Origin: an uncultured Deferribacterales bacterium
GTDB lineage: Bacteria > Chrysiogenota > Deferribacteres > Deferribacterales > Mucispirillaceae
Length of the DNA stretch: 64,000 nucleotides
Assembly: GCA_947853665.1 (NCBI GenBank)
Contig: CANTXF010000034.1
Coordinates: 34,805-98,804 of the forward strand
Direction: 5' to 3'
Shown: positions 1 through 64,000 of the stretch, one piece after another
Position numbering within the stretch: position 1 is the first letter of the stretch
How the letters are laid out: the number at the start of each line of letters is the position of its first letter
Translations under genes and position numbers: made by a program
The notes under the pieces: generated by a model
What the model was told of the DNA's origin: nothing
The model's input: the letters and a program-made list of their open reading frames with translations, nothing else
Databases searched by the model: none

Positions 1-86
1 CGGCGCCGGACAGAAACCGGCTAAAAAAGATAAGCCCAGAGCGGAAATAATAAAGCCGGATTTTAATAAAAAAAGACAATAAAAAG

Positions 87-863
87 TCAGCAGAATTCTA
101 TTTTAGGATTACAGGGCGTCTCGCCTATCTCGAAAGCCTTTTCGTAAAAAAGCCGCAGACCTTCGATATGCCTGTCCGTAAGCCGGTAGTCTATGGTATC
201 CCAGTAGTCGAGCATCTGCTCCGCCGTATATCCGTAAGGCAGATATTTATGAACCAGACCGGCGCGGCCGCCTGCGGAGTCCGCAGCGCATTTTTTCAAA
301 CGTCCGGCGAAAACAGCGAATTCCTGCGATTCGGAAGCCTTTCTGCCCGCTATCCACAGGGCGAATACGAAAGGCAGGCCGGTAAAGGAATACCACTCCG
401 CGCCCAAATCTATTATATGGCCGCAATCCCTGTTATAGTAGGCATAAAGAGCCTTGTCGCCTATCAGAAGCTCCGCGTCCGCATCTTCCAGCGAGTCGGT
501 ATAAACCGGGTTTACTCCGTAAAACTTTTCAAGCACTATGCGACATAATACGGTTGAAGTGTTCGACTCTCTGGTAAAATATATTTTTTTGCCGCCAAGC
601 TCCTCCACCTTAAACCGCGAAAAAACGTTCACGCTTTTGACGGGCCCTACGGATGATACGGAAATGCCGGAAACAACCCTGTAAAGCCCGGAATTTCTGG
701 CGTATTCTATGCTGGAGGAAGGCGAAACGTCTATATCGCCCTCCCGCATGGCCTTATTAAGATCCGCCGGAAAACCTTTTTTAAACTTGAGCGAGCCGTC
801 CTGCAGAAGATAATGAAAAATGGGATACACATTGGCGTATTCCATATAGCCTATTCTGAACAA
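87..863 (-). CDS. MqnA/MqnD-family (futalosine-pathway menaquinone biosynthesis, periplasmic-binding-like fold) protein
   Basis: 258 aa ORF. The N-terminus MFRIGYMEYANVYPIFHYL matches the MqnA/MqnD (VitK2_biosynth) N-terminal pattern M.RIG.I.YLN..P. Recognised from memory only. Confidence 0.45.
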   Translation of the reverse strand: MFRIGYMEYANVYPIFHYLLQDGSLKFKKGFPADLNKAMREGDIDVSPSSSIEYARNSGLYRVVSGISVSSVGPVKSVNVFSRFKVEELGGKKIYFTRESNTSTVLCRIVLEKFYGVNPVYTDSLEDADAELLIGDKALYAYYNRDCGHIIDLGAEWYSFTGLPFVFALWIAGRKASESQEFAVFAGRLKKCAADSAGGRAGLVHKYLPYGYTAEQMLDYWDTIDYRLTDRHIEGLRLFYEKAFEIGETPCNPKIEFC

Positions 864-928
864 TTTTTTCCACCGTCATATAAATTATACAAACGCAGTA
901 TAACCCTTCCGCAAAAATATTTAAACCG

Positions 929-1822
929 CTAATTCCAGGGCACCACCCCGGGATAGGCCGTTTCGGATGAGAAGGACGGGTCCATAGGTATAAGGACCCC
1001 CTTTTCCGACTCCTCGCTTTTTATGTCGCTCAGAATAACGCCGCCTCTGAACACACGGCCTGAAAAAACCGCGCCGTCTTCCCCGGAAATAAAAAGCAGC
1101 ATACCCCCGGAAGGAGACAGGCAGGACGCCTCCGCCTCCGATACTCCGCTAACAGAGCAATCGCCTAAAAAACGGCCGTTTTTATCCCGCAGATAGGCCT
1201 TCATTTCCGTTTCGTCGGGAAAAAGCAGCATATCGAAATTTCCGGAAGATTTTGCGGAAATATCCACGGATACAGGCTTGCCGTCCCCAGAACTCAGATT
1301 TACAGCCCATATACCGCCTTTTTTAAGGGTAACGTCCCTCTTTGCAAGAGGTTTACCATGCATATCCTTAACTATCTCGCCGTATAGCTTCAGCACGTCG
1401 AGACCAGCCGCGTAAACTACCGGCCTGCCGCCATTATCTCTTATCTCGGAGCGTATGCCCCCGTTTTCGAGAAAAGAAGCCAGCAAAACGGCTTTGTCGG
1501 CCGCGTCTCCGCCGCGCTCCGCAAGGGTATTTTTAGGGGAACGGCCGCCTCCGCCGTTTTCCAGAAGCGCCACGTCGTTTTTAACGTAGGCGAAGGCTTT
1601 AACGGCCACACATTCCGGATTTTCCCCGGAGCAGCCGGAAGCGACTCTTGAAAGGACGGAGCGAAGGGTAAAATCATCCTTAAGTATAAGGCCGGAATAT
1701 CCTGCGTCATCCTCTTTGCCTCCCGAAACGGCGGCCGAGGTGTCCACGTCCATAAAAAAGAAGCATAAAGCTCCCGCGGCCAGAAACGCCGCCAGAAACA
1801 TAAAAAATAAAAAACGGGCCAA
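929..1822 (-). CDS. hypothetical membrane-anchored protein (N-terminal TM helix, Gly/Ser-rich)
   Basis: 297 aa ORF with a hydrophobic N-terminus FLFFMFLAAFLAAGALCFFF. No confident family assignment. Confidence 0.35.
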   Translation of the reverse strand: MARFLFFMFLAAFLAAGALCFFFMDVDTSAAVSGGKEDDAGYSGLILKDDFTLRSVLSRVASGCSGENPECVAVKAFAYVKNDVALLENGGGGRSPKNTLAERGGDAADKAVLLASFLENGGIRSEIRDNGGRPVVYAAGLDVLKLYGEIVKDMHGKPLAKRDVTLKKGGIWAVNLSSGDGKPVSVDISAKSSGNFDMLLFPDETEMKAYLRDKNGRFLGDCSVSGVSEAEASCLSPSGGMLLFISGEDGAVFSGRVFRGGVILSDIKSEESEKGVLIPMDPSFSSETAYPGVVPWN

Positions 1823-1895
1823 AACAAAAATCTCCGAGTAAAGAGAAAGCCGCTTCCCCGGATAAAATCAACGTTTAGGGGAAAGCGGCGCTTAA

Positions 1896-2756
1896 TTATT
1901 TTTTCTCAACGTTTTTAAGCAGGCGGAACAAAGAGGAATCCGTAGTAAGATAAAGCTCCGTGCCGTCCTTTATAACCTTGCCGTAAGCGTCTAAAGAACG
2001 GTAAAACTCAAAAAACGCCGGGTCCTTGCCGTAAGTGTCGGCGTATATTTTAATTACCCGCGCATCCGCCTCGCCTTTCGTAGTTTCTACCTTTCTGTAA
2101 GCCTCGGCCATTATCACGGCCCTTTCCTTATCGGTGCGGGCTTTTATTTTCTGAGCCTCCTCCATGCCCTCTGAGCGGTACTGTTTGGCTATCCGCTGAC
2201 GCTCGGTGGACATACGGGCGTAAACCGCCTTTTCGTTTTCCGCAGGCAGATCCGCCCTTTTTACACGGATATCCTGTATGGTTATTCCGTATTCCCTGGC
2301 CTTTTCCCTCGCCTGTTTCTTAACGTTTTCCATTATCTCGGTGCGGTTCTGGTTGATAACGTCTATCAGGTCGTGGCGGGCAAGCTCAACGCGCATTTCG
2401 GAATACACTATATCCTCAATCCGCGGAAACGCCCCCCTTTCGTTCTTTACCGTAAGGAAAAATTTAAGAGGGTCGTCTATATACCAGCGGCAGTAGTTGT
2501 CTATCACAAGAGTCTTTTTATCTCTGGTAAGAATCTCCGACGGAGAAGTATCGTAATCCAGCAGCATTTTGCTGAAAAAAGTGGCGCTTTCAACAAAAGG
2601 AAGCTTAAAATGAAGCCCCGGCTCCGAAACCGTGCGCACAGGCTTGCCAAGCCTTGTTACGATAGCCTGCTCGGTAACGTCCACGGAATAAAAGCACAGC
2701 GCCCACGCTATCATGGCGACGGCTATTATTAAGGGAATAAGCACAAGTTTTTTCAT
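1896..2756 (-). CDS. hflC: HflC, SPFH/band-7 protease modulator
   Basis: 286 aa with an N-terminal TM segment and an SPFH domain. Stop and start overlap with the upstream hflK-like gene by 4 nt, the classic hflKC pair. Confidence 0.8.
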   Translation of the reverse strand: MKKLVLIPLIIAVAMIAWALCFYSVDVTEQAIVTRLGKPVRTVSEPGLHFKLPFVESATFFSKMLLDYDTSPSEILTRDKKTLVIDNYCRWYIDDPLKFFLTVKNERGAFPRIEDIVYSEMRVELARHDLIDVINQNRTEIMENVKKQAREKAREYGITIQDIRVKRADLPAENEKAVYARMSTERQRIAKQYRSEGMEEAQKIKARTDKERAVIMAEAYRKVETTKGEADARVIKIYADTYGKDPAFFEFYRSLDAYGKVIKDGTELYLTTDSSLFRLLKNVEKK

Positions 2757-3778
2757 TTTCCGCTCCCGCCTATTTTATCGGCCCCGATAAAGGGATTGAC
2801 GTTTTTGATATTGGAGTCGAACACCCTTACGTCCGCTTTGCCGAGAGTTTCTTCCATAGCCTCTATATACATCCTTTTTTTAGTAATATCAGGCGACTTT
2901 TTATAGGTTGCCAGTATCTGCTCGAAACGGGAGGCGTCGCCGAGAGCCTCCTCCACTTTCTGTGTCTTATAGGCTTCGGCCTGCTGTATCATGGTCTCCG
3001 CCTCGCCTCTCGCCTTCGGGATTATTTCGTTGGCGTAGGCTTCAGCCTCGTTTATAAAGCGGTTTTTATCCTCTCTGGCGCTTGCCACGTCCTTAAAAGC
3101 GGCAACAACCTCCTCCGGAGGGGACACGTCGAGAAGCTGAACGGCCACTATCCTTACTCCGGCCTTGTAGCTGTCTAGCATATCCTGCAGGATAACCATG
3201 GTTTCCTGCTGAACGCGGTTTTTTCCGGTTGTGAGGAACTCGTCCACGGCCTCCTTGCCTGCAACCTCCCTTATGGCCGACTGGGCGGCGTTTTTTATAG
3301 TGGAAGGCACGTTGCGCACGTTATAGAGATATTCCACAACGTCCTTTATCTGATACTGGACGATAAGCTTAACGCTTACGATGTTTTCGTCCCCAGTAAG
3401 CATGTGGGCCTCGCCCTTAACGTCCACGGAAGAGCCGTCTCTCGTAGGCCTGAAGCCTATTTCCGTCCTGTGTATTTTTGTAACCTCCGCCTTATCCACC
3501 GACTCTATGGGAAAAGGCAGGTGGAAATGCGGCCCGGGATTCGCTACGGAAATAACCTTGCCGAAACGCTTAACAACAGCCTGTTCGTCCGCCCTGACAA
3601 TATAAAAGCCCGTTCCTATCCAAATACCCGCGATGATAACGGCCACAAGCCATACCGGCACGTTAAAGCCCTGGCCTTTCTTCGCCGGAGACGAAGCGGG
3701 CCCCGCCTGTCCCGGCTTATCTTTACTTTTCCAGGGGAATTTAAACTTGGAATCTCCCCAGGGATTATCTTCGCTCAT
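2753..3778 (-). CDS. hflK: HflK, SPFH/band-7 protease modulator
   Basis: SPFH domain and a TM helix (VWLVAVIIAGIWIGTGFYIV). I placed the start at the ATG (MSEDNPW) that follows the AGGAGAGG RBS, rather than at the longer ORF start. Confidence 0.8.
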   Translation of the reverse strand: MSEDNPWGDSKFKFPWKSKDKPGQAGPASSPAKKGQGFNVPVWLVAVIIAGIWIGTGFYIVRADEQAVVKRFGKVISVANPGPHFHLPFPIESVDKAEVTKIHRTEIGFRPTRDGSSVDVKGEAHMLTGDENIVSVKLIVQYQIKDVVEYLYNVRNVPSTIKNAAQSAIREVAGKEAVDEFLTTGKNRVQQETMVILQDMLDSYKAGVRIVAVQLLDVSPPEEVVAAFKDVASAREDKNRFINEAEAYANEIIPKARGEAETMIQQAEAYKTQKVEEALGDASRFEQILATYKKSPDITKKRMYIEAMEETLGKADVRVFDSNIKNVNPFIGADKIGGSGK

Positions 3779-4269
3779 CTGAACCTCTCCTGTTTTTGTA
3801 ACCGCCGTAATGCGAAAAAGCACTATATATCAATACCGTTTAAAATGCAAAGATTACCGCGCAGGCAAAAAGTTCCGTCATGCGGAATGAAATCCGCAAA
3901 GAAGGCTCTGCTATTTTCGGCCAGTCGGAAAAGCCGCGATTATAAAACCGTTGGGCCGAGGCCGACCGCTTCTGAAAACAGGCGGAATTTTCAGGTAAAA
4001 CGTGAAAAAGCGGCGGATATATACGCCTTAAATAAAAACCCGAAAGAGGCCGCCCCTGTTTCGGGCGGAAAACGGCGGCCCGGATAAGGAGGCTCGGGGG
4101 TAAAAAGCCTTGTTAAAAGGAAAAATAACTGATAATATAAGCCATTCCGTAACGGCTCCGTTACGGGAACTATTTGCCGGAGTCATCAAAAAGTAGGATG
4201 ATAAATTAAAACGGGCCGGCACAAGCAGCCTTCGGGACGGCACTGGCGGCCTTTTAACGGGAGGTATCA

Positions 4270-6339
4270 ATGGAAACGAGCTTGATTCGGAACGTAGCCT
4301 TCATTTCCCACGGAGGGGCGGGCAAAACCAGCCTCATCGAGGCGATTCTCTATAACGCGGGCGGCACGGAACGCATAGGAAGCGTGGAAGCCGGTACAAG
4401 CGTTATGGATTTCGACCCGGTTGAAATTGAAAGAAAATTCTCCACAAACGCCAAAGTCGCCTCCGTAACCTGGAATAAAACCCTGCTCAATATTGTGGAC
4501 ACTCCCGGATACGCCAATTTTTTGCACGAAACCAAATGCGCCCTGGCGGCGGTAGACGGGGCCGTGGTGATAGCCTCCGCCATAACCGGCGTTAAAGCCG
4601 AAACGAAAAGGGTATGGAGCTTCGCGGACGAATACGACCTTTCAAAGCTCATATTCATAAATAAAATGGATAAGGAATACGCCGATTTCTACAATGCTCT
4701 GGGCGATATAGAAAAAGCTTTCGGCATAAATCCCCTGCCTATATTTCTGCCTATCGGAAGCGAGGAATCGTTCCGCGGCATAATAGACCTTGTAAGGATG
4801 AAGGCTCTTATATACCCTTCAGAACCTACGGCCATGTATACGATAGAAGAAATACCCGGCGAGCTGCTGCCGGAAGCGGAAAAGTACAGAAACAAGCTTC
4901 TTGAAGCCGTGTCCGAAACAGACGACGCCTTAATAGAAAAATATCTTGAAACGGGCGAGCTTACGGAGGAAGAAGTGCGCAAAGGCCTGCGCGAGGGCGT
5001 GGTAACAAAGCGCTTCGTGCCGGTTATATGCGGCTCGGCGATTAAGAACATAGGCTCCAAGCTCCTGCTCGAAGCCATAATAGACTACCTGCCCTCCCCC
5101 ATGCAGAGAGGGGCAGCCTACGCGGTGGATAAAAAATCCGGAGAACCGGTGGACGTTACGGCTTCGGATAAGGAATTTTCCGCTTTCGTATTTAAAACTT
5201 TCATAGACCCTTTCGCTGGCAAGCTTTCTCTCTTTCGGGTATATTCCGGCTCGGTAAAAAACGACTCGGAAGTCCTGAACGTAAACAAGGACGAAAAAGA
5301 AAAAATATCCCAGCTTTTTATGCTCCAGGGCAAAAACTTCGTAAAAACCGACGAGCTGACAGCCGGACAGATAGGCATGGTTACCAAACTGAAGCATACC
5401 GAAACCTTCGACACCCTGTCGTCCTATTTCGACCCGGTGGAATTTCCGCCAGTGGAGCTGCCTGACCCGGTAATAGCTTTTTCGATAGTTCCCAAATCCA
5501 AGGACGACGAAGAAAAAGTATCCTCCGGCCTTCACCGCCTTATAGAGGAAGATAAGGGCATAACGGTAAAAAGGGACGAGCAGACGGGAGAGCTGCTGCT
5601 TTCCGGCATGGGTCAGATGCATATAGAAGTCGTCGTGGATAAGCTTCAGAAAAAATTTAACGTACAGGTGGAGCTTAAAACGCCGAAAGTGCCGTATATG
5701 GAAACAATACGCTCAACGGCTAACGGACAGGGAAAATATAAAAAGCAATCCGGAGGAAAAGGCCAGTATGGCGACGTATGGCTGGAGCTTTCGCCTCTGC
5801 CAAGAGGGGAAGGTTTCGAATTCGAGGATAAGATAGTAGGCGGCGTCGTGCCAAGAAACTTTATTCCGGCGGTGGAAAAGGGGATAAGGGAAGCCTCGGC
5901 GGACGGAGTGCTGGCCGGATATCCTATGGTGGATTTTAAGGCAACCCTTTACGACGGTTCGTACCATTCCGTGGATTCGTCCGAAATGGCTTTTAAAATA
6001 GCCGCTTCCATGGCCTATAAAAAAATCGCCATGGACGCAAAGCCCGTAATACTGGAACCTATTATGACGATAGACGTGTACTGCCCGGAACAGTTCGTAG
6101 GCTCCGTAATAGGAGACCTGAACTCCCGCAGAGGCCGCATAAACAACGTGGAGCCTCAGACCAACGGACAGCACATAGGGGCTCTCGTGCCTATGGCGGA
6201 GATACTTAAATACGCTCCGGACCTTAGAAGCATGACAGGCGGACACGGCATGTTTACAATGGAATTCAGCCATTACGAGGAGCTGCCTACGCCGCTGGCT
6301 GAAAAGCTGATAGCGGAAAAGAAGCAGAACGAAGCCTGA
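4270..6339 (+). CDS. elongation factor G family GTPase (EF-G paralog)
   Basis: 689 aa. P-loop GGAGKTS, DTPG and NKMD G-motifs, followed by EF-G domains II-V. G1 reads HGGAGKTS instead of the canonical HIDAGKTT, which suggests a paralog rather than the primary fusA. Confidence 0.8.
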   Translation: METSLIRNVAFISHGGAGKTSLIEAILYNAGGTERIGSVEAGTSVMDFDPVEIERKFSTNAKVASVTWNKTLLNIVDTPGYANFLHETKCALAAVDGAVVIASAITGVKAETKRVWSFADEYDLSKLIFINKMDKEYADFYNALGDIEKAFGINPLPIFLPIGSEESFRGIIDLVRMKALIYPSEPTAMYTIEEIPGELLPEAEKYRNKLLEAVSETDDALIEKYLETGELTEEEVRKGLREGVVTKRFVPVICGSAIKNIGSKLLLEAIIDYLPSPMQRGAAYAVDKKSGEPVDVTASDKEFSAFVFKTFIDPFAGKLSLFRVYSGSVKNDSEVLNVNKDEKEKISQLFMLQGKNFVKTDELTAGQIGMVTKLKHTETFDTLSSYFDPVEFPPVELPDPVIAFSIVPKSKDDEEKVSSGLHRLIEEDKGITVKRDEQTGELLLSGMGQMHIEVVVDKLQKKFNVQVELKTPKVPYMETIRSTANGQGKYKKQSGGKGQYGDVWLELSPLPRGEGFEFEDKIVGGVVPRNFIPAVEKGIREASADGVLAGYPMVDFKATLYDGSYHSVDSSEMAFKIAASMAYKKIAMDAKPVILEPIMTIDVYCPEQFVGSVIGDLNSRRGRINNVEPQTNGQHIGALVPMAEILKYAPDLRSMTGGHGMFTMEFSHYEELPTPLAEKLIAEKKQNEA

Positions 6340-6358
6340 TACGCAGCTTTAGGAACCG

Positions 6359-7264
6359 ATGCGCAATCTGAACCTTTACAACTGTTACGATAAGTCTCTG
6401 GCGGATATAAACAGGGATTACCTGACGTCCAAAAACGCCAAAAAGGAAAAAAACGGAGCCGGGGGCAAGAGCAAAAGCCTTGCCCTCGTTCTCCTTGCCG
6501 CCGTGATTCTGGCGGTACCGGCAGGGATATATCTGGGGCACAAGCTCTCCGAAACTACCCAGGAGACGATTCTGGCGCCCGCCCCTCCGAAACCGGATTT
6601 GCGGTCTACGGAGGAAAAACTGGGATACGTTAAGGTGCAGATATTCGAATTCGCGGACGAAGCGCCCGAAACCGCGGCAGCGCCCGCTCCTGCGGAAAAA
6701 GAACAGCGGCCGGCCGAAATTACAGCCGCCGCGGAAAAAACGGCCGAAAAAGCGCCGGAAAAAACCGCAGCCAAAGGAGCGGAAAAAGAAAAGCCGAGAG
6801 AAACCCCCGCTCCTGCGAAAAAAGAACCGGCTCCCAGGACGGAAACGGCAAAAGCGGCGGTTCCTGCGAAAGCGGCGGAAAAAAGATACTCCGTAACTTT
6901 CGAAGGCATAGACCCTAAAGAATACGACACGGTAAATTCCCTGGCCCTGAAATATAAATTCACGCCGGAGATAACGGATTCATCCAGCATTTCAAGAACT
7001 TTATGGAGGGTATACCGCATGGAGCCTTCCTCCAAAACGGTGATCGGAGGAAAGAACGTGGAAAAGGTAAAGGATTTTGCCACTAAGGAAGAAGCGGTGG
7101 CTTACGCCAAGGAAAATAATATACAATCGGTAATAAGGCTGGAAGAGGAAGTCGATAAAACATACGCCCTGAGGCTTTGCTGCGGAGATCTGGAGTCTTC
7201 AAAAAAGCTTGCGGAAGCCAGCAATATACGCAATAAAACGATTAAGATAGTCAGAGAAAAATAG
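6359..7264 (+). CDS. membrane-anchored Pro/Ala/Lys-rich protein with a C-terminal SPOR-like domain
   Basis: N-terminal TM helix, a long low-complexity AEK/PAP linker, and a C-terminal roughly 150 aa alpha/beta region. The SPOR assignment is tentative. Confidence 0.4.
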   Translation: MRNLNLYNCYDKSLADINRDYLTSKNAKKEKNGAGGKSKSLALVLLAAVILAVPAGIYLGHKLSETTQETILAPAPPKPDLRSTEEKLGYVKVQIFEFADEAPETAAAPAPAEKEQRPAEITAAAEKTAEKAPEKTAAKGAEKEKPRETPAPAKKEPAPRTETAKAAVPAKAAEKRYSVTFEGIDPKEYDTVNSLALKYKFTPEITDSSSISRTLWRVYRMEPSSKTVIGGKNVEKVKDFATKEEAVAYAKENNIQSVIRLEEEVDKTYALRLCCGDLESSKKLAEASNIRNKTIKIVREK

Positions 7265-7358
7265 CCTCCGCGTTTGCTCCGGAACAAGTCAAAGACCTTG
7301 ACAATTGCTGTATTCTGTTTATTATCTACACTATGAAAGCACTAGAGGGGGACTAACT

Positions 7359-7634
7359 ATGACAAAAGCAGACATGGTTGAAAGCATTCATGAAAAATTC
7401 GGTCTTACAAAAAAAGTCATAGCCAAAGTCGTGGACGATGTTTTCGAAAAAATCCGCGCGGACATACTTGAAGCCAAAAATGTCAAAATATCCGGTTTCG
7501 GCAACTTTGAAGTAAAAAAACGCGGCAGGCGCATAGGCCGCAATCCGAAAACAGGCGTGGAAACCGTAATACCTCCCCGCACTGTGGTAGTGTTCCGCCC
7601 CAGCCAGATATTTAAAGATGAGGTAAATGGATAA
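7359..7634 (+). CDS. hup: HU/IHF-family DNA-binding protein
   Basis: MTKADMVESIHEKFGLTKK...GFGNFEVKKRGRRIGRNPKTGVETVIPPRTVVVFRPS is a typical HU/IHF. A GAGGGGG RBS sits 7 nt upstream. The longer listed ORF uses a TTG in the promoter region. Confidence 0.85.
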   Translation: MTKADMVESIHEKFGLTKKVIAKVVDDVFEKIRADILEAKNVKISGFGNFEVKKRGRRIGRNPKTGVETVIPPRTVVVFRPSQIFKDEVNG

Positions 7635-7953
7635 GCAGCATTACAAAATCGGAGAAGTTTCTAAGCTTTTGGGCGTAAACGCTTCCACATTGAGGTTTTG
7701 GGAGTCGGAATTCCGCCAGCTTAAACCGGTAAAGTCATCAACAAATCAAAGGTATTACACGCAGCGGCACATAGAGTTTTTAAAGCGTCTTAAAAATATG
7801 CTGTATGTTGAAAAGTACACTATAGAAGGCGCGAAAAAGAAACTGTGCTCCCGGGAGGCGGCCCTGGAAAACGAAGCGCCCGCCTCCGAAAAAGCCATTG
7901 GTACGCAAGCTCTGAAGAAGGAGCTCCTGGAAGTTCTGGAGCTCCTTAAATAG
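7627..7953 (+). CDS. MerR-family HTH transcriptional regulator (short, no effector domain)
   Basis: YKIGEVSKLLGVNASTLRFWE is a MerR-type HTH. The start overlaps the HU stop by 8 nt. Confidence 0.65.
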   Translation: MDKQHYKIGEVSKLLGVNASTLRFWESEFRQLKPVKSSTNQRYYTQRHIEFLKRLKNMLYVEKYTIEGAKKKLCSREAALENEAPASEKAIGTQALKKELLEVLELLK

Positions 7954-8812
7954 GTTCTTTCCAGCCTCTTGACAGGGCTATTTTATAAAGAGGCTCCAAT
8001 ATTTCCCCGTCCTTCATATTGCCAAGCTCCGCTCCGGGCCTTGCCACTTTCGAGTTTCCTCCGTGAAAATCGCTTCCGCATGAAACGGCCAGCCCGTTGC
8101 GTCTTGCTATTTCCGAATAGACCTCCTTTTTCTCGTCGGGAGAGTGGCTTGAAAAAACCTCAAGAGCGTCCAATCCTTTAGCTTTGCAGGATTTTACAAG
8201 CTCGTCAAGATCGTGGTCTCCCAACCCTAAAGTGGAGGGATGGGCCAGAACCGCGACACCGCCCACCGCCTTTATTACTCCGAATGCCCTGTCCATGCTT
8301 ATCCTCCGCTTGGGAACGGAAAGAATACGGCCGTCCGCAAGATATTCGGAAAAAGCCTCCTGCAGTGTGGAAACTATTCCGTTCTTTACAAGATATTTCG
8401 CCATGTGAGGCCTTCCCAGCTGTCCTTCCGGGTTATCCGTCAAATCGGAAATCATAACCTTTCTTTTCACCAGAGCGGAAAGCTTTTCGAGCATTTTCCC
8501 GTTCCTTTCGGCACGGTATCCTTTTACCTCTTTTACCAGAGCCGCCATATCCGGCGCGTCTTTATCGATAAAAAGCCCCACGAGATGAAGCTCTCCAACG
8601 GGATAATCCACGCTCAGCTCGATACCCGGTATGAGCCTTATTTCTGCCGTAGAGGAGAGAAACTCCTCCAGACCGTCCGTAGTATCGTGGTCGGTAAGGG
8701 CGAGATGGGTGATCCCCAGCTCCGAAGCAATTTTCACTAGCCCGGCCGGGGAACAGGTGCCGTCCGACGCGGTGGAATGGGTATGCAAATCTATCATGTT
8801 TCGTTTCTCCAT
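7946..8812 (-). CDS. PHP-domain phosphoesterase (histidinol-phosphatase family)
   Basis: MIDLHTHSTASDGT N-terminal PHP motif. Conserved His/Asp residues recur through the protein. Confidence 0.8.
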   Translation of the reverse strand: MEKRNMIDLHTHSTASDGTCSPAGLVKIASELGITHLALTDHDTTDGLEEFLSSTAEIRLIPGIELSVDYPVGELHLVGLFIDKDAPDMAALVKEVKGYRAERNGKMLEKLSALVKRKVMISDLTDNPEGQLGRPHMAKYLVKNGIVSTLQEAFSEYLADGRILSVPKRRISMDRAFGVIKAVGGVAVLAHPSTLGLGDHDLDELVKSCKAKGLDALEVFSSHSPDEKKEVYSEIARRNGLAVSCGSDFHGGNSKVARPGAELGNMKDGEILEPLYKIALSRGWKEPI

Positions 8813-8904
8813 TATTTTTTCGGGAATTTTAACCCCTTGGTATTCTTATCTCAAGAAAAAGTTGCGAAGTTTTCGGCTAAGCTGTATAGAACGCAAACAA
8901 TTTC

Positions 8905-8933
8905 TTGCAAAGAAAACGCCCGCGGGTTATAAA
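8905..8933 (+). promoter_or_regulatory. sigma-70-like promoter (TTGCAA-N17-TATAAA), possibly giving a leaderless mRNA
   Basis: TTGCAA at 8905-8910 and TATAAA at 8928-8933 with 17-nt spacing. The ATG at 8940 lies at the predicted transcription start site. Confidence 0.35.
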
Positions 8934-8939
8934 TGCACC

Positions 8940-9320
8940 ATGAAAGCATTTGACGGAATATTATTCATAGTTTACAAAATAGCGATAAACGTTATCGCTC
9001 TGGGCCTCGTGGCGGCGGTTTTCAAACATGTGGAGGTTACGGATTTCGGCGTTCTCGTCGCAGCGGCCATAATACTTACCGGCCTTAACCTTCTTATAAA
9101 ACCCTTTCTCCTGCTTATATCCCTGCCGGTGGTCTTTCTTACCCTGGGGCTTGGATATTTTATAGTGAACGCTATAATAATCATGCTCACATCATGGGCG
9201 GTAAAAGGCTATCAGGTGGACGGTTTCTGGACGGCGGTAGGAGCCGGGCTTTTCGTAAGCGTGGTAAACGTCGTATTCGATTTTTTCGCCCAGAGCAGGA
9301 AGGACGAATTCAGGGGCTAG
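8940..9320 (+). CDS. small integral membrane protein (phage holin family 4 / DUF360-like, 4 TM)
   Basis: 127 aa, very hydrophobic, four predicted TM segments. I trimmed the start to the MKAFDGI ATG, because the longer ORF overlaps the convergent PHP gene. Confidence 0.5.
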   Translation: MKAFDGILFIVYKIAINVIALGLVAAVFKHVEVTDFGVLVAAAIILTGLNLLIKPFLLLISLPVVFLTLGLGYFIVNAIIIMLTSWAVKGYQVDGFWTAVGAGLFVSVVNVVFDFFAQSRKDEFRG

Positions 9321-9934
9321 AGCATATCCGCAACCAGTCTGTGGTCGTCTATGACAGGCGCGTCCCACAAAGGTTTTTTAAAAGCGGCAAAACGCGCTCC
9401 GCAGGCTTTTGCGGCGTAATAATCCGTAGGGGAATCGCCGATAAAAAGCGCCTCCCCCGGAGCTGCCCCGAAACGGGCGCATATCTTTAAAAGCCCCTCG
9501 GGAGACGGTTTAGGCAGGGATACGTCCCTGGAAGTTACCAGCATGTCGAAGTAATCTTTTATTTTAAAATATTCAAGCAGCCTGGGCAAAGATTTCCCCC
9601 TGTTGGTAAGCACCGCCATAGGCAGCCCTTTTTTCCTGACCGTCTCAAGCCCTTCCGGAAGCCCGGTTTCAAGCGTCATGGAATCGAAGGAATCGCCTTT
9701 CTCGTCATTGGAGGCAATATCCAGCATTCTGCGGTAAACCTCTTTGTCTCCTCCCGAAAGAACCTCCAGAATATCCCTGTCGGCCATGGAAAGGGCTTTA
9801 AGGCGCATATCCTCCTCGGACCAATCGACGGGAGGCAGGCCGCACCTGTCAAGCATCCAGTTATAATATGAAAGTATGGACTCTCTGCTGTCCACTATTA
9901 CCCCGTCGCAGTCGTATATTATAATTTTAGTCAT
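9317..9934 (-). CDS. HAD-superfamily hydrolase (phosphoglycolate phosphatase-like)
   Basis: The motif I reads IYDCDGVIVDS. Downstream HAD motifs include LTNR and GDSPTD. Confidence 0.75.
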   Translation of the reverse strand: MTKIIIYDCDGVIVDSRESILSYYNWMLDRCGLPPVDWSEEDMRLKALSMADRDILEVLSGGDKEVYRRMLDIASNDEKGDSFDSMTLETGLPEGLETVRKKGLPMAVLTNRGKSLPRLLEYFKIKDYFDMLVTSRDVSLPKPSPEGLLKICARFGAAPGEALFIGDSPTDYYAAKACGARFAAFKKPLWDAPVIDDHRLVADML

Positions 9935-10090
9935 TCAGGGAACTCCCTTCGTCCGTTCACATTTTGATGGAAGGACATAAATAGCAGAAAAAGTATATTT
10001 TTTCCAGAAAAAACACAGGCCATCGCCGATATATGGCAGGAAAATTGCTATATAGATACGGGGACAACTGTCTCCCGGGAAAAGTTTTCC

Positions 10091-10118
10091 TAAAGGCCAG
10101 GACGGTTTTATCCGATAT
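10091..10118 (+). promoter_or_regulatory. candidate sigma-28 (FliA)-type promoter upstream of fliD
   Basis: CTAAAG-N16-CCGATAT, compared with the consensus TAAAG-N15-GCCGATAA. It lies about 45 nt upstream of the fliD ATG. A second GCCGATAT sits at 10024-10031. Confidence 0.35.
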
Positions 10119-10164
10119 TTTACCGTAAGGATAAAGGCACCGAAATAAAAAAGGAGGTCACGCA

Positions 10165-12990
10165 ATGGAATCTATGCGAGTGGGCGGTCTCGTTTCCGGT
10201 CTCGACACCAACGCCATAATCGAAAACCTTATGACGACGGCCAAAGAGCCTATAAACCGCATGAATGAAAAGGTCGACCTCCTTACCTGGGAGCAGACCC
10301 AATACAACGACATCCTTACCGCCCTGAGCGACCTTAAATCCGCCCTGCTGCCTTTAAAAATGGAAAGCACTTTCAAAAGCAAGCTGGCAACCTCCACGTC
10401 TTCTGACATCGCAGGAGCCACCGCCAGCGTCAACACTCCCCCGGGGTCATATACGCTGAAAGTGGACCAGACCGCGGAACCGTCCTACGCCGTAAGCACT
10501 TACACCAATTATGCCATGATTAAAAACGGGGCCGGAGTGGAAGGATTTTCCTCCCTTACCAAATATAAATACAACCAGATAGAGGGCCAGCATAAAGTAA
10601 CCGTAACGAACTCCGGTTCAACATGGATAGCTACGGATACGTTTACTTCCAAATCCAATCAGAAATTTAATAAAATGGCCGCTTCCGCGATGGATTCTTC
10701 CCTTGTGGACAGCAATGGCAAGCTTAAAAGCGGCGTAAACGAAACCCTTTCTTTCGTTTTTACATACAACGGAGAGGCAAAATCCGTTGACCTCAGCATG
10801 GATTATCCGGCCGGAACATACGTTACGACCATAGCCCAGGATCTGGAGCAGAGGATAAACGCCGTAATAGATAAAAATCTCAGCAAAGACGGAGGCCAGA
10901 GCCTTGCTATACGGGTGGACAGGGACGAAACCACCGGCGCTTTCAGCTTCGGCTTTTACGACACCACAAACGATTCAAAAATAGAGGTAATCGGCTTCAG
11001 AGACCCTAATTACGACCCGTCCAACCCCAGCGCGACGGACGGCTCCGCCGCCACGGCTCTGGCAAAAAATCTGGGAGTATATTTTAACCAGGATATAAGC
11101 CAGCCGGTTTCAACCTCCGAAATGACCAACACGGTCGTATCCAACAGCGCGGAGAATCTGGGCAAAAAAATTAACAGCGCCGAAGGCGGCCTCATTATGG
11201 GCGCCCAATTCAAATTCGCTTCCGGCGGCCTTGAAACCGGAACCTTCTCCGTAAACCAGGACTCGACCGCCAACAATAGGGTAGCCTCGAAATCGACCTT
11301 TACCGGAGCCACCTTTTCAAAGCTCGCCTCGGCCACGGACGAAGAAATAGACGCCTGGATGAAAACGGCCCTCGGCGCCGCAGACTCCGACGACAGCAGC
11401 GGCAAGCCTTATACGAGAAACTTTTTCGACACCCAGCCAAGCGATGATACGAACGGCTTTTTCCATATAAACGGGGTAAGAATAGATATAAACGATTACA
11501 GAACCCTTACCCCCGAAAGGCTTATAGGCCTTATAAACGGTTCCGGGGCGGGCGTCACGGCTTCATTCGACAGGGACGAAGGCGTATTCAAAATAGAAAG
11601 CAACACGCCGGGCTCCGGCGACGTTACCATGGGGCAGGACGGAGACACTTCCGACATCCTCTCTATAATGAAGGTTACGATACCATCGGGCGCCACTTAC
11701 ACGAGAGGCAAAACCGACGGCACCATAGACACCTCCGCCAAGCTGTCCGGAACGGACAGCGGCCTGACTACGTCCATAACAAGCGGGATTTTCACGATAA
11801 ACGGGGTTTCCATATATGTGGACACTTCCACGGATACCCTTGAAAGCGTAATGAAGAAAATAAACAGCTCCGGAGCGGGAGTAACCATAAACTACGACTC
11901 CACCACGGATAAATTCTCCATGTCCGGCACAGGTACGGAAAGGATAAAGCTGGGAAGCCCCAACGACTCGTCCAATTTTCTCGCGGCCATAAACCTTACC
12001 TATAACGCATACGAGGAAATAGAAGTCGGTTCGGAGGGAAAAAGCGCCGTATTCACCATAAACGGAACGAAATACACCAGAGATTCCAATACCGTTACGG
12101 ACGCCGTGGCAGGAATGACTATAAATATATCGGATACCGGCACAACAGTAATAAACGTGAGCATAGACACCGACAAAGCGGTAGACGCTATGGCCGGGTT
12201 CGCCGCGAAATACAACGAGCTTATGAACAAGCTCTCACCAACGGAGCCTTCCGACTCGGACAGGGACAAATACAGCGAGGCCCTGTCGGATGAAGATAAG
12301 GCCGATATGTCCGAAGACGAAATAAAAACTTACGAAACGAACTACAACCGTATCCAGTATTACGATATGGTATCGAAAAGCTCGGAGCTGCGTTATCTGA
12401 AAATGAACCTGCGCAGCAATATAATGAACGAGGTAGTCCTTTCCAATAATAAATTCAGAAGCCTGAGCGACCTCGGGGTAATTATCGCCGGGTCGGACAC
12501 CAGAAACACCGATGTTACGAAGCTCGGTCTTTTGTTCGACGTATCCACGGATAAGGAAGAGCTGGCGAAGTATATAAAGGAAAGCACGGATTTTGTATCC
12601 ACAGTAACGGAATATCCCGACGACGTGTATAAATTCTTTACGGAAAATACGGAAGTAAAGATTTCGAAATCCACCGGAAAGGTAATAACCGATTCCAACA
12701 GCAAGGAAGAATACACAACGGTAACATATACCGGCTGGGCGCGCCGTTACGACACGTTTCTCGTAAACAATACTTCCACGACTTCCACCCTTTATAAAAA
12801 GGCCGGCACCAACGGCACGCTGGATACTCAAATAAGCAATTTAAAAAAACAGATAGAAACCCAGACAATCAGAGCGGAAAATTACCTTGAGCGCATGTGG
12901 GCTCAGTTTGCCGCGATGGAAGAAAGGGTACAGAATATGCAGACGCAGGCAAGCTATCTTACTCAAATCAGCGGCTTATCGTCCAGTTAA
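10165..12990 (+). CDS. fliD: flagellar filament cap protein FliD (unusually long, 941 aa)
   Basis: The N-terminus MESMRVGGLVSGLDTNAIIENLM is the FliD signature. The C-terminus is a coiled-coil FliD_C-like region. A GGAGG RBS is present. The central region is expanded with Thr/Ser/Asp/Gly-rich sequence. Confidence 0.8.
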   Translation: MESMRVGGLVSGLDTNAIIENLMTTAKEPINRMNEKVDLLTWEQTQYNDILTALSDLKSALLPLKMESTFKSKLATSTSSDIAGATASVNTPPGSYTLKVDQTAEPSYAVSTYTNYAMIKNGAGVEGFSSLTKYKYNQIEGQHKVTVTNSGSTWIATDTFTSKSNQKFNKMAASAMDSSLVDSNGKLKSGVNETLSFVFTYNGEAKSVDLSMDYPAGTYVTTIAQDLEQRINAVIDKNLSKDGGQSLAIRVDRDETTGAFSFGFYDTTNDSKIEVIGFRDPNYDPSNPSATDGSAATALAKNLGVYFNQDISQPVSTSEMTNTVVSNSAENLGKKINSAEGGLIMGAQFKFASGGLETGTFSVNQDSTANNRVASKSTFTGATFSKLASATDEEIDAWMKTALGAADSDDSSGKPYTRNFFDTQPSDDTNGFFHINGVRIDINDYRTLTPERLIGLINGSGAGVTASFDRDEGVFKIESNTPGSGDVTMGQDGDTSDILSIMKVTIPSGATYTRGKTDGTIDTSAKLSGTDSGLTTSITSGIFTINGVSIYVDTSTDTLESVMKKINSSGAGVTINYDSTTDKFSMSGTGTERIKLGSPNDSSNFLAAINLTYNAYEEIEVGSEGKSAVFTINGTKYTRDSNTVTDAVAGMTINISDTGTTVINVSIDTDKAVDAMAGFAAKYNELMNKLSPTEPSDSDRDKYSEALSDEDKADMSEDEIKTYETNYNRIQYYDMVSKSSELRYLKMNLRSNIMNEVVLSNNKFRSLSDLGVIIAGSDTRNTDVTKLGLLFDVSTDKEELAKYIKESTDFVSTVTEYPDDVYKFFTENTEVKISKSTGKVITDSNSKEEYTTVTYTGWARRYDTFLVNNTSTTSTLYKKAGTNGTLDTQISNLKKQIETQTIRAENYLERMWAQFAAMEERVQNMQTQASYLTQISGLSSS

Positions 12991-13001
12991 GGGGGCATTT
13001 G

Positions 13002-13433
13002 ATGCAGACATCGGCTTATAAAAACTATCAGAGGCAGGAAGTGGAAGGCGCGACGAAAGGAAAAATAGTCGTCCTTCTTTTCGAGGGGGCGATTAAGTTC
13101 CTGAGAATAGCCTGCAAAAACATCGACGAAAAAAACATACAGGACTCGCACAATAATATCGTAAAAGCGGAAAATATCCTGTACGAGCTTATGTCCACCC
13201 TTAATATGGACGCGGGCGAAATTGCGGAAAACCTTATGAAGCTTTACGACTTTATGATATGGCAGCTTATCGAGGCCAACAGGGATAAGGACAAAAACAA
13301 GATAAACTCCGTCATAGAGCTTCTGACCCCGCTAAAAGACGCCTGGAAAGAGGTTGTGGAAAAAGAAGCCATATCCGTAGTAAAAAAACCGGTGGAAAAA
13401 AGCGAAATAAAATCCATAAACTTTGCCGGATAA
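13002..13433 (+). CDS. fliS: flagellar export chaperone FliS
   Basis: MQTSAYKNYQRQEVEGATKGKIVVLLFEGAIKF is a typical FliS four-helix bundle. The start sits after a GGGGG RBS and 12 nt after the fliD stop. Confidence 0.85.
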   Translation: MQTSAYKNYQRQEVEGATKGKIVVLLFEGAIKFLRIACKNIDEKNIQDSHNNIVKAENILYELMSTLNMDAGEIAENLMKLYDFMIWQLIEANRDKDKNKINSVIELLTPLKDAWKEVVEKEAISVVKKPVEKSEIKSINFAG

Positions 13434-13441
13434 AATTTAAC

Positions 13442-13468
13442 GGGCCTCCTTATGGAGGCCTTTGATTT
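13442..13468 (+). terminator. intrinsic terminator after fliS
   Basis: A GGGCCTCC-ttat-GGAGGCC hairpin followed by a T-rich TTGATTT tract. Confidence 0.55.
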
Positions 13469-13801
13469 ACGGTCTTTACCGGAAAGCCGGGCGTGTCCTC
13501 CTCCGGTCGAATATAAAACCACTCCGTAGCACAAACCCGTACTGTGTTCGATTAAGCTTATAAAATATAGTATAAGCCGCCCCGCATCCACTCGGGGTAG
13601 GCAGCGGCTTCCCGATATGGCGGTAATACCCGCATAATCGGGCAGCCATCGTCAAAATATAACGACACACAGGTTTTATCCCCCCCCAAAACCGCAATTA
13701 AAATAACCGCCCTTCCCTCTTTTTGCTGGAATTTAAAAAATAAATCCTTTAAAATGAAATGTTATATCTAAAATAAATGCATCGTGATTTGGAGAGGATA
13801 A

Positions 13802-15151
13802 ATGCCGCGTTATAAGAATTTTTTAATAACGGCCGCAGCGCTTTTTGCCCTGACAGGCTGCGGAGGAGGAGGCGGAAGCGATCCGGTGATTACGCCGGGA
13901 GAGACTGACGCCCCAAAACAGGTATCTTTCGGCATAGTGAAAACGGAAACGAAAGCCGTAATAAAAATAAAAAACGCCGGATTATCGGCCCTTATCATAA
14001 AAGACATCAATGTGACGGGCAGCGCCGATTTCAACAAATCAATAGAAAACGACAACTGCACCAACAAGGTAATAGCCGGATACGGTTCCTGCGATTTTAC
14101 CGTTATATTCTCGCCTTACGCTTCTTCTGAAAGCGGTATGTCCGAAGCCTCCGTTACTATAACATCCGACAGCTCCGTAAATCCGTCGGAAACCATAGCC
14201 CTTTACGGATACGGGGAAGGCTCCTGGAAAACCGCCGCTTCCGCCGGAACATCCTTTCCCGAAGCCCGTTACGGCCATTCGGCGGCTTCCACGGACAGCC
14301 TGTTTTATATTTTCGGCGGGATAGACGGAGCCGGTTTCAAAAACGACCTCTGGAGCGCCAACGGTTCAGGAGAATGGCTGGACCTTTCCTCCGGCTCCGA
14401 AAAGCCGGAAGCGCGGGCTTACGCGACGCTGCTGAATATAAAGGGCGATATTTATCTGTTCGGAGGCAAATCAAGAGGAGCGGGCGGAGCTGAAATATAT
14501 TTTAACGACGTGTGGCATTACTCGCCTTTCAGCAAAGTATGGGAACGCTTTACCGGCCAGACGGCAAACGGCCCGGAAGCGGATAAAACCTGTTCCTCCA
14601 ACGCGGTGACTCTTGACAACTATATATACTCCATAGCCCCCGATGGCGACGGCCCCGTAAAAATATACAGGCTCGACGTCGGAAACACGGCCCGGGTCTG
14701 GGAAACGGTAAACGCCTTTAACGCTCCCGTCCTTACGGGAAACCTTAAAGCCAATTCCGTAATCGATGGAAAAATATACGTTTTCGGCCTTTCAAAAACC
14801 GGCGCGGAAGAATTATGGGTGCTTGACCCGAAACTGCTCTTTTTCGAGAAAACCGTCCTGCCGGAAGGCCAGGAAATGCCCGCAGTAGGAAACGCCCCTT
14901 TCTCCGCCGTTCAGATGGACGGAGGCTTCGCCCTTTTTGCGGACAACGGAACGGACCCGCGTATGTGGAGCTATACGCCTGATGAAGGGTTCAGGGAAAT
15001 ACCTGCCACGGGCTGGATAACCGACCAGGAAGCCACGGCATTGACCGACTGGGCAGGTTCTTATTTTAATAAACATATTATAAGGTTCGGCGGTCGTTAT
15101 ATTACCGCCAGTGGAACTATCAATACAGGCGAATATATAAGATACGAGTAG
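13802..15151 (+). CDS. Kelch-repeat beta-propeller lipoprotein (NanM-like) with an N-terminal Ig-like domain
   Basis: The signal peptide ends in the lipobox LTGC. The protein contains repeated Kelch-type FGG/W motifs (ARYGHSAAS, IFGG, LFGG). Confidence 0.5.
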   Translation: MPRYKNFLITAAALFALTGCGGGGGSDPVITPGETDAPKQVSFGIVKTETKAVIKIKNAGLSALIIKDINVTGSADFNKSIENDNCTNKVIAGYGSCDFTVIFSPYASSESGMSEASVTITSDSSVNPSETIALYGYGEGSWKTAASAGTSFPEARYGHSAASTDSLFYIFGGIDGAGFKNDLWSANGSGEWLDLSSGSEKPEARAYATLLNIKGDIYLFGGKSRGAGGAEIYFNDVWHYSPFSKVWERFTGQTANGPEADKTCSSNAVTLDNYIYSIAPDGDGPVKIYRLDVGNTARVWETVNAFNAPVLTGNLKANSVIDGKIYVFGLSKTGAEELWVLDPKLLFFEKTVLPEGQEMPAVGNAPFSAVQMDGGFALFADNGTDPRMWSYTPDEGFREIPATGWITDQEATALTDWAGSYFNKHIIRFGGRYITASGTINTGEYIRYE

Positions 15152-15153
15152 CG

Positions 15154-15486
15154 ATGGAAAAAGATCTCTCTATAATACTTGACCAGTGCGAAAAGCAGGC
15201 GGATAAACTGCTGAAAATAAAAGTAGACGACGCCTTTATGGCGGAACTTGACGTATTCGACAGCTATTTCAGCCAGCTTCAGCAGATAATGGACGAAAAA
15301 AAAGCGAAAGAAAACTCGGAACGTCTAAAAAACCTCCGCCTGCTTATAGAGCGTTTTAAAAAAAAGGTGGAAAACGCAATGGAAGCCACCATGAAGGAAA
15401 TTAAAAACGCAGGGATGAAAAAACGCTCCATAGGATACGGAACCCAGAAAGTGTCCGAAGCGATAAAATTCGACAAACGGTTGTAA
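15154..15486 (+). CDS. small coiled-coil protein, hypothetical
   Basis: 110 aa, predicted all alpha-helical. It starts 2 nt after the Kelch gene stop. Confidence 0.4.
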   Translation: MEKDLSIILDQCEKQADKLLKIKVDDAFMAELDVFDSYFSQLQQIMDEKKAKENSERLKNLRLLIERFKKKVENAMEATMKEIKNAGMKKRSIGYGTQKVSEAIKFDKRL

Positions 15487-15487
15487 T

Positions 15488-15793
15488 ATGACCCCATATA
15501 AGGACCTGTTCAAAATAATATTTACGGACGAGGACGATAAACCCGTGACCGTACACGCGGCGGAAGTGGCCCCCTCCTCCCTGCTGGGCTTTATAGAAGC
15601 TGCCGAGCTTACCTTTCCGGAGCCTTCAGATATTATAATCGCTCCGGCGGACGACAGGGCTAGAAGCCTTTTTAAGGACGTAAAAAGAATATATATCCCC
15701 ATAAACCGCATAATACGCGTAGACGAACTTTCGGCCGATAAAAAGGCTCCGGTGATATCCCTGGTAAACCAGGAAAAGCAAACGGATATATGA
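15488..15793 (+). CDS. hypothetical protein
   Basis: 101 aa. Its start overlaps the previous gene's stop (TAATATG) and its stop overlaps the next gene's start (ATATGA), so it appears translationally coupled. Confidence 0.4.
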   Translation: MTPYKDLFKIIFTDEDDKPVTVHAAEVAPSSLLGFIEAAELTFPEPSDIIIAPADDRARSLFKDVKRIYIPINRIIRVDELSADKKAPVISLVNQEKQTDI

Positions 15794-16839
15794 ACAGAGT
15801 ACAGCGGTATATAATAAAAGAGATACTGCCCGTATTCATTATGGGCAACTTTCTTTTTATGTTTCTCCTGCTGCTTGAAAAGCTGGTGACCCTGGCGGAC
15901 CTTTTTTTCGCGAAAAACGTGCCGGTTTATCTCCTGATCGAAACGATAATATACTTTCTGCCGTCGCTTTTTGTGATGACGATACCCCTTGCCGGGCTGC
16001 TGGCCGTTCTTATAGCGTTCAGCAGGCTGTCGTCAGATTCGGAGCTTATCGCCATGAGGGCTACCGGAGCAAGCAACTGGAGCCTGCTGAAGCCCGCCGT
16101 GATTTTCGGCCTGTTCTCAGCCTGCCTGGGCCTTCTTATGAGCGCCTATCTTGTGGAAAAAGGCAGCAGGCTGGCGCTGAACAACCTTAACAAAATCGTC
16201 GAAAACATTTCCATAAGCGACCTGCGGGAAAACGAAATGTATGAAAACCTGCCGGGCGTGATGCTTTTCGTAAAGCATAAATTTTCCGATACGGATTTCG
16301 AAGGTATAATAGCCGTCAACAAATCAGACGGCTCCATCGTAACCTCCTCCAGAGGCTCTATAAGCCCTACGGACACTAAAACCATGGAAATGAACTTCAA
16401 GGACGGCCGTATAACTCTCACTTCAAAAGACGGGGAAACCACGAGCATTTCTTTCGACAATATGATTTTCAACATGCCCATGAACATAAACATTGCCTCC
16501 GCGGTGGACACCCCCATGACCATGAGCATAGGGCAGCTTATAAAAGCCTCGGGCGAAAATCCGAAAGCGGCCTTCGAGCTTTCCAAGCGGTTCGCCTTAC
16601 CCCTGTCCTCGCTTATTATGTGCATGTTCGGCTTTACCCTCGGCGTGTTTCTTTCCAGATCGGGAAAATCCTTCGGTATAATAATATCCATAGGCATAGC
16701 GTTTTTATATAACTTTATGATGCTGTATCTGGAAAACCTGGCGGGCAAAAGCGGAATAAATCCATTTCTTGCAGCCTGGCTGCCTGATATAGCCTTTTCC
16801 CTGCTGCTTGTTTACTTCCTGAAACGCTCTTTCAGGTAA
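15790..16839 (+). CDS. LptF/LptG-family (YjgP/YjgQ) permease
   Basis: 349 aa. TM helices at both ends with a periplasmic beta-jellyroll insert, the characteristic LptF/G architecture. Confidence 0.7.
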   Translation: MNRVQRYIIKEILPVFIMGNFLFMFLLLLEKLVTLADLFFAKNVPVYLLIETIIYFLPSLFVMTIPLAGLLAVLIAFSRLSSDSELIAMRATGASNWSLLKPAVIFGLFSACLGLLMSAYLVEKGSRLALNNLNKIVENISISDLRENEMYENLPGVMLFVKHKFSDTDFEGIIAVNKSDGSIVTSSRGSISPTDTKTMEMNFKDGRITLTSKDGETTSISFDNMIFNMPMNINIASAVDTPMTMSIGQLIKASGENPKAAFELSKRFALPLSSLIMCMFGFTLGVFLSRSGKSFGIIISIGIAFLYNFMMLYLENLAGKSGINPFLAAWLPDIAFSLLLVYFLKRSFR

Positions 16840-16891
16840 TTGACATCATTACTAAAAAAATATACTATTTCAGCAATTTTAACGGAGGTAA

Positions 16892-18683
<1,792 letters not shown>

Positions 18684-18796
18684 AAAACTCGCCCTGCGTC
18701 ATAAAGCCTTTAAGGTATTTTCCCGAACTGGCTCCGGAAGCCTCAACATGGTTCGGAAACAGGTGGAATATCCCTGCGGAAGCGTATCTCGATAGC

Positions 18797-19153
18797 ATGA
18801 TAAAATGCGCGGAGCGTAACGCTCCGCTTCCTCAGTGGTACGTAATACCGGATAAAGCCGGAGGAATAGCCGCCGGAGCAGGTCTTATAGAAAACGATTT
18901 TCATGACAGGAAAGATTTAACGCCTAATATATGCGCCCTTTTTGTGGAGGAACACCGCAGGGGCGAAGGGATGGCCGGAAAGCTGCTTGATTTTATCAGA
19001 AAAGACGCGGCCGCTCTAGGCTTCCTGCGGCTATACCTTGTTACCGAGCTTACAGGGTTTTATGAAAAATACGGATGGAGCTTTTTAACCGAAGCATCTT
19101 CCAACGAGGGGCCTGTGCGTATATACGAAGCTCCGGCCGTTGCTCTTACGTGA
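18797..19153 (+). CDS. GNAT acetyltransferase; N-terminus apparently missing or frameshifted
   Basis: The GNAT motif A (HRRGEGMAGKLL) is too close to the annotated start. The reading frame stays open upstream with no ATG, and an ATG at 18748 is in the +1 frame. Confidence 0.5.
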   Translation: MIKCAERNAPLPQWYVIPDKAGGIAAGAGLIENDFHDRKDLTPNICALFVEEHRRGEGMAGKLLDFIRKDAAALGFLRLYLVTELTGFYEKYGWSFLTEASSNEGPVRIYEAPAVALT

Positions 19154-19237
19154 GCAAGTTTTTTATTAAGAATTATCGTGCAACAGGCCGGGGCCATGCT
19201 GCCGGAAGCCTTACCGGCATAAAGCGTACTAAACCGC

Positions 19238-19855
19238 CTACGGAGCCTGTTTTTCCTCATTGCTTTTATTATCCTGGCCGCTGTCCGGCCGTCCCGAAAA
19301 ATCCTTTTCTATTTTTTTGGAATCCTCTTTAAGCTGCCTGCCGATATTTTCAATGCTTTTTCCGATAGGGTCCTCCTTTACAAAGTCGTCAAAAGCTTTT
19401 CCGGCGTCGTTAGAGGCTGTTTCGTATAACGGATAGGATATAGTCATGCCTCCTGCGGGAGACGCATCCGCGGGAGAAACGTCTCCTGCAGGCTCATTTT
19501 CAGGCTCTTCCGCAGATGGAGCTTCCTGAGGAAGTTCCTCGTGAGATTCTCCACGGACGGGCTCTTCCGAAAGGGCGCTCCCGTTATCAGAGTTTTCAGC
19601 GGCAGGCGCTTCTGCCGCCCGGCTTTCTTCCGCCGGGGATTCCGCGCCTGAAAGGTTATCGCTTACGGCTTCAGAGGTATTATCCGCCGGAAGGACGGGC
19701 GCGGCGTCGATAATTTTGTGTATGTCTTCATTTATTCTATGGTCGGCGTTTTTAATAGTGTCCAGACCGTTCATTTTCTGAAACAGAAAAGCCCCGCCCA
19801 GAATAATGATAAAAATAAAACCGAAAACGATTATCGTTGACACCATATTTTTCAT
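19238..19855 (-). CDS. membrane-anchored acidic, low-complexity protein
   Basis: N-terminal TM helix followed by a Glu/Pro/Ala/Ser-rich tail. Confidence 0.4.
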   Translation of the reverse strand: MKNMVSTIIVFGFIFIIILGGAFLFQKMNGLDTIKNADHRINEDIHKIIDAAPVLPADNTSEAVSDNLSGAESPAEESRAAEAPAAENSDNGSALSEEPVRGESHEELPQEAPSAEEPENEPAGDVSPADASPAGGMTISYPLYETASNDAGKAFDDFVKEDPIGKSIENIGRQLKEDSKKIEKDFSGRPDSGQDNKSNEEKQAP

Positions 19856-19871
19856 ACGCGCTATCCCTTCG

Positions 19872-20690
19872 TTATTTTTTGCTCATTTCCTTAGATTTGG
19901 CCGCCGCGGCCGACACCGCCTCGATAAAAGCGGCCCTGACGCCGCCTTTTTCAAGTTTATAGACTCCCTCTATCGTAGTTCCGGCCGGAGACGTTACCAT
20001 ATCTTTAAGGGCTCCAGGATGCATGCCGGTTTTAATAACCATTTCCGCCGCGCCTAAAACGGCCTGGGCCGCCATAAGGTAAGCGTCCTCCCGTTTAAGG
20101 CCGGCCATTACCCCGGCGTCGCCCATAGCTTCTATAACCTGAAAAATGAACGCCGGGCTGGAACCGGAAACGCCTACCACCGCGTCCATCTTATCTTCTC
20201 CAACCTCCACCGCCCTGCCGACGCAGGAAAAAAGGCTTAAAACAGTGTCTATATCCTTTCTGTCCGCCGCGCCTCCGCCGCAGACCGCGCTCATGGCCTG
20301 CCTTACAAGGGCCGGGGTATTAGGCATTACCCTGACGACTTTCCTGCCGCCGCCCATAAAGGACAGCATATCCGCAACTGAAAGACCTGCCACCACGGAA
20401 ACTATCACGCAGTCTTTTCCCAGAGACGGAGCTATCATCCTCAGCAGCCGTTCAGCCGCGTCCGGTTTAACGGCGATTATTATAACGTCGCAAAGAGCCG
20501 CTATCTCCAAAGGAGACGAAGGCCTTACACCCAGCTTTTCCGCAAGGGAAGCGACCCTGCTTTCTTTATTATCGGCAACGAAAATAGCCTGCGGCGAAAC
20601 CGTGCCGGAGGAAACCATGCCTTCGATAAGCGCTCCGCCCATATTGCCCGCGCCTATAACCCCCAGCTTTATGTTGGGCATACCGTTCAT
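19872..20690 (-). CDS. proC: pyrroline-5-carboxylate reductase
   Basis: Rossmann motif IKLGVIGAGNMG plus conserved ProC core motifs. I placed the start at MNGMPNIK after an AAGAGGG RBS. The ATGA overlaps the upstream hydrolase stop. Confidence 0.85.
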   Translation of the reverse strand: MNGMPNIKLGVIGAGNMGGALIEGMVSSGTVSPQAIFVADNKESRVASLAEKLGVRPSSPLEIAALCDVIIIAVKPDAAERLLRMIAPSLGKDCVIVSVVAGLSVADMLSFMGGGRKVVRVMPNTPALVRQAMSAVCGGGAADRKDIDTVLSLFSCVGRAVEVGEDKMDAVVGVSGSSPAFIFQVIEAMGDAGVMAGLKREDAYLMAAQAVLGAAEMVIKTGMHPGALKDMVTSPAGTTIEGVYKLEKGGVRAAFIEAVSAAAAKSKEMSKK

Positions 20691-21559
20691 AAGGAAACCC
20701 TCTTTACCCATTTTACTATATCTTCCCTTACGCGCTCCAGGCGGGGCAGCGTGAGTATATGCTGTATTTTCATGGCCTTATTGTCGTATATATGCAGAGT
20801 TTTATCAACGGAAGCCATGCCTGAAAAAATATCCACGGCTTTTGCCGGGGACACTAGTATATCGCTCCTTGAAATGCCAAGCATAACGGGAACGCTTATG
20901 TTTTCCGCCGAACCGTTAACGATACTCTGCAAAAGCCTCATGTCGTACAGAGACTTTACGGGAAAACCCGGATAGTTATAAGGCTTTTCCCAGTCCTTTA
21001 ATTTTCTGGGTACGTATTTTATAGCGTATCTAAGATATTTTACAAGAGGAAAGCCCGGAACCCTCACTTTAAATGCCGGAGCCAGCAGTCCGAGAGCGGA
21101 GACTTTATTGCGCATAGCCGCGGCGCAGGCAAGAAGGCCTCCGTTAGACTGGCCAATAACCGTAACCGAACGGCATGAACGGGATAAAGCGGAATATGGG
21201 GCCGCAAGGCTTTCGTACCAGTCCGCCCAGCCGGTTTTTATAAGGGCGTCCATATTTGCTCCGTGGCCCGCGACTCTGGCCGCGTATACGGTAAAGCCTT
21301 CCTCCTCCAGCGCGCGGGCCACAGGCAGCATTTCCCAGGGGGACGAGCAGAAACCGTGGATAAGCATAACTCCATCAGGGCCGCCTTTTTTAAAATAAGG
21401 CATGGAAAGCGGCTCCGATACGCCCTCCTTTACGGCAAGCTCCGCGTCACGCAGGAATATGGCTTCCGGGTCTCCGTCCTCTATCTTAAACGGTTTTATT
21501 TCATCCATATAACGCCTCCCGTAAGAAACAAGAATATTGCGAAAAAAAGCGAGGGGCAA
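20687..21559 (-). CDS. alpha/beta hydrolase (esterase/lipase family)
   Basis: GQSNGG nucleophile elbow and a HGF oxyanion-hole motif. Confidence 0.7.
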   Translation of the reverse strand: MPLAFFRNILVSYGRRYMDEIKPFKIEDGDPEAIFLRDAELAVKEGVSEPLSMPYFKKGGPDGVMLIHGFCSSPWEMLPVARALEEEGFTVYAARVAGHGANMDALIKTGWADWYESLAAPYSALSRSCRSVTVIGQSNGGLLACAAAMRNKVSALGLLAPAFKVRVPGFPLVKYLRYAIKYVPRKLKDWEKPYNYPGFPVKSLYDMRLLQSIVNGSAENISVPVMLGISRSDILVSPAKAVDIFSGMASVDKTLHIYDNKAMKIQHILTLPRLERVREDIVKWVKRVSL

Positions 21560-21580
21560 GCAAAAAGAAGCCAGGTCAGA

Positions 21581-22579
21581 TTACAGGCAGGAAAAAATCC
21601 GCCCGGAAACGCCGTCGTTAAGGCTGCGGAAAAAAACGTCCCTCATCCTGTCGTACCTGGGGGCAAAATGATGAAACCGCACAAAATCCGAACCGGACCT
21701 CAGAAAAATGTCTTTAGCCAGGTCCAGCGTAAGGTGATTTTTAACGGCCGCATGCAGCACCTCGGCCTTCATAAATACAGCCTCTATTATCAAAAGGCAT
21801 GAACCGGAAGCAAATTTTACGGCTTTAGCGTAGTTTTCGAATGACGGGGCTATGTCGGTTATATATGTAACGTCCTGAGGTTTTTTGTATTCGACTACGG
21901 CTTTTTCCAACCGGTTTAGAGGTATTTCCTTTTCGCCCTCCGGCGTGGACGCTTTTATGAGGGTATCGGGCTTCATACCGTTGCGCAGGGCGTTTTTAAG
22001 CTCCTTTATCCATGCTCCGCTGAGCAATCCCTCGTCTTTAAGCCGATTTTTCATTACTGAAATATTTACCGGCTCCCTTACTCTATACCCGACGGACGTT
22101 ATGCCTCCGTGGTCAAAAAATTCATAGCCCAGGGAAAAACCTTCCCCAAGGTCTACTTCCCCTTCCGGAGCCTCCGCCTCCCTGCGGGCAAAGGCCTCCC
22201 TCGCGGAAAACACGGCGGCCCTGTTGCCACCGGGAGTAAGCTCCGCAACATAAAAGGTAAGGTCGTAATCTTTTATAAGGTTCCAGTTATAGCCGGCCAG
22301 ACGGCCTTCCACGTTTCCGATAAAACCCTCCGGGCCGAAAAACCTTATCGTATTGCCGGAAGCCAGACACCCCCGCAGGAACCGGTCGAAGCCGGAAAAA
22401 TGGTCTATGTGGGTATGGCTGACAAAAACGTCCGAAATGTCCAGCAGCTCCGAATTATCTACGTTGCCGAGCCTGCCGCAGTCAAAGAGGACGGCGCGTT
22501 TCCTGTAAACGTTTCTCATAAAGAAAGCGCTGTCGTCAAAGGGAGAATTTATAGCTTTAACCGTAAAATTAAACTTCAT
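21581..22579 (-). CDS. MBL-fold metallo-hydrolase (RNase Z-like)
   Basis: SHTHIDH H-x-H-x-D-H motif. Confidence 0.7.
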   Translation of the reverse strand: MKFNFTVKAINSPFDDSAFFMRNVYRKRAVLFDCGRLGNVDNSELLDISDVFVSHTHIDHFSGFDRFLRGCLASGNTIRFFGPEGFIGNVEGRLAGYNWNLIKDYDLTFYVAELTPGGNRAAVFSAREAFARREAEAPEGEVDLGEGFSLGYEFFDHGGITSVGYRVREPVNISVMKNRLKDEGLLSGAWIKELKNALRNGMKPDTLIKASTPEGEKEIPLNRLEKAVVEYKKPQDVTYITDIAPSFENYAKAVKFASGSCLLIIEAVFMKAEVLHAAVKNHLTLDLAKDIFLRSGSDFVRFHHFAPRYDRMRDVFFRSLNDGVSGRIFSCL

Positions 22580-24123
22580 TTAATAAGGGTTTTAAATATC
22601 CTTTCAACATTCTCCGAAACGGAACCGGTAGTCTCCGTAACCAGCTCCGCCTCGGGCATTCTGGCGGACTCCTTCTGAGCCCGGTATATTGCGGGCCTGC
22701 CGTCCGAAACCACATCTCTGGCAAGCCTTTCTTTAAGACGCTCCATAATAACGCCGTCGGGAGCGGTAAACTGAAAAAACCTTAACTTTCCCGTATCCGC
22801 CTTTTCAAACTCGTTGAGATATTCCGGCTCAATAAACGAAGCGTCCACCAGGCAGCCGCGCCCTATGCTTATTTTTGAAGCAACGGCGGCAGCCATATTA
22901 GCGTAAACCTTTATGGAATTCTCTTTGGAATATACTCCTTTGCCGTAATCAAGATACATTTTTTCCGTAATGGGCACGCCGGCTTCTTTCTTCCTTACCT
23001 CGTCGGAATTTACGCGGCATACGGGAAAGCGCTCCGCAAAGGCTTTGGCATTTCTGGATTTGCCGGTGCCCATTATGCCGTAAAAAAGCGGAGTTTCCAT
23101 TCCGTCCGCGCAGAGAGCGTAATAGGCGGACATATCTATAAGCCGCGAAACTTCCGCTTTTTTGACGGAATAACCTTCCCAGGCCTCGTCCTTGCCGTCC
23201 AGAAGAAAGCAGGTAACTTTAGCTCTCACATAAGCCAAATAGGAGCGGTAGTAATTAAGCAGCTTCACGCTGTCACCGTCCGGAAAGACGGAAAGAAAAC
23301 CTTCCGTAAAACCGTCTGCAAACTCCGTGCGGCCGGACATATCAAGCTCCATGGAAAGAAAAGCCGCCTCCGCTATAACGTCCATATATCTGAAACGTTT
23401 ATTAAATTCTATACAGTCGATAAGGCCGACGGAGCCGTTTTCATTAAAATATATATGCTCCAGGCGCAAATCCCCGTGGCCGTTTTTAACAAAGCCGCTT
23501 TCGGCCCTTTTATTGAAAATTTCCCTGTTTTCATCAAGAAATTTAAGGCTCTTTCTTTTTATAAATTCGTAGGAATCCATATCAATGAAAGAACCGGCGT
23601 ATTTCTCCGTCTGGCTGAAATTTTCTTCCGCGTTAAATTTTACGGAAGAAAAGGCGTCCGGAAAATCAGGGTCCTCCGGGGCCCTTTCCAGCCTTTTAAG
23701 AAGCTCCGCCGTCTCGGAGCCGATACGGACCATGCAGGCGTAATCTATCGCGCCCTCCGATATGCGGCTGGCGAGAAAATCTCCGTCGGCTATGCGCTTC
23801 ATTTTCAGCACGTATTCTATGGCTGTAAGGCTGTTTTCCACCGGAACCAAAGCGAAGGTATCGCCGGAACGGCGCACGAGCTTCATAACTTCGAGATATA
23901 TGCCTTCGGAAAATCTGTCGTTAAGCTCTTTTTCCAGTATGCAGAAAGCCCTGCGGCTTTTTAACGACCTGTAATCCAGAAAACCGAAGTCCACCGGTTT
24001 TTTGATTTTATAAACATAATCGTCAGCAAGCACCGCGTAGGATATGTGGGTTTCCTTAACTTCGCGGGCGCCAGTCAGCTTTTTGACAAGCTCCACCGAG
24101 GAAGGCATTTTGGAGTCTTCCAT
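22576..24123 (-). CDS. bifunctional kinase-like protein: N-terminal APH/protein-kinase-like fold plus C-terminal P-loop (AAA_33-type) kinase
   Basis: The HGDLRLEHIYF catalytic loop places the N-terminal half in the kinase-like fold. A GIMGTGKS Walker A lies in the C-terminal half. The gene overlaps its neighbours by 4 nt. Confidence 0.6.
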   Translation of the reverse strand: MEDSKMPSSVELVKKLTGAREVKETHISYAVLADDYVYKIKKPVDFGFLDYRSLKSRRAFCILEKELNDRFSEGIYLEVMKLVRRSGDTFALVPVENSLTAIEYVLKMKRIADGDFLASRISEGAIDYACMVRIGSETAELLKRLERAPEDPDFPDAFSSVKFNAEENFSQTEKYAGSFIDMDSYEFIKRKSLKFLDENREIFNKRAESGFVKNGHGDLRLEHIYFNENGSVGLIDCIEFNKRFRYMDVIAEAAFLSMELDMSGRTEFADGFTEGFLSVFPDGDSVKLLNYYRSYLAYVRAKVTCFLLDGKDEAWEGYSVKKAEVSRLIDMSAYYALCADGMETPLFYGIMGTGKSRNAKAFAERFPVCRVNSDEVRKKEAGVPITEKMYLDYGKGVYSKENSIKVYANMAAAVASKISIGRGCLVDASFIEPEYLNEFEKADTGKLRFFQFTAPDGVIMERLKERLARDVVSDGRPAIYRAQKESARMPEAELVTETTGSVSENVERIFKTLIK

Positions 24124-24126
24124 AAG

Positions 24127-24789
24127 CTACTCTCCTTCTATACCCAAAAGCAGATAAAAATCCCCGTTTTCAGGGTTTATCCAGCTGTCCAGCTCTCGAA
24201 CGGAATTTAAAAGACCCTCCGAACGCTGTCTGGAATAAGTTTTAAGCTCAGAGCGCGCCTGAGAGCCGGAAGAAACGGTTAAAGAGGATAACTCGTTATC
24301 CACCTTTACCTTTATCATGCGGGAAAGCTCTCCCATCGCCTGAATCCTGGCCGCCCTCTTTTGCCCGGGCAGCCCTCCGCTGCCGGGCGCGGCGGAACCT
24401 ACCGCGGTATACGCGTATCCCTGTACGGCCGGGTCAGTTACCCATACGGGATACCCGTTTATCACGGGATATACGGTGCCGGTACCGGGACGTTTTTTTT
24501 CTTCCGCGCGGGCGGGGCTGGGCTTTTCTTCAATATACCCGCCTTTTTTGTAAGATGAGCTTTCGCCGGAAGAATACTTCGGCGCGGCTTCACGTTCGGC
24601 CGCGCTATCCGCAGGGCGGCCTTCGCCGGACGTTTCGCCGTCAAGCTCCTTAAAAGCCGCATCAGCCGCGCGCAGGCTTTCCGAACGGGCGGAAAGGTCC
24701 TTTTCCGAAACGGACGCTTTAGGCGAACAGGCGGACAAAACGGAGCATAAAAACAAAGCGGAAACCGCCGTCAGACAGACGGCTCTCAT
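24127..24789 (-). CDS. lipoprotein with a C-terminal LPP20/FlgP-like domain (paralog 3)
   Basis: Lipobox LSAC, a long disordered linker, and C-terminal PVWVTDP...GYAYTAVGSA...AARIQAMGELSRMIKVKV matching the LPP20 pattern. Confidence 0.5.
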   Translation of the reverse strand: MRAVCLTAVSALFLCSVLSACSPKASVSEKDLSARSESLRAADAAFKELDGETSGEGRPADSAAEREAAPKYSSGESSSYKKGGYIEEKPSPARAEEKKRPGTGTVYPVINGYPVWVTDPAVQGYAYTAVGSAAPGSGGLPGQKRAARIQAMGELSRMIKVKVDNELSSLTVSSGSQARSELKTYSRQRSEGLLNSVRELDSWINPENGDFYLLLGIEGE

Positions 24790-24953
24790 CTGGTCTCCCT
24801 GTCAAGTTCCATCATCCCCTGTCTTGCGGAGTTTTCAGAGCGGTTTTTTACCGCGTTTTTATACATTTCGTGTTCGTATGCGGATTTTGCGCCGCAGGCC
24901 GCCGTTGCGGCCAATACGGCAAGGCTCAATATAAAAGCTGCAATCTTTCTCAT
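24786..24953 (-). CDS. small lipoprotein (55 aa), absent from the ORF track
   Basis: AAGGAGG RBS 7 nt upstream. The protein reads MRKIAAFILSLAVLAATAACGAKSAYEHEMYKNAVKNRSENSARQGMMELDRETR. Its TGA stop overlaps the downstream ATG. Confidence 0.45.
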   Translation of the reverse strand: MRKIAAFILSLAVLAATAACGAKSAYEHEMYKNAVKNRSENSARQGMMELDRETR

Positions 24954-24971
24954 AAAAACGGCCTCCTTAAA

Positions 24972-25382
24972 TTATCTGGCCCTCATATAAACGTAAAGCT
25001 CTCCCGTTGACGGGTCCGTCCACGAGTCCGCTATAAAGGCGCTTATCGTCCTGCCAGAAACCGTCTGCACGGAATAGGATGAAACGGCAGAATCAGAACC
25101 GGCGCCGGACGCCTCGGAGTCTACTTTAAGCACGCTTGATACCGTTACGCCCATCTGGCGCGCTATTTCGTCTATGGCTCTCGAAACGGCTAGCTCGCGC
25201 TGGCCGGTTTTGCCTTTTATGTGGCTGCCGCACACGCCTACTCCGCCGGTATAGCCTTCGCCGGACGGCGAATATACCCACGCGGGCATACCGGAGGAAA
25301 CGGCCTCAGGCGCCTTTCCTCTGTGGGCGCAGCCGACGGCGGCGGCAATAACGAGCGCCGCGGCAATAAGCTTAAAGGTCAT
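24972..25382 (-). CDS. LPP20/FlgP-family lipoprotein (paralog 2)
   Basis: Lipobox AVGC. The segment PAWVYSPSGEGYTGGVGVCGSHIKGKTGQRELAVSRAIDEIARQM fits the LPP20 core. I placed the start at MTFKLIAA. Confidence 0.6.
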   Translation of the reverse strand: MTFKLIAAALVIAAAVGCAHRGKAPEAVSSGMPAWVYSPSGEGYTGGVGVCGSHIKGKTGQRELAVSRAIDEIARQMGVTVSSVLKVDSEASGAGSDSAVSSYSVQTVSGRTISAFIADSWTDPSTGELYVYMRAR

Positions 25383-25453
25383 GGAAAAATACGTCCTTCC
25401 GTGAATAATACAAAGGCAGCCCGAAAGCTGCCTTATAAAGAACATTCGAAAAA

Positions 25454-26041
25454 TTACTGGGCTCCGCCGCTTTTAAATTCTTCCTTAATGGCGGCGTCAA
25501 GCTCGTCCTGCGCTTTTTTGGCCTGAAACTGCTGCCATAAAGCCTGGTCGTTCTGGAAGCTGGAAAGAGACTGCTCCTTTATGGCGGCGCGGGCCATTTC
25601 GGCGTCCACTCCCACAAGGATATAAAGCTCGTTGCAGGGAGATACCCAGGAGCCTATCTGCTTAGAGCCGGAAATCATTTGGGACGCTACCTGCTTAGAC
25701 ACGTTGGCGGACACCTTATCCACCGTTTCCTCATTGCCAAGGCCCGTAGACTGGGTAAAGTTTTTAAACATATTATTTACTTTAAGGGACAGAGTCCTCG
25801 CTATTTCGTCCCTTCCGTTTGCCAGGGCTTCCGTCCTGGCGAAATTAAGGCCGGCTTTGCCTATCTGGGCCGCTCCCACGGCGGAAACGCCGCCTTCGGC
25901 CCCGCCGGCCATTACCCAGTCGGGAGCGCCGACGAGACAAGCGGCTACTTCAGGAGCATTCTGCTCAACGGTGGAAGTTTTACTCCCGCATCCGGCCACG
26001 GCCAGAGACAATATCACGGCTGCAAATAACGTTTTTTTCAT
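25454..26041 (-). CDS. LPP20/FlgP-family lipoprotein (paralog 1)
   Basis: Lipobox VAGC. The segment APDWVMAGGAEGGVSAVGAAQIGKAGLNFARTEALANGRDEIARTL matches the LPP20 core. A GGAGG RBS precedes the MKKT start. Confidence 0.55.
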   Translation of the reverse strand: MKKTLFAAVILSLAVAGCGSKTSTVEQNAPEVAACLVGAPDWVMAGGAEGGVSAVGAAQIGKAGLNFARTEALANGRDEIARTLSLKVNNMFKNFTQSTGLGNEETVDKVSANVSKQVASQMISGSKQIGSWVSPCNELYILVGVDAEMARAAIKEQSLSSFQNDQALWQQFQAKKAQDELDAAIKEEFKSGGAQ

Positions 26042-26086
26042 ATAAATTTCCTCCATAAGACTCTTTTGCGCATACTACAATCTAAA

Positions 26087-27178
26087 TCATCGCCTTTCAA
26101 GGATTATTTCATCCTCGTCCATGCGCGTTACTTTGTATTTTCCGTTCCTTGTGAGAAACGAAGCCAGATAATAAGTTTTTTCCGGATAATCGGCTAAAAC
26201 CGCGTTTAAGCCCTGCTCCTTAACGTCCAGAACGAATGGGACGTTCTTAATATCGTCCCTCAGCTCCCTGAAAAGGCGCGGGTCGTTATCCCCTTTAAGC
26301 GCTACGCGCACGGTTTTTGCGTTATCTCCTAAAATTTTCTGGGAAACAGCGGATACCAGCTTCACGGAAGCGTTTTTGGACATACCTTTAAGCATTCCGT
26401 AAACAGCGTCCGTTTCCGTAGCGCCCTGACCGCGGCCGGTAAGGGAGCCGGAGGCTATTACCGCGTCCGCCCCGCCGGAGCTTCCTATAAGTTTCCAGTC
26501 CAGCTCTCCAGACATTATACTGAAATTTACCTTCGCATATCCCACGTCGTTTCCCTTGGAAAAGACGTTTATTCTGCCTATAAGCATGGTGGAAGCCATA
26601 TATTTGCCGGAAAGCTCCTTCAAAGCGGAATAATCCCCGGATCTTAGGGCTTTGTCAAGAGCCGCCCCGGCGTTTCCACCGGCGGAAGCCGCGTCCGTTA
26701 CTTCAAAACCTTTTTCAGTAAGGCCCTTTATAACAGCCTCGCTGAAAGGCTGCCCGTAAAGAATCTCTCCAGAAGGGAGAACGGCGGGAAGCAGAACCGC
26801 GACGGAGGTATTTTTTGAAAAACCGTTTACCAGATTTTTCGCCCCGTCGGGAGTTATTTCCGCCTTTATGGAAACCCAGTATATGTTTCCGTCCTTTCCT
26901 TCGTCCGTAATGCTGAAACTTTCCACTGTGCCTGTAAGCTCCGACTTAACGGCCTCCTCCGCCAGCTGGGCGTTGCTTATTATGGTGTCCAGCTTTATTT
27001 TAACGCCGGAAGCCTGTTCAAGGGCGGCCCATTTGGCTCTGGAAACGGCCATATTTTTAGCCGAAGGCACGTCCCCCCTTACTATCTCCGCCTCGCCCAG
27101 AGCCTCCACGGTTACGGCAGACGCAGGAGAAACGCAAAAAACAACCAGAATAAGGACATGCGCTATTTTTTTAAGCAT
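26087..27178 (-). CDS. secreted FlgT-like protein (N-terminal LPP20-like fold plus middle and C-terminal domains)
   Basis: Signal peptide, then EALGEAEIVRGDVPSAKNMAVSRAKWAALEQASGVKI, an LPP20/FlgT-N-like fold. Length and domain order resemble Vibrio FlgT. Assigned by pattern only. Confidence 0.4.
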   Translation of the reverse strand: MLKKIAHVLILVVFCVSPASAVTVEALGEAEIVRGDVPSAKNMAVSRAKWAALEQASGVKIKLDTIISNAQLAEEAVKSELTGTVESFSITDEGKDGNIYWVSIKAEITPDGAKNLVNGFSKNTSVAVLLPAVLPSGEILYGQPFSEAVIKGLTEKGFEVTDAASAGGNAGAALDKALRSGDYSALKELSGKYMASTMLIGRINVFSKGNDVGYAKVNFSIMSGELDWKLIGSSGGADAVIASGSLTGRGQGATETDAVYGMLKGMSKNASVKLVSAVSQKILGDNAKTVRVALKGDNDPRLFRELRDDIKNVPFVLDVKEQGLNAVLADYPEKTYYLASFLTRNGKYKVTRMDEDEIILERR

Positions 27179-27179
27179 A

Positions 27180-28376
27180 TTATTTCCCCACGGCGGAGCG
27201 CTTTACGTGGCTTCCTATTTTTACGCCGCGCAGCGCCGCGTCAGGGCCTTCCACATAACCCCAGGAACCGGCGGAAGATATCTGGTCGGATATTATTATT
27301 CTGGCGTTGAGCTTTATAAGGCTGCATTTCGTCTCTTTCGTGAGAAAATCCGTCGCTATCTGAACGTCGTAAACGTCCATAACGTCGCCTTCGTGAACCC
27401 CGTTGTCGGAGCCCAGGTTTATCTGAGCGACCTTTTTGCCCCCGCGCATTTCGTTAATATAGCCGTTCATCTCAAACAGGCCGGTAAGCTCGCTTCCGGC
27501 GGCCTTTACCGCGTCCCCCATTATGCGCTTGGCCGTGTTGATTATTATATCCGCCTGAAAGTTGGAGCTCTGGGTCGCCCTTTCTTTCGAGTTTACCGTT
27601 TTGGAATAAATCACCTTTCCGGTTTCGGCGTCTATAAGATTAAGAGTAACGGAGGCGGAAACGAACCAGCCGGAAGCGGCCGCGTCGTACCCGGCGGAAA
27701 GGGCCGATATTATAGTGCCGAAATCGGAATTATCGCTCTTTACGTTGGTGGGAGCCACATAATTTGCCTGAATGTTGTCCACAGAGCCTGTAAATATATA
27801 TTTTACTCCCGAAAGGCGGCCGAATTCCATAACGCTGTCCGGGTCGGCCATGGTCATCTGAAACTGCTGTTCCTGCAATATCTTATCCAGATGGGAACGG
27901 TTTACGAGAGTAACGCCGCCAAGCTGAGAAAGGGTCTCCTCCGTTACGCTTTGGGCGAAAGTGCCCAGAGACGGGGCGAACTGGCCCATAAACTCCGAGC
28001 TGTTGCTGGAATAGGCCGAAACCGTGCTGCTCGCGCCTACGCCCACCCCTGTATAGCGGCCGCGTCTGTCCACCCTGCCAGCGCCGACGGCAGCTCCTAC
28101 GGTGTTGCTTACTCCGGCGGTATTTGTCTGGCTGTTTTTAACGGTCATATCCCCGTAACCCGTGTTATTGGCGAACTCTACCACGGCGACTTCCCATTTT
28201 CTCGCTTCGTAAAGGTACTCGCAGTCCTTAGGTATGTTTACCGTTTCCTGGTCCTGAGGCATAGGCGCAATGCCCGTAAGGTCAAGATGCTTTTTGCCTC
28301 CGCACGAAACCGCGCCCAGCAGAAGCAGCGGGAGCATAAGTAGCTTAATGATGTACACGTCGCAAATTCTCCGCAT
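27180..28376 (-). CDS. CsgG-family outer-membrane lipoprotein with a low-complexity insertion and a C-terminal extension
   Basis: Lipobox AVSC. CsgG core motifs align with E. coli CsgG: VAVVEFANNTGYG, NRSHLDKILQEQQFQ, YIFTGSV and SVTLNLIDAETGKVIYS. Confidence 0.55.
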   Translation of the reverse strand: MRRICDVYIIKLLMLPLLLLGAVSCGGKKHLDLTGIAPMPQDQETVNIPKDCEYLYEARKWEVAVVEFANNTGYGDMTVKNSQTNTAGVSNTVGAAVGAGRVDRRGRYTGVGVGASSTVSAYSSNSSEFMGQFAPSLGTFAQSVTEETLSQLGGVTLVNRSHLDKILQEQQFQMTMADPDSVMEFGRLSGVKYIFTGSVDNIQANYVAPTNVKSDNSDFGTIISALSAGYDAAASGWFVSASVTLNLIDAETGKVIYSKTVNSKERATQSSNFQADIIINTAKRIMGDAVKAAGSELTGLFEMNGYINEMRGGKKVAQINLGSDNGVHEGDVMDVYDVQIATDFLTKETKCSLIKLNARIIISDQISSAGSWGYVEGPDAALRGVKIGSHVKRSAVGK

Positions 28377-28379
28377 TGT

Positions 28380-29060
28380 TTATTTATTTTCCTCCATAGC
28401 TTTCATTACCATCTGGAGATCTATCCACGCTTCCTTTTTTCTCTCCGGCGAACGCAGCAGGAACGCCGGGTGATAGCTCAGCATTACCCGGCATCCCTGA
28501 AATGAACGCCAGGTGCCCCTTACCTGAGTTATTTTAACGCTGGCCCCAAACAGGTGCGTAACCGCCACGGAACCGAGACAAATTATAAATTCCGGGCCTA
28601 TCATTCTTATCTGTTCTTTAAGATAGCCTATGCAGGAGGCGGCTTCGTCCGCGTCCGGGTTTCTGTTGCCGGGAGGGCGGCATTTTACGATATTTGCTAT
28701 ATACACTTCTTCCCGTTTCAGGCCCATGGCGGCTATCATTTTCGTGAGAAGCTGCCCGGCTTTTCCTACAAACGGCCTCCCGGTGGCGTCCTCGTCCGCC
28801 CCCGGGCCTTCACCTATGAACATAAGCCTGGCTTTCGGGTTCCCTTCTCCGAAAACGGTGTTGGTTCTGGTGGCGGCAAGACGGCACCCGCCGCAGCGCG
28901 ACACTTTGTCCTTTAAAAGCGCGAGCCCCTTTTCCGCCTCCTCCCGCGAAATGGCGGCGGATGGCTCCTGGCATACGGCTTCCTGAGCTGCCGGCGCAGG
29001 CTTTATAATATCTGCCACGCCGTAAACCTCCTCCATAGGGTCTTCCGGAAAAAGTTTCAT
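28380..29060 (-). CDS. udg: uracil-DNA glycosylase, family 4
   Basis: GEGPGADEDATGRPFVGKAGQLL motif, with a 4Fe-4S Cys-rich region near the N-terminus. The stop is 3 nt before the CsgG-like start. Confidence 0.8.
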   Translation of the reverse strand: MKLFPEDPMEEVYGVADIIKPAPAAQEAVCQEPSAAISREEAEKGLALLKDKVSRCGGCRLAATRTNTVFGEGNPKARLMFIGEGPGADEDATGRPFVGKAGQLLTKMIAAMGLKREEVYIANIVKCRPPGNRNPDADEAASCIGYLKEQIRMIGPEFIICLGSVAVTHLFGASVKITQVRGTWRSFQGCRVMLSYHPAFLLRSPERKKEAWIDLQMVMKAMEENK

Positions 29061-29229
29061 ACACCCGCCTCCCCTGGCCGGTTTTAAGGCTTAACACGGC
29101 CGCTGATAAATCGTATATTCCATATTATCATAATCATACGATTTTTAACAGTTCTTTTGAATTCCCATTGACGAAATATAAAATATGGATTTTAATAAAC
29201 TATCAGAAACAATAATAACCGGAGCTCCA

Positions 29230-29847
29230 ATGCCATCCAGAAAGCCGAAACGCGGCAGACTGTTCGTAGTGTCCGCGCCCAGCGGCGCGGGAAAATCCAC
29301 TTTGTGCGCCATGATGCTCAAAAAATACCCGGAGCTCAGGTATTCCGTATCCTATACCACAAGGGCCCCCAGAGGTACGGAAAAGGACGGGGCCGATTAT
29401 TTTTTCGTATCTGAGGACAAATTTCTTGACATGGCCGGAAAAAACGAGTTTCTGGAATGGGCCGAGGTTCACGGCAATTATTACGGAACCTCCGCGAAAG
29501 TAATAGAGGAAATGCTTTCCGCCGGTACAGACGTTTTTCTGGATATAGACCCTAAAGGCGCCATGCAGCTGAAAAAAAAGGCGGAAAACGGCGTGTTCAT
29601 ATTCATATCCACCCCGTCTTTCGATATTTTAAGGGAAAGGCTTATAAAAAGAGGCACGGATAAACACGATTCCATAGAAAGACGGCTTTTAAACGCCAGG
29701 GAAGAGATAAAATATTTCGCGGATTACGACTACCTTATAATAAACGACGAAAGCGACGAGGCTTTTCACGATATGGAAGCCATATACAGGGCGGAAAAAT
29801 TAAAAACCGCCCATATAACCGAAATATCTGACTTTATGAGCATATAG
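29230..29847 (+). CDS. gmk: guanylate kinase
   Basis: Walker A SAPSGAGKST, plus SVSYTTRAPRGTEKDGADYFFVS. GGAG RBS before the MPSRK start. Confidence 0.85.
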   Translation: MPSRKPKRGRLFVVSAPSGAGKSTLCAMMLKKYPELRYSVSYTTRAPRGTEKDGADYFFVSEDKFLDMAGKNEFLEWAEVHGNYYGTSAKVIEEMLSAGTDVFLDIDPKGAMQLKKKAENGVFIFISTPSFDILRERLIKRGTDKHDSIERRLLNAREEIKYFADYDYLIINDESDEAFHDMEAIYRAEKLKTAHITEISDFMSI

Positions 29848-29864
29848 CAAGGAGATTTTTTAAA

Positions 29865-30152
29865 ATGGCATTTTTGGATATCGAAAGAATAATCAATCAG
29901 GACTCCATAGGCAGCAGATTCAAGCTGGTGCATCTGGCAGGGCTCAGAGCCAAGGAGCTGAATAACCCGACGGACGAAACCTATATGTCGGGATATAAAA
30001 CCGGCCAGAAAGTAACGTCCAGAGCTCTCTCGGATATAGTCTGCGGCAAAATCGCCTTTGAAGAAGCGGAAAGGCGCGATTTCAGGACGGAAGAAGAAAC
30101 CCCCGTTTCCCCGGAGCCGGAAGCAAAAGCGGAAGCGGAAGAAGAAAAGTAA
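29865..30152 (+). CDS. rpoZ: DNA-directed RNA polymerase omega subunit
   Basis: 95 aa, NQDSIGSRFKLVHLAGLRAKEL, in the conserved gmk-rpoZ context. Confidence 0.7.
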   Translation: MAFLDIERIINQDSIGSRFKLVHLAGLRAKELNNPTDETYMSGYKTGQKVTSRALSDIVCGKIAFEEAERRDFRTEEETPVSPEPEAKAEAEEEK

Positions 30153-30195
30153 AAATACCGGCGGGCGGATAACTCCCCGTCCGCCGTCTTTCTGC

Positions 30196-31557
30196 CTATT
30201 TGCCTCCGCCGGCCAGTATGGCCCCTTCCGTAACGATTATCCCTGCGATATCTTTTTTAGAGCGTTTTCCCGTTTCGGAAACTTTTCCATCTCTGAAAAA
30301 CAGCTTTACATCGTTAAAATCAGAATCGAAGCCTATATCTTTTCTGGATACGTCGTTTGCCACTATAATATCCAGATTTTTTTCGAAAAGTTTTTTTAAA
30401 GCGTTTTTTTCCAGGTCTTCCGTTTCGGCTGCGAAGCCTATAAAAATCTGGCCTTCCTTTTTATTAAGAGAAGCTTCTTTTAGGATATCCTTGGTTTTTA
30501 CAAGCTCCAGGCTGAGCCTTTCCCCTTCTTTTTTGATCTTCTCCGGCGCGGCGCTTTCCGGGGCGTAATCGGCGACGGCGGCGGCCATTATAAGTATGTC
30601 GTATTCAGAGACCCGCTTTTCCACGGCTTCGGCCATATCGCGGCCGCTTACGGCGATAACGGTGTCAGGCACCCGCGAAACAAGGCCGGTCTCCCCGGAA
30701 ACGAGTGTAACGTCCGCGCCCATGTCCAGGGCCGCGTGGGCCACAGCGTACCCCATTTTACCGCTGGATCTGTTGCTTATGTAACGCACAGGGTCTATAT
30801 ATTCCCTGGTAGGGCCGGCGGTAACAAGTATTTTCAGCCCCTCAAGAGGCCTGCCCGCGGCAAAGCCCTCAAGACTCTCCTCCTCCGTTTCGTCGTTATC
30901 GAGATATTCCTCCAGAGTTCTCCCGCCGAATTCTTCAAGAATATCCTTCACCTTGTCTCCGTCCGCTTCGGGGGTTTCAGGCTCCGTATCTCCGGCGGAC
31001 ATCTCCGGCGCGACGGATTCTACGGGCCTTTCTCCAAGAATATTCAAAACGGCGTCCGCTATTTTTTCAGGGTCTTTCATTCTGCCTTTGCCGGTGTCGC
31101 CGCAGGCAAGGTCTCCCTCGTCCGGCTCTATAATATGCGCCCCCCATGATTTAATCCTTTCTATGTTGGAGCGCACCGCCGGATGCGAAAGCATATTGCA
31201 GTTCATAGCCGGAGCGAAGGCAACGGGGCACCCAAGAGCGAGCAGAACGGATAGAAACGGGCTGTCGGCCACGCCGGAAGCGTATTTACCGATAGTGTTC
31301 GCGGTAGCCGGAGCCACAAGGCACAAATCGGCCCATTTCGCCAGCTCTATATGGCTTACGGGAGAATCCTCCTCCCCGCCGGAAAATGAAACGCGCCTGC
31401 CGGAAACGGCAGCTAGAGTAAGGGGGCCGATAAATCTGGCCGCTTCTTCCGTCATCATAAATCTGACGGAATGGCCTGCCTTAATAAAAATACGGGCTAA
31501 AGCCGGAGTTTTATAGGCGGCGATCCCGCCGGAAACCCCGATAAGAATATTGCTCAT
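30196..31557 (-). CDS. coaBC: bifunctional phosphopantothenoylcysteine decarboxylase / phosphopantothenate-cysteine ligase
   Basis: N-terminal flavoprotein motif ILIGVSGGIAAYK, followed by the C-terminal CoaB ligase domain. Confidence 0.85.
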   Translation of the reverse strand: MSNILIGVSGGIAAYKTPALARIFIKAGHSVRFMMTEEAARFIGPLTLAAVSGRRVSFSGGEEDSPVSHIELAKWADLCLVAPATANTIGKYASGVADSPFLSVLLALGCPVAFAPAMNCNMLSHPAVRSNIERIKSWGAHIIEPDEGDLACGDTGKGRMKDPEKIADAVLNILGERPVESVAPEMSAGDTEPETPEADGDKVKDILEEFGGRTLEEYLDNDETEEESLEGFAAGRPLEGLKILVTAGPTREYIDPVRYISNRSSGKMGYAVAHAALDMGADVTLVSGETGLVSRVPDTVIAVSGRDMAEAVEKRVSEYDILIMAAAVADYAPESAAPEKIKKEGERLSLELVKTKDILKEASLNKKEGQIFIGFAAETEDLEKNALKKLFEKNLDIIVANDVSRKDIGFDSDFNDVKLFFRDGKVSETGKRSKKDIAGIIVTEGAILAGGGK

Positions 31558-31622
31558 AAAAGAACTCCGGAAAAACAAACCGCCGGAAGATCATTTCCGG
31601 CGGCCGGTACGTTTAAAATATT

Positions 31623-32378
31623 TCAGTCTTTTTTACCGAGCACCCTGTTTATAAGGTCTATCGGCAGCGGGATCACGGTGGTGGCGTTCTGCTTGGACGT
31701 CATTTCCGTAAGGGTCTGGAGATACCTTAACTGGAGGGTTATAGGATTCTCGGACATAATGTTCGAAGCCTCCGCCAGTTTTTCCGCCGCCTGGAATTCG
31801 CCTTCGGCGTGAATTACCTTAGCCCTTCTTTCCCTTTCGGCTTCCGCCTGGCGGCTCATGGCCTTCTGCATCTCCGTAGGCAAATCTATATGCTTGATCT
31901 CGACGGAAGATATTTTAACGCCCCACGGGTCCGTCTGGGCGTCGATAACCTTCTGCATCTCCCTGTTTATCTTATCCCGGCTGGAAAGCAGATCGTCCAG
32001 CTCGAACTGACCTATTATGCTTCTTAAGGTAGTCTGGGATATCTGGCTTGTGGCGTAGTAAGGGTCCTCGACTTCCAGTATGGATTTTTCCGGGCTTACT
32101 ATCCTGAAGTAAACCACGGCGTTTACCTTTACGGAAACGTTGTCCTTAGTGATTATATCCTGGGGAGGCACGTCCATAACGATGGTACGCATATTAACGC
32201 GGACCATTTTTTCGATAAAGGGTATAAGTATGATAAGGCCGGGGCCCCTTACGCCCACAAAACGGCCCAGACGGAAAACAACCGCCCTTTCGAACTCCTG
32301 AAGTATTTTAACAGTGGAGGAGATAAGAAAGATTAAAAGCGCTATAAGAACAACGATAGTCGAAATATAAGCGTACAT
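31623..32378 (-). CDS. SPFH/band-7 (stomatin-like) membrane protein
   Basis: N-terminal TM helix and a stomatin-family SPFH core. AAGGAGAG RBS. Confidence 0.75.
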
Positions 32379-32480
32379 AAACTCTCCTTGCAAAAATTAT
32401 TCCGCCTTGTTACCATTCGGATTATTTATATTACATTTTAAAAACGTTTTCATCAACATCATATTATAAGGTTGCGGCAA

Positions 32481-33353
32481 ATGATAAAAAGCATGACAGG
32501 ATTCGGCAGGGCATCGGGAGTTTATGAAAATTTCGACGTGCTCGCGGAAATCAAAAGCGTAAACGGAAAATATTTCGACCCGTCCTTCAGGCTGCCCAAG
32601 CAGGTATCGTCTCTGGAAATAACAATGAGAGGCCCGCTGCAGGAAAAGCTGATACGCGGCAAAGTGGACGTGCGCGTAGAAATCATAATGAAATCCGCCG
32701 TAAAAGTGCCGAAAATAAACTCCGAAATGCTTAAATGCTATAAATGCGTGCTGGAAAGCATACGCTCCGAAGGCGGCCTGGACGACGAAATAAAACTGGA
32801 ACATTACCTGCGGCTGCCCGATATAATCGAATTCCAGACCGACGGGAAAATCGAGAAGGAGCTTGAAGAAAAAACGGCGGCAACAATAATGGAATGCGCG
32901 GCCAGGCTTGAAAGCATGAGGGAAAAAGAGGGAGCCGCCCTTGAAGCGGACCTTAAAAAACGCCTGAAACGCCTTTCGGAGCTGGTAAAGCTTATAAAAA
33001 GCTCCGGAACAGATATTTTTGCCTACTGGGCGGACAAATTCAGAAAACGTATGCAGGAAATGGAAGTTTCAAAGGACTATGAAGAACGTATAGTTCAGGA
33101 AGCCTCCATTTACGGAGAAAAAGCCGACATTACGGAGGAGTTGACGCGCCTTGCCTGCCACATAGAGCAATTCGGCAAAATAATGGATACGGAATACCCG
33201 GCAGGCAAAAAACTGGATTTTCTGAGCCAGGAGTTGCACAGGGAATTTAACACCATAGCTTCCAAAAGCTCCCGAAGCGAGATAATAAACGCGGTGATAG
33301 AAGGCAAAGCCGAAGTGGACAGAATAAGGGAGCAGGTACAGAACCTGGTATAA
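32481..33353 (+). CDS. yicC: YicC/YloC-family stress-induced protein
   Basis: MIKSMTGFGRASG signature N-terminus. Conserved neighbourhood with gmk, rpoZ and coaBC. Confidence 0.75.
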   Translation: MIKSMTGFGRASGVYENFDVLAEIKSVNGKYFDPSFRLPKQVSSLEITMRGPLQEKLIRGKVDVRVEIIMKSAVKVPKINSEMLKCYKCVLESIRSEGGLDDEIKLEHYLRLPDIIEFQTDGKIEKELEEKTAATIMECAARLESMREKEGAALEADLKKRLKRLSELVKLIKSSGTDIFAYWADKFRKRMQEMEVSKDYEERIVQEASIYGEKADITEELTRLACHIEQFGKIMDTEYPAGKKLDFLSQELHREFNTIASKSSRSEIINAVIEGKAEVDRIREQVQNLV

Positions 33354-33425
33354 GAACATAACGGTCAACCGGATAAATGCCTGCGTAACAACGGCCTTAA
33401 GAAGCAGGCGTATAATTTTGCGGCG

Positions 33426-35324
33426 ATGAGAACCATAGCGTTATATATTATCATATTATCCGCCGTTCTGTATTCAGGGCACGGCTATTGCGGCCAGTGC
33501 AGGATAATCTACGGTATCTACGATAATTATAAACCGTTCGAATGGTACGAAGCTGGTGTTCCTAAGGGTATTAATATAGAGCTGCTTAAAGCCGTGTCAG
33601 AAAAAGCCGGCTGCGAATATGGCTTTATTTCCCGCCCCTGGCCGGAAATGCTAAAAATGCTGGAAAACGAAGAAATAACCATGCTGTCGGCATCCATGAC
33701 CCCCGAACGCCTGACAAACTTCATACAGCTGCCGCCTTCTTTCGTCCAATACAGAATATTTATTGCAAGAAAAGGCTCCGGGCACGCAGCCGGGCTTTCA
33801 TCCCTGAGGAAAAAAACGGTTTTGGCGCTGAAAAACAGCGTGGCGTGGGAAAAGCTATCAAAAGGCCCGTACGACGTAAAGCTGATACCCTGCTCTTCCG
33901 AAACGGACGCGCTGAAAAAACTATCGGAAGGCTCAGGGGATTTCGCTTTCGTGGACGACAGCTCGGAAATTATTGAAAAAGTAGAAAAATCTGGGCTTAT
34001 AATAGCCAGCGAACCGATGTTCCCCACTCTGTACGGATTTATGATGAAGCAGAACAGCCCCTATTTCAGCAGGCTGAGCAAAGCGGCGGAGGAGCTGAAG
34101 GCCACTGGGCAGTATTATAAAATAATAGAAAGAAGCAAACAGTATAAATACAGCCGTCTCACAAAAATATTCCTTATATCCGCGGCTGTATGCGCAGCCG
34201 TATTTTCCGCCGCTTTTCTGTGGATAAAATCCCTCTCCGTGTCGGTGCGCCGCAAAACAAAAAGTCTGAACAAAGAGATATGCGCGCGTATAAATACGGA
34301 AAAAATGCTGCGCGAAGAAACGGAAAAACGCAAAAAACTGCTGGAACTCCTGGAAACGGTGCTTAAAAGCATACCGGAATCAATATTCCTGTCCGACGAA
34401 AACGGAAAAATAGTGTGGAGCAACCGTGGTGAAACGCATATTATACCCTCATACATAAAAGATAAAATAACGGATATAAAAAAGAGCTCCGGGCCTAGAG
34501 AATTTTCATACGAAGATGCGGACGGACGCGTATGGAAAATACTTGCGTCCGATTTCGTTTATGGCGGAAAGGACGGTACCCTGCTGGTAGCCGGCGACAT
34601 AACGGAAAATATAAAACTCAGAAACGAGCTTTTTATGACGGGCCGCTACTCCGCCCTCGGAGAAATGGCCGCGATAATAGCTCACGAAATAAATAACCCT
34701 ATCGGATGTATAATACATAATTTTTCATATATAAATAAACTTATAGAAAAATACGGCATTGAAAATAAAGATATGGACGCGGCGGCGGAGGATATATCGG
34801 CGTCGGTAAGGAAAATAGCTTCGATAATAAGCGAATTAAAGGAATATACGGGCAGGAATATAAAGACCTACGAAAAGGTAAGCTTAAAAAAATGCTTCCG
34901 CAGCGCTTACGGAATGACCAGATTTATGATAAATAAATACACCCGTAATTTTACCGGGGATATTAAGGATACGGCAAATATACTCGGAAATTACGGACAG
35001 ATAGAGCAGATGATGATAAACGTAATACAAAACGCCTGCTACGCTCTGACAGATAAATCGGCCGCGATAAAATGCTCGCTTTACGAAAGCGGAAACGAGG
35101 TACACTTTAAAGTGGAGGACGAGGGAACCGGTATGGACGAGGACGCGCTTAAAAACGCGTGCGACCCTTATTTTACCACAAGAAGAGAAAGCGGCGGAAC
35201 GGGCATAGGTTTATCCCTTACATCCAGATTTATGAAGGAACACGGCGGCAGCCTGTTAATAACAAGCGAAAAAGGAAAAGGCACATCGGTAACGCTTTCA
35301 TTTCCCGCCTGTAAGGAGCCTTAA
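33426..35324 (+). CDS. sensor histidine kinase with a periplasmic solute-binding (SBP_bac_3-like) domain, TM, PAS-like, HisKA and HATPase domains
   Basis: Signal/TM, a periplasmic amino-acid-binding-protein-like region, a second TM, an H-box (AHEINNPIG), and N/G-boxes (GGTGIGLSL). Confidence 0.8.
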   Translation: MRTIALYIIILSAVLYSGHGYCGQCRIIYGIYDNYKPFEWYEAGVPKGINIELLKAVSEKAGCEYGFISRPWPEMLKMLENEEITMLSASMTPERLTNFIQLPPSFVQYRIFIARKGSGHAAGLSSLRKKTVLALKNSVAWEKLSKGPYDVKLIPCSSETDALKKLSEGSGDFAFVDDSSEIIEKVEKSGLIIASEPMFPTLYGFMMKQNSPYFSRLSKAAEELKATGQYYKIIERSKQYKYSRLTKIFLISAAVCAAVFSAAFLWIKSLSVSVRRKTKSLNKEICARINTEKMLREETEKRKKLLELLETVLKSIPESIFLSDENGKIVWSNRGETHIIPSYIKDKITDIKKSSGPREFSYEDADGRVWKILASDFVYGGKDGTLLVAGDITENIKLRNELFMTGRYSALGEMAAIIAHEINNPIGCIIHNFSYINKLIEKYGIENKDMDAAAEDISASVRKIASIISELKEYTGRNIKTYEKVSLKKCFRSAYGMTRFMINKYTRNFTGDIKDTANILGNYGQIEQMMINVIQNACYALTDKSAAIKCSLYESGNEVHFKVEDEGTGMDEDALKNACDPYFTTRRESGGTGIGLSLTSRFMKEHGGSLLITSEKGKGTSVTLSFPACKEP

Positions 35325-36700
35325 TGTCCATCCTGATTATAGACGACGATACGAAATGGGTCGACGGGATAGCCCGTACCCTTGAGGCTTTCGGAATAGC
35401 CGAACGAAACGCAATATTCAAAGCCTCCTCTCCGGAAACGGCCTTTAACGCTCTTGCGGAACGCGAACCCGATTTGATACTGCTTGATCTTTTTCTGGAC
35501 GGAGCCTCCGGGGAGGATTTACTCGAAGAAATGCTCCGAAACCACCCGGACAGGCATATTGTAATCATGACCGGTTCCGACAGCGTAAAAAACGCCGTCA
35601 GCTGCATTAAAAAGGGAGCGAAAGACTATTTTGTAAAATCAGCGGACGAGGACGAACTGATGAACAACATCAGGCGAATTATGAGAATAAGAACCCTCGA
35701 AAAAGAAAATGAGGAGATTAAAAAAATCGCTGAAAAAGAAAGGGATTACGGCGATTTTAAAGAATATATAACATACAGCCCGGCTATATTTTCTTTATTC
35801 GAATACGTAAAAAGCATAGCAAAAACGTCCAACCATATATTGATAACCGGCGAAAGCGGCGTGGGAAAGGGAATTTTCGCCAAAATAATATCATCCGTCA
35901 TGCGTGGGGATAAACCTTTCATATCTGTAAACGTTGCCGGATACGACGACCAAATGCTCGCAGATACCTTATTCGGCCATATCAAAGGCGCTTTCACTGG
36001 AGCCGCCTCCACAAGACAGGGCATAATAAAGAAAGCTTCAGACGGAGTGGTATTTTTAGACGAGATAGGAGATCTCTCCGTGCAATCGCAGATAAAACTG
36101 CTCTGCCTTTTACAGGACGGAATATACCAGCAATTAGGCAGCGACGATTTTATAAAAACGCCCGCAAAATTCATATTCGCCACAAACCAGAATCTTATAG
36201 AAAAAATGAACGACGGCCGCTTCAGAAGCGATCTTTATTTCAGGCTCAGCACTCATAAAATCCACATTCCCCCTTTAAGGGAAAGGCCGGAAGATATTAT
36301 GCCCCTGTGCTCGTACTTTGCAGGCGAAGCGGCAAAAGAGTTGGGTAAGGCAAAACCGGGCTTTACCGAATCCTTTAAGGATAAAATAATGTCGATGAAA
36401 TTTCCCGGAAATATAAGACAGCTTCGCGGGGCGATATATGATTTGACTGCACGATGCGGCGAAATCATAGACGGCAAGGATGTGGAAAAGCTCATGCATA
36501 CGGACGGGCTGTATGAAAGCCGGACGAAGCCGCGCTCCGGACGCAGTATGGATAAAGACTTTCCCACCATAGAAGAAACCACCGATAAACTCATAAAAGA
36601 AGCCCTTGAAATATCGGGAGGAAATCAGCAGAGAGCGGCGTATCTGCTCGGCATATCCCAGCCTACCCTCAGCCGCCGCCTGAAACGTATGGGTCTTTAA
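35324..36700 (+). CDS. sigma-54-dependent response regulator (NtrC family: REC + AAA+ + Fis-type HTH)
   Basis: REC domain (ILLDLFLDG), a sigma-54 interaction domain (GESGVGKG plus a GAFTGA-like motif), and a C-terminal HTH (QQRAAYLLGISQPTLSRRLK). The ATG overlaps the kinase stop (TAATG). Confidence 0.85.
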   Translation: MSILIIDDDTKWVDGIARTLEAFGIAERNAIFKASSPETAFNALAEREPDLILLDLFLDGASGEDLLEEMLRNHPDRHIVIMTGSDSVKNAVSCIKKGAKDYFVKSADEDELMNNIRRIMRIRTLEKENEEIKKIAEKERDYGDFKEYITYSPAIFSLFEYVKSIAKTSNHILITGESGVGKGIFAKIISSVMRGDKPFISVNVAGYDDQMLADTLFGHIKGAFTGAASTRQGIIKKASDGVVFLDEIGDLSVQSQIKLLCLLQDGIYQQLGSDDFIKTPAKFIFATNQNLIEKMNDGRFRSDLYFRLSTHKIHIPPLRERPEDIMPLCSYFAGEAAKELGKAKPGFTESFKDKIMSMKFPGNIRQLRGAIYDLTARCGEIIDGKDVEKLMHTDGLYESRTKPRSGRSMDKDFPTIEETTDKLIKEALEISGGNQQRAAYLLGISQPTLSRRLKRMGL

Positions 36701-36716
36701 GCCTTTATTTATTTCT

Positions 36717-36733
36717 TTATTCATTTTGAATAA
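36717..36733. promoter_or_regulatory. perfect palindrome TTATTCA-ttt-TGAATAA, candidate enhancer (UAS) for the NtrC-like activator
   Basis: Perfect palindrome located about 60-75 bp upstream of the sigma-54 -24 element. Confidence 0.3.
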
Positions 36734-36792
36734 AAAAACGAATAAAATCCCTACATTCTTTAATTTTATCTTTATTTGACAATAAGTTATCT

Positions 36793-36807
36793 TTGGCACG
36801 CCTTTTG
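36793..36807 (+). promoter_or_regulatory. sigma-54 (RpoN) promoter, TGGCAC-N5-TTGC
   Basis: Exact consensus -24 GG and -12 GC elements (TGGCACgccttTTGC) about 35 nt upstream of the bicupin ATG. An AAGGAGG RBS follows. Confidence 0.65.
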
Positions 36808-36842
36808 CCTTAATACGTTCAGCTTAAAGCAAGGAGGAAAAT

Positions 36843-38018
36843 ATGAAATTATCAGGAATTATGCTATGCGCTCTTTTGCTGTTCCCAGCAGCGCTCTGCG
36901 CGGGAGAATACCCCACTCCCGGCAGATTAGACGGAACCACGGCTTTTTTCAGCGAAAATGACGCCCCGAAAAAAGCTAACAAATCTTACCCCGAGTGGTA
37001 TCGCGGAAAAGGCGGAGACGGTCTTGCGGACGAAAGCGCCCTATATTTCTACAAAGAGCTTATAGGGCCGTCGTCCTTCGTTAAAAAGGGCCATAATAAC
37101 GATTACTTCTATATGGGAACCCTGGAGCTGAAACCGGGCGAAACGTACCCCGCCCATAACCATCCGTCAAAAGAAATATATTACGTGATAGAAGGCGAGG
37201 CTCAATGGTATGTGGACGACGAAAGCCGCACGGTAATCGCCGGGGATATGATATATCATGCCCCGTACGCGGCCCACGGATGGAAAAACCTTTCCGACAG
37301 CAAGCCTCTGAAAGTGGCATGGATATGGTGGGCTTCCGGCGACAAATCGGTCATAGAAAAAGGCGCCAGATTTACGAACCCGGATTTGTTTTCCTCAAAA
37401 GACAAGGTAAAGCCCTATCCCGTGCCGCTGCCGAAAGTAAGGCTGAACGAAAACGATAAAGCGAATGTAAAATACGGCGAATATCCGGTTCCCGGCAGAA
37501 TTGCGGGAACGTCGGCTTTCGTCCATGAAAACGCCACGCCGAAAAAAGCCACTAAAAGCCATCCGAAATGGTTTCGCGGAACGGGAGAAAACGGCATAGC
37601 AGATGAAAACGCCAAATATTTTTATCACGAACTCATCGGGCCGAATCTGCCCAAACCCGCCATAGACGATTCACATATATACTTCGGACCGCTGGAGCAG
37701 AAATCGGGCTATGTTTACCCAGCCCATAACCATCCGGCTCAGGAAATATATTACGTCATATCGGGAGAGGCTCAATGGTATGTGGATGATGAAGAACAGA
37801 CCGTAAAAGCCGGTTCTCTGATATATCACAGACCTTACGCGGCCCACGGGTGGAAAGTAACCAGCAAAGAGCCGCTGAAAATGATATGGGCATGGTGGGC
37901 GGAAGAAGACCCGTCCGTTCTCAGCGTAAGCGCAAAAATGATAAATCCGGAAACTGCCTCGGACGAGAAAACGGCGCTGCCCTATGCTAAGCCTGTTCCC
38001 CCTGTAAGGAAAAAATAA
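36843..38018 (+). CDS. secreted tandem bicupin protein (internal duplication, two roughly 190 aa cupin units with HNHP...E...H metal-site motifs)
   Basis: Signal peptide. Two repeats share about 60% identity (GEYPTPGR.../GEYPVPGR...; YPAHNHPSKEIYYVIEGEAQWYVDDE / YPAHNHPAQEIYYVISGEAQWYVDDE). Confidence 0.7.
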   Translation: MKLSGIMLCALLLFPAALCAGEYPTPGRLDGTTAFFSENDAPKKANKSYPEWYRGKGGDGLADESALYFYKELIGPSSFVKKGHNNDYFYMGTLELKPGETYPAHNHPSKEIYYVIEGEAQWYVDDESRTVIAGDMIYHAPYAAHGWKNLSDSKPLKVAWIWWASGDKSVIEKGARFTNPDLFSSKDKVKPYPVPLPKVRLNENDKANVKYGEYPVPGRIAGTSAFVHENATPKKATKSHPKWFRGTGENGIADENAKYFYHELIGPNLPKPAIDDSHIYFGPLEQKSGYVYPAHNHPAQEIYYVISGEAQWYVDDEEQTVKAGSLIYHRPYAAHGWKVTSKEPLKMIWAWWAEEDPSVLSVSAKMINPETASDEKTALPYAKPVPPVRKK

Positions 38019-38024
38019 CATAAC

Positions 38025-38042
38025 CATACCCTTACACAGATT
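38025..38042. repeat. left arm of an 18-bp perfect inverted repeat (ATACCCTTACACAGATTA) bounding the 38.0-42.2 kb island
   Basis: Exact reverse complement at 42173-42190. Weaker flanking similarity extends to about 38018-38080 versus 42100-42195. Confidence 0.7.
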
Positions 38043-38620
38043 AGCATAAAGTGATGTAAAATGCTTATAATACAGCGGCTTGCCCACAATAATGAAGAAC
38101 CTTGCCCAAAGCGCTTTAATAAGGCCCGTTCCGGGGCGTGAGGTTCCCGAGTTTGCATTGCCGCGCAAGCGTGATGACGAATGATTTGCCCATATATGGA
38201 AAACAAGGCGCATAAATAAAGCTCGTCCCATTTTTAGCGCCGCGAAGCTGATATTATAATTATATTACGTCGCTGGATAGTTACCGAAAATAATATTCCC
38301 TTCGCACAAGCGCCGGAAAAACCGGCGCTTTTCTTTTAACGCCGCGGTAATACCGCCGTCCGTTTTATTTTTGCCGTAACGTAAGCGAAAAATCAAGGCG
38401 CGATACCGCCCTCCGGGGTTTTTATATATCCCGTTTCCGGCTCATTAAAAACAAAAAAAGCAGTTTTCCCTATATAAAAATTATTAGATACTGCGCAAAC
38501 CGGCCGGCCCGGCAGCTTATTGAGGCAGCCGGCCGGATATCGCGCAAGCTGCATAATCCGGCCGAGGCACGTTTAAGATAACAGCCGTCTCTGTAAAATC
38601 CGGACAGAAAATATAGTATT

Positions 38621-38648
38621 AAAGGGCACGTTAAAAAACGTGCCCTTT
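38621..38648. terminator. perfect 12-bp stem hairpin (AAAGGGCACGTT-aaaa-AACGTGCCCTTT), terminator-like or protein-binding palindrome
   Basis: Seen directly in the sequence, immediately downstream of the minus-strand antidote gene stop. It has no strong T-run. Confidence 0.35.
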
Positions 38649-38656
38649 AATATAAA

Positions 38657-38998
38657 CTATAAATTACCTTTTTTATCCATAGGAACGATAGCAAGCTCGT
38701 AACCCACGGAAGCTAGAATCCTGGATACTGTATCCAGAGTAGGATTTGAATCCTCGCCCATGACGGAATAAAGACTTGATCTCGGAATCCCGGCCGCTCT
38801 CGCGGTACTCACGACGCCCCGGGAGCGTATAAGTATCGTAACCACTTTCACTATGGACCTCGGCGAACCGTCAGGTATATACCTGAGGGGGTCTATCGCA
38901 GCGAGGTCCACCTTGAGCCTTTTACAGCCCTTTAAATCCTCCATGACGTTTTCACGCCATACTTCCGAAAGAGACAGTCTGCTGTTCTTCATGTTCAT
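38657..38998 (-). CDS. addiction-module antidote protein (HigA-like HTH, TIGR02684-like), apparently orphan
   Basis: ARAAGIPRSSLYSVMGEDSNPTLDTVSRILASVGYELAIVP matches the conserved core of the probable-addiction-module-antidote family. I found no RelE/ParE-like partner ORF upstream. Confidence 0.55.
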   Translation of the reverse strand: MNMKNSRLSLSEVWRENVMEDLKGCKRLKVDLAAIDPLRYIPDGSPRSIVKVVTILIRSRGVVSTARAAGIPRSSLYSVMGEDSNPTLDTVSRILASVGYELAIVPMDKKGNL

Positions 38999-39086
38999 AA
39001 TGCGTGCACCAGCCTAATAAAAGAATAAATCACGCCGCTTTATTTTTAAACTATAAATAAAAATATTTTTTAGCAAGAACTAATTT

Positions 39087-39249
39087 TTAAAAATAATATA
39101 AATACAAATATTTATACAAATATATTTGCCTAAATATATTTTTTAATATCAATAAGTTATAAGATTTATAAAACGAAACCGAAAGACGAACGAAAGCATA
39201 GGCCGCAATTAATTGTTGCGTAACCGTCAGATATACAATATTATTTACT
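39087..39249. promoter_or_regulatory. extremely AT-rich divergent promoter/operator region with direct repeats (TACAAATAT x2) and a CAATTAATTG palindrome
   Basis: Direct reading shows aaatacaaatatttatacaaatatatttgcc and a CAATTAATTG palindrome about 35 bp upstream of the repressor ATG. Confidence 0.35.
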
Positions 39250-39963
39250 ATGTTTACAAAAAGACTTGCAAAATTGCTCAAAGACAACAGGATCAAAAAT
39301 ACAGAACTTGCCAATTACCTGAAAGTAAGCAAATCTGCCGTAAGTAAGTGGCTTAGCGGGGAGGCGGAGCCAAGACCTGAAACGCTACGTCAGATGGCAA
39401 AATTTTTCAACGTGTCGGCCGGTTATCTGATTAACAACGAGGATTTTAAACCGGCGGACGGAATGAGGGAAACAAGAAGCGATATTTATCCCTCCATAGT
39501 CTACTCTCAGGAAGAGCCAAAACGTGTGGAAGGCTTTATATGGCTTCCCGTATATGAAACCAAAATAAGCGCTACCCCCGGAATACCGGATATAGCGCGC
39601 GAGGAAGTAATCGGCTGGCACTCCGCGCCGGAATCCCTTATGGGCTCCTCCGCGGACTCTCACGGCAGGCCCTTCTCCATGAAAGTGGCCGGAAAGTCCA
39701 TGCTTCCGCTGATAAAGCCAGGCGATTACCTTACCGTACGCCCGGCCCCTTTTATTCTGCCGGAGCCGAACCAGATATACGCCGTAAAAATAAACGACGA
39801 GGCTTCCGACATCTCAGGCATAGTTGTAAAAAGGGTACAGGCGGACACGGCGAGAAAAATCTTTCTCCTGCGTTCCGACAATCCGGAATACCCGGTATAT
39901 GTGGCCGATAACGACAAAGCCGCCATAGTAGGCCGCATAATCAGTATATGGCGGCCGCTTTAG
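39250..39963 (+). CDS. XRE-family HTH plus S24 (LexA/CI-like) peptidase repressor
   Basis: N-terminal HTH (TELANYLKVSKSAVSKWLSG). C-terminal S24 domain with Ser (GKSM) and Lys (VKRV) catalytic dyad positions. Confidence 0.7.
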   Translation: MFTKRLAKLLKDNRIKNTELANYLKVSKSAVSKWLSGEAEPRPETLRQMAKFFNVSAGYLINNEDFKPADGMRETRSDIYPSIVYSQEEPKRVEGFIWLPVYETKISATPGIPDIAREEVIGWHSAPESLMGSSADSHGRPFSMKVAGKSMLPLIKPGDYLTVRPAPFILPEPNQIYAVKINDEASDISGIVVKRVQADTARKIFLLRSDNPEYPVYVADNDKAAIVGRIISIWRPL

Positions 39964-40014
39964 CGAAAAACTCTTAAAAACCGAAAAGGCCGGAAATAAA
40001 ATTTCCGGCCTTAT

Positions 40015-40488
40015 TTATTTTATATCGAATATTCCGCTTTCCAGCATTTTCTCAGCCGATTTATAGCCGCCGTCCGCGGCTTTTTTGCAATACTCCCTGG
40101 CTTTTTCAATATCTCTGGGAACCCCCGCCCCGTCATAATACATTACCCCAAGTATATGCCATGCGGGAAGGAACCCCCCGTCCTTAGACCTGTCAAAATA
40201 TTCCGCCGCCTTTATAAAGTCCGGCGGAACTCCAACTCCGTAAAGATACATATACCCCAAATCGTAAAGAGCGTTGGCATGATTCTGCCCGGCGGCCTTT
40301 AATAACCATTCGAGAGCTTTGGAGTAATCCGTCTCCACCCCGTCGCCGTTAAGATAACGCGCTCCCGTCCTGAACTGACCTCCGGCGTTGCCTATCTCCG
40401 CAAGCTCCAGATCCTTTTCAAAATCGGAGGAAGCAAAGGCCGCGGAAGCAGCAAGAAAAAGAGCGGCAAAAACGGCCAGTATCTTCAT
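40015..40488 (-). CDS. secreted Sel1-repeat (TPR-like) protein
   Basis: Signal peptide plus three Sel1-type repeats (ALEWLLKAAGQNHANALYDLGYMYLYGVGVPPD). Confidence 0.7.
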   Translation of the reverse strand: MKILAVFAALFLAASAAFASSDFEKDLELAEIGNAGGQFRTGARYLNGDGVETDYSKALEWLLKAAGQNHANALYDLGYMYLYGVGVPPDFIKAAEYFDRSKDGGFLPAWHILGVMYYDGAGVPRDIEKAREYCKKAADGGYKSAEKMLESGIFDIK

Positions 40489-40660
40489 ATCCGCCCCGCC
40501 ATAAAAGGAAAGTTTTTCTCACATAACGCCATGAGCAATGGCATAAAAATTGCTTCTCCAACGATAACCAAAGCGAGGTGCGGCATGACAGGAAAAACGT
40601 TCGTATTTTTTACCATTTTCGCAATATTAGCCATAATAACCAATTCCATTTCCTAAAAAA

Positions 40661-41131
40661 TCATCCGCCGGGCGTGGAGTTGTCCTCCGGCGTGTCGGAA
40701 GCGGAGACTCCCGTAACTTTTAACTCGTGATCCTTAGCCTGTTCCGCTTCCCTGTCCCCCGGATAGAGAAATTTAAGGACAATGGTTCCGGAATGTTTGC
40801 CGTCTCCGCCAGGAACGTAGGATACGTTTATCCTGCACTCCCCGGAAGTCTCTATGGACGCAAGGCAGCCGTCGGCGGTAAATTTCGGCTCCAGAGAGAA
40901 ATTATCCGTAAGCTTATCGGTGTTCAGCCCTAAAAAGAACAACTCCTCCGGAGAATATCTGAGAGTGAAATACCCGTCGGGTTTTTCTTCCGTAAGCTCC
41001 AGAACGGACGGGGTCACGTCAAGCCCCTCGGTTTTATCAACGTTTTTATAGTCGTACACCCTTTCCCCATCTCCGCAGGAACAAAGCAGAGCCGAAATAA
41101 GCAGCGCGGCCAAATATTTTACAATGCCCAT
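40661..41131 (-). CDS. lipoprotein, hypothetical
   Basis: Lipobox LCSC. No family recognised. Confidence 0.4.
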   Translation of the reverse strand: MGIVKYLAALLISALLCSCGDGERVYDYKNVDKTEGLDVTPSVLELTEEKPDGYFTLRYSPEELFFLGLNTDKLTDNFSLEPKFTADGCLASIETSGECRINVSYVPGGDGKHSGTIVLKFLYPGDREAEQAKDHELKVTGVSASDTPEDNSTPGG

Positions 41132-41261
41132 AAAAAACGCCTCCAGACTACTGATAAACTATATTTATTGATAATAAAAAACAAGTTTTTTTATAGAACG
41201 CGGCACCCGTTTGCAAGACGCGCGCCGGTATGATATATTTTTAAAGAAAAGGAGATAGTAA

Positions 41262-41714
41262 ATGAAAAAACTCGTATTGTTCATAATAATATTCGCGGCC
41301 TCCGTTCAGACCGGAGCGATGGCCATGAGCAGCGGGCAGGTCTATGACGGAGCCCTGCCTGACGGCATGACGTCTTACCAGATGAGAATAATGGGAGGAA
41401 ACTGGCTCAATTTTCAGGGCATGGTCGCCTATTACGATAAGGACGGCAGCGTACAGACAAAGAGAATATTCGGCAACACGCCTTATATTTATAATTTTCA
41501 GAGCAAAGGCGGAGTTTCCGCCTATTTCAGGGTAAGCAATATGCAGCCTGTAAACCGTTTCGGAGGCATATTCCGCGTGCTTCTTTTTAAAGGAGATATC
41601 TTTGCCGGAGAACAGAGGGCCTTTATAACGAACGGAGAAGTAAGCCTGACATACGGCAAATATCCCGATATAAACCTTGAATTTATGGTGCCGCCCGTAG
41701 GCATGTTCGACTGA
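41262..41714 (+). CDS. secreted hypothetical protein
   Basis: Signal peptide (MKKLVLFIIIFAASVQTGAMA). A GGGGCG-aaaat-CGCCCC hairpin lies just downstream. Confidence 0.4.
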   Translation: MKKLVLFIIIFAASVQTGAMAMSSGQVYDGALPDGMTSYQMRIMGGNWLNFQGMVAYYDKDGSVQTKRIFGNTPYIYNFQSKGGVSAYFRVSNMQPVNRFGGIFRVLLFKGDIFAGEQRAFITNGEVSLTYGKYPDINLEFMVPPVGMFD

Positions 41715-41728
41715 AGGGCATAAAAAGA

Positions 41729-41745
41729 GGGGCGAAAATCGCCCC
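41729..41745 (+). terminator. stem-loop GGGGCG-aaaat-CGCCCC after the secreted-protein gene (weak, no T-run)
   Basis: Direct reading of the sequence. Confidence 0.3.
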
Positions 41746-42172
41746 AACCCCCTGAAACAAGAGAGGAAAACCCCCTCTTTCCACCCTCAAAAGCAATCTG
41801 CGCTGACGCATATATGCTTTCATATAAATAATATATCATTAATATTAAAATTGCAATATTTTTTGCAGCCGTACCGTTGTATGGGTCAGCGCAAAATTAT
41901 AGAAAATTTTGCAATACTGCGGCCCGCAACGACAAATAAAAAACAGGCCAAACTATTTAAAAAGGCGGCTATCCCCTAACGTAGACAGTTATGGAAAATA
42001 TTTATAATACGACGGCTTGCGGCGGCAATGAATAATTAAGACTAAAAAGTGTCTGGCAATGCACTGTTTGATGGGGCTGCCCCATGAGTTTACCTTGCCT
42101 GAGCAGATCTTATTATGAATGTTCTTGGCGCATTAAGAGCCGATATTATAGATATTTTCCATAACCTTACTT

Positions 42173-42190
42173 TAATCTGTGTAAGGGTAT
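42173..42190. repeat. right arm of the 18-bp perfect inverted repeat (TAATCTGTGTAAGGGTAT)
   Basis: Reverse complement of 38025-38042. Confidence 0.7.
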
Positions 42191-42412
42191 AGCTGCGTTT
42201 AAAAACACACCCCTTGATGCAAAGCCAAATCTGCCGTGCCCACGGGCTTTATAACAAATATCCTGATGATGCGGAGTTATTATCAGAAAAACGGAACGCA
42301 TATTATTTATATCGCATAGCATCCTATATGCAAACATTCCGTACGATTACTACCGTTAATGGATGATCGCCGGATAAAATACGGTATAAAGGCCGTAATT
42401 CATATTAAATTA

Positions 42413-42805
42413 TCATTCGGTTATATAAATTGCCCTTGCCTGCATTATTCTTCTTTCTGTTGAATCTGCTATAAAAACATTACCGGAATAAAACCCGACC
42501 ATACCATCGGATTGGGTTCCAATGTTGATTAAAAGCACTCCGTTAGCTCCGGCTTTAGCCGCTTGATTTTTAAGCTCCTGAATTACCAGATCCTGCGCTA
42601 TCTGCGCGGAAAGCCCAACATCGACGGAAGCCTCAATTAATCCTATGGTTTCATATTCCGATGGCGGATCAAGGTAAATTTTTACTTCACTGGGATTAAT
42701 AGCCGGCTTCGCTATTCCTGTGATTATTAAAGAACCGGTCGCAGTCAAACAGCCGGATAAAACTAAAATACATAAAAATGCCGCACTAAAGCGTAATATA
42801 TGCAA
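42413..42805 (-). CDS. small lipoprotein, hypothetical
   Basis: Lipobox LSGC, 130 aa. No confident family. Confidence 0.4.
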   Translation of the reverse strand: MHILRFSAAFLCILVLSGCLTATGSLIITGIAKPAINPSEVKIYLDPPSEYETIGLIEASVDVGLSAQIAQDLVIQELKNQAAKAGANGVLLINIGTQSDGMVGFYSGNVFIADSTERRIMQARAIYITE

Positions 42806-43005
42806 TTATTACTCCTTACCGATCAACAGGTAAATAAGCTAGCATATCTGGAAGCACAGTCAAGATATATAATATTTTACGACTATCCCATAATGCGGAT
42901 AATAACGGAAAATAATTGTAACCGCAACTGCGAAATATACAATAAGCCTGCGGAAACTGGAGCCGTTTTAATTAATATACCTAATTTTACAGCTGTCCGG
43001 AGCAT

Positions 43006-43036
43006 AAAAAATGCGAGCGGGTCAATTCGCCCCCGC
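43006..43036. terminator. bidirectional intrinsic terminator (CGAGCGGG-loop-CCCGCTCG flanked by an A-run and a T-run)
   Basis: Hairpin followed by TTTTCT on the plus strand and preceded by AAAAAA, which gives a T-run on the minus strand. It sits downstream of the TrpF-like gene. Confidence 0.5.
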
Positions 43037-43130
43037 TCGTTTTCTATCATCCAATATCTTTTGCTTTCTCTCCATAAATATTTGCCGTTATTTTCAGTTT
43101 AATGCAGGCGGCCAAATACAAGCCGACGCT

Positions 43131-44198
43131 TTATTTGGCGTAAAGGACTTCCTTAAAAAAAGCGCGCATAAGCTGCGGGTCCTTGCCGCCGTCGGCTCCG
43201 TTCAGACATTCGGAGGCTTCCACCAGCTCCGGGCGGAATTTTTTTACAATGTTTTTTACGTTATGGCATCCTATGCCCCCCGAAAGCCACAGATTGCGGA
43301 ACACATCGTCCACATAACCGTAAATAAGGCCGGAAGACGCTTCTTCCGCCGAAGCGGTAAAAGGGTCCAGCATGGCTCTGGCCTCTCCGTAATATCCCAT
43401 GGCCTTTACATCATCATAGGACGAAGCGGTCCGCTTTCTGTAAAATGCCGAGCCTGCAAGAGAAGAACAATGATCTTCCGGGCATTTTCCGTCAAATTCC
43501 ACCGCGTCTATTTTGCCTTGTTCAAGCAGCTCTGCGGCAATTTTATATAAATCCTCTCCTCCTTCCGGAACGGAAACGACCATTGCGCTCTCCGTTTCCG
43601 GCAGTGAATTTATAAGCCCTATAATATTTTCCGCGCCGGAGGAAAGCTCGAAACCGATAATATCCGTCCCAAGGCCGGAAGCCAGGTTCGCGTCCTGAGA
43701 GCGCTTTATTCCGCCTATTTTTACAAGCGGCCTCGTATAACGCCTGCGCCGGAAAAGCTTTGTCCAGAAACCGCGCCTGCTTTCTCCGGCCGCGCCGGAC
43801 GCCGCCGGGGAGAAAGCGTTCCCCCGCAAAACTCCCCAAAAACCCTCGTCCCTTACCAGATTATCCGTAAAGGGACACGGGCGCGAAGCCTGATAAACAA
43901 AGCTGCATTTCCAGTCCACAAATTCCCTTAAAATAATCGGGATTATTTCATCCGTCTCCCCTTTTGCCGCCCCCTCGTCCGAAAGAAGCAGAGCGTCCGG
44001 CCTCATAAACCTTACCTTCGCTATATCGGATGCGTCCGCAACTTTCAAAAGCGGAATCCGGCCGGACGCCTCGGCTTCCCCGCAGGCGTTCTCAAGAGCC
44101 TTTTTATCGGCGGATGAAGCCGCTATTACCACCGTTTCGCGGCGGAGGAACTTTTCTCCGATTTCTTCTGCTTCCATAGTATGCTCCGTAATGTTCAT
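43131..44198 (-). CDS. phosphoribosylanthranilate isomerase (TrpF)-like C-terminal domain fused to a roughly 155 aa N-terminal domain of unknown function
   Basis: C-terminal 200 aa match PRAI (PLVKIGGIKRSQDANLASGLGTDIIGF ... LWLSGGIGCHNV). No other trp genes are nearby. Confidence 0.5.
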   Translation of the reverse strand: MNITEHTMEAEEIGEKFLRRETVVIAASSADKKALENACGEAEASGRIPLLKVADASDIAKVRFMRPDALLLSDEGAAKGETDEIIPIILREFVDWKCSFVYQASRPCPFTDNLVRDEGFWGVLRGNAFSPAASGAAGESRRGFWTKLFRRRRYTRPLVKIGGIKRSQDANLASGLGTDIIGFELSSGAENIIGLINSLPETESAMVVSVPEGGEDLYKIAAELLEQGKIDAVEFDGKCPEDHCSSLAGSAFYRKRTASSYDDVKAMGYYGEARAMLDPFTASAEEASSGLIYGYVDDVFRNLWLSGGIGCHNVKNIVKKFRPELVEASECLNGADGGKDPQLMRAFFKEVLYAK

Positions 44199-44584
44199 TA
44201 TATAATCCTCCCGATACCGGAAAAGATAAAACGTCTCCGGAAATCGTTATAAAAACAAATTTAAATTCTGAACCTAAAATAAAAAAATAAATTGTGGGTT
44301 TGGTAACGATTAAATATTATTTGACGCTGGAGCGCCAAAAATAAAAACCGTAAAAGAAAGAAAAGGAATAAATGGACGCGGAAACACGGTTGAAAAGGCC
44401 GGAAGCCCCAATCTTTTCGGAAGAACAGAAAACCGCTTCTTTCACCGCGCTTGAATTTTTCATATACGTTTTATAATCCTCATAAATAGCCGTGTCAAGT
44501 TTTTTTACCCGAAAAAAACACGCCGAATAAAATACATTTTTTAAGCGTATTGCATTATAAGCGTTTCTCGGCTATCCTTTCCGC

Positions 44585-45853
44585 ATGGATAAATCCGTAT
44601 ACGCGGCGTTAAAAAGGATATTCGCGGCCCTGCTTCTTCTGAACACGGCGGTAATACTCATTGTGGTATATCTTGCCTTTTCCAATTACGCCTCCCAGCG
44701 CAAATCCCTTATAGAAATGGGCTATACCGTCCTAAGAGCTTTCGAGGCGTCGCGCCCGATGGTGTTTTCCAGCGGCGGCAACGCCCACCTTACGCAGATA
44801 CTGGAAGAAATGTTCGACCTGGATACGATAAACAACATCGTAATCTACCGCCAGGACGGAAAAACGATATTCTCCCTCCATCCTCAGGAAAATCTGATAA
44901 AAACCGGCGTGCACAGCAGATATATGGAGGAAACGCCAGGGGAGCTGATACTTTATAACAGCTTTCATCCGACCGGCATGGGAATGGGAGGAGGAAGCCA
45001 CATGATGCGGGGCGGCCATATGGGCCGGAACGGCGACAGCAAAATATTCATCGCCATCGCTATAAACAAGGCTAACCTTAATTCCATATTGAATTACAGC
45101 GTACTTACTTTTTTAGCCGCGGCTCTTGCGGAGCTTATGATATTTTTCCTGTACTCCAGGATACGTCAGGTGGTAAAGCTGTACGAGCAGTCCGTAACGG
45201 AGCTTAAAAATGCGGAAAAGGAAGCCGCAACCGGAAGGCTGGCATCAGTTTTGGCCCATGAAATAAAAAATCCTCTTTCAAGTATGTCCGGCCTTTTGTC
45301 CTTCGCCGGGAAAAAATGCGAAGACGGCCTGATAAGCGATATAATAGATAAAACCCAGGACGAGGTTAAGCGTCTTTCCGATATAGTAAACGATTTTCTC
45401 ACATACGGAAGGAGCGTAGAGCTGCAGCTTTCAACAGTGTCCGTAAAAAGCCTGATAACTAAAACGACGGAGCTTTTAAGCCACGACGCGGCGGCTAAGA
45501 ACGTATCCTTTGCCGTATCGGAAACGGATTTTACCTGCACGGCGGACGAAAACAAATTTCTGCAGATATTCGTAAATCTGCTCCTTAACGCCATAGACGG
45601 CTCTCCGAAGGACGGGGAAATAAAAATACGGATAGACGAAAAATCCATGAAAGTGCAGATCGAAAACGAAACGGCCAAACCGGCCGCGAAAGACGCGGAA
45701 AAATTTTTCGAGCCTTTCTATACGACCAAAACGAAAGGCAGCGGCCTGGGCCTCTCCATAACGAAACGCCTTGTGGAGCTCCACGGATACGGTATAAAAA
45801 TATCGAGCACCTCCCCTTTTATCGTGGAAATATATTTCCGCCGCAACGGATGA
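44585..45853 (+). CDS. sensor histidine kinase (TM, HisKA, HATPase_c)
   Basis: H-box RLASVLAHEIKNPL and G-box GSGLGLSITKRLVELHGYG. Two TM helices flank a periplasmic segment. Confidence 0.75.
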   Translation: MDKSVYAALKRIFAALLLLNTAVILIVVYLAFSNYASQRKSLIEMGYTVLRAFEASRPMVFSSGGNAHLTQILEEMFDLDTINNIVIYRQDGKTIFSLHPQENLIKTGVHSRYMEETPGELILYNSFHPTGMGMGGGSHMMRGGHMGRNGDSKIFIAIAINKANLNSILNYSVLTFLAAALAELMIFFLYSRIRQVVKLYEQSVTELKNAEKEAATGRLASVLAHEIKNPLSSMSGLLSFAGKKCEDGLISDIIDKTQDEVKRLSDIVNDFLTYGRSVELQLSTVSVKSLITKTTELLSHDAAAKNVSFAVSETDFTCTADENKFLQIFVNLLLNAIDGSPKDGEIKIRIDEKSMKVQIENETAKPAAKDAEKFFEPFYTTKTKGSGLGLSITKRLVELHGYGIKISSTSPFIVEIYFRRNG

Positions 45854-45857
45854 TATA

Positions 45858-47153
45858 ATGAAAAAAATACTTATAGTCGACGACGAAAAAAACCATCGCC
45901 TTATGATGCGCCTGCATCTGGAGGACGCGGGATACGAATGCTTTGAAGCCGAGGACGGGGAAACGGCCTACGGCATGATAAAAGAGCTTTCTCCCGACCT
46001 TATTCTTCTCGATATAACCATGGAGATAACGGACGGGCTTACTCTGCTGGGCAGAATAAGGAAAGAGGGCGTCTCCGCGCCTACCGTAATGATAACCGCC
46101 CATACGGACGCAAAGACGGCAGTATCGGCAATGAAGCTGGGCGCCACGGATTTTATAACAAAGCCCGTAAATATAAACGAAATGCTTGAAACGGTAAAAA
46201 GCCTGCTGGAATCCGGCGGAAACGAAGAAGTTCCCGACGCGGCGGGATATAAATTCGACGGCGTTTTCGCCTCCGAAGCCATGACGGACGTTATGAGCCT
46301 TCTGGCGATGGCGGCTCCCACTGACGCAACCGTGCTTATTCTTGGCGAAAGCGGCACCGGCAAGGAGCTGGTGGCAAAATCGATACACGAAAATTCGCTC
46401 AGGGCGGAAAAGCCCTTTGTGGCGGTAAACTGCGCGGCTCTTAACGATAACCTGATAGAAAGCGAGCTTTTCGGGCACGTGAAAGGGGCCTTTACGGGAG
46501 CCACGTCGAACAGGCAGGGAAGGTTCGAACAGGCCTCCGGCGGAACCATATTTCTCGACGAGCTGGGCGAAATACCAATGCCCACGCAGACGAAGCTTTT
46601 AAGGGTATTGCAGGAAAAAGTGATAGAACCCGTCGGATCCGGAAAAGCGGTTAAAACGGACGCTAGGATAATCGCCGCCACCAACAGGGATTTAAAGAAA
46701 ATGTCGGAATCGGGAGAATTCCGGCAGGACCTTTATTTCAGGCTGAGCGTATTCCCCGTTACCATACCCCCCTTGAGAGACCGCCCGGGAGACATACCGC
46801 CGCTTATAAAACATTTTATAAAAAAATACGCGTTCAGCTTCGGAAAAAATATACAGGCCGCATCTCAGGACTATATAGACGCTTTACAAAATTATTCCTT
46901 TCCCGGAAATATACGCGAGCTTGAAAATATAGTGGAAAGAAGCATAATACTGGCCAGAGGAGACAAGCTCACGGCGGACACCCTGCCCGCTCTGGCGCAG
47001 GAAAACGGGCTCAATCTCAAAAACGGGGAAAAGCAGTCCATATTGGACGCCCTAAAACGCTCCGGCGGAAACAAGACAAACGCCGCGAAGCTTTTGGGCA
47101 TATCGCGGCGCGCTCTTTACTATAAACTTGAGCAGTACGGCATAGCCGACTGA
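45858..47153 (+). CDS. sigma-54-dependent response regulator (NtrC family)
   Basis: REC domain, AAA+ sigma-54 interaction domain (GESGTGKE plus GAFTGA) and a C-terminal HTH. Confidence 0.85.
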   Translation: MKKILIVDDEKNHRLMMRLHLEDAGYECFEAEDGETAYGMIKELSPDLILLDITMEITDGLTLLGRIRKEGVSAPTVMITAHTDAKTAVSAMKLGATDFITKPVNINEMLETVKSLLESGGNEEVPDAAGYKFDGVFASEAMTDVMSLLAMAAPTDATVLILGESGTGKELVAKSIHENSLRAEKPFVAVNCAALNDNLIESELFGHVKGAFTGATSNRQGRFEQASGGTIFLDELGEIPMPTQTKLLRVLQEKVIEPVGSGKAVKTDARIIAATNRDLKKMSESGEFRQDLYFRLSVFPVTIPPLRDRPGDIPPLIKHFIKKYAFSFGKNIQAASQDYIDALQNYSFPGNIRELENIVERSIILARGDKLTADTLPALAQENGLNLKNGEKQSILDALKRSGGNKTNAAKLLGISRRALYYKLEQYGIAD

Positions 47154-47244
47154 TTAAGCAGCCGCCTTAAAAACGGCCGCGGCTCCCCCTGGCAGCTCCG
47201 TTATGCAGGCCCGGCCGCCCGTAATAGCGGAAGCGGGGCTAAAC

Positions 47245-49428
47245 TCAGTGTATCCAGAAAATCTCCTGATACCTGGGCAGGGGCCATTTGTCGTCGTCAA
47301 CGAGAAGCTCCAGAGAATCAACGTGAAAACGGCACTTATCCATAAGAGGAAGTATTTCGTCCCTGTAACGCAGGCACCGGCCGTAAGTATCGTTTTTTGC
47401 GGAAGTTATGCTTTTCATGGCTTCGTCTAGCCCGTCAAGTGATTTTTTAAGACCCGCTATATGGCCTGAGACCTCCGCAAGCAGCTCTTTCTGGGCGGAA
47501 GTGTCCGCCCCGTCGCCCGCCGCGGCTTTAACGGCGCAGATGTTGGCCGCCAGTTTGGACTGATAATCGAAGCAGACTGGCAGGATAATATTGCGGCCGA
47601 TATGGGACGCGGAGCGTGCCTCAATGGCTACTGTTTTAGCGTAGGACTCGAAAAGTATCTCCTGCCTTGCCGGAATTTCTTTTTCCGTAAGCACGTTGAA
47701 ACGGGTAAACATTTCCACAAGCTCAGGGTCTGTAAAACGCTTTATGGCGTCCACCGAGTTGCCCAGGTTTGGCAGCCCTCTCCGTTCGGCTTCCTCCACC
47801 CATTCTTTCGTATAGTTGTCCCCGTTGTATATTATGGCCTCGTGCTCCTTAAAAAACCTTACGAGAATATCCCTGACAGCCTGGCTGAAATCGGCCCCGG
47901 CTATCATGGCGTCCTCCAGGGCGGTAGCCACGTCGTCCATAGCGCAGGCTACGGCTGCGTTCATTACGAAAACGGCCTGCGCAACAGGCTGGGAAGAGCC
48001 TAAAGCGCGGAATTCAAACTTATTGCCGGTAAAAGCCATAGGGGAAGTCCTGTTTCTGTCCGTGGCGTCCACAGGCAGCGGCGGCAGAGTAAGCACTCCC
48101 AGGTCTATAGAGCCGCCGTGGCTTCTGTGGTCGTTCTTATTGTAAATGATGTTATGAACCACCTCGTCCAGCTGCGTGCCCAGAAACACGGATATTATGG
48201 CCGGGGGAGCTTCGTTTCCACCGAGCCTGTGGTCGTTTCCGGCGCAGACCGTGCCCAGGCGGAAAGCGGCGGCGTATTTATGCACCGCTCTCAGAAAGGA
48301 AGCGAGAAACACAAGAAACTGGGCGTTCTGCTGGGGGGTTTCTCCCGGCTCCAGAAGGTTATTGCCCTCCGAATCCGCCAGAGACCAGTTATTGTGCTTG
48401 CCGCTGCCGTTTACGCTGGCAAAAGGCTTTTCGTGAAGCAGGCATACGAAGTTATGGTCTTTAGCCGTTTCCCTCAGCACGTTCATAACTATTATGTTAT
48501 GGTCCGAGGCTATATTGGCCGCCTCGTAAACGCAGGCTATTTCATACTGGGCCGGAGCCACCTCGTTATGGCGCGTTTTGACGGGAACCCCAAGTTTGAA
48601 AAGCCTCTCCTCCGCGTCCGTCATAAAAGCCAGCACCCTGGACGGTATGGCGCCGTAATAATGGTCCTCAAGCTCCTGCCCTTTAGTGGCTTTAGCCCCG
48701 TAAAGGGTGCGGCCCGTGCTTATAAGATCCGGCCTCTGCAGATAAAACTCCCTGTCTATAAGGAAATATTCCTGCTCGGCTCCGATGGTGTTTATAACGT
48801 CCGTAGCCTTACTGCCGAAAAGCCCCAGTATGCGCAGAGCCTGTTTAGAAACGGCCTCCACGGATTTCATCAGCGGAACCTTCCTGTCCAGGGCCTCGCC
48901 CGTGTAGGAAAGAAAAACTGTGGGAATACACAGGGTTTTGCCGTATTTGGTTTCGTTTATGAAAGCAGGCGACGTAGGGTCCCAGGCGGTGTATCCGCGG
49001 GCTTCGAAAGTGGAGCGTATCCCGCCGGACGGAAAAGAGGAAGCGTCCGACTCGCCTTTTATAAGCATTTTGCCGGAAAACTCCGATATTACCTGCCCGT
49101 TGGGGGCAAGGGAAGTAAAAGCGTCGTGTTTCTCCGCCGTCTGGCCCGTCATGGACTGGAACCAGTGGGTATAATGGGTAGCCCCGAGAGACACAGCCCA
49201 GTCCTTCATGGCGCTTGCGACAATATCCGCCAGGGACGGGTCCAGCTTCTCCCGGCTGTTCATGGTCTGCTGGAGCCTTTTGAAAACGTCTTTCGGAAGG
49301 CGCTCTCTCATAACCCTTTCGCTGAACACGTTGCATCCGTAAATATCGGCTATTTCCGCCCTGTTCTCAGGACATCCTTCCGCCGGGCGGGAGGATATGG
49401 TGCTTATCGCTCTTTTCCTGAAATTCAT
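47245..49428 (-). CDS. glnN: glutamine synthetase type III
   Basis: 727 aa. The N-terminus and overall length match GS-III (GlnN) of the Bacteroides/anaerobe type. Confidence 0.8.
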   Translation of the reverse strand: MNFRKRAISTISSRPAEGCPENRAEIADIYGCNVFSERVMRERLPKDVFKRLQQTMNSREKLDPSLADIVASAMKDWAVSLGATHYTHWFQSMTGQTAEKHDAFTSLAPNGQVISEFSGKMLIKGESDASSFPSGGIRSTFEARGYTAWDPTSPAFINETKYGKTLCIPTVFLSYTGEALDRKVPLMKSVEAVSKQALRILGLFGSKATDVINTIGAEQEYFLIDREFYLQRPDLISTGRTLYGAKATKGQELEDHYYGAIPSRVLAFMTDAEERLFKLGVPVKTRHNEVAPAQYEIACVYEAANIASDHNIIVMNVLRETAKDHNFVCLLHEKPFASVNGSGKHNNWSLADSEGNNLLEPGETPQQNAQFLVFLASFLRAVHKYAAAFRLGTVCAGNDHRLGGNEAPPAIISVFLGTQLDEVVHNIIYNKNDHRSHGGSIDLGVLTLPPLPVDATDRNRTSPMAFTGNKFEFRALGSSQPVAQAVFVMNAAVACAMDDVATALEDAMIAGADFSQAVRDILVRFFKEHEAIIYNGDNYTKEWVEEAERRGLPNLGNSVDAIKRFTDPELVEMFTRFNVLTEKEIPARQEILFESYAKTVAIEARSASHIGRNIILPVCFDYQSKLAANICAVKAAAGDGADTSAQKELLAEVSGHIAGLKKSLDGLDEAMKSITSAKNDTYGRCLRYRDEILPLMDKCRFHVDSLELLVDDDKWPLPRYQEIFWIH

Positions 49429-49694
49429 CTGCCTTACCTCTGATTGATAAAAAAACAGTATGTATGTATCGTGATAAAATTGTCAATAACCTTTGTAAGT
49501 ATTCGGTAAAACGTAAAAGGACTCATGGTCGGCCCGGCGGCGGAAAAAGGGAAAACGGGTATATGCCGCCGCATAAATTTCTTTACAATATATAAAAAAT
49601 ATGTAAGATAAATCGTTTTGGTTATTTTTGCCGAAATAAAGCGCCGCAAAACGGCGCAACCCAGCTAAATTAACAAGTAAGGAGCTTTTTCACT

Positions 49695-52600
49695 ATGCCG
49701 AAAAGGGAAGATATTAAAAAGGTTATGATAATAGGTTCCGGCCCTATCGTAATAGGCCAGGCCTGCGAATTCGACTATTCCGGGACCCAGGCCTGCAAAG
49801 CCCTGAAAGAGCTTGGCTACGAGGTGGTTCTGGTAAATTCCAACCCGGCCACGATAATGACGGACCCGGACACGGCCGATATTACTTATATAGAGCCCCT
49901 TAACGTGGAAAGGCTGGAAGAGATAATAGCCAAAGAACGCCCGGATTCCCTCCTGCCGAGCCTCGGCGGGCAGACAGGCCTTAACCTTACCATAGAGCTT
50001 TCCAAAGCCGGGGTTCTTGAAAAATACGGCGTGGAAGTAATCGGCATAAATCTGGATGCGATAGAAAAAGGCGAAGACAGGATAATATTTAAGGAAACCA
50101 TGGAAAAAATAGGCGTGGAAATGCCTAAAAGCATACCGGCGTATTCTGTGGAGGAAGCGGAAAAAATAGCTTCCGACCTTGGATACCCGGTGGTCGTACG
50201 CCCGGCTTATACTCTGGGCGGCACGGGGGGAGGCCTAGTATATAACTCTACCGAGCTGCGAAAAATAGCCTCCAACGGCATTGCAGCCTCCATGATACAT
50301 CAGGTGCTTATAGAAGAAAGCGTGGCCGGCTGGGAAGAGCTGGAGCTGGAAATAGTAAGAGACTGCAAAGGCCGGATAATAACCGTATGCTTTATAGAGA
50401 ATATAGACCCCATGGGCGTACACACGGGAGACTCCTTCTGTTCCGCGCCTATGCTCACCATATCGGAGGACGTGCAGAAAAGGCTTCAGAAACACGCCTG
50501 GGATATAGCCAACAGCGTAGGCGTTACCGGCGGAACAAACGTGCAGTTCGCTCACGACCCAGTGTCCGACAGGATAGTTATAATAGAGATAAACCCAAGA
50601 ACCTCCCGTTCGTCGGCTCTCGCATCCAAGGCGACCGGATTTCCGATAGCGTATATATCCGCCAAGCTGGCGGTAGGCGTTACCCTCGACGAGCTGCCAC
50701 ACTACAAGTTCGGCACTCTCGATAAATACGTTCCCAACGGGGATTACGTGGTAATAAAATTCGCGCGCTGGGCTTTTGAAAAATTCCCTCAGGAAAAGGA
50801 CGTTTTAGGCACGCAGATGAAGGCCGTAGGCGAAGTTATGAGCATAGGCTCCACTTATAAGGAAGCCTTCCTCAAGGCCATACGCTCCCTCGAAAACGGA
50901 CGTTTCGGCCTTGGCCGGGTGGCAAAATACGAAGCTATGACGAAGGACGAGCTTCTGGCCCTTTTATGGCAGCCTTCCGGAGAACGCCAGTGGATAATGT
51001 ACGAAGCGCTTAAAAAAGGCGCTTCGGCGGACGAGCTCCACGAGCTGACAAAAATCAAGAAATATTTTATAGAGCAGATGAAGGAGCTTGCGGAGCTGGA
51101 AGAGAAAATAAACAGCTTCACCCTCCAGACCCTGCCGGACGAGGTGCTTTTAAAAGCCAAGAAAGACGGCTTTTCGGACAAATATATAGCCGACATCCTC
51201 AACACAAAGGAAAAACGCATAAGAGACAGGCGCAGGCTTATAGGCCTTCACCCGTCGTTTTTGCCCATAGGGGTTTCCGGCGTGGAGAAGGACGAAAAAA
51301 CAGGCGGTTCCTCCGCGTTTTATTATTATTCCACCTACAACCGCAGGGACGGCGCCGGGCGGGAGGAAACAGGCAGGAAAAAGGTCATGGTGCTTGGCAG
51401 CGGCCCTAACAGGATAGGCCAGGGCATAGAGTTCGACTACTGCTCCGTCCACGCGGCTATGGCCATGAGAAGCGCCGGATACGAAACTATAATTGTAAAC
51501 TGCAACCCGGAAACCGTCTCCACGGATTACGACACATCCGATAGGCTCTATTTCGAACCCCTTACGGTGGAGGACGTTACGGAAATATACGAGCATGAAA
51601 AACCGGAGGGCATAATAGTGCAGTTCGGCGGCCAGACGCCGCTCAACATTGCCAGAAAGCTGGAAGAAGCCGGCGTCAATATGCTGGGAACGAAGCCTTC
51701 CGTCATCGCTTCCGTAGAGGACAGGGAGATTTTTGCCGGGCTTATGGAAAAGCTCCGTATACGTATGCCGGAGGCCGGCACGGCTTCACGCCTGGAGGAT
51801 GTGGAAGCGATAGTGGAAAAAATAGGCTATCCGGTGATACTGCGCCCCTCTTTCGTTTTGGGAGGCCGGGGAATGGCCGTTATAAGAGATTCGGAAGAGC
51901 TGCGCGATTACATATCCGGCTCCGTAGAAATATCCAAAGACAGACCTCTCCTTATAGACAGGTTTCTGGACGACGCCCTCGAATGCGAAGCCGACGCCCT
52001 CTGCGACGGTAAAACAGCTTTCGTGCCCGTTATAATGGAGCACATAGAGCTTGCCGGAGTCCACTCCGGCGATTCGGCCTGCGTGATCCCCCCGGTAAGG
52101 CTCACGGAAAAGCAGCGTGAGGAAATAGAGACGTATATGCGCAAAATAGCTCTTGAGCTTGGAGTGGTGGGCCTTATAAACGTACAGTTCGCCGTGGAAA
52201 AGGATACGGTATATATACTAGAAGCAAACCCCAGGGCCTCCAGAACCGTGCCGATAGTATCCAAGGTATGCGGTATCCCCATGGCGAAGATAGCCACCAT
52301 GCTTATGGAGGGAGCCAGCCTGGAAAGCTTTGGCCTTAAAAAGCCCGAATTCGATTTTTACGCTGTAAAGCAGGCTATAATGCCCTTTAATAAATTTACC
52401 GACACGGACCCGGTGCTGGGGCCTGAAATGAAATCCACCGGAGAAGTAATGGCCACGGCGGATTCTTTCGGATACGCCTTTTACAAGGCGGAGGAAGCCT
52501 CCGGCCAGCCTTTGCCCAAAGAAGGCAGCGTGCTTATGTCCTTCGCTAAAAAAACCGGCGAAGTCCTCGAAATAGCCAGGACCCTCTCCAGGCTGGGATT

Positions 52601-52919
52601 TAATCTCATAGCCACGGAAGGCACCCATAAATTTCTCGAGGAAAACGGCATACGGTCGGAATTCGTTTATAAGGAAAGCCAGGGGCGGCCTAACATAACC
52701 GATTTAATAATAAACAACCGCCTTAACATGATAATGGACACTCCGGGAAGCAAATCCTCCCAGACGGACGGCGCCCTTATAAGAAAGCAGGCGGTCAAGT
52801 TCGGCATACCCTACGTTACGACAGTAGCCGGAGCGGCGGCGGCGGCAAACGGCATAAAAGCGGCCGTCAGCGAAAAAACCCGCACCCGCTCTCTCCAGGA
52901 AATACAAAGGCGGGCCTGA
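49695..52919 (+). CDS. carB: carbamoyl-phosphate synthase large subunit
   Basis: 1074 aa. Two ATP-grasp repeats (VMIIGSGPIVIGQACEFDYSG / VMVLGSGPNRIGQGIEFDY) and an MGS-like C-terminus. Confidence 0.9.
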   Translation: MPKREDIKKVMIIGSGPIVIGQACEFDYSGTQACKALKELGYEVVLVNSNPATIMTDPDTADITYIEPLNVERLEEIIAKERPDSLLPSLGGQTGLNLTIELSKAGVLEKYGVEVIGINLDAIEKGEDRIIFKETMEKIGVEMPKSIPAYSVEEAEKIASDLGYPVVVRPAYTLGGTGGGLVYNSTELRKIASNGIAASMIHQVLIEESVAGWEELELEIVRDCKGRIITVCFIENIDPMGVHTGDSFCSAPMLTISEDVQKRLQKHAWDIANSVGVTGGTNVQFAHDPVSDRIVIIEINPRTSRSSALASKATGFPIAYISAKLAVGVTLDELPHYKFGTLDKYVPNGDYVVIKFARWAFEKFPQEKDVLGTQMKAVGEVMSIGSTYKEAFLKAIRSLENGRFGLGRVAKYEAMTKDELLALLWQPSGERQWIMYEALKKGASADELHELTKIKKYFIEQMKELAELEEKINSFTLQTLPDEVLLKAKKDGFSDKYIADILNTKEKRIRDRRRLIGLHPSFLPIGVSGVEKDEKTGGSSAFYYYSTYNRRDGAGREETGRKKVMVLGSGPNRIGQGIEFDYCSVHAAMAMRSAGYETIIVNCNPETVSTDYDTSDRLYFEPLTVEDVTEIYEHEKPEGIIVQFGGQTPLNIARKLEEAGVNMLGTKPSVIASVEDREIFAGLMEKLRIRMPEAGTASRLEDVEAIVEKIGYPVILRPSFVLGGRGMAVIRDSEELRDYISGSVEISKDRPLLIDRFLDDALECEADALCDGKTAFVPVIMEHIELAGVHSGDSACVIPPVRLTEKQREEIETYMRKIALELGVVGLINVQFAVEKDTVYILEANPRASRTVPIVSKVCGIPMAKIATMLMEGASLESFGLKKPEFDFYAVKQAIMPFNKFTDTDPVLGPEMKSTGEVMATADSFGYAFYKAEEASGQPLPKEGSVLMSFAKKTGEVLEIARTLSRLGFNLIATEGTHKFLEENGIRSEFVYKESQGRPNITDLIINNRLNMIMDTPGSKSSQTDGALIRKQAVKFGIPYVTTVAGAAAAANGIKAAVSEKTRTRSLQEIQRRA

Positions 52920-53900
52920 ATGAGCCTGAAAGAAGCGGCAGAAGGGGTATTATCCCGCAAATCTTTCTGGCTGGCGGCGGCGCTGGCGCTTTCCGTGCTG
53001 ACGCCGAACCCGGCCTTCGGCCTGATAGCCGGTGTGCTTATAGCCCTTATATTCGACAACCCGTTAAAACAATTTACGGGAAAAACGTCCAAAACGCTGC
53101 TTCAGGCTTCCGTTGTCCTTCTGGGCTTCGGCCTTCAGTTCGCGGTGATAATAAAAGTGGGCCTTTCCTCCATAGGCATAACCTTTACCGGCATAGCCGC
53201 CACCCTTATAATAGGCCTTATTCTGGGCAGAATATTCCGCCTGGAAAAAAACCTTTCCACCCTGATTACAAGCGGCACTGCTATATGCGGCGGAAGCGCC
53301 ATAGCGGCGATGGCCCCGGCCATAGGAGCGTCCCACGCGGAAACCGCCGTGGCGATGGCCGTGGTGTTCCTGCTTAACGCGGCGGGCCTCGTAATATTTC
53401 CTCCTCTGGGGCATATTTTCGGCATGAGTCAGGAAACTTTCGGCCTGTGGGCGGCTGTGGCCATACACGATACGTCCAGTGTGGTCGGAGCGGCCGCGGC
53501 CTACGGCACTACGGCTGCAGTGATAGCGACCACCGTAAAGCTGACGCGCGCCCTGTGGATTCTGCCCCTTTCTTTCGGCGCGGCAAAGCTGAACAAATCG
53601 GAAACAAAACCTAAATTTCAGTGGTTTCTTATAGGGTTTATGGCGGCGGGCCTTATAAGGTCCCTTATCCCTTCAGGAGAGCCCGTATGGAACGCAATGG
53701 CAGCAGCTGGAAAGCACATGATGACAGGCACCCTGTTCCTGGTAGGTTCGGTCCTTACTTTTTCTGAAATCAGAAAAATAGGCGTAAGGCCCCTCGTTAT
53801 GGCCGTGGCGCTGTGGATAATAATATCCGTACTATCTTTTGCGGCCATCTATTCGGGGTTTTGGAGCATACCAGCCGATATAATCTTTACAAGCGATTAA
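52920..53900 (+). CDS. polytopic membrane protein, YeiH/UPF0324-type putative transporter
   Basis: About 10 TM helices. The family assignment is tentative. Confidence 0.45.
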   Translation: MSLKEAAEGVLSRKSFWLAAALALSVLTPNPAFGLIAGVLIALIFDNPLKQFTGKTSKTLLQASVVLLGFGLQFAVIIKVGLSSIGITFTGIAATLIIGLILGRIFRLEKNLSTLITSGTAICGGSAIAAMAPAIGASHAETAVAMAVVFLLNAAGLVIFPPLGHIFGMSQETFGLWAAVAIHDTSSVVGAAAAYGTTAAVIATTVKLTRALWILPLSFGAAKLNKSETKPKFQWFLIGFMAAGLIRSLIPSGEPVWNAMAAAGKHMMTGTLFLVGSVLTFSEIRKIGVRPLVMAVALWIIISVLSFAAIYSGFWSIPADIIFTSD

Positions 53901-53957
53901 ATATGTCGTTAAATATCTCTTACGGAGCGGTTTTTTAACCGCTTCGGGGGAGAAAGT

Positions 53958-54761
53958 ATGGACATATCCTATTTGGAAACCCTTAACCCGGTGCTGCTCG
54001 CCCTTATGGGAGGAGTCTTTACATGGGGTATGACTGCCCTGGGCGCGGCGCTTGTATTCTTTTTTAAAAGCATAAACAAATCCGTACTCAATACCATGCT
54101 GGGCTTTGCCGCCGGAGTAATGGTGGCCGCGTCCTTCTGGTCCCTACTGCTGCCCGCGCTGGAGCTTTCAAAGGATGACGCTATGCCGTGGCTTCCGCTG
54201 GTGGCAGGCTTCGCCCTTGGCGGCCTTTTTCTGCTGCTTGCGGACCATATAGTGCCGCACCTGCACCCGAACACTAACGACGCCCCGGAAGGCATACACA
54301 CCTCATGGAGAAGAAGCGTTCTTCTTGTTATGGCCATAACGCTGCACAATATACCGGAGGGCCTGGCCTTCGGCGTTGCTTTCGGCCTGGTGGGACAGGA
54401 GCCGGGAGCAATAATGGGAGCCGCAACCCTTGCTCTCGGAATAGGTATACAGAACTTTCCGGAGGGAGCGGCCGTGTCGATCCCTTTAAGGAAGGAAGGC
54501 ATATCGAGGCGCAAAAGTTTCTTTTACGGCCAGATATCCGGCATAGTGGAGCCTATAGCGGCAATGCTGGGGGCGTGGTTCGCCATGTCAATGACGGCTC
54601 TGCTGCCCTACGCTCTTTCGTTTGCCGCAGGAGCCATGATATACGTCGTGGTGGAGGAGCTTATTCCGGAATCCCAGAGTGCTGAACACAGCCACGGCGC
54701 GACCTTCGGGTCTATGGCGGGGTTTCTGCTTATGACGTTTCTAGACGTGGCCCTGGGGTAG
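53958..54761 (+). CDS. ZIP-family zinc/metal transporter (ZupT-like)
   Basis: HNIPEGLAFG and QNFPEGAAV signature motifs. Confidence 0.75.
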   Translation: MDISYLETLNPVLLALMGGVFTWGMTALGAALVFFFKSINKSVLNTMLGFAAGVMVAASFWSLLLPALELSKDDAMPWLPLVAGFALGGLFLLLADHIVPHLHPNTNDAPEGIHTSWRRSVLLVMAITLHNIPEGLAFGVAFGLVGQEPGAIMGAATLALGIGIQNFPEGAAVSIPLRKEGISRRKSFFYGQISGIVEPIAAMLGAWFAMSMTALLPYALSFAAGAMIYVVVEELIPESQSAEHSHGATFGSMAGFLLMTFLDVALG

Positions 54762-54926
54762 AGATAAATATAAGGGGGGCCGTCCATTAACGCAGATATA
54801 TTTGAAGCAAACGATTATAATATCCGCTCCGCCCGCGTAAAAAAATACGGATGCCTGTATAATCCATATATTTTTACAGCGGTTTAATAAAATAAACGTC
54901 TTTTCCCTTGCATTCGCCCCGCCTAT

Positions 54927-54977
54927 CCGCTATAAAAATAGCGGCGGTTACATTATGAAAACCGCCGCTGTTTTCAG
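54927..54977 (+). promoter_or_regulatory. two overlapping, mutually exclusive perfect hairpins (CCGCTAT-aaaa-ATAGCGG and CGGCGGTT-N10-AACCGCCG followed by a T-run) upstream of the DUF805 gene
   Basis: Direct reading. The second hairpin plus CTGTTTTC resembles an intrinsic terminator. The first hairpin shares the GCGG nucleotides with it. Confidence 0.3.
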
Positions 54978-55005
54978 CAGGACAATATGTACGGAGGGTG
55001 CTTTT

Positions 55006-55362
55006 ATGTCCAATCTTATTAATTGGTACACTGCGGTATTAAAGAATTATACCGGCTTCACGGGGAGAGCGAGAAGGGCGGAGTTCTGGTGGTTTACGCT
55101 CGCCAACCTTATAATTTCGATAATTATATCCATTATCGTGAACATTCTTGTAGGCGTTACGGGTGTTCTGGCGTTTTCCTTCCTTTCCACTATTTACAGT
55201 CTCGCCGTATTCTGCCCGACCATAGCAGTGGGCATCAGACGTATGCACGATATAGGCCGCAAAGGCTGGTGGATTCTCGTTCCATTATACAACCTCTATC
55301 TCTGGAGCATAGACAGCGAACCGGGAGAAAACCTGTACGGCCCTAACCCTAAAGGAAACTGA
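55006..55362 (+). CDS. DUF805 (YhaH-like) inner-membrane protein
   Basis: MSNLINWYTAVLKNYTGFTGRARRAEFWWF is the DUF805 signature. A GGAGGG RBS precedes the ATG at 55006. Confidence 0.6.
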   Translation: MSNLINWYTAVLKNYTGFTGRARRAEFWWFTLANLIISIIISIIVNILVGVTGVLAFSFLSTIYSLAVFCPTIAVGIRRMHDIGRKGWWILVPLYNLYLWSIDSEPGENLYGPNPKGN

Positions 55363-55395
55363 TAATAATTTTAAGCCGCTTTAAAAGCGGCTTTT

Positions 55396-56736
55396 TTATT
55401 CGGTAATTTCCTTAACGCATTCCGCGCATACGCCGGCGGCAAATTCCATATCTCCGTAACCGATAACAAGGGGCGGATTAAAATATATAACGTCCCCCAA
55501 GGGTTTCAGCATAACGCCTTTCTCAAGGGCTTTTTTATATATTTCCCTGCCCAGCCTCAGCTCTTTGGGAAAAGGCTCTCCTGTTTTTTTATCCTTAACA
55601 AGCTCCACCGCGTTAATAAGGCCTGCGGAGCGTATTTCTCCCACATGGGAAAGGCCGGACAAAAGGTCGTTAAGCAGACCGTTAAAAAAGGACGCCTTTT
55701 CGGCGGCTTTCTCGAGAATACCATCCTCTTCCATAATATCGATAACCTCACAGGCGGCGGCGCAGGCAAGAGGGTTGCCGCTGTACGTATGGCTGTGGAG
55801 AAAAGCCCTGCCTTCGCCGAAGTCGGCGTAAAAAGCGTCGTAAATCCTCTCCGTTACGGCGACTGCCGCCATCGGCATATACCCGCCGGTAAGGCCTTTT
55901 GAAATACACATTATATCGGGCGTGATTCCCGCGTGGGAACAGGCGAACATTTTGCCCGTGCGCCCGAAGCCTGTGGCGATTTCGTCGGCTATCAATAAAA
56001 TATTATAAGCTTCGCATGCTTTTTTCAGCTTTTTAAGATAAACCGGCGGGTATATCCTCATTCCGGCGGCTCCCTGAAGTATAGGCTCTACGAGAAAAGC
56101 GCATACTTCGCGGCCATGCTTCTCAAAAGCCGCCTCCGCCGCTTCAAAGCATTCCCCCGAGCAGGAGTCCCTTGAAAGCCCGTATTTACAGCGATAGCAA
56201 TCCGGCCCTTCTACCCGTATCACATCAGTTAGGATAGGCTTATAAATATCCGAATAATCGCCGCAGCCGCAGGCGGAAAGCGCGCCCATCGTTTCACCGT
56301 GGTAAGCTCCGGTAAGGGCCATGAAACGCCTCCTGCCGGTTGAGCCGGTTTGAAAATGATATTGAAAGCTCATTTTCATGGCGGCTTCTACGGCGGAAGA
56401 GCCGTTATCCGTAAAATGAAACCTGGAGAGCCCGCGGGGCAGGATTCGGGCCAGCTTCTCGCATAAAATAATCGCCGGTTTATGGGAAAAATTGCAGAAA
56501 ATAACATGCTCCAGCCTATCTATCTGCCTTTTTACAGCCTCGCCGATTCTCTCGTTGCAATGGCCAAGAAGATTGCACCACCACGAGCTTATAACGTCAA
56601 GATACCTTTTCCCCTCGGTATCGTAAAGGTTCACGCCTTCGCCGCGTTCTATAACTATCGGCGGCATATCCTCATAATCCTTCATCTGGGAACAGGGATG
56701 CCATATATGTCTCAGATCCCTTTCAGCCCAGCTCAC
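55396..56736 (-). CDS. bioA: adenosylmethionine-8-amino-7-oxononanoate aminotransferase
   Basis: Class-III aminotransferase with BioA motifs (RHIWHP, SWW). I placed the start at the GTG preceded by a GGAGG RBS. It overlaps the bioD TGA stop (GTGA). Confidence 0.8.
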   Translation of the reverse strand: MSWAERDLRHIWHPCSQMKDYEDMPPIVIERGEGVNLYDTEGKRYLDVISSWWCNLLGHCNERIGEAVKRQIDRLEHVIFCNFSHKPAIILCEKLARILPRGLSRFHFTDNGSSAVEAAMKMSFQYHFQTGSTGRRRFMALTGAYHGETMGALSACGCGDYSDIYKPILTDVIRVEGPDCYRCKYGLSRDSCSGECFEAAEAAFEKHGREVCAFLVEPILQGAAGMRIYPPVYLKKLKKACEAYNILLIADEIATGFGRTGKMFACSHAGITPDIMCISKGLTGGYMPMAAVAVTERIYDAFYADFGEGRAFLHSHTYSGNPLACAAACEVIDIMEEDGILEKAAEKASFFNGLLNDLLSGLSHVGEIRSAGLINAVELVKDKKTGEPFPKELRLGREIYKKALEKGVMLKPLGDVIYFNPPLVIGYGDMEFAAGVCAECVKEITE

Positions 56737-57389
56737 AGAAAAACCTCCGCGTCCAGAGTTTCGGCCCCTTTTTCCACGGCGGCTATAACCGGAAGCCCGA
56801 TAAGCCTTTCTATGGTTTTTCTGTTGTCGGAGCATATTACGCAGCCGTTTTCATACATATTCATAATTATCCCCTTTACAGGAAGAGAAAGCCCCTTCGC
56901 ATAGTACGCGGCCGTTACCGCCAGACTTATGGCCCCAAGGCCGGAGGGCGTAACGATAATAATTTCAAGGCCGATAGCTTTTATAACGTCCGCTAAAGAC
57001 AGAACGTCGGAAAGAGGGCATCCTATGCCGCCGCAGCCTTCTACCGCCACGTATTCGAAAACGCCGGAAATTCTTTTAAAATCCCTGCATATTCGGGATA
57101 TTTTAACCTCCGTCCCCTCCAGCCGGGCGGCAAGATGCGGAGATACCGGTTCTCTGAAAGCGTAGCCCGTAAAATCCATAGGATCGCCTTCGATTCCGGC
57201 CATTTCAAGAACGAAGCGGGTATCGCCCGGAATGACGCTCCCTCCACGCCCGCCTTCCGCCCCGCTTAATACCGGTTTGTAATAACCCGCGTTTATTCCG
57301 GCATTCCGCAGGCTCTTTACTATCAGGGCGGAAATGTACGTCTTGCCCTCCCCCGTTCCGGCGGCAGTGACGAAAACACCTCCGCTCAT
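56733..57389 (-). CDS. bioD: dethiobiotin synthetase
   Basis: VFVTAAGTGEGKTYIS P-loop and YYKPVLSG motif. Confidence 0.8.
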   Translation of the reverse strand: MSGGVFVTAAGTGEGKTYISALIVKSLRNAGINAGYYKPVLSGAEGGRGGSVIPGDTRFVLEMAGIEGDPMDFTGYAFREPVSPHLAARLEGTEVKISRICRDFKRISGVFEYVAVEGCGGIGCPLSDVLSLADVIKAIGLEIIIVTPSGLGAISLAVTAAYYAKGLSLPVKGIIMNMYENGCVICSDNRKTIERLIGLPVIAAVEKGAETLDAEVFL

Positions 57390-58333
57390 ACGGAGAACCC
57401 CAGCTCTTTTATCAAAGCCTTATCCTGGGCGGCGGATACTCCGCCGGTAGTAAGCATGTCGCCGGTTATGGCGGCGTTTACGCCGGCCAGAAAAAGGCCG
57501 CGCCCCTTATCGGGCAAACCAGCCCTCCCGCCGGCAGCCCTTATGAAAGAGGAAGGCAGTATAAACCTGAAAACGGCCGCAGTCCTTAGTATTTCATCGT
57601 AAGGCAGAGGCCTGGCATTTTCCAGAGGCGTGCCCTTTATGGGCGTCAGAATATTTAGCGGAACGGAGGAAACGCGCAGTTTTTTCAGCTCAAGAGCCAG
57701 ACTCGTCCGGTCCTCTCTGGTTTCTCCCATGCCTATTATGCCGCCGCAGCATATTTCCATTCCCACCGCTCTGGCTTTTTTCAGAACCTCCAGCTTATCA
57801 TCGTAGCTGTGAGTCGAACATATTTCAGGAAAAAAACGCCTGGAAGTTTCAAGATTGCAGTGATACCTTTCTACGCCGGAATCTTTAAGGGCGGAAAACC
57901 AGCCGTCGTCAAGAAGACCGCAGGAAACGCACAGACTTACGCCGCAGCGCTTTTTTATATAAGCCGCGGCAGTGCACAGCTCTTCCGCCTCCCGAGGTGA
58001 AAGCTTTCTGCCGGAAGTTACAATGGAAAAACGCTTTATACCGGCACCAAAGCTCCTTTCCGCCGCCCTGAGCAAAACATCCCTGCCGAGAAGCGGATAT
58101 TCATCAATATGAGCTCCGTAAGCGGAAGACTGGGCGCAATACCTGCAATCCTCCGGGCAGCGGCCGCTTTTACCGTTTATTATGGAGCAGAAATCGAAAC
58201 TGTCCCCGCAGAAATGCCCTCGGATACGGGATGCGGCGGCGGTAAGCTCATCAAGCGGATAATTCCATAGCTTTTCGTATCTTTCCAGGCATATATCAAG
58301 GCCCTTAATCACGTCGTTTTCAATGTCCGTCAC
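57386..58333 (-). CDS. bioB: biotin synthase (radical SAM)
   Basis: CPEDCRYCAQS CxxxCxxC radical-SAM motif plus the BioB C-terminal motifs. Confidence 0.9.
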   Translation of the reverse strand: MTDIENDVIKGLDICLERYEKLWNYPLDELTAAASRIRGHFCGDSFDFCSIINGKSGRCPEDCRYCAQSSAYGAHIDEYPLLGRDVLLRAAERSFGAGIKRFSIVTSGRKLSPREAEELCTAAAYIKKRCGVSLCVSCGLLDDGWFSALKDSGVERYHCNLETSRRFFPEICSTHSYDDKLEVLKKARAVGMEICCGGIIGMGETREDRTSLALELKKLRVSSVPLNILTPIKGTPLENARPLPYDEILRTAAVFRFILPSSFIRAAGGRAGLPDKGRGLFLAGVNAAITGDMLTTGGVSAAQDKALIKELGFSV

Positions 58334-58904
58334 GAAATCTCCCGATAACCGGCCTCAGTCTCCGCCCGAGAAAAGCCCCCAGCACGCACAGAAGAATATC
58401 GCCCGGAACGGCGAGGGCAAAACAATAAACAAACAGTATTTTCCACCCGGCGGGAGAACCGGTGTAATATTTTGAAATAAACCAATAGTAGGCTATCCCC
58501 ATGGCATATACGACGGCAAGCCCGGCAAAATCGGCCGCAATGAGCCGCTTTATAGACGGCGCAGCCTCTCTGCCGGCCACAAGTCCGGAAACGTAAGCCC
58601 CCGCGCAGAAACCTGCCAGATAACCGAAAGTAGGCTGGAATACATAGGACGGCCCGCCTCCCATAGTAAAAACCGGCAGGCCCGAAAGACCCAGCAAAAT
58701 GTAAAGCAGTACGGAAGCGGCTCCGAGCCTCGGCCCCAGAACCAAACCGGCGAGAGTTGTAAAAAGAAACTGGAGAGTAAAAGGCAGAAAAGGAACGGGT
58801 ATCCGTATGAACGCCCCTACGGCGATAAGAGCGGCAAACTGGCCGCATAGAACCATGGAGCGGATTTTAACAAGCCTTGCGGCAAATGAACCGCCCGCGC
58901 TCAT
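58320..58904 (-). CDS. bioY: biotin transporter BioY (ECF S-component)
   Basis: 194 aa, about 6 TM. I trimmed the start to the ATG at 58904, which overlaps the birA stop (ATGA). Confidence 0.7.
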   Translation of the reverse strand: MSAGGSFAARLVKIRSMVLCGQFAALIAVGAFIRIPVPFLPFTLQFLFTTLAGLVLGPRLGAASVLLYILLGLSGLPVFTMGGGPSYVFQPTFGYLAGFCAGAYVSGLVAGREAAPSIKRLIAADFAGLAVVYAMGIAYYWFISKYYTGSPAGWKILFVYCFALAVPGDILLCVLGAFLGRRLRPVIGRFRDGH

Positions 58905-59854
58905 AACGCCGCCCTGACGCTTACCTCTCCGGAACGAAGCGTCCTGAGGGAACCGTCTCCCAGTTTTACCATAAGGCCGCATCGCTCGTCTATGCCGCAG
59001 GCAAAAGCGGTGTAGGAACGCCCGGCCTCCGTAACCTCCACCGGCCGTCCGGAAACGGCGGAACGCCTGCGGTATTCGTCTATGAAACCGTCTGAATCCA
59101 TGGAAAGGACGCTGTTTATAAGCTCCGCCGCAAGCCTGTTCCTTGTGCGGCCCGGCTCCGGCCTTTCCGCAAGGGAGCACGCCGTTTTCTCAAGATATTC
59201 CGGAAAAACGGTGCAGAAATTAACGCCTATGCCCAAAACTACGGATTCCACAGAACCGCTTTCAAAATCGGCCGCAGCCTCCGTCAGTATGCCGCATACT
59301 TTACGGCCGTTCAGCATAATATCGTTTACCCATTTTATGGAGGTTTCGCAGGGGAAAACGGCCTCGATAGCCCTGCAAACGGCCACGGCGGCGGCTCCTG
59401 TTATAGTAAGAGCCTCTTTTACCGTGGTTTCCGGCCTTAAAACGGCGCTCATATAAACGCCGGTGCCGGCCGGGGAATAAAAGCCCCTGCCTTTGCGGCC
59501 CCTGCCGGCGGACTGGCCGTCGGCAAAGACGAAGGTACCTTCGGCCGCTCCGTTCAGAGCCAGCTTTTTAGCCTCCGTATTGGTGGATTCGAGAGTATCG
59601 TATATGCGAATTCCGGCCGGCCGCGCTTTAAGGAACGGGGCCATGGCCTCCTCCGAAAGAACGTCGTTCTCCGGCCTGAAACGATACCCGCGCCTGCTGG
59701 CGGCTTCTATAAGGTGCCCGTTTTCCCTCAGGGAGCTTACGGCCTTCCACACGGCGGCCCTCGTAACGCCCAGAGATGAAGCGAGAGACTCCCCGGTAAC
59801 CCAGGCCCCGGAATTTTTTGCAAGAAAGGATAATACGCGGCTTTTAGTGTCCAT
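58901..59854 (-). CDS. birA: bifunctional biotin-[acetyl-CoA-carboxylase] ligase and biotin operon repressor
   Basis: N-terminal HTH, a BPL catalytic domain with a GRGRxGR-like motif (GRGRKGRGF), and a C-terminal SH3-like domain. Confidence 0.8.
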   Translation of the reverse strand: MDTKSRVLSFLAKNSGAWVTGESLASSLGVTRAAVWKAVSSLRENGHLIEAASRRGYRFRPENDVLSEEAMAPFLKARPAGIRIYDTLESTNTEAKKLALNGAAEGTFVFADGQSAGRGRKGRGFYSPAGTGVYMSAVLRPETTVKEALTITGAAAVAVCRAIEAVFPCETSIKWVNDIMLNGRKVCGILTEAAADFESGSVESVVLGIGVNFCTVFPEYLEKTACSLAERPEPGRTRNRLAAELINSVLSMDSDGFIDEYRRRSAVSGRPVEVTEAGRSYTAFACGIDERCGLMVKLGDGSLRTLRSGEVSVRAAL

Positions 59855-59905
59855 CTCCCTCCGCCTTTTTCAGATTTTCAAAAAATGATAGCAGACGGAG
59901 AGAGA

Positions 59906-59937
59906 TTGTCAACTTAAAAATATTTTAAGGTTTACAA
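59906..59937. promoter_or_regulatory. candidate BirA operator (bioO): TTGTCAAC-N15-GGTTTACAA
   Basis: Inverted half-sites resembling TTGTAAACC...GGTTTACAA, 50-80 bp upstream of birA. Confidence 0.5.
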
Positions 59938-61647
59938 TTAAACCAGAGAGCCGCCTTTTGAGCCGTATTTTATTATACCCTCAGCGCAGCGGTAAGACAA
60001 TGCTCCCACGGTACCCGTAGGGTTTCTGCCGCTGTTATGCGGAAAATTGCCCGCCCCTATCACGAAGAGGTTATCCATATCCCAGTGCTGAGCGTAAGTA
60101 TTTACCACGCTTCCGCCCGGCTCCGCGCCCATTATAGTGCCTCCGGTATTATGGGTAGTCTGGTAGGGCACTATGTTGTAATTCCTGGAATCCGGCTTGG
60201 AGCTGACGGATTTGGCCCCCATAGCTCTGACAATGGCTTCGGTCTTGCTGGTGATAAAACGGAACAGAGCCCTGTCCTGGTCGGTAAAGTTATAAGTCAT
60301 ACGCAGAAGCGGCAGGCCGTAGGCGTCCTTATAGGTATCGTCAAGCGACAGATAGTTTTCCTTATGGGGCATGGACGCGCCCTGAGCGCTTACGGAAAGG
60401 GAGCGGTTAAAATTATACAGAGACGCTTCCTTAAATTTCGCTCCCCAGCCCGGCGTGCCTGCCGGAACAGCGTTGGATTCTATGGGCCTTTTGCCTGTCT
60501 GAAGAAGGGATATAAGAGCTCCGTGGATAAAATCCAGGTTGCTGTGGTCGAAATAGTCGGCGTTATAATCGTCTATTCCTATACCCAGGGCTCCGGCTCC
60601 GGCAAAAACGTTCATTTCCTTATCGAAAAAGCCGGTGGTGGCGGGAGTTATCTGGTAGCAGTAGTTTTTGCCCAGAGTGCCGCGGCCGGTGGCGGGGTTG
60701 TACTGCTCCCCTATTCCGGATACCATAAGCAGCTTGGCGTTATTCATAACGAAGCTGCTTAATACCACTATTTCCGCAGGCTGTATATATTCCTCCATAG
60801 TAAGAGTGTCTATATAGCGGAGGCCCGTCGCTTTACCGCCTTTTTTAAGCACTTCCACGACGTTGCAGTTGCAGCGCAGCTCGTAGCGCCCCGTTTTTAA
60901 AGCGGTGGGGATAACCGTGTTTACCGGGCTTGCTTTGGAGTTGTATTCGCAGCCGAAGCGCTCGCAGTAGCCGCAGTACTGGCAGGGGTTAAGCCTTTCC
61001 CCGTCCGGGTTTACGTATGGCTCCGACGCTATGGCTGCGGGAAGGATATACGGATGGCATTTAAGACTTTTGGCGGCCGAGCCAAATTTTTGCAGAATAG
61101 GAGTATCCGCAAGAGGCGGCAGAGGGTAAGGGTTTGCCCTTTTGCCTTCCATGGGATTGGAATCGCTGCCGGACACGGCGGTTATTTTTTCAAACCTGTC
61201 GTAATAAGGCTCCAGCTCGTCGTAGGTAAGGCCCCAGTCCCTTATAAGGTAATCTTTTGATAATTTATTGCCGTAACGTTTTTCCGTCATGGTTTTTATT
61301 TCAAAATCATAGGGAAAGAAACGGAACTCCATACCGTTCCAGTGAACGCCCGACCCGCCCAGGCCGTCTCCCAGCAGGAAGGAGCCAAGCCGCCTCATGG
61401 GGAGCGCTTTCATGCTCCTGTCGTTTCTGAAGGTAACAGTCTCCTTCGATAAATCCTGCATAAGGCCGTAATTTACCGCGTAGCGCCATTCGTCGTGTAT
61501 TTCCTGAAAATCCGCCAGCCCTCTTTTCTCGCCCCTTTCAAGGCCGACCACGCTAAGGCCCGCTTTCGCACATTCGGCGGCCACTATGCCTCCGGCAAAA
61601 CCCACGCCCGCCGTAACCACGTCAACCTTTTTCAATACTTTAGCCAT
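59938..61647 (-). CDS. GMC-family FAD oxidoreductase (gluconate 2-dehydrogenase flavoprotein-subunit-like)
   Basis: N-terminal FAD-binding GxGxxG motif (VVTAGVGFAGGIVAAE) and GMC C-terminal motifs. Confidence 0.75.
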   Translation of the reverse strand: MAKVLKKVDVVTAGVGFAGGIVAAECAKAGLSVVGLERGEKRGLADFQEIHDEWRYAVNYGLMQDLSKETVTFRNDRSMKALPMRRLGSFLLGDGLGGSGVHWNGMEFRFFPYDFEIKTMTEKRYGNKLSKDYLIRDWGLTYDELEPYYDRFEKITAVSGSDSNPMEGKRANPYPLPPLADTPILQKFGSAAKSLKCHPYILPAAIASEPYVNPDGERLNPCQYCGYCERFGCEYNSKASPVNTVIPTALKTGRYELRCNCNVVEVLKKGGKATGLRYIDTLTMEEYIQPAEIVVLSSFVMNNAKLLMVSGIGEQYNPATGRGTLGKNYCYQITPATTGFFDKEMNVFAGAGALGIGIDDYNADYFDHSNLDFIHGALISLLQTGKRPIESNAVPAGTPGWGAKFKEASLYNFNRSLSVSAQGASMPHKENYLSLDDTYKDAYGLPLLRMTYNFTDQDRALFRFITSKTEAIVRAMGAKSVSSKPDSRNYNIVPYQTTHNTGGTIMGAEPGGSVVNTYAQHWDMDNLFVIGAGNFPHNSGRNPTGTVGALSYRCAEGIIKYGSKGGSLV

Positions 61648-61658
61648 TATTCACACTC

Positions 61659-62390
61659 CTATTGCATATCGGCGAGAGACATAGGTTCGATTTCCTGAAA
61701 CTCAGCGTCTTTTATTATGGCCTTGTAAGACATTTGAGCGCCGGGATACCGCTTCATTATCCAGCCCTGCATATCGTTATTGCCGCTGTATATGGGGTCT
61801 GCGTAAACCCCGGCAAGCACGGCGGATTTCAGAAGGCCGAAAAACCAGGCCGACGACACTCCGTCAAAATCCGCCTTGCCCGCTTCAAAAACTCTGAGCA
61901 CGTCGTCCTTCTGGCTGTCGGTCAAATCGGGAAAGTCGCTTTTATAGCGTGTGTTGGCCTCCCGGTTTAGAGCGGCTATGCCGCGGCGGAAAACGTCCCT
62001 TCTGACCATCGCACCCTGATAGCCCTGCGTAGGAGCGCCTTTATAATAAGGCCCCATCGTGTATTCCCTTGCGTTATAGCCGAATCCGGCCGCAAGCTGA
62101 TTGTCGATAAAATACGGCACCGCAAGCTCGATAGCCCCGGGACCGTTTTTATCCTTAGGAAAAATACGTTCCGCCGCCTCGGAAATCGTCTGGAATTCAA
62201 GACTGTCGGTAAAAAACATTCTGCCGCGGAAAGGTCCGCAGGTCTTTTCCCCATTGGAGTCGTGAGCCGCGTCCGCCGCCGCTCCGGCCGCTCCCGCGGC
62301 AAGTATTCCGCCCCCGGCGATGATAAAGCCTGCGGCGGCGCCGGTTCCTTTAAGGAAACCGCGGCGGGATAAATCAGTTTTTTCAGGCAT
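61659..62390 (-). CDS. Tat-secreted small subunit (gluconate 2-dehydrogenase subunit 3-like) partner of the GMC oxidoreductase
   Basis: Twin-arginine signal SRRGFLKGTGAAA. AAGGAGG RBS. Confidence 0.6.
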   Translation of the reverse strand: MPEKTDLSRRGFLKGTGAAAGFIIAGGGILAAGAAGAAADAAHDSNGEKTCGPFRGRMFFTDSLEFQTISEAAERIFPKDKNGPGAIELAVPYFIDNQLAAGFGYNAREYTMGPYYKGAPTQGYQGAMVRRDVFRRGIAALNREANTRYKSDFPDLTDSQKDDVLRVFEAGKADFDGVSSAWFFGLLKSAVLAGVYADPIYSGNNDMQGWIMKRYPGAQMSYKAIIKDAEFQEIEPMSLADMQ

Positions 62391-62577
62391 AATATTACCT
62401 CCTTATGAAAAATACCGGCCGGAAAAACCGGATTTTTCAGATAAATAATGCGTCAAAATAAAGATTAAGCTCTTAAACCCGTTTAGGACAACAATAAGTT
62501 GCGCCCTATAAAAAAGCCTTTTAACTAAAATAAAAAATATAAAACCGGCCCAGAAGCGCAAACAGCGGGAAAGTATA

Positions 62578-63834
62578 TCAGGAACGTTTCTGTATCTCGC
62601 CCACCCACGTGCATATAAGGTTCACCGTGCCCCTGAATCCTACGAAAGGAGCGTCGTAGGGACATATACTCCATAAGCCGTGAGGATGGGACAATAAAAG
62701 CCCCTGATCCCTTCCGGAAGCCGCAAGCACGTCTCCTGAAGCCATCAAAACGTCTCCAGTCAAATCAGGCAGCAGATTTTCCCACTCCGCCTCGGAAAGA
62801 AAAGGGATCTCCCTGCTGGAACCTCCCGAATCCACGCACCAGAAGCGGCCCTTTTCAAAGCCAAGCTCATCGGCAAAAGACGCTATTCCTCCCACTACGT
62901 CGGAATGGGAGGACGCGGAAAGCCGCAGCGGAGCGCTGCCGTAAAATTTCGTACGGCGGTATAATTTATGAAACATATCGTAATTACGGTCGCATTCCGC
63001 GTACTCGTCGGCCAGAAAGCCCCCGTCGGGCGACGCTCCGATAAAATCTCCCAAAGAGCGTATCCACTCCATGGTACCTTTTAAACCGTACGGCCTCCCG
63101 AAATAATACGGCACTCCGAATTTTTCTTCAAGATATTCAGCGGCGGCAAGGCCTTCTTTTCTGATTACGATATTTAAAGACGCGCCGCCCATTTTTTTTA
63201 TATCGTCCACGGAAGCGGAAGATGTGAGAATACAGCCCGGCTCCATGTGAAACGCTCCGCGCATTATGCGGACGATTTCCTCCGCGTCGGCATAAAAACG
63301 GACGAAATCGGCGCACGAACCTATTATATTGTAAGAGCGGCTTTTCTCTCCCGGCCCGGCAAGTCTGCGGGCCAGAGTCAGGAGGGTCTCCTCAACGCCC
63401 TTGTTCAATGCGGTCGTAAGACCGCTGAAATTAAAGTCTATTATATCCGTTCCAGGATACGCCGGCCTTAATTCCTCCGCAAGAGCCGCAAAATCCGTGC
63501 CTATTATTTCCGGTACGGCGGACGGCAAAAGAAATACGGCCTGCGCGCAGCTGTTTTTTAAAATATAATCGACGGAAGCTTTTACCCGTTCCACTCCGCC
63601 CAGAGTTATATCTATATCGTCTATATGGGTGGAAAACATGCCGCACGTCCTGCATATGCCGGCTTTTTCAAGAGTTATACGGGCGTCGACCATATGGCCC
63701 ATGGCGCCGAACTCCAATACGGCGGCATTTTTGATAGTGGAGAGCGTCCATAAAGCTCCCATACTGCCGGAAGGCTCCGGTCTGTGTTTATAAAGTCCCA
63801 TAAGAATCCCCCGCGCACCTGATAAGCATATCAA
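62578..63834 (-). CDS. nitrogenase component-1-type oxidoreductase family protein (Oxidored_nitro, NifD/K/E/N-like)
   Basis: Overall Cys/Gly pattern and the NifD/K-like alpha/beta domain layout, recognised from memory. Start uncertain. Confidence 0.5.
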   Translation of the reverse strand: MICLSGARGILMGLYKHRPEPSGSMGALWTLSTIKNAAVLEFGAMGHMVDARITLEKAGICRTCGMFSTHIDDIDITLGGVERVKASVDYILKNSCAQAVFLLPSAVPEIIGTDFAALAEELRPAYPGTDIIDFNFSGLTTALNKGVEETLLTLARRLAGPGEKSRSYNIIGSCADFVRFYADAEEIVRIMRGAFHMEPGCILTSSASVDDIKKMGGASLNIVIRKEGLAAAEYLEEKFGVPYYFGRPYGLKGTMEWIRSLGDFIGASPDGGFLADEYAECDRNYDMFHKLYRRTKFYGSAPLRLSASSHSDVVGGIASFADELGFEKGRFWCVDSGGSSREIPFLSEAEWENLLPDLTGDVLMASGDVLAASGRDQGLLLSHPHGLWSICPYDAPFVGFRGTVNLICTWVGEIQKRS

Positions 63835-64000
63835 GCAGCTCTTCCGTCCTTGAGTATTCGTATTTGAGAAGGATATCCGACATATCCTGCATACACGGCC
63901 TGCCGCCGGATATATATTTGAACTTTCCCACGCAGATATGAAAAGGAAGATCGTTTAATATCTCAGCGTCCGCCTTTTCGTTTACCATGTGGCAAACGTA
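63788..64000 (-). CDS. C-terminal fragment of an upstream gene that continues beyond the window end (likely the partner of the nitrogenase-like protein)
   Basis: Open reading frame runs to the window edge and overlaps the start of the downstream gene. Confidence 0.3.
   Translation of the reverse strand, partial: YVCHMVNEKADAEILNDLPFHICVGKFKYISGGRPCMQDMSDILLKYEYSRTEELLDMLIRCAGDSYGTL

Follow-up and report, generated by a model that had tools for sequence, protein, structure and literature searches.

The region of the window (i.e. the whole stretch of 64,000 nucleotides that was analysed, from an uncultured Deferribacterales bacterium) lying between udg and proC holds a set of envelope genes that is widely conserved and uncharacterised, and whose products share folds with flagellar outer-membrane rings. 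The functional core is a compact envelope module, smaller than the block of eleven genes that surrounds it and far wider spread. Its invariant part is two tightly coupled genes, encoding a CsgG/TolB-N-like lipoprotein and a secreted three-domain FlgT-like protein. The features of the region, in descending coordinates, are as follows.

29133-29161, minus strand: sigma-70-like promoter candidate upstream of udg, TTCAAA-17-TATGAT (consensus scan only, 9/12 matches)
28380-29060, minus strand: udg, family-4 uracil-DNA glycosylase, a neighbour outside the envelope module (PF03167, E 7e-40; TIGR00758, 202 bits)
27180-28376, minus strand: CsgG/TolB-N-like outer-membrane lipoprotein, 398 aa, with a C-terminal FlgT_C-like beta domain
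27993-28160, minus strand: Gly/Ser/Thr-rich insertion of the CsgG-like protein, residues 73-128 (from composition and pLDDT)
26087-27178, minus strand: secreted three-domain FlgT-like/LipL46-like protein, 363 aa, with SHS2 (FlgT_N), TolB-N-like and small alpha/beta domains
25454-26041, minus strand: LPP20a, Lpp20 (HP1456)-type lipoprotein, likely start ATG 26041 preceded by a GGAGGA Shine-Dalgarno site, longest ORF to 26056 (PF02169, 37.4 bits)
25413-25434, minus strand: terminator-like hairpin in the 71-nt gap after LPP20a (9-bp stem; fold of the gap, dG -20.7 kcal/mol, z -3.1)
24972-25382, minus strand: LPP20b, divergent LPP20-like lipoprotein, likely start ATG 25382, longest ORF 24972-25445 (PF02169, 19.8 bits, below cut-off)
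24786-24953, minus strand: lip55, 55-aa mini-lipoprotein (Shine-Dalgarno site, lipobox)
24127-24789, minus strand: LPP20c, lipoprotein with a long low-complexity linker and a C-terminal LPP20 domain (PF02169, 29.1 bits)
22576-24123, minus strand: cytoplasmic kinase-like protein, APH + AAA_33 (Pfam), a neighbour outside the module that follows it only in loci L003-L005
21581-22579, minus strand: MBL-fold RNase-Z-like protein, a neighbour (NCBIfam PRK02126, 280.7 bits, below the cut-off of 315; syntenic only in L003-L005)
20687-21559, minus strand: alpha/beta hydrolase, a neighbour, likely start ATG 21508 preceded by a GGGAGG Shine-Dalgarno site (PF12146, E 1e-19)
19872-20711, minus strand: putative proC (pyrroline-5-carboxylate reductase), a neighbour, likely start ATG 20690 (from the preliminary reading of the translation)
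19238-19855, minus strand: twelfth co-directional ORF, 205 aa, with a hydrophobic segment at the N-terminus, probably a membrane anchor, and a low-complexity tail that is acidic

The core pair across genomes

The pair was found in Deferribacterota, Aquificaceae and Campylobacterota MAGs, and also on several metagenome contigs of no assigned taxon. Its two genes lie side by side in all qualifying loci (L003-L009, L013-L015, L018-L020, L029-L032, L036, L038, L040, L042, L043 and L045), i.e. those with a strong CsgG-like gene not at a contig end and for which tblastn/HMM annotation was run. The exception is Termitispirillum (L001/L012), which has the CsgG-like gene without an adjacent FlgT-like gene. 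The members of the pair are separated by 17 nt or less, or overlap, in about two-thirds of loci; by ORF calls the gaps are larger (26-260 nt) in L006-L009, L029, L030 and L031/L032, and in L031/L032 one gene is inserted between them.

The genes flanking the pair are completely different from locus to locus. Within the Deferribacterota the conserved neighbours are yicC-gmk-rpoZ-coaBC-udg, udg lying upstream of the pair in most loci. In the lineage of the window three SHS2 (LPP20) lipoproteins and the mini-lipoprotein accompany the pair; in other Deferribacterota the pair is followed by genes for a CHASE2 cyclase, PFK, DJ-1, FecR/OmpA or HisRS. Outside this phylum the module lies next to FecR, CHASE2, SLH, LysM and peptidoglycan-synthesis genes. 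LPP20 partners occur in the window, L003-L005, L015, L036 and L001/L012, CHASE2 partners in L006-L009, L033 and L036, FecR partners in L030, L033 and L036, and SLH partners in L019, L031, L033, L035, L040, L042 and L045, while L069 has LysM, Ser/Thr kinase, RodA and PBP genes. In L036 a FecR gene lies between two LPP20 genes, directly before a CHASE2 kinase; FecR-CHASE2 operons have been described already (PMC5192318). The window genes that were examined include none for CHASE2, FecR or SLH proteins.

Gene junctions and transcription signals

The preliminary description had presented the region as a single eleven-gene unit, with every gap 21 nt or less and four junctions formed by ATGA or 4-nt overlaps. 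The eleven minus-strand ORFs from udg to proC are all present in the ORF list at the same coordinates, and the twelfth lies 3′ of proC after a gap of 16 nt. The spacing requires correction. Using the longest ORFs, the gaps from udg to proC are 3, 1, 30, 8, 18, -4, 3, -4, 21 and -25 nt, one of them (30 nt) being above 21 nt, and with Shine-Dalgarno-supported starts three junctions grow to 45, 71 and 72 nt. ATGA overlaps are limited to three junctions, lip55/LPP20c, kinase/MBL and hydrolase/proC; in the last, proC starts at Met8, where ATG 20690 overlaps the hydrolase stop.

udg and gmk are divergent, and the candidate promoter lies in the 124 nt that separate them. More distant relatives instead have a strong sigma-70-like promoter immediately 5′ of the CsgG-like gene, and such promoters are found directly 5′ of the pair in L006, L030 and L019. 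GC-rich hairpins are present at the position equivalent to that after LPP20a in L003, L004 and L005, which with the window makes 4/4 members of the clade. U6-U8 runs follow the hairpins of L004 and L005, and a U-rich, interrupted tail follows that of L003; all three resemble intrinsic terminators. Since this terminator-like hairpin is conserved, the udg-to-proC block probably gives rise to more than one transcript, and the hairpin might separate, or attenuate, two expression units.

A single operon of eleven or twelve genes, with the envelope proteins acting in one pathway together with the kinase, MBL protein, hydrolase and proC, is highly improbable. The short gaps and ATGA overlaps favour such an operon, as do the retention of the entire block in L003, L004 and L005 and the result of a simple scan, which detected no strong canonical terminator inside the block other than the hairpin after LPP20a. 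However, the block is kept only in these three nearest relatives, other Deferribacterota having other genes after the pair; three gaps measure 45-72 nt when supported starts are used; the hairpin persists in four genomes whose sequences have diverged; and the translations of the kinase, MBL protein, hydrolase and proC show no signal peptide. The single-unit claim is not borne out, and these four genes together with udg are cytoplasmic housekeeping genes whose relation to the module is mere adjacency. The orthologs at the proC position in L003-L005 are 46-51% identical. The twelfth ORF has no Pfam match, and its N-terminus is conserved in L003.

Proteins of the module

Tested with Pfam and NCBIfam, the UDG, CsgG, FlgT_N and LPP20 assignments were all recovered (LPP20 with two copies above cut-off and one below). 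The CsgG-like protein, the three LPP20 paralogs and the 55-aa ORF each carry a lipobox, five in all. The lipoboxes, the signal peptide (of signal-peptidase-I type) of the FlgT-like protein and invariant cysteine pairs indicate a periplasmic/outer-membrane location.

The description of 27180-28376 as a CsgG-family lipoprotein is upheld by the lipobox and by a Pfam CsgG score of 35.3 bits against a cut-off of 20.8, with weaker matches to LpoB and FlgT_C. Among family members CsgG is above cut-off in 13/13, FlgT_C matches 11/13 and FlgT_M 7/13. The Gly/Ser/Thr-rich insertion is real, with 45% G+S+T against 23% in the remaining protein and a model pLDDT below 50, and so is the C-terminal beta domain (residues ~304-395, pLDDT ~90); the AF2 models, built from 13 and 16 sequences, reach a mean pLDDT of 68 and 75, which is a moderate quality. 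The insertion lies after the first strands and before the first long helix.

The FlgT-like protein scores 31.4 bits with FlgT_N (cut-off 28.8). Its domains (22-123, 125-283 and 289-362) correspond in boundaries, and the protein in length, to V. cholerae FlgT (377 aa; 24-109, 121-287 and 292-377), and its best structural match is Vibrio FlgT 3w1e (Foldseek E 6e-10, 313/356 columns), with 8z5n also among the top matches. The N-domain groups with the SHS2 proteins Lpp20, FlgP and FlgT_N, and aligns with C. jejuni FlgP, including the segment that holds the ring-forming hairpin of FlgP. The family has 1633 representatives at E<=1e-3 and 364 at E<=1e-10; ten sampled distant members have FlgT_N only, or no Pfam match (3/10). 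The FlgT_M and FlgT_C profiles were undetected in family members (0/16 and 0/10). Leptospira LipL46, a homologous, non-flagellar outer-membrane lipoprotein, is matched by 43/53 members (best E 6.7e-14), and has been described as a major outer-membrane protein (PMC9779477).

Three LPP20-like lipoproteins had been proposed; LPP20a and LPP20c exceed the PF02169 cut-off of 25.9 bits but LPP20b does not. The closest solved relative of LPP20a is H. pylori Lpp20 (5ok8), which its family profile matches over nearly the full length (E 2.9e-5), and distant locus L036 has an LPP20a-like gene (E 9e-64) at the equivalent position. LPP20b has the lipobox AVGC, with orthologs in L003-L005 and Termitispirillum (L001/L012). 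Orthologs of LPP20c adjoin the core pair in Aquificaceae (L015 and L018) and in L036. The ORF of the 55-aa lipoprotein is a genuine gene, having an AAGGAGG Shine-Dalgarno site 7 nt upstream and lipobox-bearing positional orthologs in L004 (13174-13329) and L005 (10899-11051). An AFKDLD-type motif from the N-terminal part of LPP20c recurs in both orthologs, and the L005 copy matches the LPP20c profile with E 1.4e-7.

Possible readings: scaffold, channel or flagellar ring

We lean towards a periplasmic scaffold anchored to the outer membrane, fold-related to the proteins of the flagellar H-ring and basal disk and probably not flagellar. The lipid-anchored proteins would be suspended from the outer membrane by its inner leaflet, and their TolB-N-like domains could oligomerise into a ring or lattice by analogy with CsgG, PelC, FlgT, TraT and PqiC; to our knowledge every one of these structurally characterised relatives oligomerises. 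The soluble FlgT-like partner and the LPP20 proteins might add layers through SHS2-SHS2 and beta-sheet contacts, in the manner of the FlgT, FlgP and FlgO layers of the Vibrio H-ring. This would give a periplasmic scaffold beneath the outer membrane with a stabilising or spacing role in the envelope, coupled in other lineages to the cell wall through SLH/LysM partners, or to FecR/CHASE2 transmembrane signalling. Its parts would share ancestry with flagellar outer-membrane rings, a flagellar component being unlikely. We note, as observations against a scaffold, that over its full length the secreted protein is structurally closest to a true flagellar protein, Vibrio FlgT, and that FlgT_C and FlgT_M match the lipoprotein family and FlgP the N-domain.

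An unrelated outer-membrane complex, offered by the preliminary description as its alternative to a flagellar role, is a better fit than the latter, but its CsgG-type pore is improbable. Such an oligomeric beta-barrel pore would be lined or spanned by the Gly/Ser/Thr-rich segment, with the FlgT-like and LPP20 proteins as periplasmic adaptors or exported substrates. The consistent CsgG matches, the lipobox and the long Gly/Ser/Thr/Val-rich segment, for which the model predicts a short hairpin, are in keeping with a channel. However, the CsgG match spans only positions 30-164 of 210, CsgG is absent from a PDB-sequence search with the family profile, and the non-pore ring lipoproteins HpaA, FlgT, PelC, LpoB and TolB match equally well. 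The insertion varies from ~20 to 50 residues across homologs, and occupies a position that we take to be equivalent to the CsgG constriction loop, the two transmembrane hairpins of CsgG presumably lying elsewhere. No csgE-, csgF-, csgA- or csgB-like gene and no repeat-rich substrate is found nearby.

The flagellar reading, preferred by the preliminary description, would place a FlgT-like ring around the LP-rings of a polar flagellum, with the CsgG-like and LPP20 proteins as concentric lipid-anchored rings (FlgO/FlgP roles) and paralog expansion giving a wider basal disk. The likeness to FlgT and FlgP set out above argues for it, as does a domain repertoire that is that of the Vibrio FlgT/FlgP/FlgO H-ring; fliD (10165-12990) and fliS (12897-13433) are present in the window, and Deferribacterota generally carry flagellar genes (PMC12887300). 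Yet we consider it unlikely, although deserving of some weight. In ~35 loci from several phyla in which the pair or the FlgT-like gene has a clear homolog, a flagellar gene never adjoins the module, and the proximity to fliD/fliS is unique to the window among the loci compared. C. jejuni and H. pylori also keep flgP apart from their other flagellar genes, so the missing adjacency is only moderate evidence. Also against a flagellar role are the failure of FlgT_M and FlgT_C to match the secreted family, the homology to LipL46, the peptidoglycan, SLH, FecR and CHASE2 contexts, and the sigma-70 type of the promoters 5′ of the pair. Termitispirillum has flagellar genes, yet its CsgG-like gene has no adjacent FlgT-like gene. 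Deletion of H. pylori Lpp20 left motility and motor structure unchanged (PMC11756786). A scaffold remains our preferred reading; it counts against it that the named taxa with the strict pair all are, or may be, polar flagellates, and that fliD and fliS lie in the window. Flexistipes, taken as a check on non-flagellated relatives, carries the pair; its type strain is non-motile, and a Flexistipes MAG is reported with flagellar genes.

The udg-to-proC region of the window

The region holds a conserved envelope module, the core of which is a pair of genes encoding a lipoprotein and a periplasmic protein. In the lineage of the window the core pair is extended by an Lpp20-type lipoprotein, two more LPP20 paralogs and a mini-lipoprotein, and the module sits among unrelated housekeeping genes. 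ORF calling places 12 co-directional minus-strand ORFs between 29060 and 19238. By its nearest homologs and by synteny with related loci, the DNA is that of a Deferribacterales bacterium.

Features of the window discussed here, with profile scores and family cut-offs in bits
udg, minus strand: family-4 uracil-DNA glycosylase by profile search
27180-28376, minus strand: CsgG-like lipoprotein gene; CsgG 35.3 bits (cut-off 20.8), with weaker matches to LpoB and FlgT_C
26087-27178, minus strand: FlgT-like gene; FlgT_N (PF16548) 31.4 bits (cut-off 28.8)
25454-26056, minus strand: LPP20a; LPP20 (PF02169) 37.4 bits (cut-off 25.9)
24972-25445, minus strand: LPP20b; LPP20 (PF02169) 19.8 bits, under the cut-off of 25.9
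24786-24953, minus strand: lip55, the 55-aa mini-lipoprotein gene
24127-24789, minus strand: LPP20c; LPP20 (PF02169) 29.1 bits (cut-off 25.9)
after LPP20c, minus strand: genes for an APH + AAA_33 kinase-like protein, an RNase-Z-like MBL protein and an alpha/beta hydrolase, from profile searches
after the hydrolase gene, minus strand: proC, the name being that of the preliminary description
19238-19855, minus strand: twelfth ORF, 205 aa, starting 16 nt past proC
10165-13433: fliD (941 aa) and fliS

The preliminary description of this DNA was largely correct for the genes and folds, and its family assignments for genes other than proC (udg, CsgG, FlgT, LPP20 and others) are upheld by the profile searches. 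Its interpretation, which favoured a flagellar role, needs to be re-centred. Lipoboxes are present in the CsgG-like protein, in all three LPP20 paralogs and in the 55-aa ORF. LPP20b, though under the cut-off, is related to LPP20a and LPP20c by profile. The 55-aa lipoprotein is confirmed as a real gene by an AAGGAGG Shine-Dalgarno site together with its lipobox; positional orthologs with a lipobox occur in L004 and L005, and lip55 has a motif in common with the N-terminus of LPP20c.

The twelfth ORF has an N-terminal hydrophobic segment that is a likely membrane anchor, followed by an acidic Ala/Glu/Pro/Ser-rich tail. No Pfam family matches it, and its conservation in L003 is limited to the N-terminus. 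Elsewhere in the window, the 355-aa ORF at 43131-44198 (minus strand) matches no Pfam family at E<=0.001. Searches of the whole window for Rfam families and for tRNAs gave no hits.

Taking the longest ORFs, the gaps from udg onward are 3, 1, 30, 8, 18, -4, 3, -4, 21, -25 and 16 nt; Shine-Dalgarno-supported starts stretch three of these junctions to 45, 71 and 72 nt. The 71-nt gap lies behind LPP20a and contains a 9-bp GC-rich hairpin, the gap having a dG of -20.7 kcal/mol (z -3.1). Hairpins of differing sequence are found at the same spot in the nearest relatives, L003, L004 and L005, which have the same gene order. Those of L004 and L005 are followed by runs of U6-U8 and resemble textbook intrinsic terminators. 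Conservation of the predicted hairpin while its sequence is not conserved argues that transcription would stop or be attenuated past LPP20a. It had been proposed that the eleven genes from udg to proC form a single transcript; terminators splitting the unit were looked for, and since a conserved terminator-like hairpin follows LPP20a that proposal is doubtful. The kinase, MBL, hydrolase and proC genes are downstream of the module only in L003-L005.

Domain structure and relationship to known proteins

The AlphaFold2 (AF2) model of the CsgG-like protein (mean pLDDT 68) has a TolB-N-like domain and a confident C-terminal beta domain. The CsgG profile PF03783 matches 13 of 13 family members and spans profile positions 30-164 of 210 in the window protein, and the lipobox cysteine is kept in >90% of members. 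Residues 73-128 form a disordered Gly/Ser/Thr-rich insertion of variable length with pLDDT <50. This is the single long insertion in the model, which is of the monomer only and in which no extended hairpins are seen. The family profile has no match among PDB sequences. A CsgG-type pore is the reading that the CsgG match would suggest, and we consider it very improbable; csgE, csgF, csgA and csgB are found neither in the window nor in any related locus. Unlike the CsgG curli channel and the ring lipoproteins PelC, LpoB and GNA1162, the window protein is encoded with no curli or Pel partner gene, and adds an FlgT_C-like beta domain and the variable Gly/Ser/Thr-rich loop.

In the AF2 model of the FlgT-like protein (mean pLDDT 75) an SHS2 domain (residues 22-123) is followed by a TolB-N-like alpha/beta domain (125-283) and a small alpha/beta domain (289-362). 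By its fold the middle domain resembles TolB-N, and the C-domain is modelled as beta-alpha-beta-beta-alpha-beta-beta. All 16 family members tested match FlgT_N (PF16548; best E 1.9e-9). At E<=0.1 neither FlgT_M (PF16539) nor FlgT_C (PF16538) matches any of these 16 close members. Ten distant members sampled at E<=0.01 likewise match neither, having FlgT_N as their sole Pfam match or no Pfam match at all. Both families of the pair bear TolB-N-like domains, despite which comparison of family with family by hhalign gives a probability of 1.6%, and a recent tandem duplication was rejected on this basis.

The building blocks were compared with FlgT, FlgP and FlgO of the Vibrio H-ring (PDB 3W1E, 8Z5N, 9YEF, 9YDS). 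As in the H-ring, there is a secreted three-domain protein of about 370 aa with SHS2 and TolB-N-like domains, together with SHS2 lipoproteins and an extra outer-membrane lipoprotein. For the window's secreted protein the top Foldseek match is FlgT, and the lipoprotein family is matched by the FlgT_C and FlgT_M profiles. Unlike Vibrio FlgT, the FlgT-like protein lacks FlgT_M and FlgT_C domains detectable by sequence and has a modelled C-domain that is alpha/beta, the FlgT_C-like domain being borne by the lipoprotein instead.

Similarity also extends to FlgP of the Campylobacter jejuni basal disk (PDB 9HMF), to which the N-domain of the FlgT-like protein aligns over FlgP residues 69-169 (E 1.3e-4), with few short gaps outside the hairpin region. 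The SHS2 fold again has a segment joining the helix to the second strand; at the position of the FlgP hairpin all three LPP20 paralogs and the FlgT-like N-domain have segments of 27-40 residues, and that of the FlgT-like model (residues 61-83) has pLDDT <50. The LPP20 paralogs are, like FlgP, lipoproteins of this Pfam family. Unlike FlgP, the module has neither a flgQ-like partner nor a flagellar context.

The LPP20a profile aligns nearly end to end with Helicobacter pylori Lpp20 (5ok8_A) at E 2.9e-5, positions 2-155 against residues 6-168, while the LPP20b and LPP20c profiles find no solved relatives by sequence. The H. pylori lpp20 operon is not known to include a CsgG-like gene. That operon (HP1454, HP1456/Lpp20 and HP1457) is a cluster of LPP20-fold genes as in the window, and both combine a secreted three-domain protein having an LPP20-like first domain with Lpp20-type lipoproteins (PMC11756786). 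The match to HP1454 is limited to the first domain (87 aligned residues).

Distribution of the pair

A scan of 185,579 species genomes, together with a metagenome scan and contig look-ups, gave about 70 loci, which were annotated by tblastn and HMMs built for this analysis. In about 35 the pair or the FlgT-like gene has a clear homolog; the remainder have only weak matches to CsgG/LpoB-like paralogs. Wherever the contig permits the CsgG-like gene adjoins the FlgT-like gene, with the exception of the Termitispirillum loci L001 and L012. In roughly two of every three such loci the two genes overlap or are separated by <=17 nt; wider spacing is found in L006-L009, L029, L030 and L031/32. Within the Deferribacterota the pair is found in MAGs that include Flexistipes-, Calditerrivibrio-, Seleniivibrio- and Mucispirillaceae-assigned genomes; other hosts are Aquificaceae MAGs, one Campylobacterota MAG and several metagenome contigs. 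In L033, from a Proteobacteria MAG, a weak FlgT-like paralog takes the place of the CsgG-like gene.

Upstream of the pair the order yicC-gmk-rpoZ-coaBC-udg is conserved across Deferribacterota, and sigma-70-like promoters lie directly 5' of the pair in three lineages. Downstream, the genes outside L003-L005 are CHASE2 cyclase, PFK, DJ-1, FecR/OmpA or HisRS. We note that at 29185-31578 gmk-rpoZ is opposite in strand to coaBC and udg, both in the window and in L005. In other Deferribacterota all the genes from yicC to the pair run in one direction; the clade of the window carries a local inversion here.

Several loci have further genes. No FlgT-like gene was found in the two loci of Termitispirillum reticulitermitis, where a gene for a 75-aa secreted protein with PKAEAPKV-type repeats (L001 11180-11407, L012 5176-5403) lies between the CsgG-like and LPP20b-like genes, the position expected for the FlgT-like gene. 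L005 alone has a 366-aa Tyr/Gly/Asn-rich ORF between LPP20a and LPP20b (9206-10306); it has a signal peptide and by its composition is probably an outer-membrane beta-barrel. In L014, L015, L018 and L038 (Aquificaceae MAGs and metagenome contigs) an N-terminal extension is fused to the FlgT-like protein; in L015, whose 577-aa protein was the one scanned, the extension is a C-type lectin domain. The next genes of L015 encode a lipoprotein resembling LPP20c and a small beta-barrel protein of the outer membrane.

The Mucispirillum matches of L021-L024 were rejected as CsgG-like orthologs. They belong to a separate family of lipoproteins of about 333 aa (L021-L024 about 9770-10771; L019 8474-9478) with a CsgG/LpoB-like domain, a C-terminal TPR-like region and a weak DUF6340 match; the genes are solitary, and the proteins have an LQEQQFQM motif in common with the CsgG-like protein.

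Envelope and flagellar readings

An exhaustive profile search with the FlgT-like family found 364 representatives at E<=1e-10, a number that rises to 1633 at E<=1e-3. The matches are mostly full-length (360-400 aa), and the distant members that have names are from MAGs of Proteobacteria, Acidobacteriota and Desulfococcus. Longer proteins also occur: several of about 630-710 aa, among them P0088, P0099 and P0107 (631-708 aa), have a full FlgT-like unit C-terminally, and in the giant P0156 (3464 aa) a part of the middle domain occurs 16 times.

LipL46 of Leptospira is an antigen for vaccines and diagnostics. Its model (NCBIfam NF033164) is matched by 43 of 53 FlgT-like members, with E values down to 6.7e-14. 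The alignment of the window protein covers residues 23-251 and scores 18.8 bits against an equivalog cut-off of 400, so that the window protein is a distant homolog of LipL46 and not an ortholog. Both are envelope proteins of diderm bacteria. LipL46 has been described as a major outer-membrane protein, a lipoprotein that is reported to be surface-exposed and to bind plasminogen, whereas the window protein has no lipobox and its signal is of the signal-peptidase-I type (PMC9779477 for LipL46).

The neighbourhoods of the distant members are envelope-related and not flagellar. In L036 the order is CsgG-like, FlgT-like, LPP20, FecR, LPP20, CHASE2 Ser/Thr kinase, PP2C and FHA, and in L033 it is SLH, the weak FlgT-like paralog, FlgT-like, FecR and CHASE2 cyclase. 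In L006-9 a CHASE2 cyclase gene comes after the pair, an SLH protein accompanies the module in L019, L031, L040, L042 and L045, and L069 has LysM, FlgT-like, Ser/Thr kinase, RodA/FtsW, SLT and PBP genes. Pairing of FecR with CHASE2 in operons is already known (PMC5192318). As in FecR(+LysM)-CHASE2 operons such as the Burkholderia BiofilmReg operon, a FecR-domain gene follows the module in L030, L033 and L036, and a CHASE2 sensor in L006-9, L033 and L036; by contrast, both are absent among the window genes examined. In the literature searched we found no paper linking CHASE2 or FecR to the CsgG-like/FlgT-like/LPP20 module, nor any description of the module as such.

On balance we favour a non-flagellar oligomeric scaffold. 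By the most likely mechanism it would be suspended from the periplasmic side of the outer membrane, built as flagellar H-rings and basal disks are, and would serve the envelope in general; in other lineages SLH or LysM proteins would anchor it to the wall and FecR/CHASE2 would link it to signalling. A broader proposal, which we regard as speculative and unlikely, is that the module is an unrecognised phylum-spanning periplasmic ring or lattice tethered to the outer membrane, the non-flagellar stock that gave rise to the FlgT/FlgP/FlgO rings of flagella, relaying in many lineages the state of the outer membrane or wall via FecR to CHASE2. Were the envelope reading correct, the module would provide FecR and CHASE2 sensors with a testable partner. 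It would also be a concrete candidate from which the accessory rings of high-torque flagellar motors could have evolved, and would give a structural context for LipL46. The labels 'flagellar assembly protein T N-terminal domain-containing' and 'CsgG/HfaB family' would in that case hide a separate, widespread envelope module, and a systematic bias of automatic annotation would be corrected.

The main rival is a true role in a flagellar disk, which would extend FlgT-type H-rings past the Gammaproteobacteria and which we think rather unlikely. The module proteins do resemble FlgT, FlgP and FlgO, the hosts are flagellated (PMC12887300), and fliD and fliS are present in the window. However, the proximity of fliD is particular to the window, with no such synteny elsewhere, and Pfam searches of the neighbours find no flagellar gene adjacent to the module in any annotated locus. 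Campylobacter and Helicobacter have scattered flagellar genes, so that missing adjacency is only moderate evidence. Unlike the Vibrio H-ring genes, the module is unlinked to flagellar, motX or motY genes, and the FlgT-like family is far larger and lies beside FecR, CHASE2, SLH and peptidoglycan-related genes; its homology to LipL46 and these cell-wall and signalling contexts also argue against a flagellar disk. In H. pylori, Lpp20 binds FlgP and FapH, yet deletion of lpp20 leaves the motor and motility unaffected (PMC11756786). Flexistipes keeps the pair, and motility is absent from its type strain, which has 36 COG-N genes where motile relatives have 81 and 103, yet a Flexistipes MAG from an oil reservoir is reported to have flagellar biosynthesis genes. 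No Flexistipes entry or flagellin counts were found in the supplement of PMC12887300, and Termitispirillum, considered as a reduced-genome control, bears flagellar genes.

The FliD of the window (10165-12990, plus strand) is unusually long at 941 aa, with FliD_N at residues 11-105 and FliD_C at 625-926 separated by an insertion of about 500 residues that has no Pfam match. Directly past fliS, 13802-15151 (plus strand) encodes a 449-aa predicted lipoprotein with matches to Kelch-repeat beta-propellers.

Follow-up and report, generated by a model that had tools for sequence, protein, structure and literature searches.

A sigma-54-linked two-component cassette with a duplicated cupin-DLL protein in an uncultured Deferribacterales bacterium

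The window, by which we mean the entire 64-kb stretch of DNA analysed here, belongs to Deferribacterota, its EF-G being 75% identical to that of named Deferribacteres. Within the window, genes for a sensor kinase and a response regulator are followed by an inverted repeat, a sigma-54 promoter, a ribosome-binding site and a gene for a duplicated cupin (bicupin), in this order:

33426..35324, plus strand: sensor histidine kinase, 632 aa (Pfam matches)
35324..36700, plus strand: NtrC-family sigma-54 enhancer-binding response regulator, 458 aa (Pfam matches)
36704..36746, no strand assigned: extended inverted repeat with 20-nt arms and a 3-nt centre, putative upstream activator sequence
36794..36808, plus strand: sigma-54 (-24/-12) promoter TGGCACGCCTTTTGC, exact TGGCAC-N5-TTGC
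36831..36837, plus strand: ribosome-binding site AAGGAGG, read from the sequence, 5 nt before the ATG at 36843
36843..38018, plus strand: bicupin open reading frame, 391 aa
36843..36902, plus strand: predicted Sec-type signal peptide, 20 aa, with predicted cleavage between LCA and GEY (sequence reading and conservation)
36903..37475, plus strand: cupin-DLL unit 1 (Pfam Cupin_2 and DMSP_lyase; H105, H107, E111, Y113, H145, W163)
37476..38018, plus strand: cupin-DLL unit 2 (to 38015) and stop codon, with the same architecture as unit 1 (H295, H297, E301, Y303, H335, W352)
38308..38330, plus strand: intrinsic terminator-like hairpin AAGCGCCGG-AAAAA-CCGGCGCTT followed by TTCTTTT (9-bp stem with 7 GC pairs, T-run)

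The two-component system and its distribution

The kinase matches the Pfam domains SBP_bac_3 (residues 27-236), HisKA and HATPase_c (524-628), and its layout comprises an N-terminal signal or transmembrane segment, a periplasmic SBP_bac_3 (Venus-flytrap) domain, a second transmembrane segment at about 245-268, then a linker/PAS-like region and, past it, the H-box AHEINNP and the HATPase_c domain. Among solved structures, 3h7m ('Sensor protein', 1e-19), the sensor domain of a Geobacter kinase, is closest to the periplasmic domain, ahead of amino-acid-binding proteins such as ArtJ, in agreement with the initial annotation, which had described the sensor as amino-acid-binding-protein-like. In the alignment with ArtJ, the arginine of the SxSx4R motif and an Asp are kept; in such binding proteins, these residues hold the carboxylate and ammonium groups of the ligand. 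We infer that the sensor probably recognises a small solute bearing a carboxylate and an amine or onium group, an assignment of ligand class that rests on alignment to distant binding proteins because a search with the sensor domain alone gave zero matches, missing the kinase itself as well.

The regulator consists of a REC domain, an AAA+ domain with GESGVGKG and GAFTGA motifs (in translation) and a Fis-type HTH, matching Response_reg (2e-19), Sigma54_activat (1.8e-50), AAA_lid_14 and HTH_8, so that its earlier designation as a sigma-54 enhancer-binding protein stands. In NCBIfam, it falls among the NtrC/AtoC/PEP-CTERM regulator types, with every score under the equivalog cut-off. The start of the regulator gene overlaps the stop codon of the kinase gene as TAATG (35322-35326), again as first described. 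A second sigma-54 activator gene in the same window (45858-47153) argues for the presence of RpoN in this genome.

An orthologous cassette with identical gene order and an exact promoter is present in an Enterobacterales-like genome (loci L002-L006; ptsI-crr 80% identical to E. coli at the nucleotide level). The identity between the window and the L002 cassette is 48% for the kinase (full length), 53% for the regulator and 73% for the bicupin. Thus, the synteny of the cassette spans two phyla.

The best reading of these data is a three-gene cassette in which a periplasmic-ligand sensor kinase and a sigma-54 activator switch on a secreted bicupin through a sigma-54 promoter. The proposal, made in the initial annotation, that an SBP-sensor kinase, an NtrC-like regulator, an RpoN promoter and a secreted duplicated bicupin form a dedicated module is borne out by the domain matches, the syntenic cassette in another phylum and a promoter that tracks the two-component system (see below). 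The wiring of the cassette is ordinary; the bicupin enzyme belongs to a rare, uncharacterised clade.

The control region of the bicupin gene

The exact TGGCAC-N5-TTGC sequence occurs once in the 64 kb of the window, against 0.04 matches expected by chance, and predicts a transcription start near 36819-36821; it had been recognised correctly before, with coordinates (36793-36807) that were one base off. In the L002-L006 orthologue, an exact match lies 47 nt before the true ATG. The promoter is present at 2 of the 2 loci with the two-component system and was not found upstream of any of the 13 family members without it; one independent orthologous cassette with the two-component system was found, so that the conservation of the promoter and of the putative binding site rests on two lineages. 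At the other end of the gene, the terminator-like hairpin sits 290 nt past the bicupin stop codon, with no convincing open reading frame between 38019 and 38307, and is likely the end of the bicupin transcript, judging from its sequence.

The arms of the inverted repeat (36704-36723 and 36727-36746) are 85% complementary, and its core is the perfect palindrome TTATTCA-N3-TGAATAA at 36717-36733. The sequence and position of the palindrome had been given correctly in the initial annotation; the distance had not, the palindrome lying 17 bp, rather than 176 bp, after the regulator stop codon. GAATAAAA is repeated at 12-nt spacing, and GAATAAA-type half-sites recur in the inverted repeat with a 12-bp period. 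We infer that this repeat may be the binding site of the NtrC-type regulator. It is possible, if somewhat unlikely, that the repeat instead forms a weak AT-rich hairpin that ends the kinase-regulator transcript or stabilises this mRNA, the enhancer being located elsewhere, for example, inside the regulator coding region. The repeat begins 4 nt past the stop codon, and its hairpin (-8.6 kcal/mol) is more stable than all 200 of 200 shuffled sequences (z = -4.4); besides, by our estimate, a perfect inverted repeat of 7 nt is nothing unusual in AT-rich DNA. However, the repeat is followed by no T-run on either strand and is not listed in the terminator scan; the lack of a T-run rules out a canonical terminator. 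Moreover, the half-sites have a 12-bp periodicity, and the repeat lies about 70-90 bp upstream of -24 (some 70 bp separate its centre from the -24 GG), as is typical of the sites of enhancer-binding proteins. In L002, related half-sites (TGAATAA, TTATGCA and TGCATAA) occupy the equivalent position right after the regulator gene, such that GAATAAA/GCATAAA half-sites come after both regulator genes, and the recognition helices of the two regulators are near-identical. The L002 match is confined to a 13-nt block, and both intergenic regions are AT-rich, so that the shared 7-mers could be due to chance.

The bicupin and the cupin-DLL superfamily

The N-terminus of the bicupin, MKLSGIMLCALLLFPAALCA followed by GEY, reads as a Sec signal peptide, and in nearly all full-length homologues a hydrophobic N-terminus ends just before a conserved GEYP motif. 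The mature protein would consist of two units that are 57-58% identical to each other, in accord with the two diverged copies (36903-37475 and 37476-38015) and the signal peptide delineated initially. Unit 1 starts with an N-terminal extension of about 70 aa (GEYPxPGR...YPxWYRG...) that leads into the cupin barrel. Both units carry HNHP..E.Y...H, and the metal-ligand positions previously assigned to each copy are in place (H105/H107/E111/H145 and H295/H297/E301/H335).

Each half scores 66 bits with Pfam PF16867 (DMSP_lyase), for which the cut-off is 27. [quoted passage not shown] All six (HxHx3ExY, the His of the second motif and the terminal Trp) are kept in both halves of the bicupin; across 22 bicupins (either half) and in single-unit homologues, they vary little or not at all. 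The best PDB profile match is DddQ (5cu1, 1.3e-9, with Trp195 aligned), PGAP gives a family member the name 'dimethylsulfonioproprionate lyase family protein', and AlphaFold models, with a pLDDT of 91.4 for the whole bicupin and 88.5 for unit 1, show the bicupin fold. By these sequence features, the bicupin is a member of the cupin-DLL superfamily. Accordingly, the protein is not functionally blank, which amends the initial verdict of unknown function.

It is quite improbable that the protein is a classical bicupin, such as an oxalate decarboxylase or oxidase, a quercetinase-type dioxygenase, a pirin or a hydrolase resembling ureidoglycine aminohydrolase, although there is weak NCBIfam likeness to gentisate dioxygenase and ureidoglycine aminohydrolase and the set of three His and one Glu ligands is common to OxdC. 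The structural comparison with such proteins suggested in the initial annotation proved non-discriminating: the resemblance to oxalate decarboxylase, quercetinase and vicilins goes no further than the generic bicupin fold, with 11-17% identity reflecting two-barrel packing. The cut-offs of those NCBIfam families are 200-445 bits and the scores 27-33 bits, DddQ ranks first in sequence searches, and the ExY tyrosine and terminal Trp mark the cupin-DLL. Furthermore, the family duplicated independently at least three times from secreted single-unit ancestors, which implies that the bicupin does not descend from classical bicupin lineages, and the Deferribacterota lineage is anaerobic, which disfavours an O2-dependent dioxygenase. 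Given PF16867 and the six residues in both halves, we rejected the oxalate-decarboxylase, quercetinase and pirin types.

Relatives and the proposed function of the cassette

The family is rare, accounting for about 27 clusters (50% identity) in a set of 1.84 billion representatives, and its members appear from their sequences to be always secreted. The neighbourhoods of the relatives are heterogeneous, the commonest neighbours being C4-dicarboxylate-type carriers. DcuA/B is directly upstream of the relative in L013/L014/L016, L020 and L022, and a DASS anion transporter is directly downstream in L002 and L024/L025.

Our preferred explanation, which we consider reasonably probable as a whole, is that the cassette is a compact, horizontally mobile, sense-and-respond unit and the bicupin a periplasmic, metal-dependent lyase that is induced by a ligand and whose substrate is a carboxylate with a leaving group. 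In this scheme, the Venus-flytrap domain would bind a small solute bearing a carboxylate and an amine or onium group in the periplasm, and the kinase would autophosphorylate and pass the phosphate to the regulator. The latter would assemble on the inverted repeat just 3' of its own gene and, with ATP, open the RpoN-RNA polymerase complex at the promoter, and the short-leader mRNA would yield a Sec-exported protein of two tandem cupin-DLL units. Each unit would bind a divalent metal (His107/Glu111/His145 and His297/Glu301/His335, respectively), with the neighbouring His, Tyr and Trp completing the pocket, and would eliminate the leaving group of a carboxylate, at the beta position or an equivalent one, in the manner of cupin DMSP lyases. 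An anionic unsaturated or dicarboxylate-type product could then be imported, given that relatives encode adjoining DcuA/B or DASS carriers, or alternatively reduced in the periplasm, as may be the case for the relative that adjoins a Tat-exported flavocytochrome-type reductase. Precedents include the periplasmic DddY with the acrylate reductase ArdAB (10.1101/2024.02.11.579808) and the control of a periplasmic enzyme and of carriers by the sigma-54 systems AauSR/DctBD (PMC7962211).

DMSP is one candidate substrate only, and we consider it unlikely that the protein acts as a genuine lyase of DMSP (or DMSOP), equivalent in function to DddY, with a sensor that detects DMSP or acrylate; in that case, algal DMSP would be cleaved outside the cytoplasm, and the anaerobe could use the acrylate so released as an electron acceptor or carbon source. 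Membership in PF16867, all six active-site residues and the predicted periplasmic location, as in DddY, favour such a role, and one family member comes from a Shewanella strain, presumably a marine isolate. In L015, a BCCT carrier precedes the relative by 83 bp; next to the relative are a DddX-like ADP-forming CoA ligase and an ACAD resembling acryloyl-CoA reductases and acryloyl/crotonobetainyl-CoA dehydrogenases, with a CaiD-like hydratase in the locus as well, but the ligase scores almost equally well against 3-hydroxypropionate-CoA ligase. In L028, a human-gut locus, the relative sits beside a Tat-signal flavocytochrome-c-type flavoprotein, reminiscent of dddY beside ardAB, and the locus also encodes an SBP-type kinase. 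Yet the bicupin is only 21-23% identical to DddQ and DddK, the DddY structure is absent from the sequence-search matches, and the commonest neighbours are the C4-dicarboxylate-type carriers rather than acrylate-detoxification genes. Many members are encoded in contigs labelled as human gut or, from their identifiers, presumably soil-derived, where DMSP is scarce, which disfavours DMSP as a general substrate. According to Lei et al. (10.1101/161257), the majority of cupin-DLL proteins do not serve as DMSP lyases and have no known native function, and even DddQ is probably promiscuous.

We give very little credence to a periplasmic metal-binding or buffering protein that is not primarily a catalyst, in a cassette answering a metal-related or stress signal. 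The sequence predicts a cupin that is secreted and has two complete metal sites in each chain, comparable to the periplasmic cupins MncA and CucA of Synechocystis, and there is precedent for periplasmic cupins that are abundant and not known to catalyse a reaction; ORF and domain annotation of the window shows no transporter, reductase or catabolic gene adjoining the cassette. However, the non-ligand Tyr and Trp and the 70-aa extension are invariant across the family, which fits substrate handling better than metal storage, and the sensor resembles amino-acid-binding proteins, not metal sensors. The relatives, moreover, recurrently adjoin organic-anion carriers and carbon-skeleton enzymes; among the neighbours is an argininosuccinate-lyase-like enzyme that is 49% identical between L009 and L024.

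Probable sigma-54 control of the bicupin gene

The cassette consists of the following features.

Features of the cassette in the window
33426-38018, + strand: three co-directional ORFs (ORF reading)
33426-35324, + strand: histidine kinase, 632 aa, with SBP_bac_3 at residues 27-236, a weak HisKA and HATPase_c at residues 524-628 (Pfam)
35324-36700, + strand: sigma-54 response regulator, 458 aa, with Response_reg, Sigma54_activat (1.8e-50), AAA_lid_14 and HTH_8 (Pfam)
36794-36808, + strand: predicted sigma-54 promoter TGGCACGCCTTTTGC, exact -24/-12 consensus, 34 nt before the ATG
36831-36837, + strand: ribosome-binding site AAGGAGG (sequence reading), with the ATG at 36843
36843-38018, + strand: bicupin ORF, 391 aa, starting MKLSGIMLCALLLFPAALCA, with predicted cleavage before GEY

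The kinase shows the layout of a Venus-flytrap sensor kinase, that is, a family-3 solute-binding domain flanked by hydrophobic segments (one N-terminal and a second one after the domain, as read from the translation) and followed by the HisKA/HATPase core. Its gene overlaps that of the regulator in TAATG (35322-35326), in agreement with the initial annotation. The regulator combines a receiver domain, an AAA+ Sigma54_activat domain in which Walker A (GESGVGKG) and GAFTGA are readily recognized, and a C-terminal Fis-type helix-turn-helix domain, the complete architecture of the NtrC family, and scores under every NCBIfam equivalog cut-off.

In PDB alignments, the best solved relative of the periplasmic sensor domain is 3h7m ('Sensor protein', 1e-19), the Venus-flytrap domain of Geobacter HK29 (PMC4352136). 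The next solved relatives are the amino-acid-binding proteins ArtJ, glutamine-binding proteins and HisJ. The sensor segment SASMTPER retains the Ser-x-Ser-x4-Arg pattern of these proteins, and the Asp of FVDD aligns with an Asp of ArtJ; the kinase of locus L002, a representative of the Enterobacterales-like loci L002-L006 that hold an orthologous cassette, retains the same positions (SASMTPKR and IIDG). In HisJ, LAO and ArtJ, these positions bind the carboxylate and the ammonium group of the ligand. Because the contact positions of these distantly aligned binding proteins are kept, we infer that the sensor ligand is a small molecule that combines a carboxylate with a positive charge on a nitrogen or onium group. 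The ligand class was derived from the PDB alignments because a homologue search with the periplasmic sensor domain alone (E<=1e-3) yielded zero matches, missing the kinase itself as well. Upstream of the kinase gene, TATAAT (33411-33416) lies just 10 nt 5' of the ATG and is preceded by an inverted repeat, GCCTGC...GCAGGC, within the 72-bp gap after yicC; the transcript of the kinase-regulator pair may have almost no leader or may be shared with yicC.

The spacer between the regulator and bicupin genes is 142 bp long and contains, in this order, a palindrome, the promoter, AAGGAGG and the ATG. Both strands of the 64-kb window together contain a single exact -24/-12 match, against 0.04 expected from dinucleotide-preserving shuffles, and the predicted promoter has the GG at -24 and the GC at -12, is intergenic and adjoins the gene of an enhancer-binding protein. 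The initial annotation correctly described the kinase, the regulator, the promoter and the signal-peptide-bearing bicupin, and contained only two slips: the promoter is indeed an exact TGGCAC-N5-TTGC, with coordinates that had been one base off, and the palindrome TTATTCA-N3-TGAATAA is located at 36717-36733 as reported but 17 bp after the regulator gene rather than 176 bp. This palindrome is the center of a larger inverted repeat, with 20-nt arms (36704-36723 and 36727-36746) of 85% complementarity in which GAATAAAA occurs twice, 12 nt apart. The repeat could be read as an intrinsic terminator, and as RNA it is predicted to fold more stably than 200 of 200 shuffles (z = -4.4). We do not favor a terminator given that no T-run follows the palindrome and that it is absent from the list produced by the terminator scan; the inverted repeat is probably a binding site of the regulator.

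The same arrangement is found in a distant host. The closest relative of the window bicupin on long contigs, P0002 (73% identity), is encoded directly 3' of an SBP_bac_3 kinase and a sigma-54 regulator in L002-L006. In L002, the kinase and the regulator are 48% and 53% identical, respectively, to the window pair over the full length, and the two regulators have nearly identical recognition helices. An exact promoter, TGGCACTGTTATTGC, is present at L002 10057-10071, ahead of the true ATG at 10119, and the stop codon of the L002 regulator is followed by TGAATAA, TTATGCA and TGCATAA, which belong to the same half-site family as the repeat in the window. The deposited call for P0002 (L002 10001-11296) starts 118 nt early, yielding 431 aa versus about 391, and takes in the sigma-54 promoter along with most of the intergenic region; the true ATG comes after GAGGATGGAGCATT. 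The EF-G encoded in the window is 75% identical to sequences of named Deferribacteres, Deferribacter and Flexistipes, and ptsI-crr of L002 has 80% nucleotide identity to E. coli. Because a conserved cassette is found in hosts that are so far apart, it has either moved or been retained as a unit across phyla.

A scan of the 350-nt upstream regions of 15 further family members found no plausibly placed -24/-12 element in the loci without a two-component system; therefore, promoter and activator co-occur. Sigma-54 control is thus ruled out as a family-wide trait and is confined to the two lineages with the two-component system; in one of the other loci, L007, the upstream region contains a sigma-70-like TTGCAA...TATAGG arrangement instead (read by eye). 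Altogether, we consider it highly probable that the regulatory architecture is as proposed.

The 64-kb window does not include rpoN. The organism very likely uses RpoN because the window encodes a second sigma-54 two-component pair and contains a near-consensus element before fliD. The second pair (44585-47153, +) consists of a HisKA/HATPase kinase and a REC-Sigma54_activat-HTH_8 regulator (activator gene 45858-47153) and adjoins a type III glutamine synthetase gene (47245-49428, -), which together look like an NtrBC-like nitrogen module. The near-consensus -24/-12 element TGGCAGGAAAATTGC (10034-10048, +) is located 117 nt 5' of fliD (10165-12990, +), which encodes an unusually long filament cap protein of 941 aa, suggesting that sigma-54 governs flagellar genes in this organism. 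A further good -24/-12-like element, TGGCATAAAAATTGC (40539-40553, +), is followed by no plausible gene on the + strand, its neighbors being on the - strand.

A secreted clade of cupin-DLL proteins

The internal duplication of the bicupin that had been recognized in the initial annotation holds: residues 21-211 and 212-391 are 57-58% identical, and each unit carries the HNHP...E...H ligand positions (HNHPSKEIY and HNHPAQEIY). Among Pfam models, the protein matches Cupin_2 (115 bits) and PF16867, DMSP_lyase (66.4 bits against a cut-off of 27, in two stretches, one per half), and PF16867 is also precomputed for 47 of the 48 homologues. The cupin-DLL superfamily, which includes the DMSP lyases DddQ, DddK, DddW, DddL and DddY along with lyase-like proteins, was built on PF16867 by Lei et al. 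(bioRxiv 10.1101/161257), and is defined there by six active-site residues, namely, HxHx3ExY, the His of the second motif and the terminal Trp or Tyr of that motif. In the bicupin, the two His, the metal-binding Glu and the active-site Tyr of HxHx3ExY are H105/H107/E111/Y113 and H295/H297/E301/Y303, and the remaining signature residues are H145/W163 in unit 1 and H335/W352 in unit 2. With the exception of H295, which is replaced by Q or another residue in a few proteins, the signature columns are invariant across 22 aligned bicupins, and these residues are conserved in single-unit relatives too. The best solved relative in a comparison of the family profile with the PDB is DddQ (5cu1, 1.3e-9), the His180 of which aligns with H145 and H335 and the Trp195 with W163 and W352 (counted from the alignment).

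The AlphaFold models are of high confidence, with pLDDT values of 91.4 for the whole bicupin and 88.5 for a single unit. A comparison of the fold with oxalate decarboxylase, quercetinase and pirin-type bicupins, which the initial annotation proposed as a route to function, cannot assign one, but the sequence signature does place the protein in its superfamily. No family-specific NCBIfam or Pfam model for oxalate decarboxylase, quercetinase or pirin matches it above the cut-off. The classical bicupins, including OxdC and YxaG of B. subtilis, seed vicilins and the periplasmic MncA and CucA, share the 3-His/1-Glu metal site but are only 11-17% identical to the window bicupin, which differs in the cupin-DLL Tyr/Trp signature and has a separate evolutionary origin, in which the gene for a secreted single cupin duplicated recently and more than once. 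The signal peptide is not of the lipoprotein type as judged by eye, since each Cys follows a residue that does not fit a lipobox (L-C both times). We conclude that the bicupin is very probably a periplasmic metalloenzyme; that its chemistry is of the lyase type is a serious possibility, though slightly less likely than not.

The family is small. Among 5.8 billion clustered proteins, just 48 relatives of the bicupin reach E<=1e-3, and a search of 1.84 billion representatives with the single-unit profile retrieved 27 clusters (50% identity) at E<=1e-30 with the full unit covered. A search of genome contigs with the bicupin produced a sole match, to a weakly similar Peribacillus cupin (24% identity). 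Because weaker profile matches cover the cupin core alone, the clade can be defined by a signal peptide together with a conserved 70-aa extension, GEYPxPGR..GTTAF...YPxWYRG...AD, ahead of the barrel. Members divide about equally into bicupins and single-unit proteins of 215-250 aa. The divergence between the two halves is about 43% in the window clade, compared with 15-27% between orthologous halves. In P0009-P0011 and P0017 (loci L013, L014, L016 and L022), identity between the halves within a protein reaches 83-93%, exceeding the identity to any orthologue, which indicates, at the level of sequence comparison, independent recent tandem duplication or gene conversion. Because halves within a protein are closer to each other than to orthologues, tandem duplication or homogenization has occurred at least three times, which suggests that single units act as dimers and that the bicupin fixes this pairing permanently. 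The C-terminal unit lacks some of the ligands in some distant members, and both sites are intact in the window bicupin. Some members come from contigs labeled human gut and many from contigs that, judging by their identifiers, are presumably derived from soil. The clade is represented in Deferribacterota, in Enterobacterales and in organisms of the human gut, and probably also in those of soil. One of its members is labeled 'dimethylsulfonioproprionate lyase family protein' by NCBI.

Gene neighborhoods

In the window, the genes 5' of the cassette (yicC, an SPFH protein gene and coaBC), like the rest of its flanks, are uninformative with respect to the reaction, and no acu or ard genes were found in the window. 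The bicupin gene is followed by a 640-bp gap (38019-38656) with no convincing ORF, and Rfam searches of the whole window and of 36650-39300 gave no match above chance. Within this gap, a good terminator-like hairpin with a T-run occupies 38308-38330, starting 290 nt beyond the end of the bicupin ORF, with a strong bidirectional form spanning 38308-38344; another terminator-like hairpin is at 38617-38652. Beyond the gap are the gene of an antitoxin of the HI1420-downstream type (38657-38998, -) and that of an HTH_3/Peptidase_S24 (CI/LexA-like) repressor (39250-39963, +). In locus L009 (6884-7534), a 61%-identical bicupin adjoins an HTH_3/S24 gene, small phage-like ORFs and a TIR-domain gene; there are hints here that the cupin travels with mobile DNA.

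The neighborhoods of the relatives are richer. A DcuA/DcuB carrier is encoded directly upstream of the relative in L013/L014/L016, L020 and L022, a DASS carrier directly downstream in L002 as well as in L024/L025, which are single-unit loci, and a TauE-family permease downstream in L007. In L015 (61-7981), the bicupin gene lies 83 bp 3' of a BCCT carrier gene, which itself comes after the gene of an ADP-forming acyl-CoA ligase, the best solved match of which is the DMSP lyase DddX (7cm9, 8.6e-56), 3-hydroxypropionate-CoA ligase being a close second. An acyl-CoA dehydrogenase of this locus is nearest to acryloyl-CoA reductase and crotonobetainyl-CoA dehydrogenase; the dehydrogenase, ligase, BCCT and bicupin genes are on the + strand, and those of an SDR protein and a CaiD-like hydratase are on the - strand. 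The ligase ORF, which includes a run of masked residues, is missing from the deposited annotation.

In the human-gut metagenome contigs L026-L029 (for example, L028 1372-7479), the gene of a single-unit member is oriented divergently to an operon that encodes a flavoprotein with a Tat signal (MSITRRSFLGAL), which passes the flavocytochrome c subfamily model, together with a kinase containing a phosphonate-binding-protein-like sensor and a LuxR-type regulator. An RpiR regulator is encoded downstream at this locus. In two other loci, an argininosuccinate-lyase-like gene that scores below the argH cut-off is found beside the cupin gene (L024) or about 4 kb away (L009).

Argininosuccinate-lyase-like genes near cupin genes
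L024 3834-5324, - strand: argininosuccinate-lyase-like gene
L009 2330-3910, - strand: argininosuccinate-lyase-like gene, 49% identical to that of L024, from a different organism

The encoded protein scores equally against the coenzyme-M enzyme XcbC, and its best PDB matches are 6rx8 and 6g3d, which we take to be EDDS lyase. Two further family members have genes of OYE-type Fe-S flavoenzymes (660-673 aa) nearby. The themes of these neighborhoods are transport of C3-C4 (di)carboxylate-type anions, elimination yielding 2-enoates or fumarate, and reduction of such double bonds. By analogy, they match the logic of the lyase DddY and its partner ArdAB, without singling out DMSP.

Relationship to known lyases and regulatory systems

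Each half of the bicupin has HxHx3ExY, the second-motif His and the terminal Trp at the same spacing as DddQ (5cu1, 4la2), the identity to DddQ and DddK being 21-23%. The known cupin Ddd enzymes are, to our knowledge, all single-cupin proteins; the bicupin family differs from them in the 70-aa extension (about 27 clusters at 50% identity), the signal peptide, which is always present, and the tandem duplication. Evidence for cleavage of DMSP comes solely from the genomic context of relatives, namely, the BCCT carrier and DddX-like ligase in L015 and the flavocytochrome-type reductase in L028. According to Lei et al., most cupin-DLL members are not DMSP lyases and membership does not imply activity (10.1101/161257). 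DMSP is an improbable substrate of the bicupin. The same paper acknowledges the native function of most cupin-DLLs as an open question (10.1101/161257), and the bicupin, with its modeled small-metal-cupin fold, resembles the bulk of the superfamily in this respect as well.

DddY, which consists of a cap domain and one cupin, resembles the bicupin in being a secreted cupin-DLL enzyme of about 400 aa. Beyond the cupin motifs, there is no detectable sequence relationship between the two, and no DddY chain was among the PDB sequence matches (E<=0.01) or profile matches (E<=0.001), in a PDB set that may not include DddY. The bicupin lacks both the homology to DddY that Lei et al. set at >=30% identity over >=90% coverage (10.1101/161257) and the cap with a single C-terminal cupin, its model comprising two cupin barrels. 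In Shewanella woodyi, periplasmic DddY works with the periplasmic acrylate reductase ArdAB, and acrylate induces dddY, the cluster having a separate transcriptional regulator (bioRxiv 10.1101/2024.02.11.579808); the cassette is instead controlled by a sigma-54 two-component system. As dddY lies beside ardA, so the relative in L028 lies beside the gene of a Tat-exported flavocytochrome-type flavoprotein, and by this analogy a shared role, the making of an anaerobic electron acceptor, is plausible.

The clade shows signs of a selected function. Because its members are rare yet widespread, always secreted, repeatedly duplicated and recurrently accompanied by anion carriers, fumarate-lyase-type enzymes and flavin reductases, they are suggested to process, outside the cytoplasm and under anoxia, a carboxylate serving as nutrient or electron acceptor. 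Mechanistically, a ligand would bind the flytrap domain of the kinase, and the activated kinase would phosphorylate the regulator, which would oligomerize on the inverted repeat and open the RpoN promoter in an ATP-dependent manner. The bicupin would then leave via the Sec pathway and catalyze a metal-dependent elimination on a periplasmic carboxylate, with the product taken up or reduced. More speculatively, and with little confidence, we propose that the secreted cupins with the GEYP extension are an unrecognized class of periplasmic lyases acting on a non-DMSP carboxylate (an onium compound, a sulfonate or an N-substituted dicarboxylate), with a product that would serve anaerobic respiration or enter C4-dicarboxylate uptake in soils, sediments and the human gut, that the cassette is a mobile, cross-phylum sense-and-cleave unit, and that the ligand of its sensor would reveal the native chemistry of the clade. 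The sensor ligand should point to the substrate because one enzyme gene is wired to a dedicated extracellular sensor, which makes the cassette a tractable experimental entry to the native chemistry of the superfamily. Were the bicupin to act on DMSP or a related sulfonium, Deferribacterota and gut bacteria would join the producers of DMS; any other substrate would give the superfamily a new reaction. In a limited literature search, we found no description of the secreted clade with the N-terminal extension, of its repeated tandem duplication or recurrent neighbors, or of its packaging with a dedicated sensor and a cross-phylum sigma-54 switch.

The component types themselves (sigma-54 two-component systems, flytrap sensors and cupin-DLL proteins) are all already known. 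In DctBD and AauSR, as in the cassette, a periplasm-facing kinase and an NtrC-family regulator act on a -24/-12 promoter in the acquisition of extracellular carboxylates. The sensor of DctB is of the PDC/Cache type, whereas that of the cassette is a single SBP_bac_3 Venus-flytrap domain, and the sole evident target of the cassette is the gene of one secreted enzyme. Besides carriers, AauSR is tied to the periplasmic enzyme AnsB, and the proposed mechanism parallels such control of carriers and AnsB by DctBD/AauSR (PMC7962211). The sensor shares with HK29 (3h7m) and BvgS a single binding-protein-like domain between two membrane segments (PMC4352136); unlike in BvgS, the output goes to a sigma-54 regulator rather than to one of the BvgA type. 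The domain of HK29 was crystallized closed and ligand-free, whereas the cassette sensor retains the carboxylate and ammonium contact positions; because these amino-acid-binding positions are retained, the alignments suggest that the cassette sensor has a real small-molecule ligand. The regulatory part is textbook, and its practical use would mainly be as a defined pair of sigma-54 promoter and enhancer.
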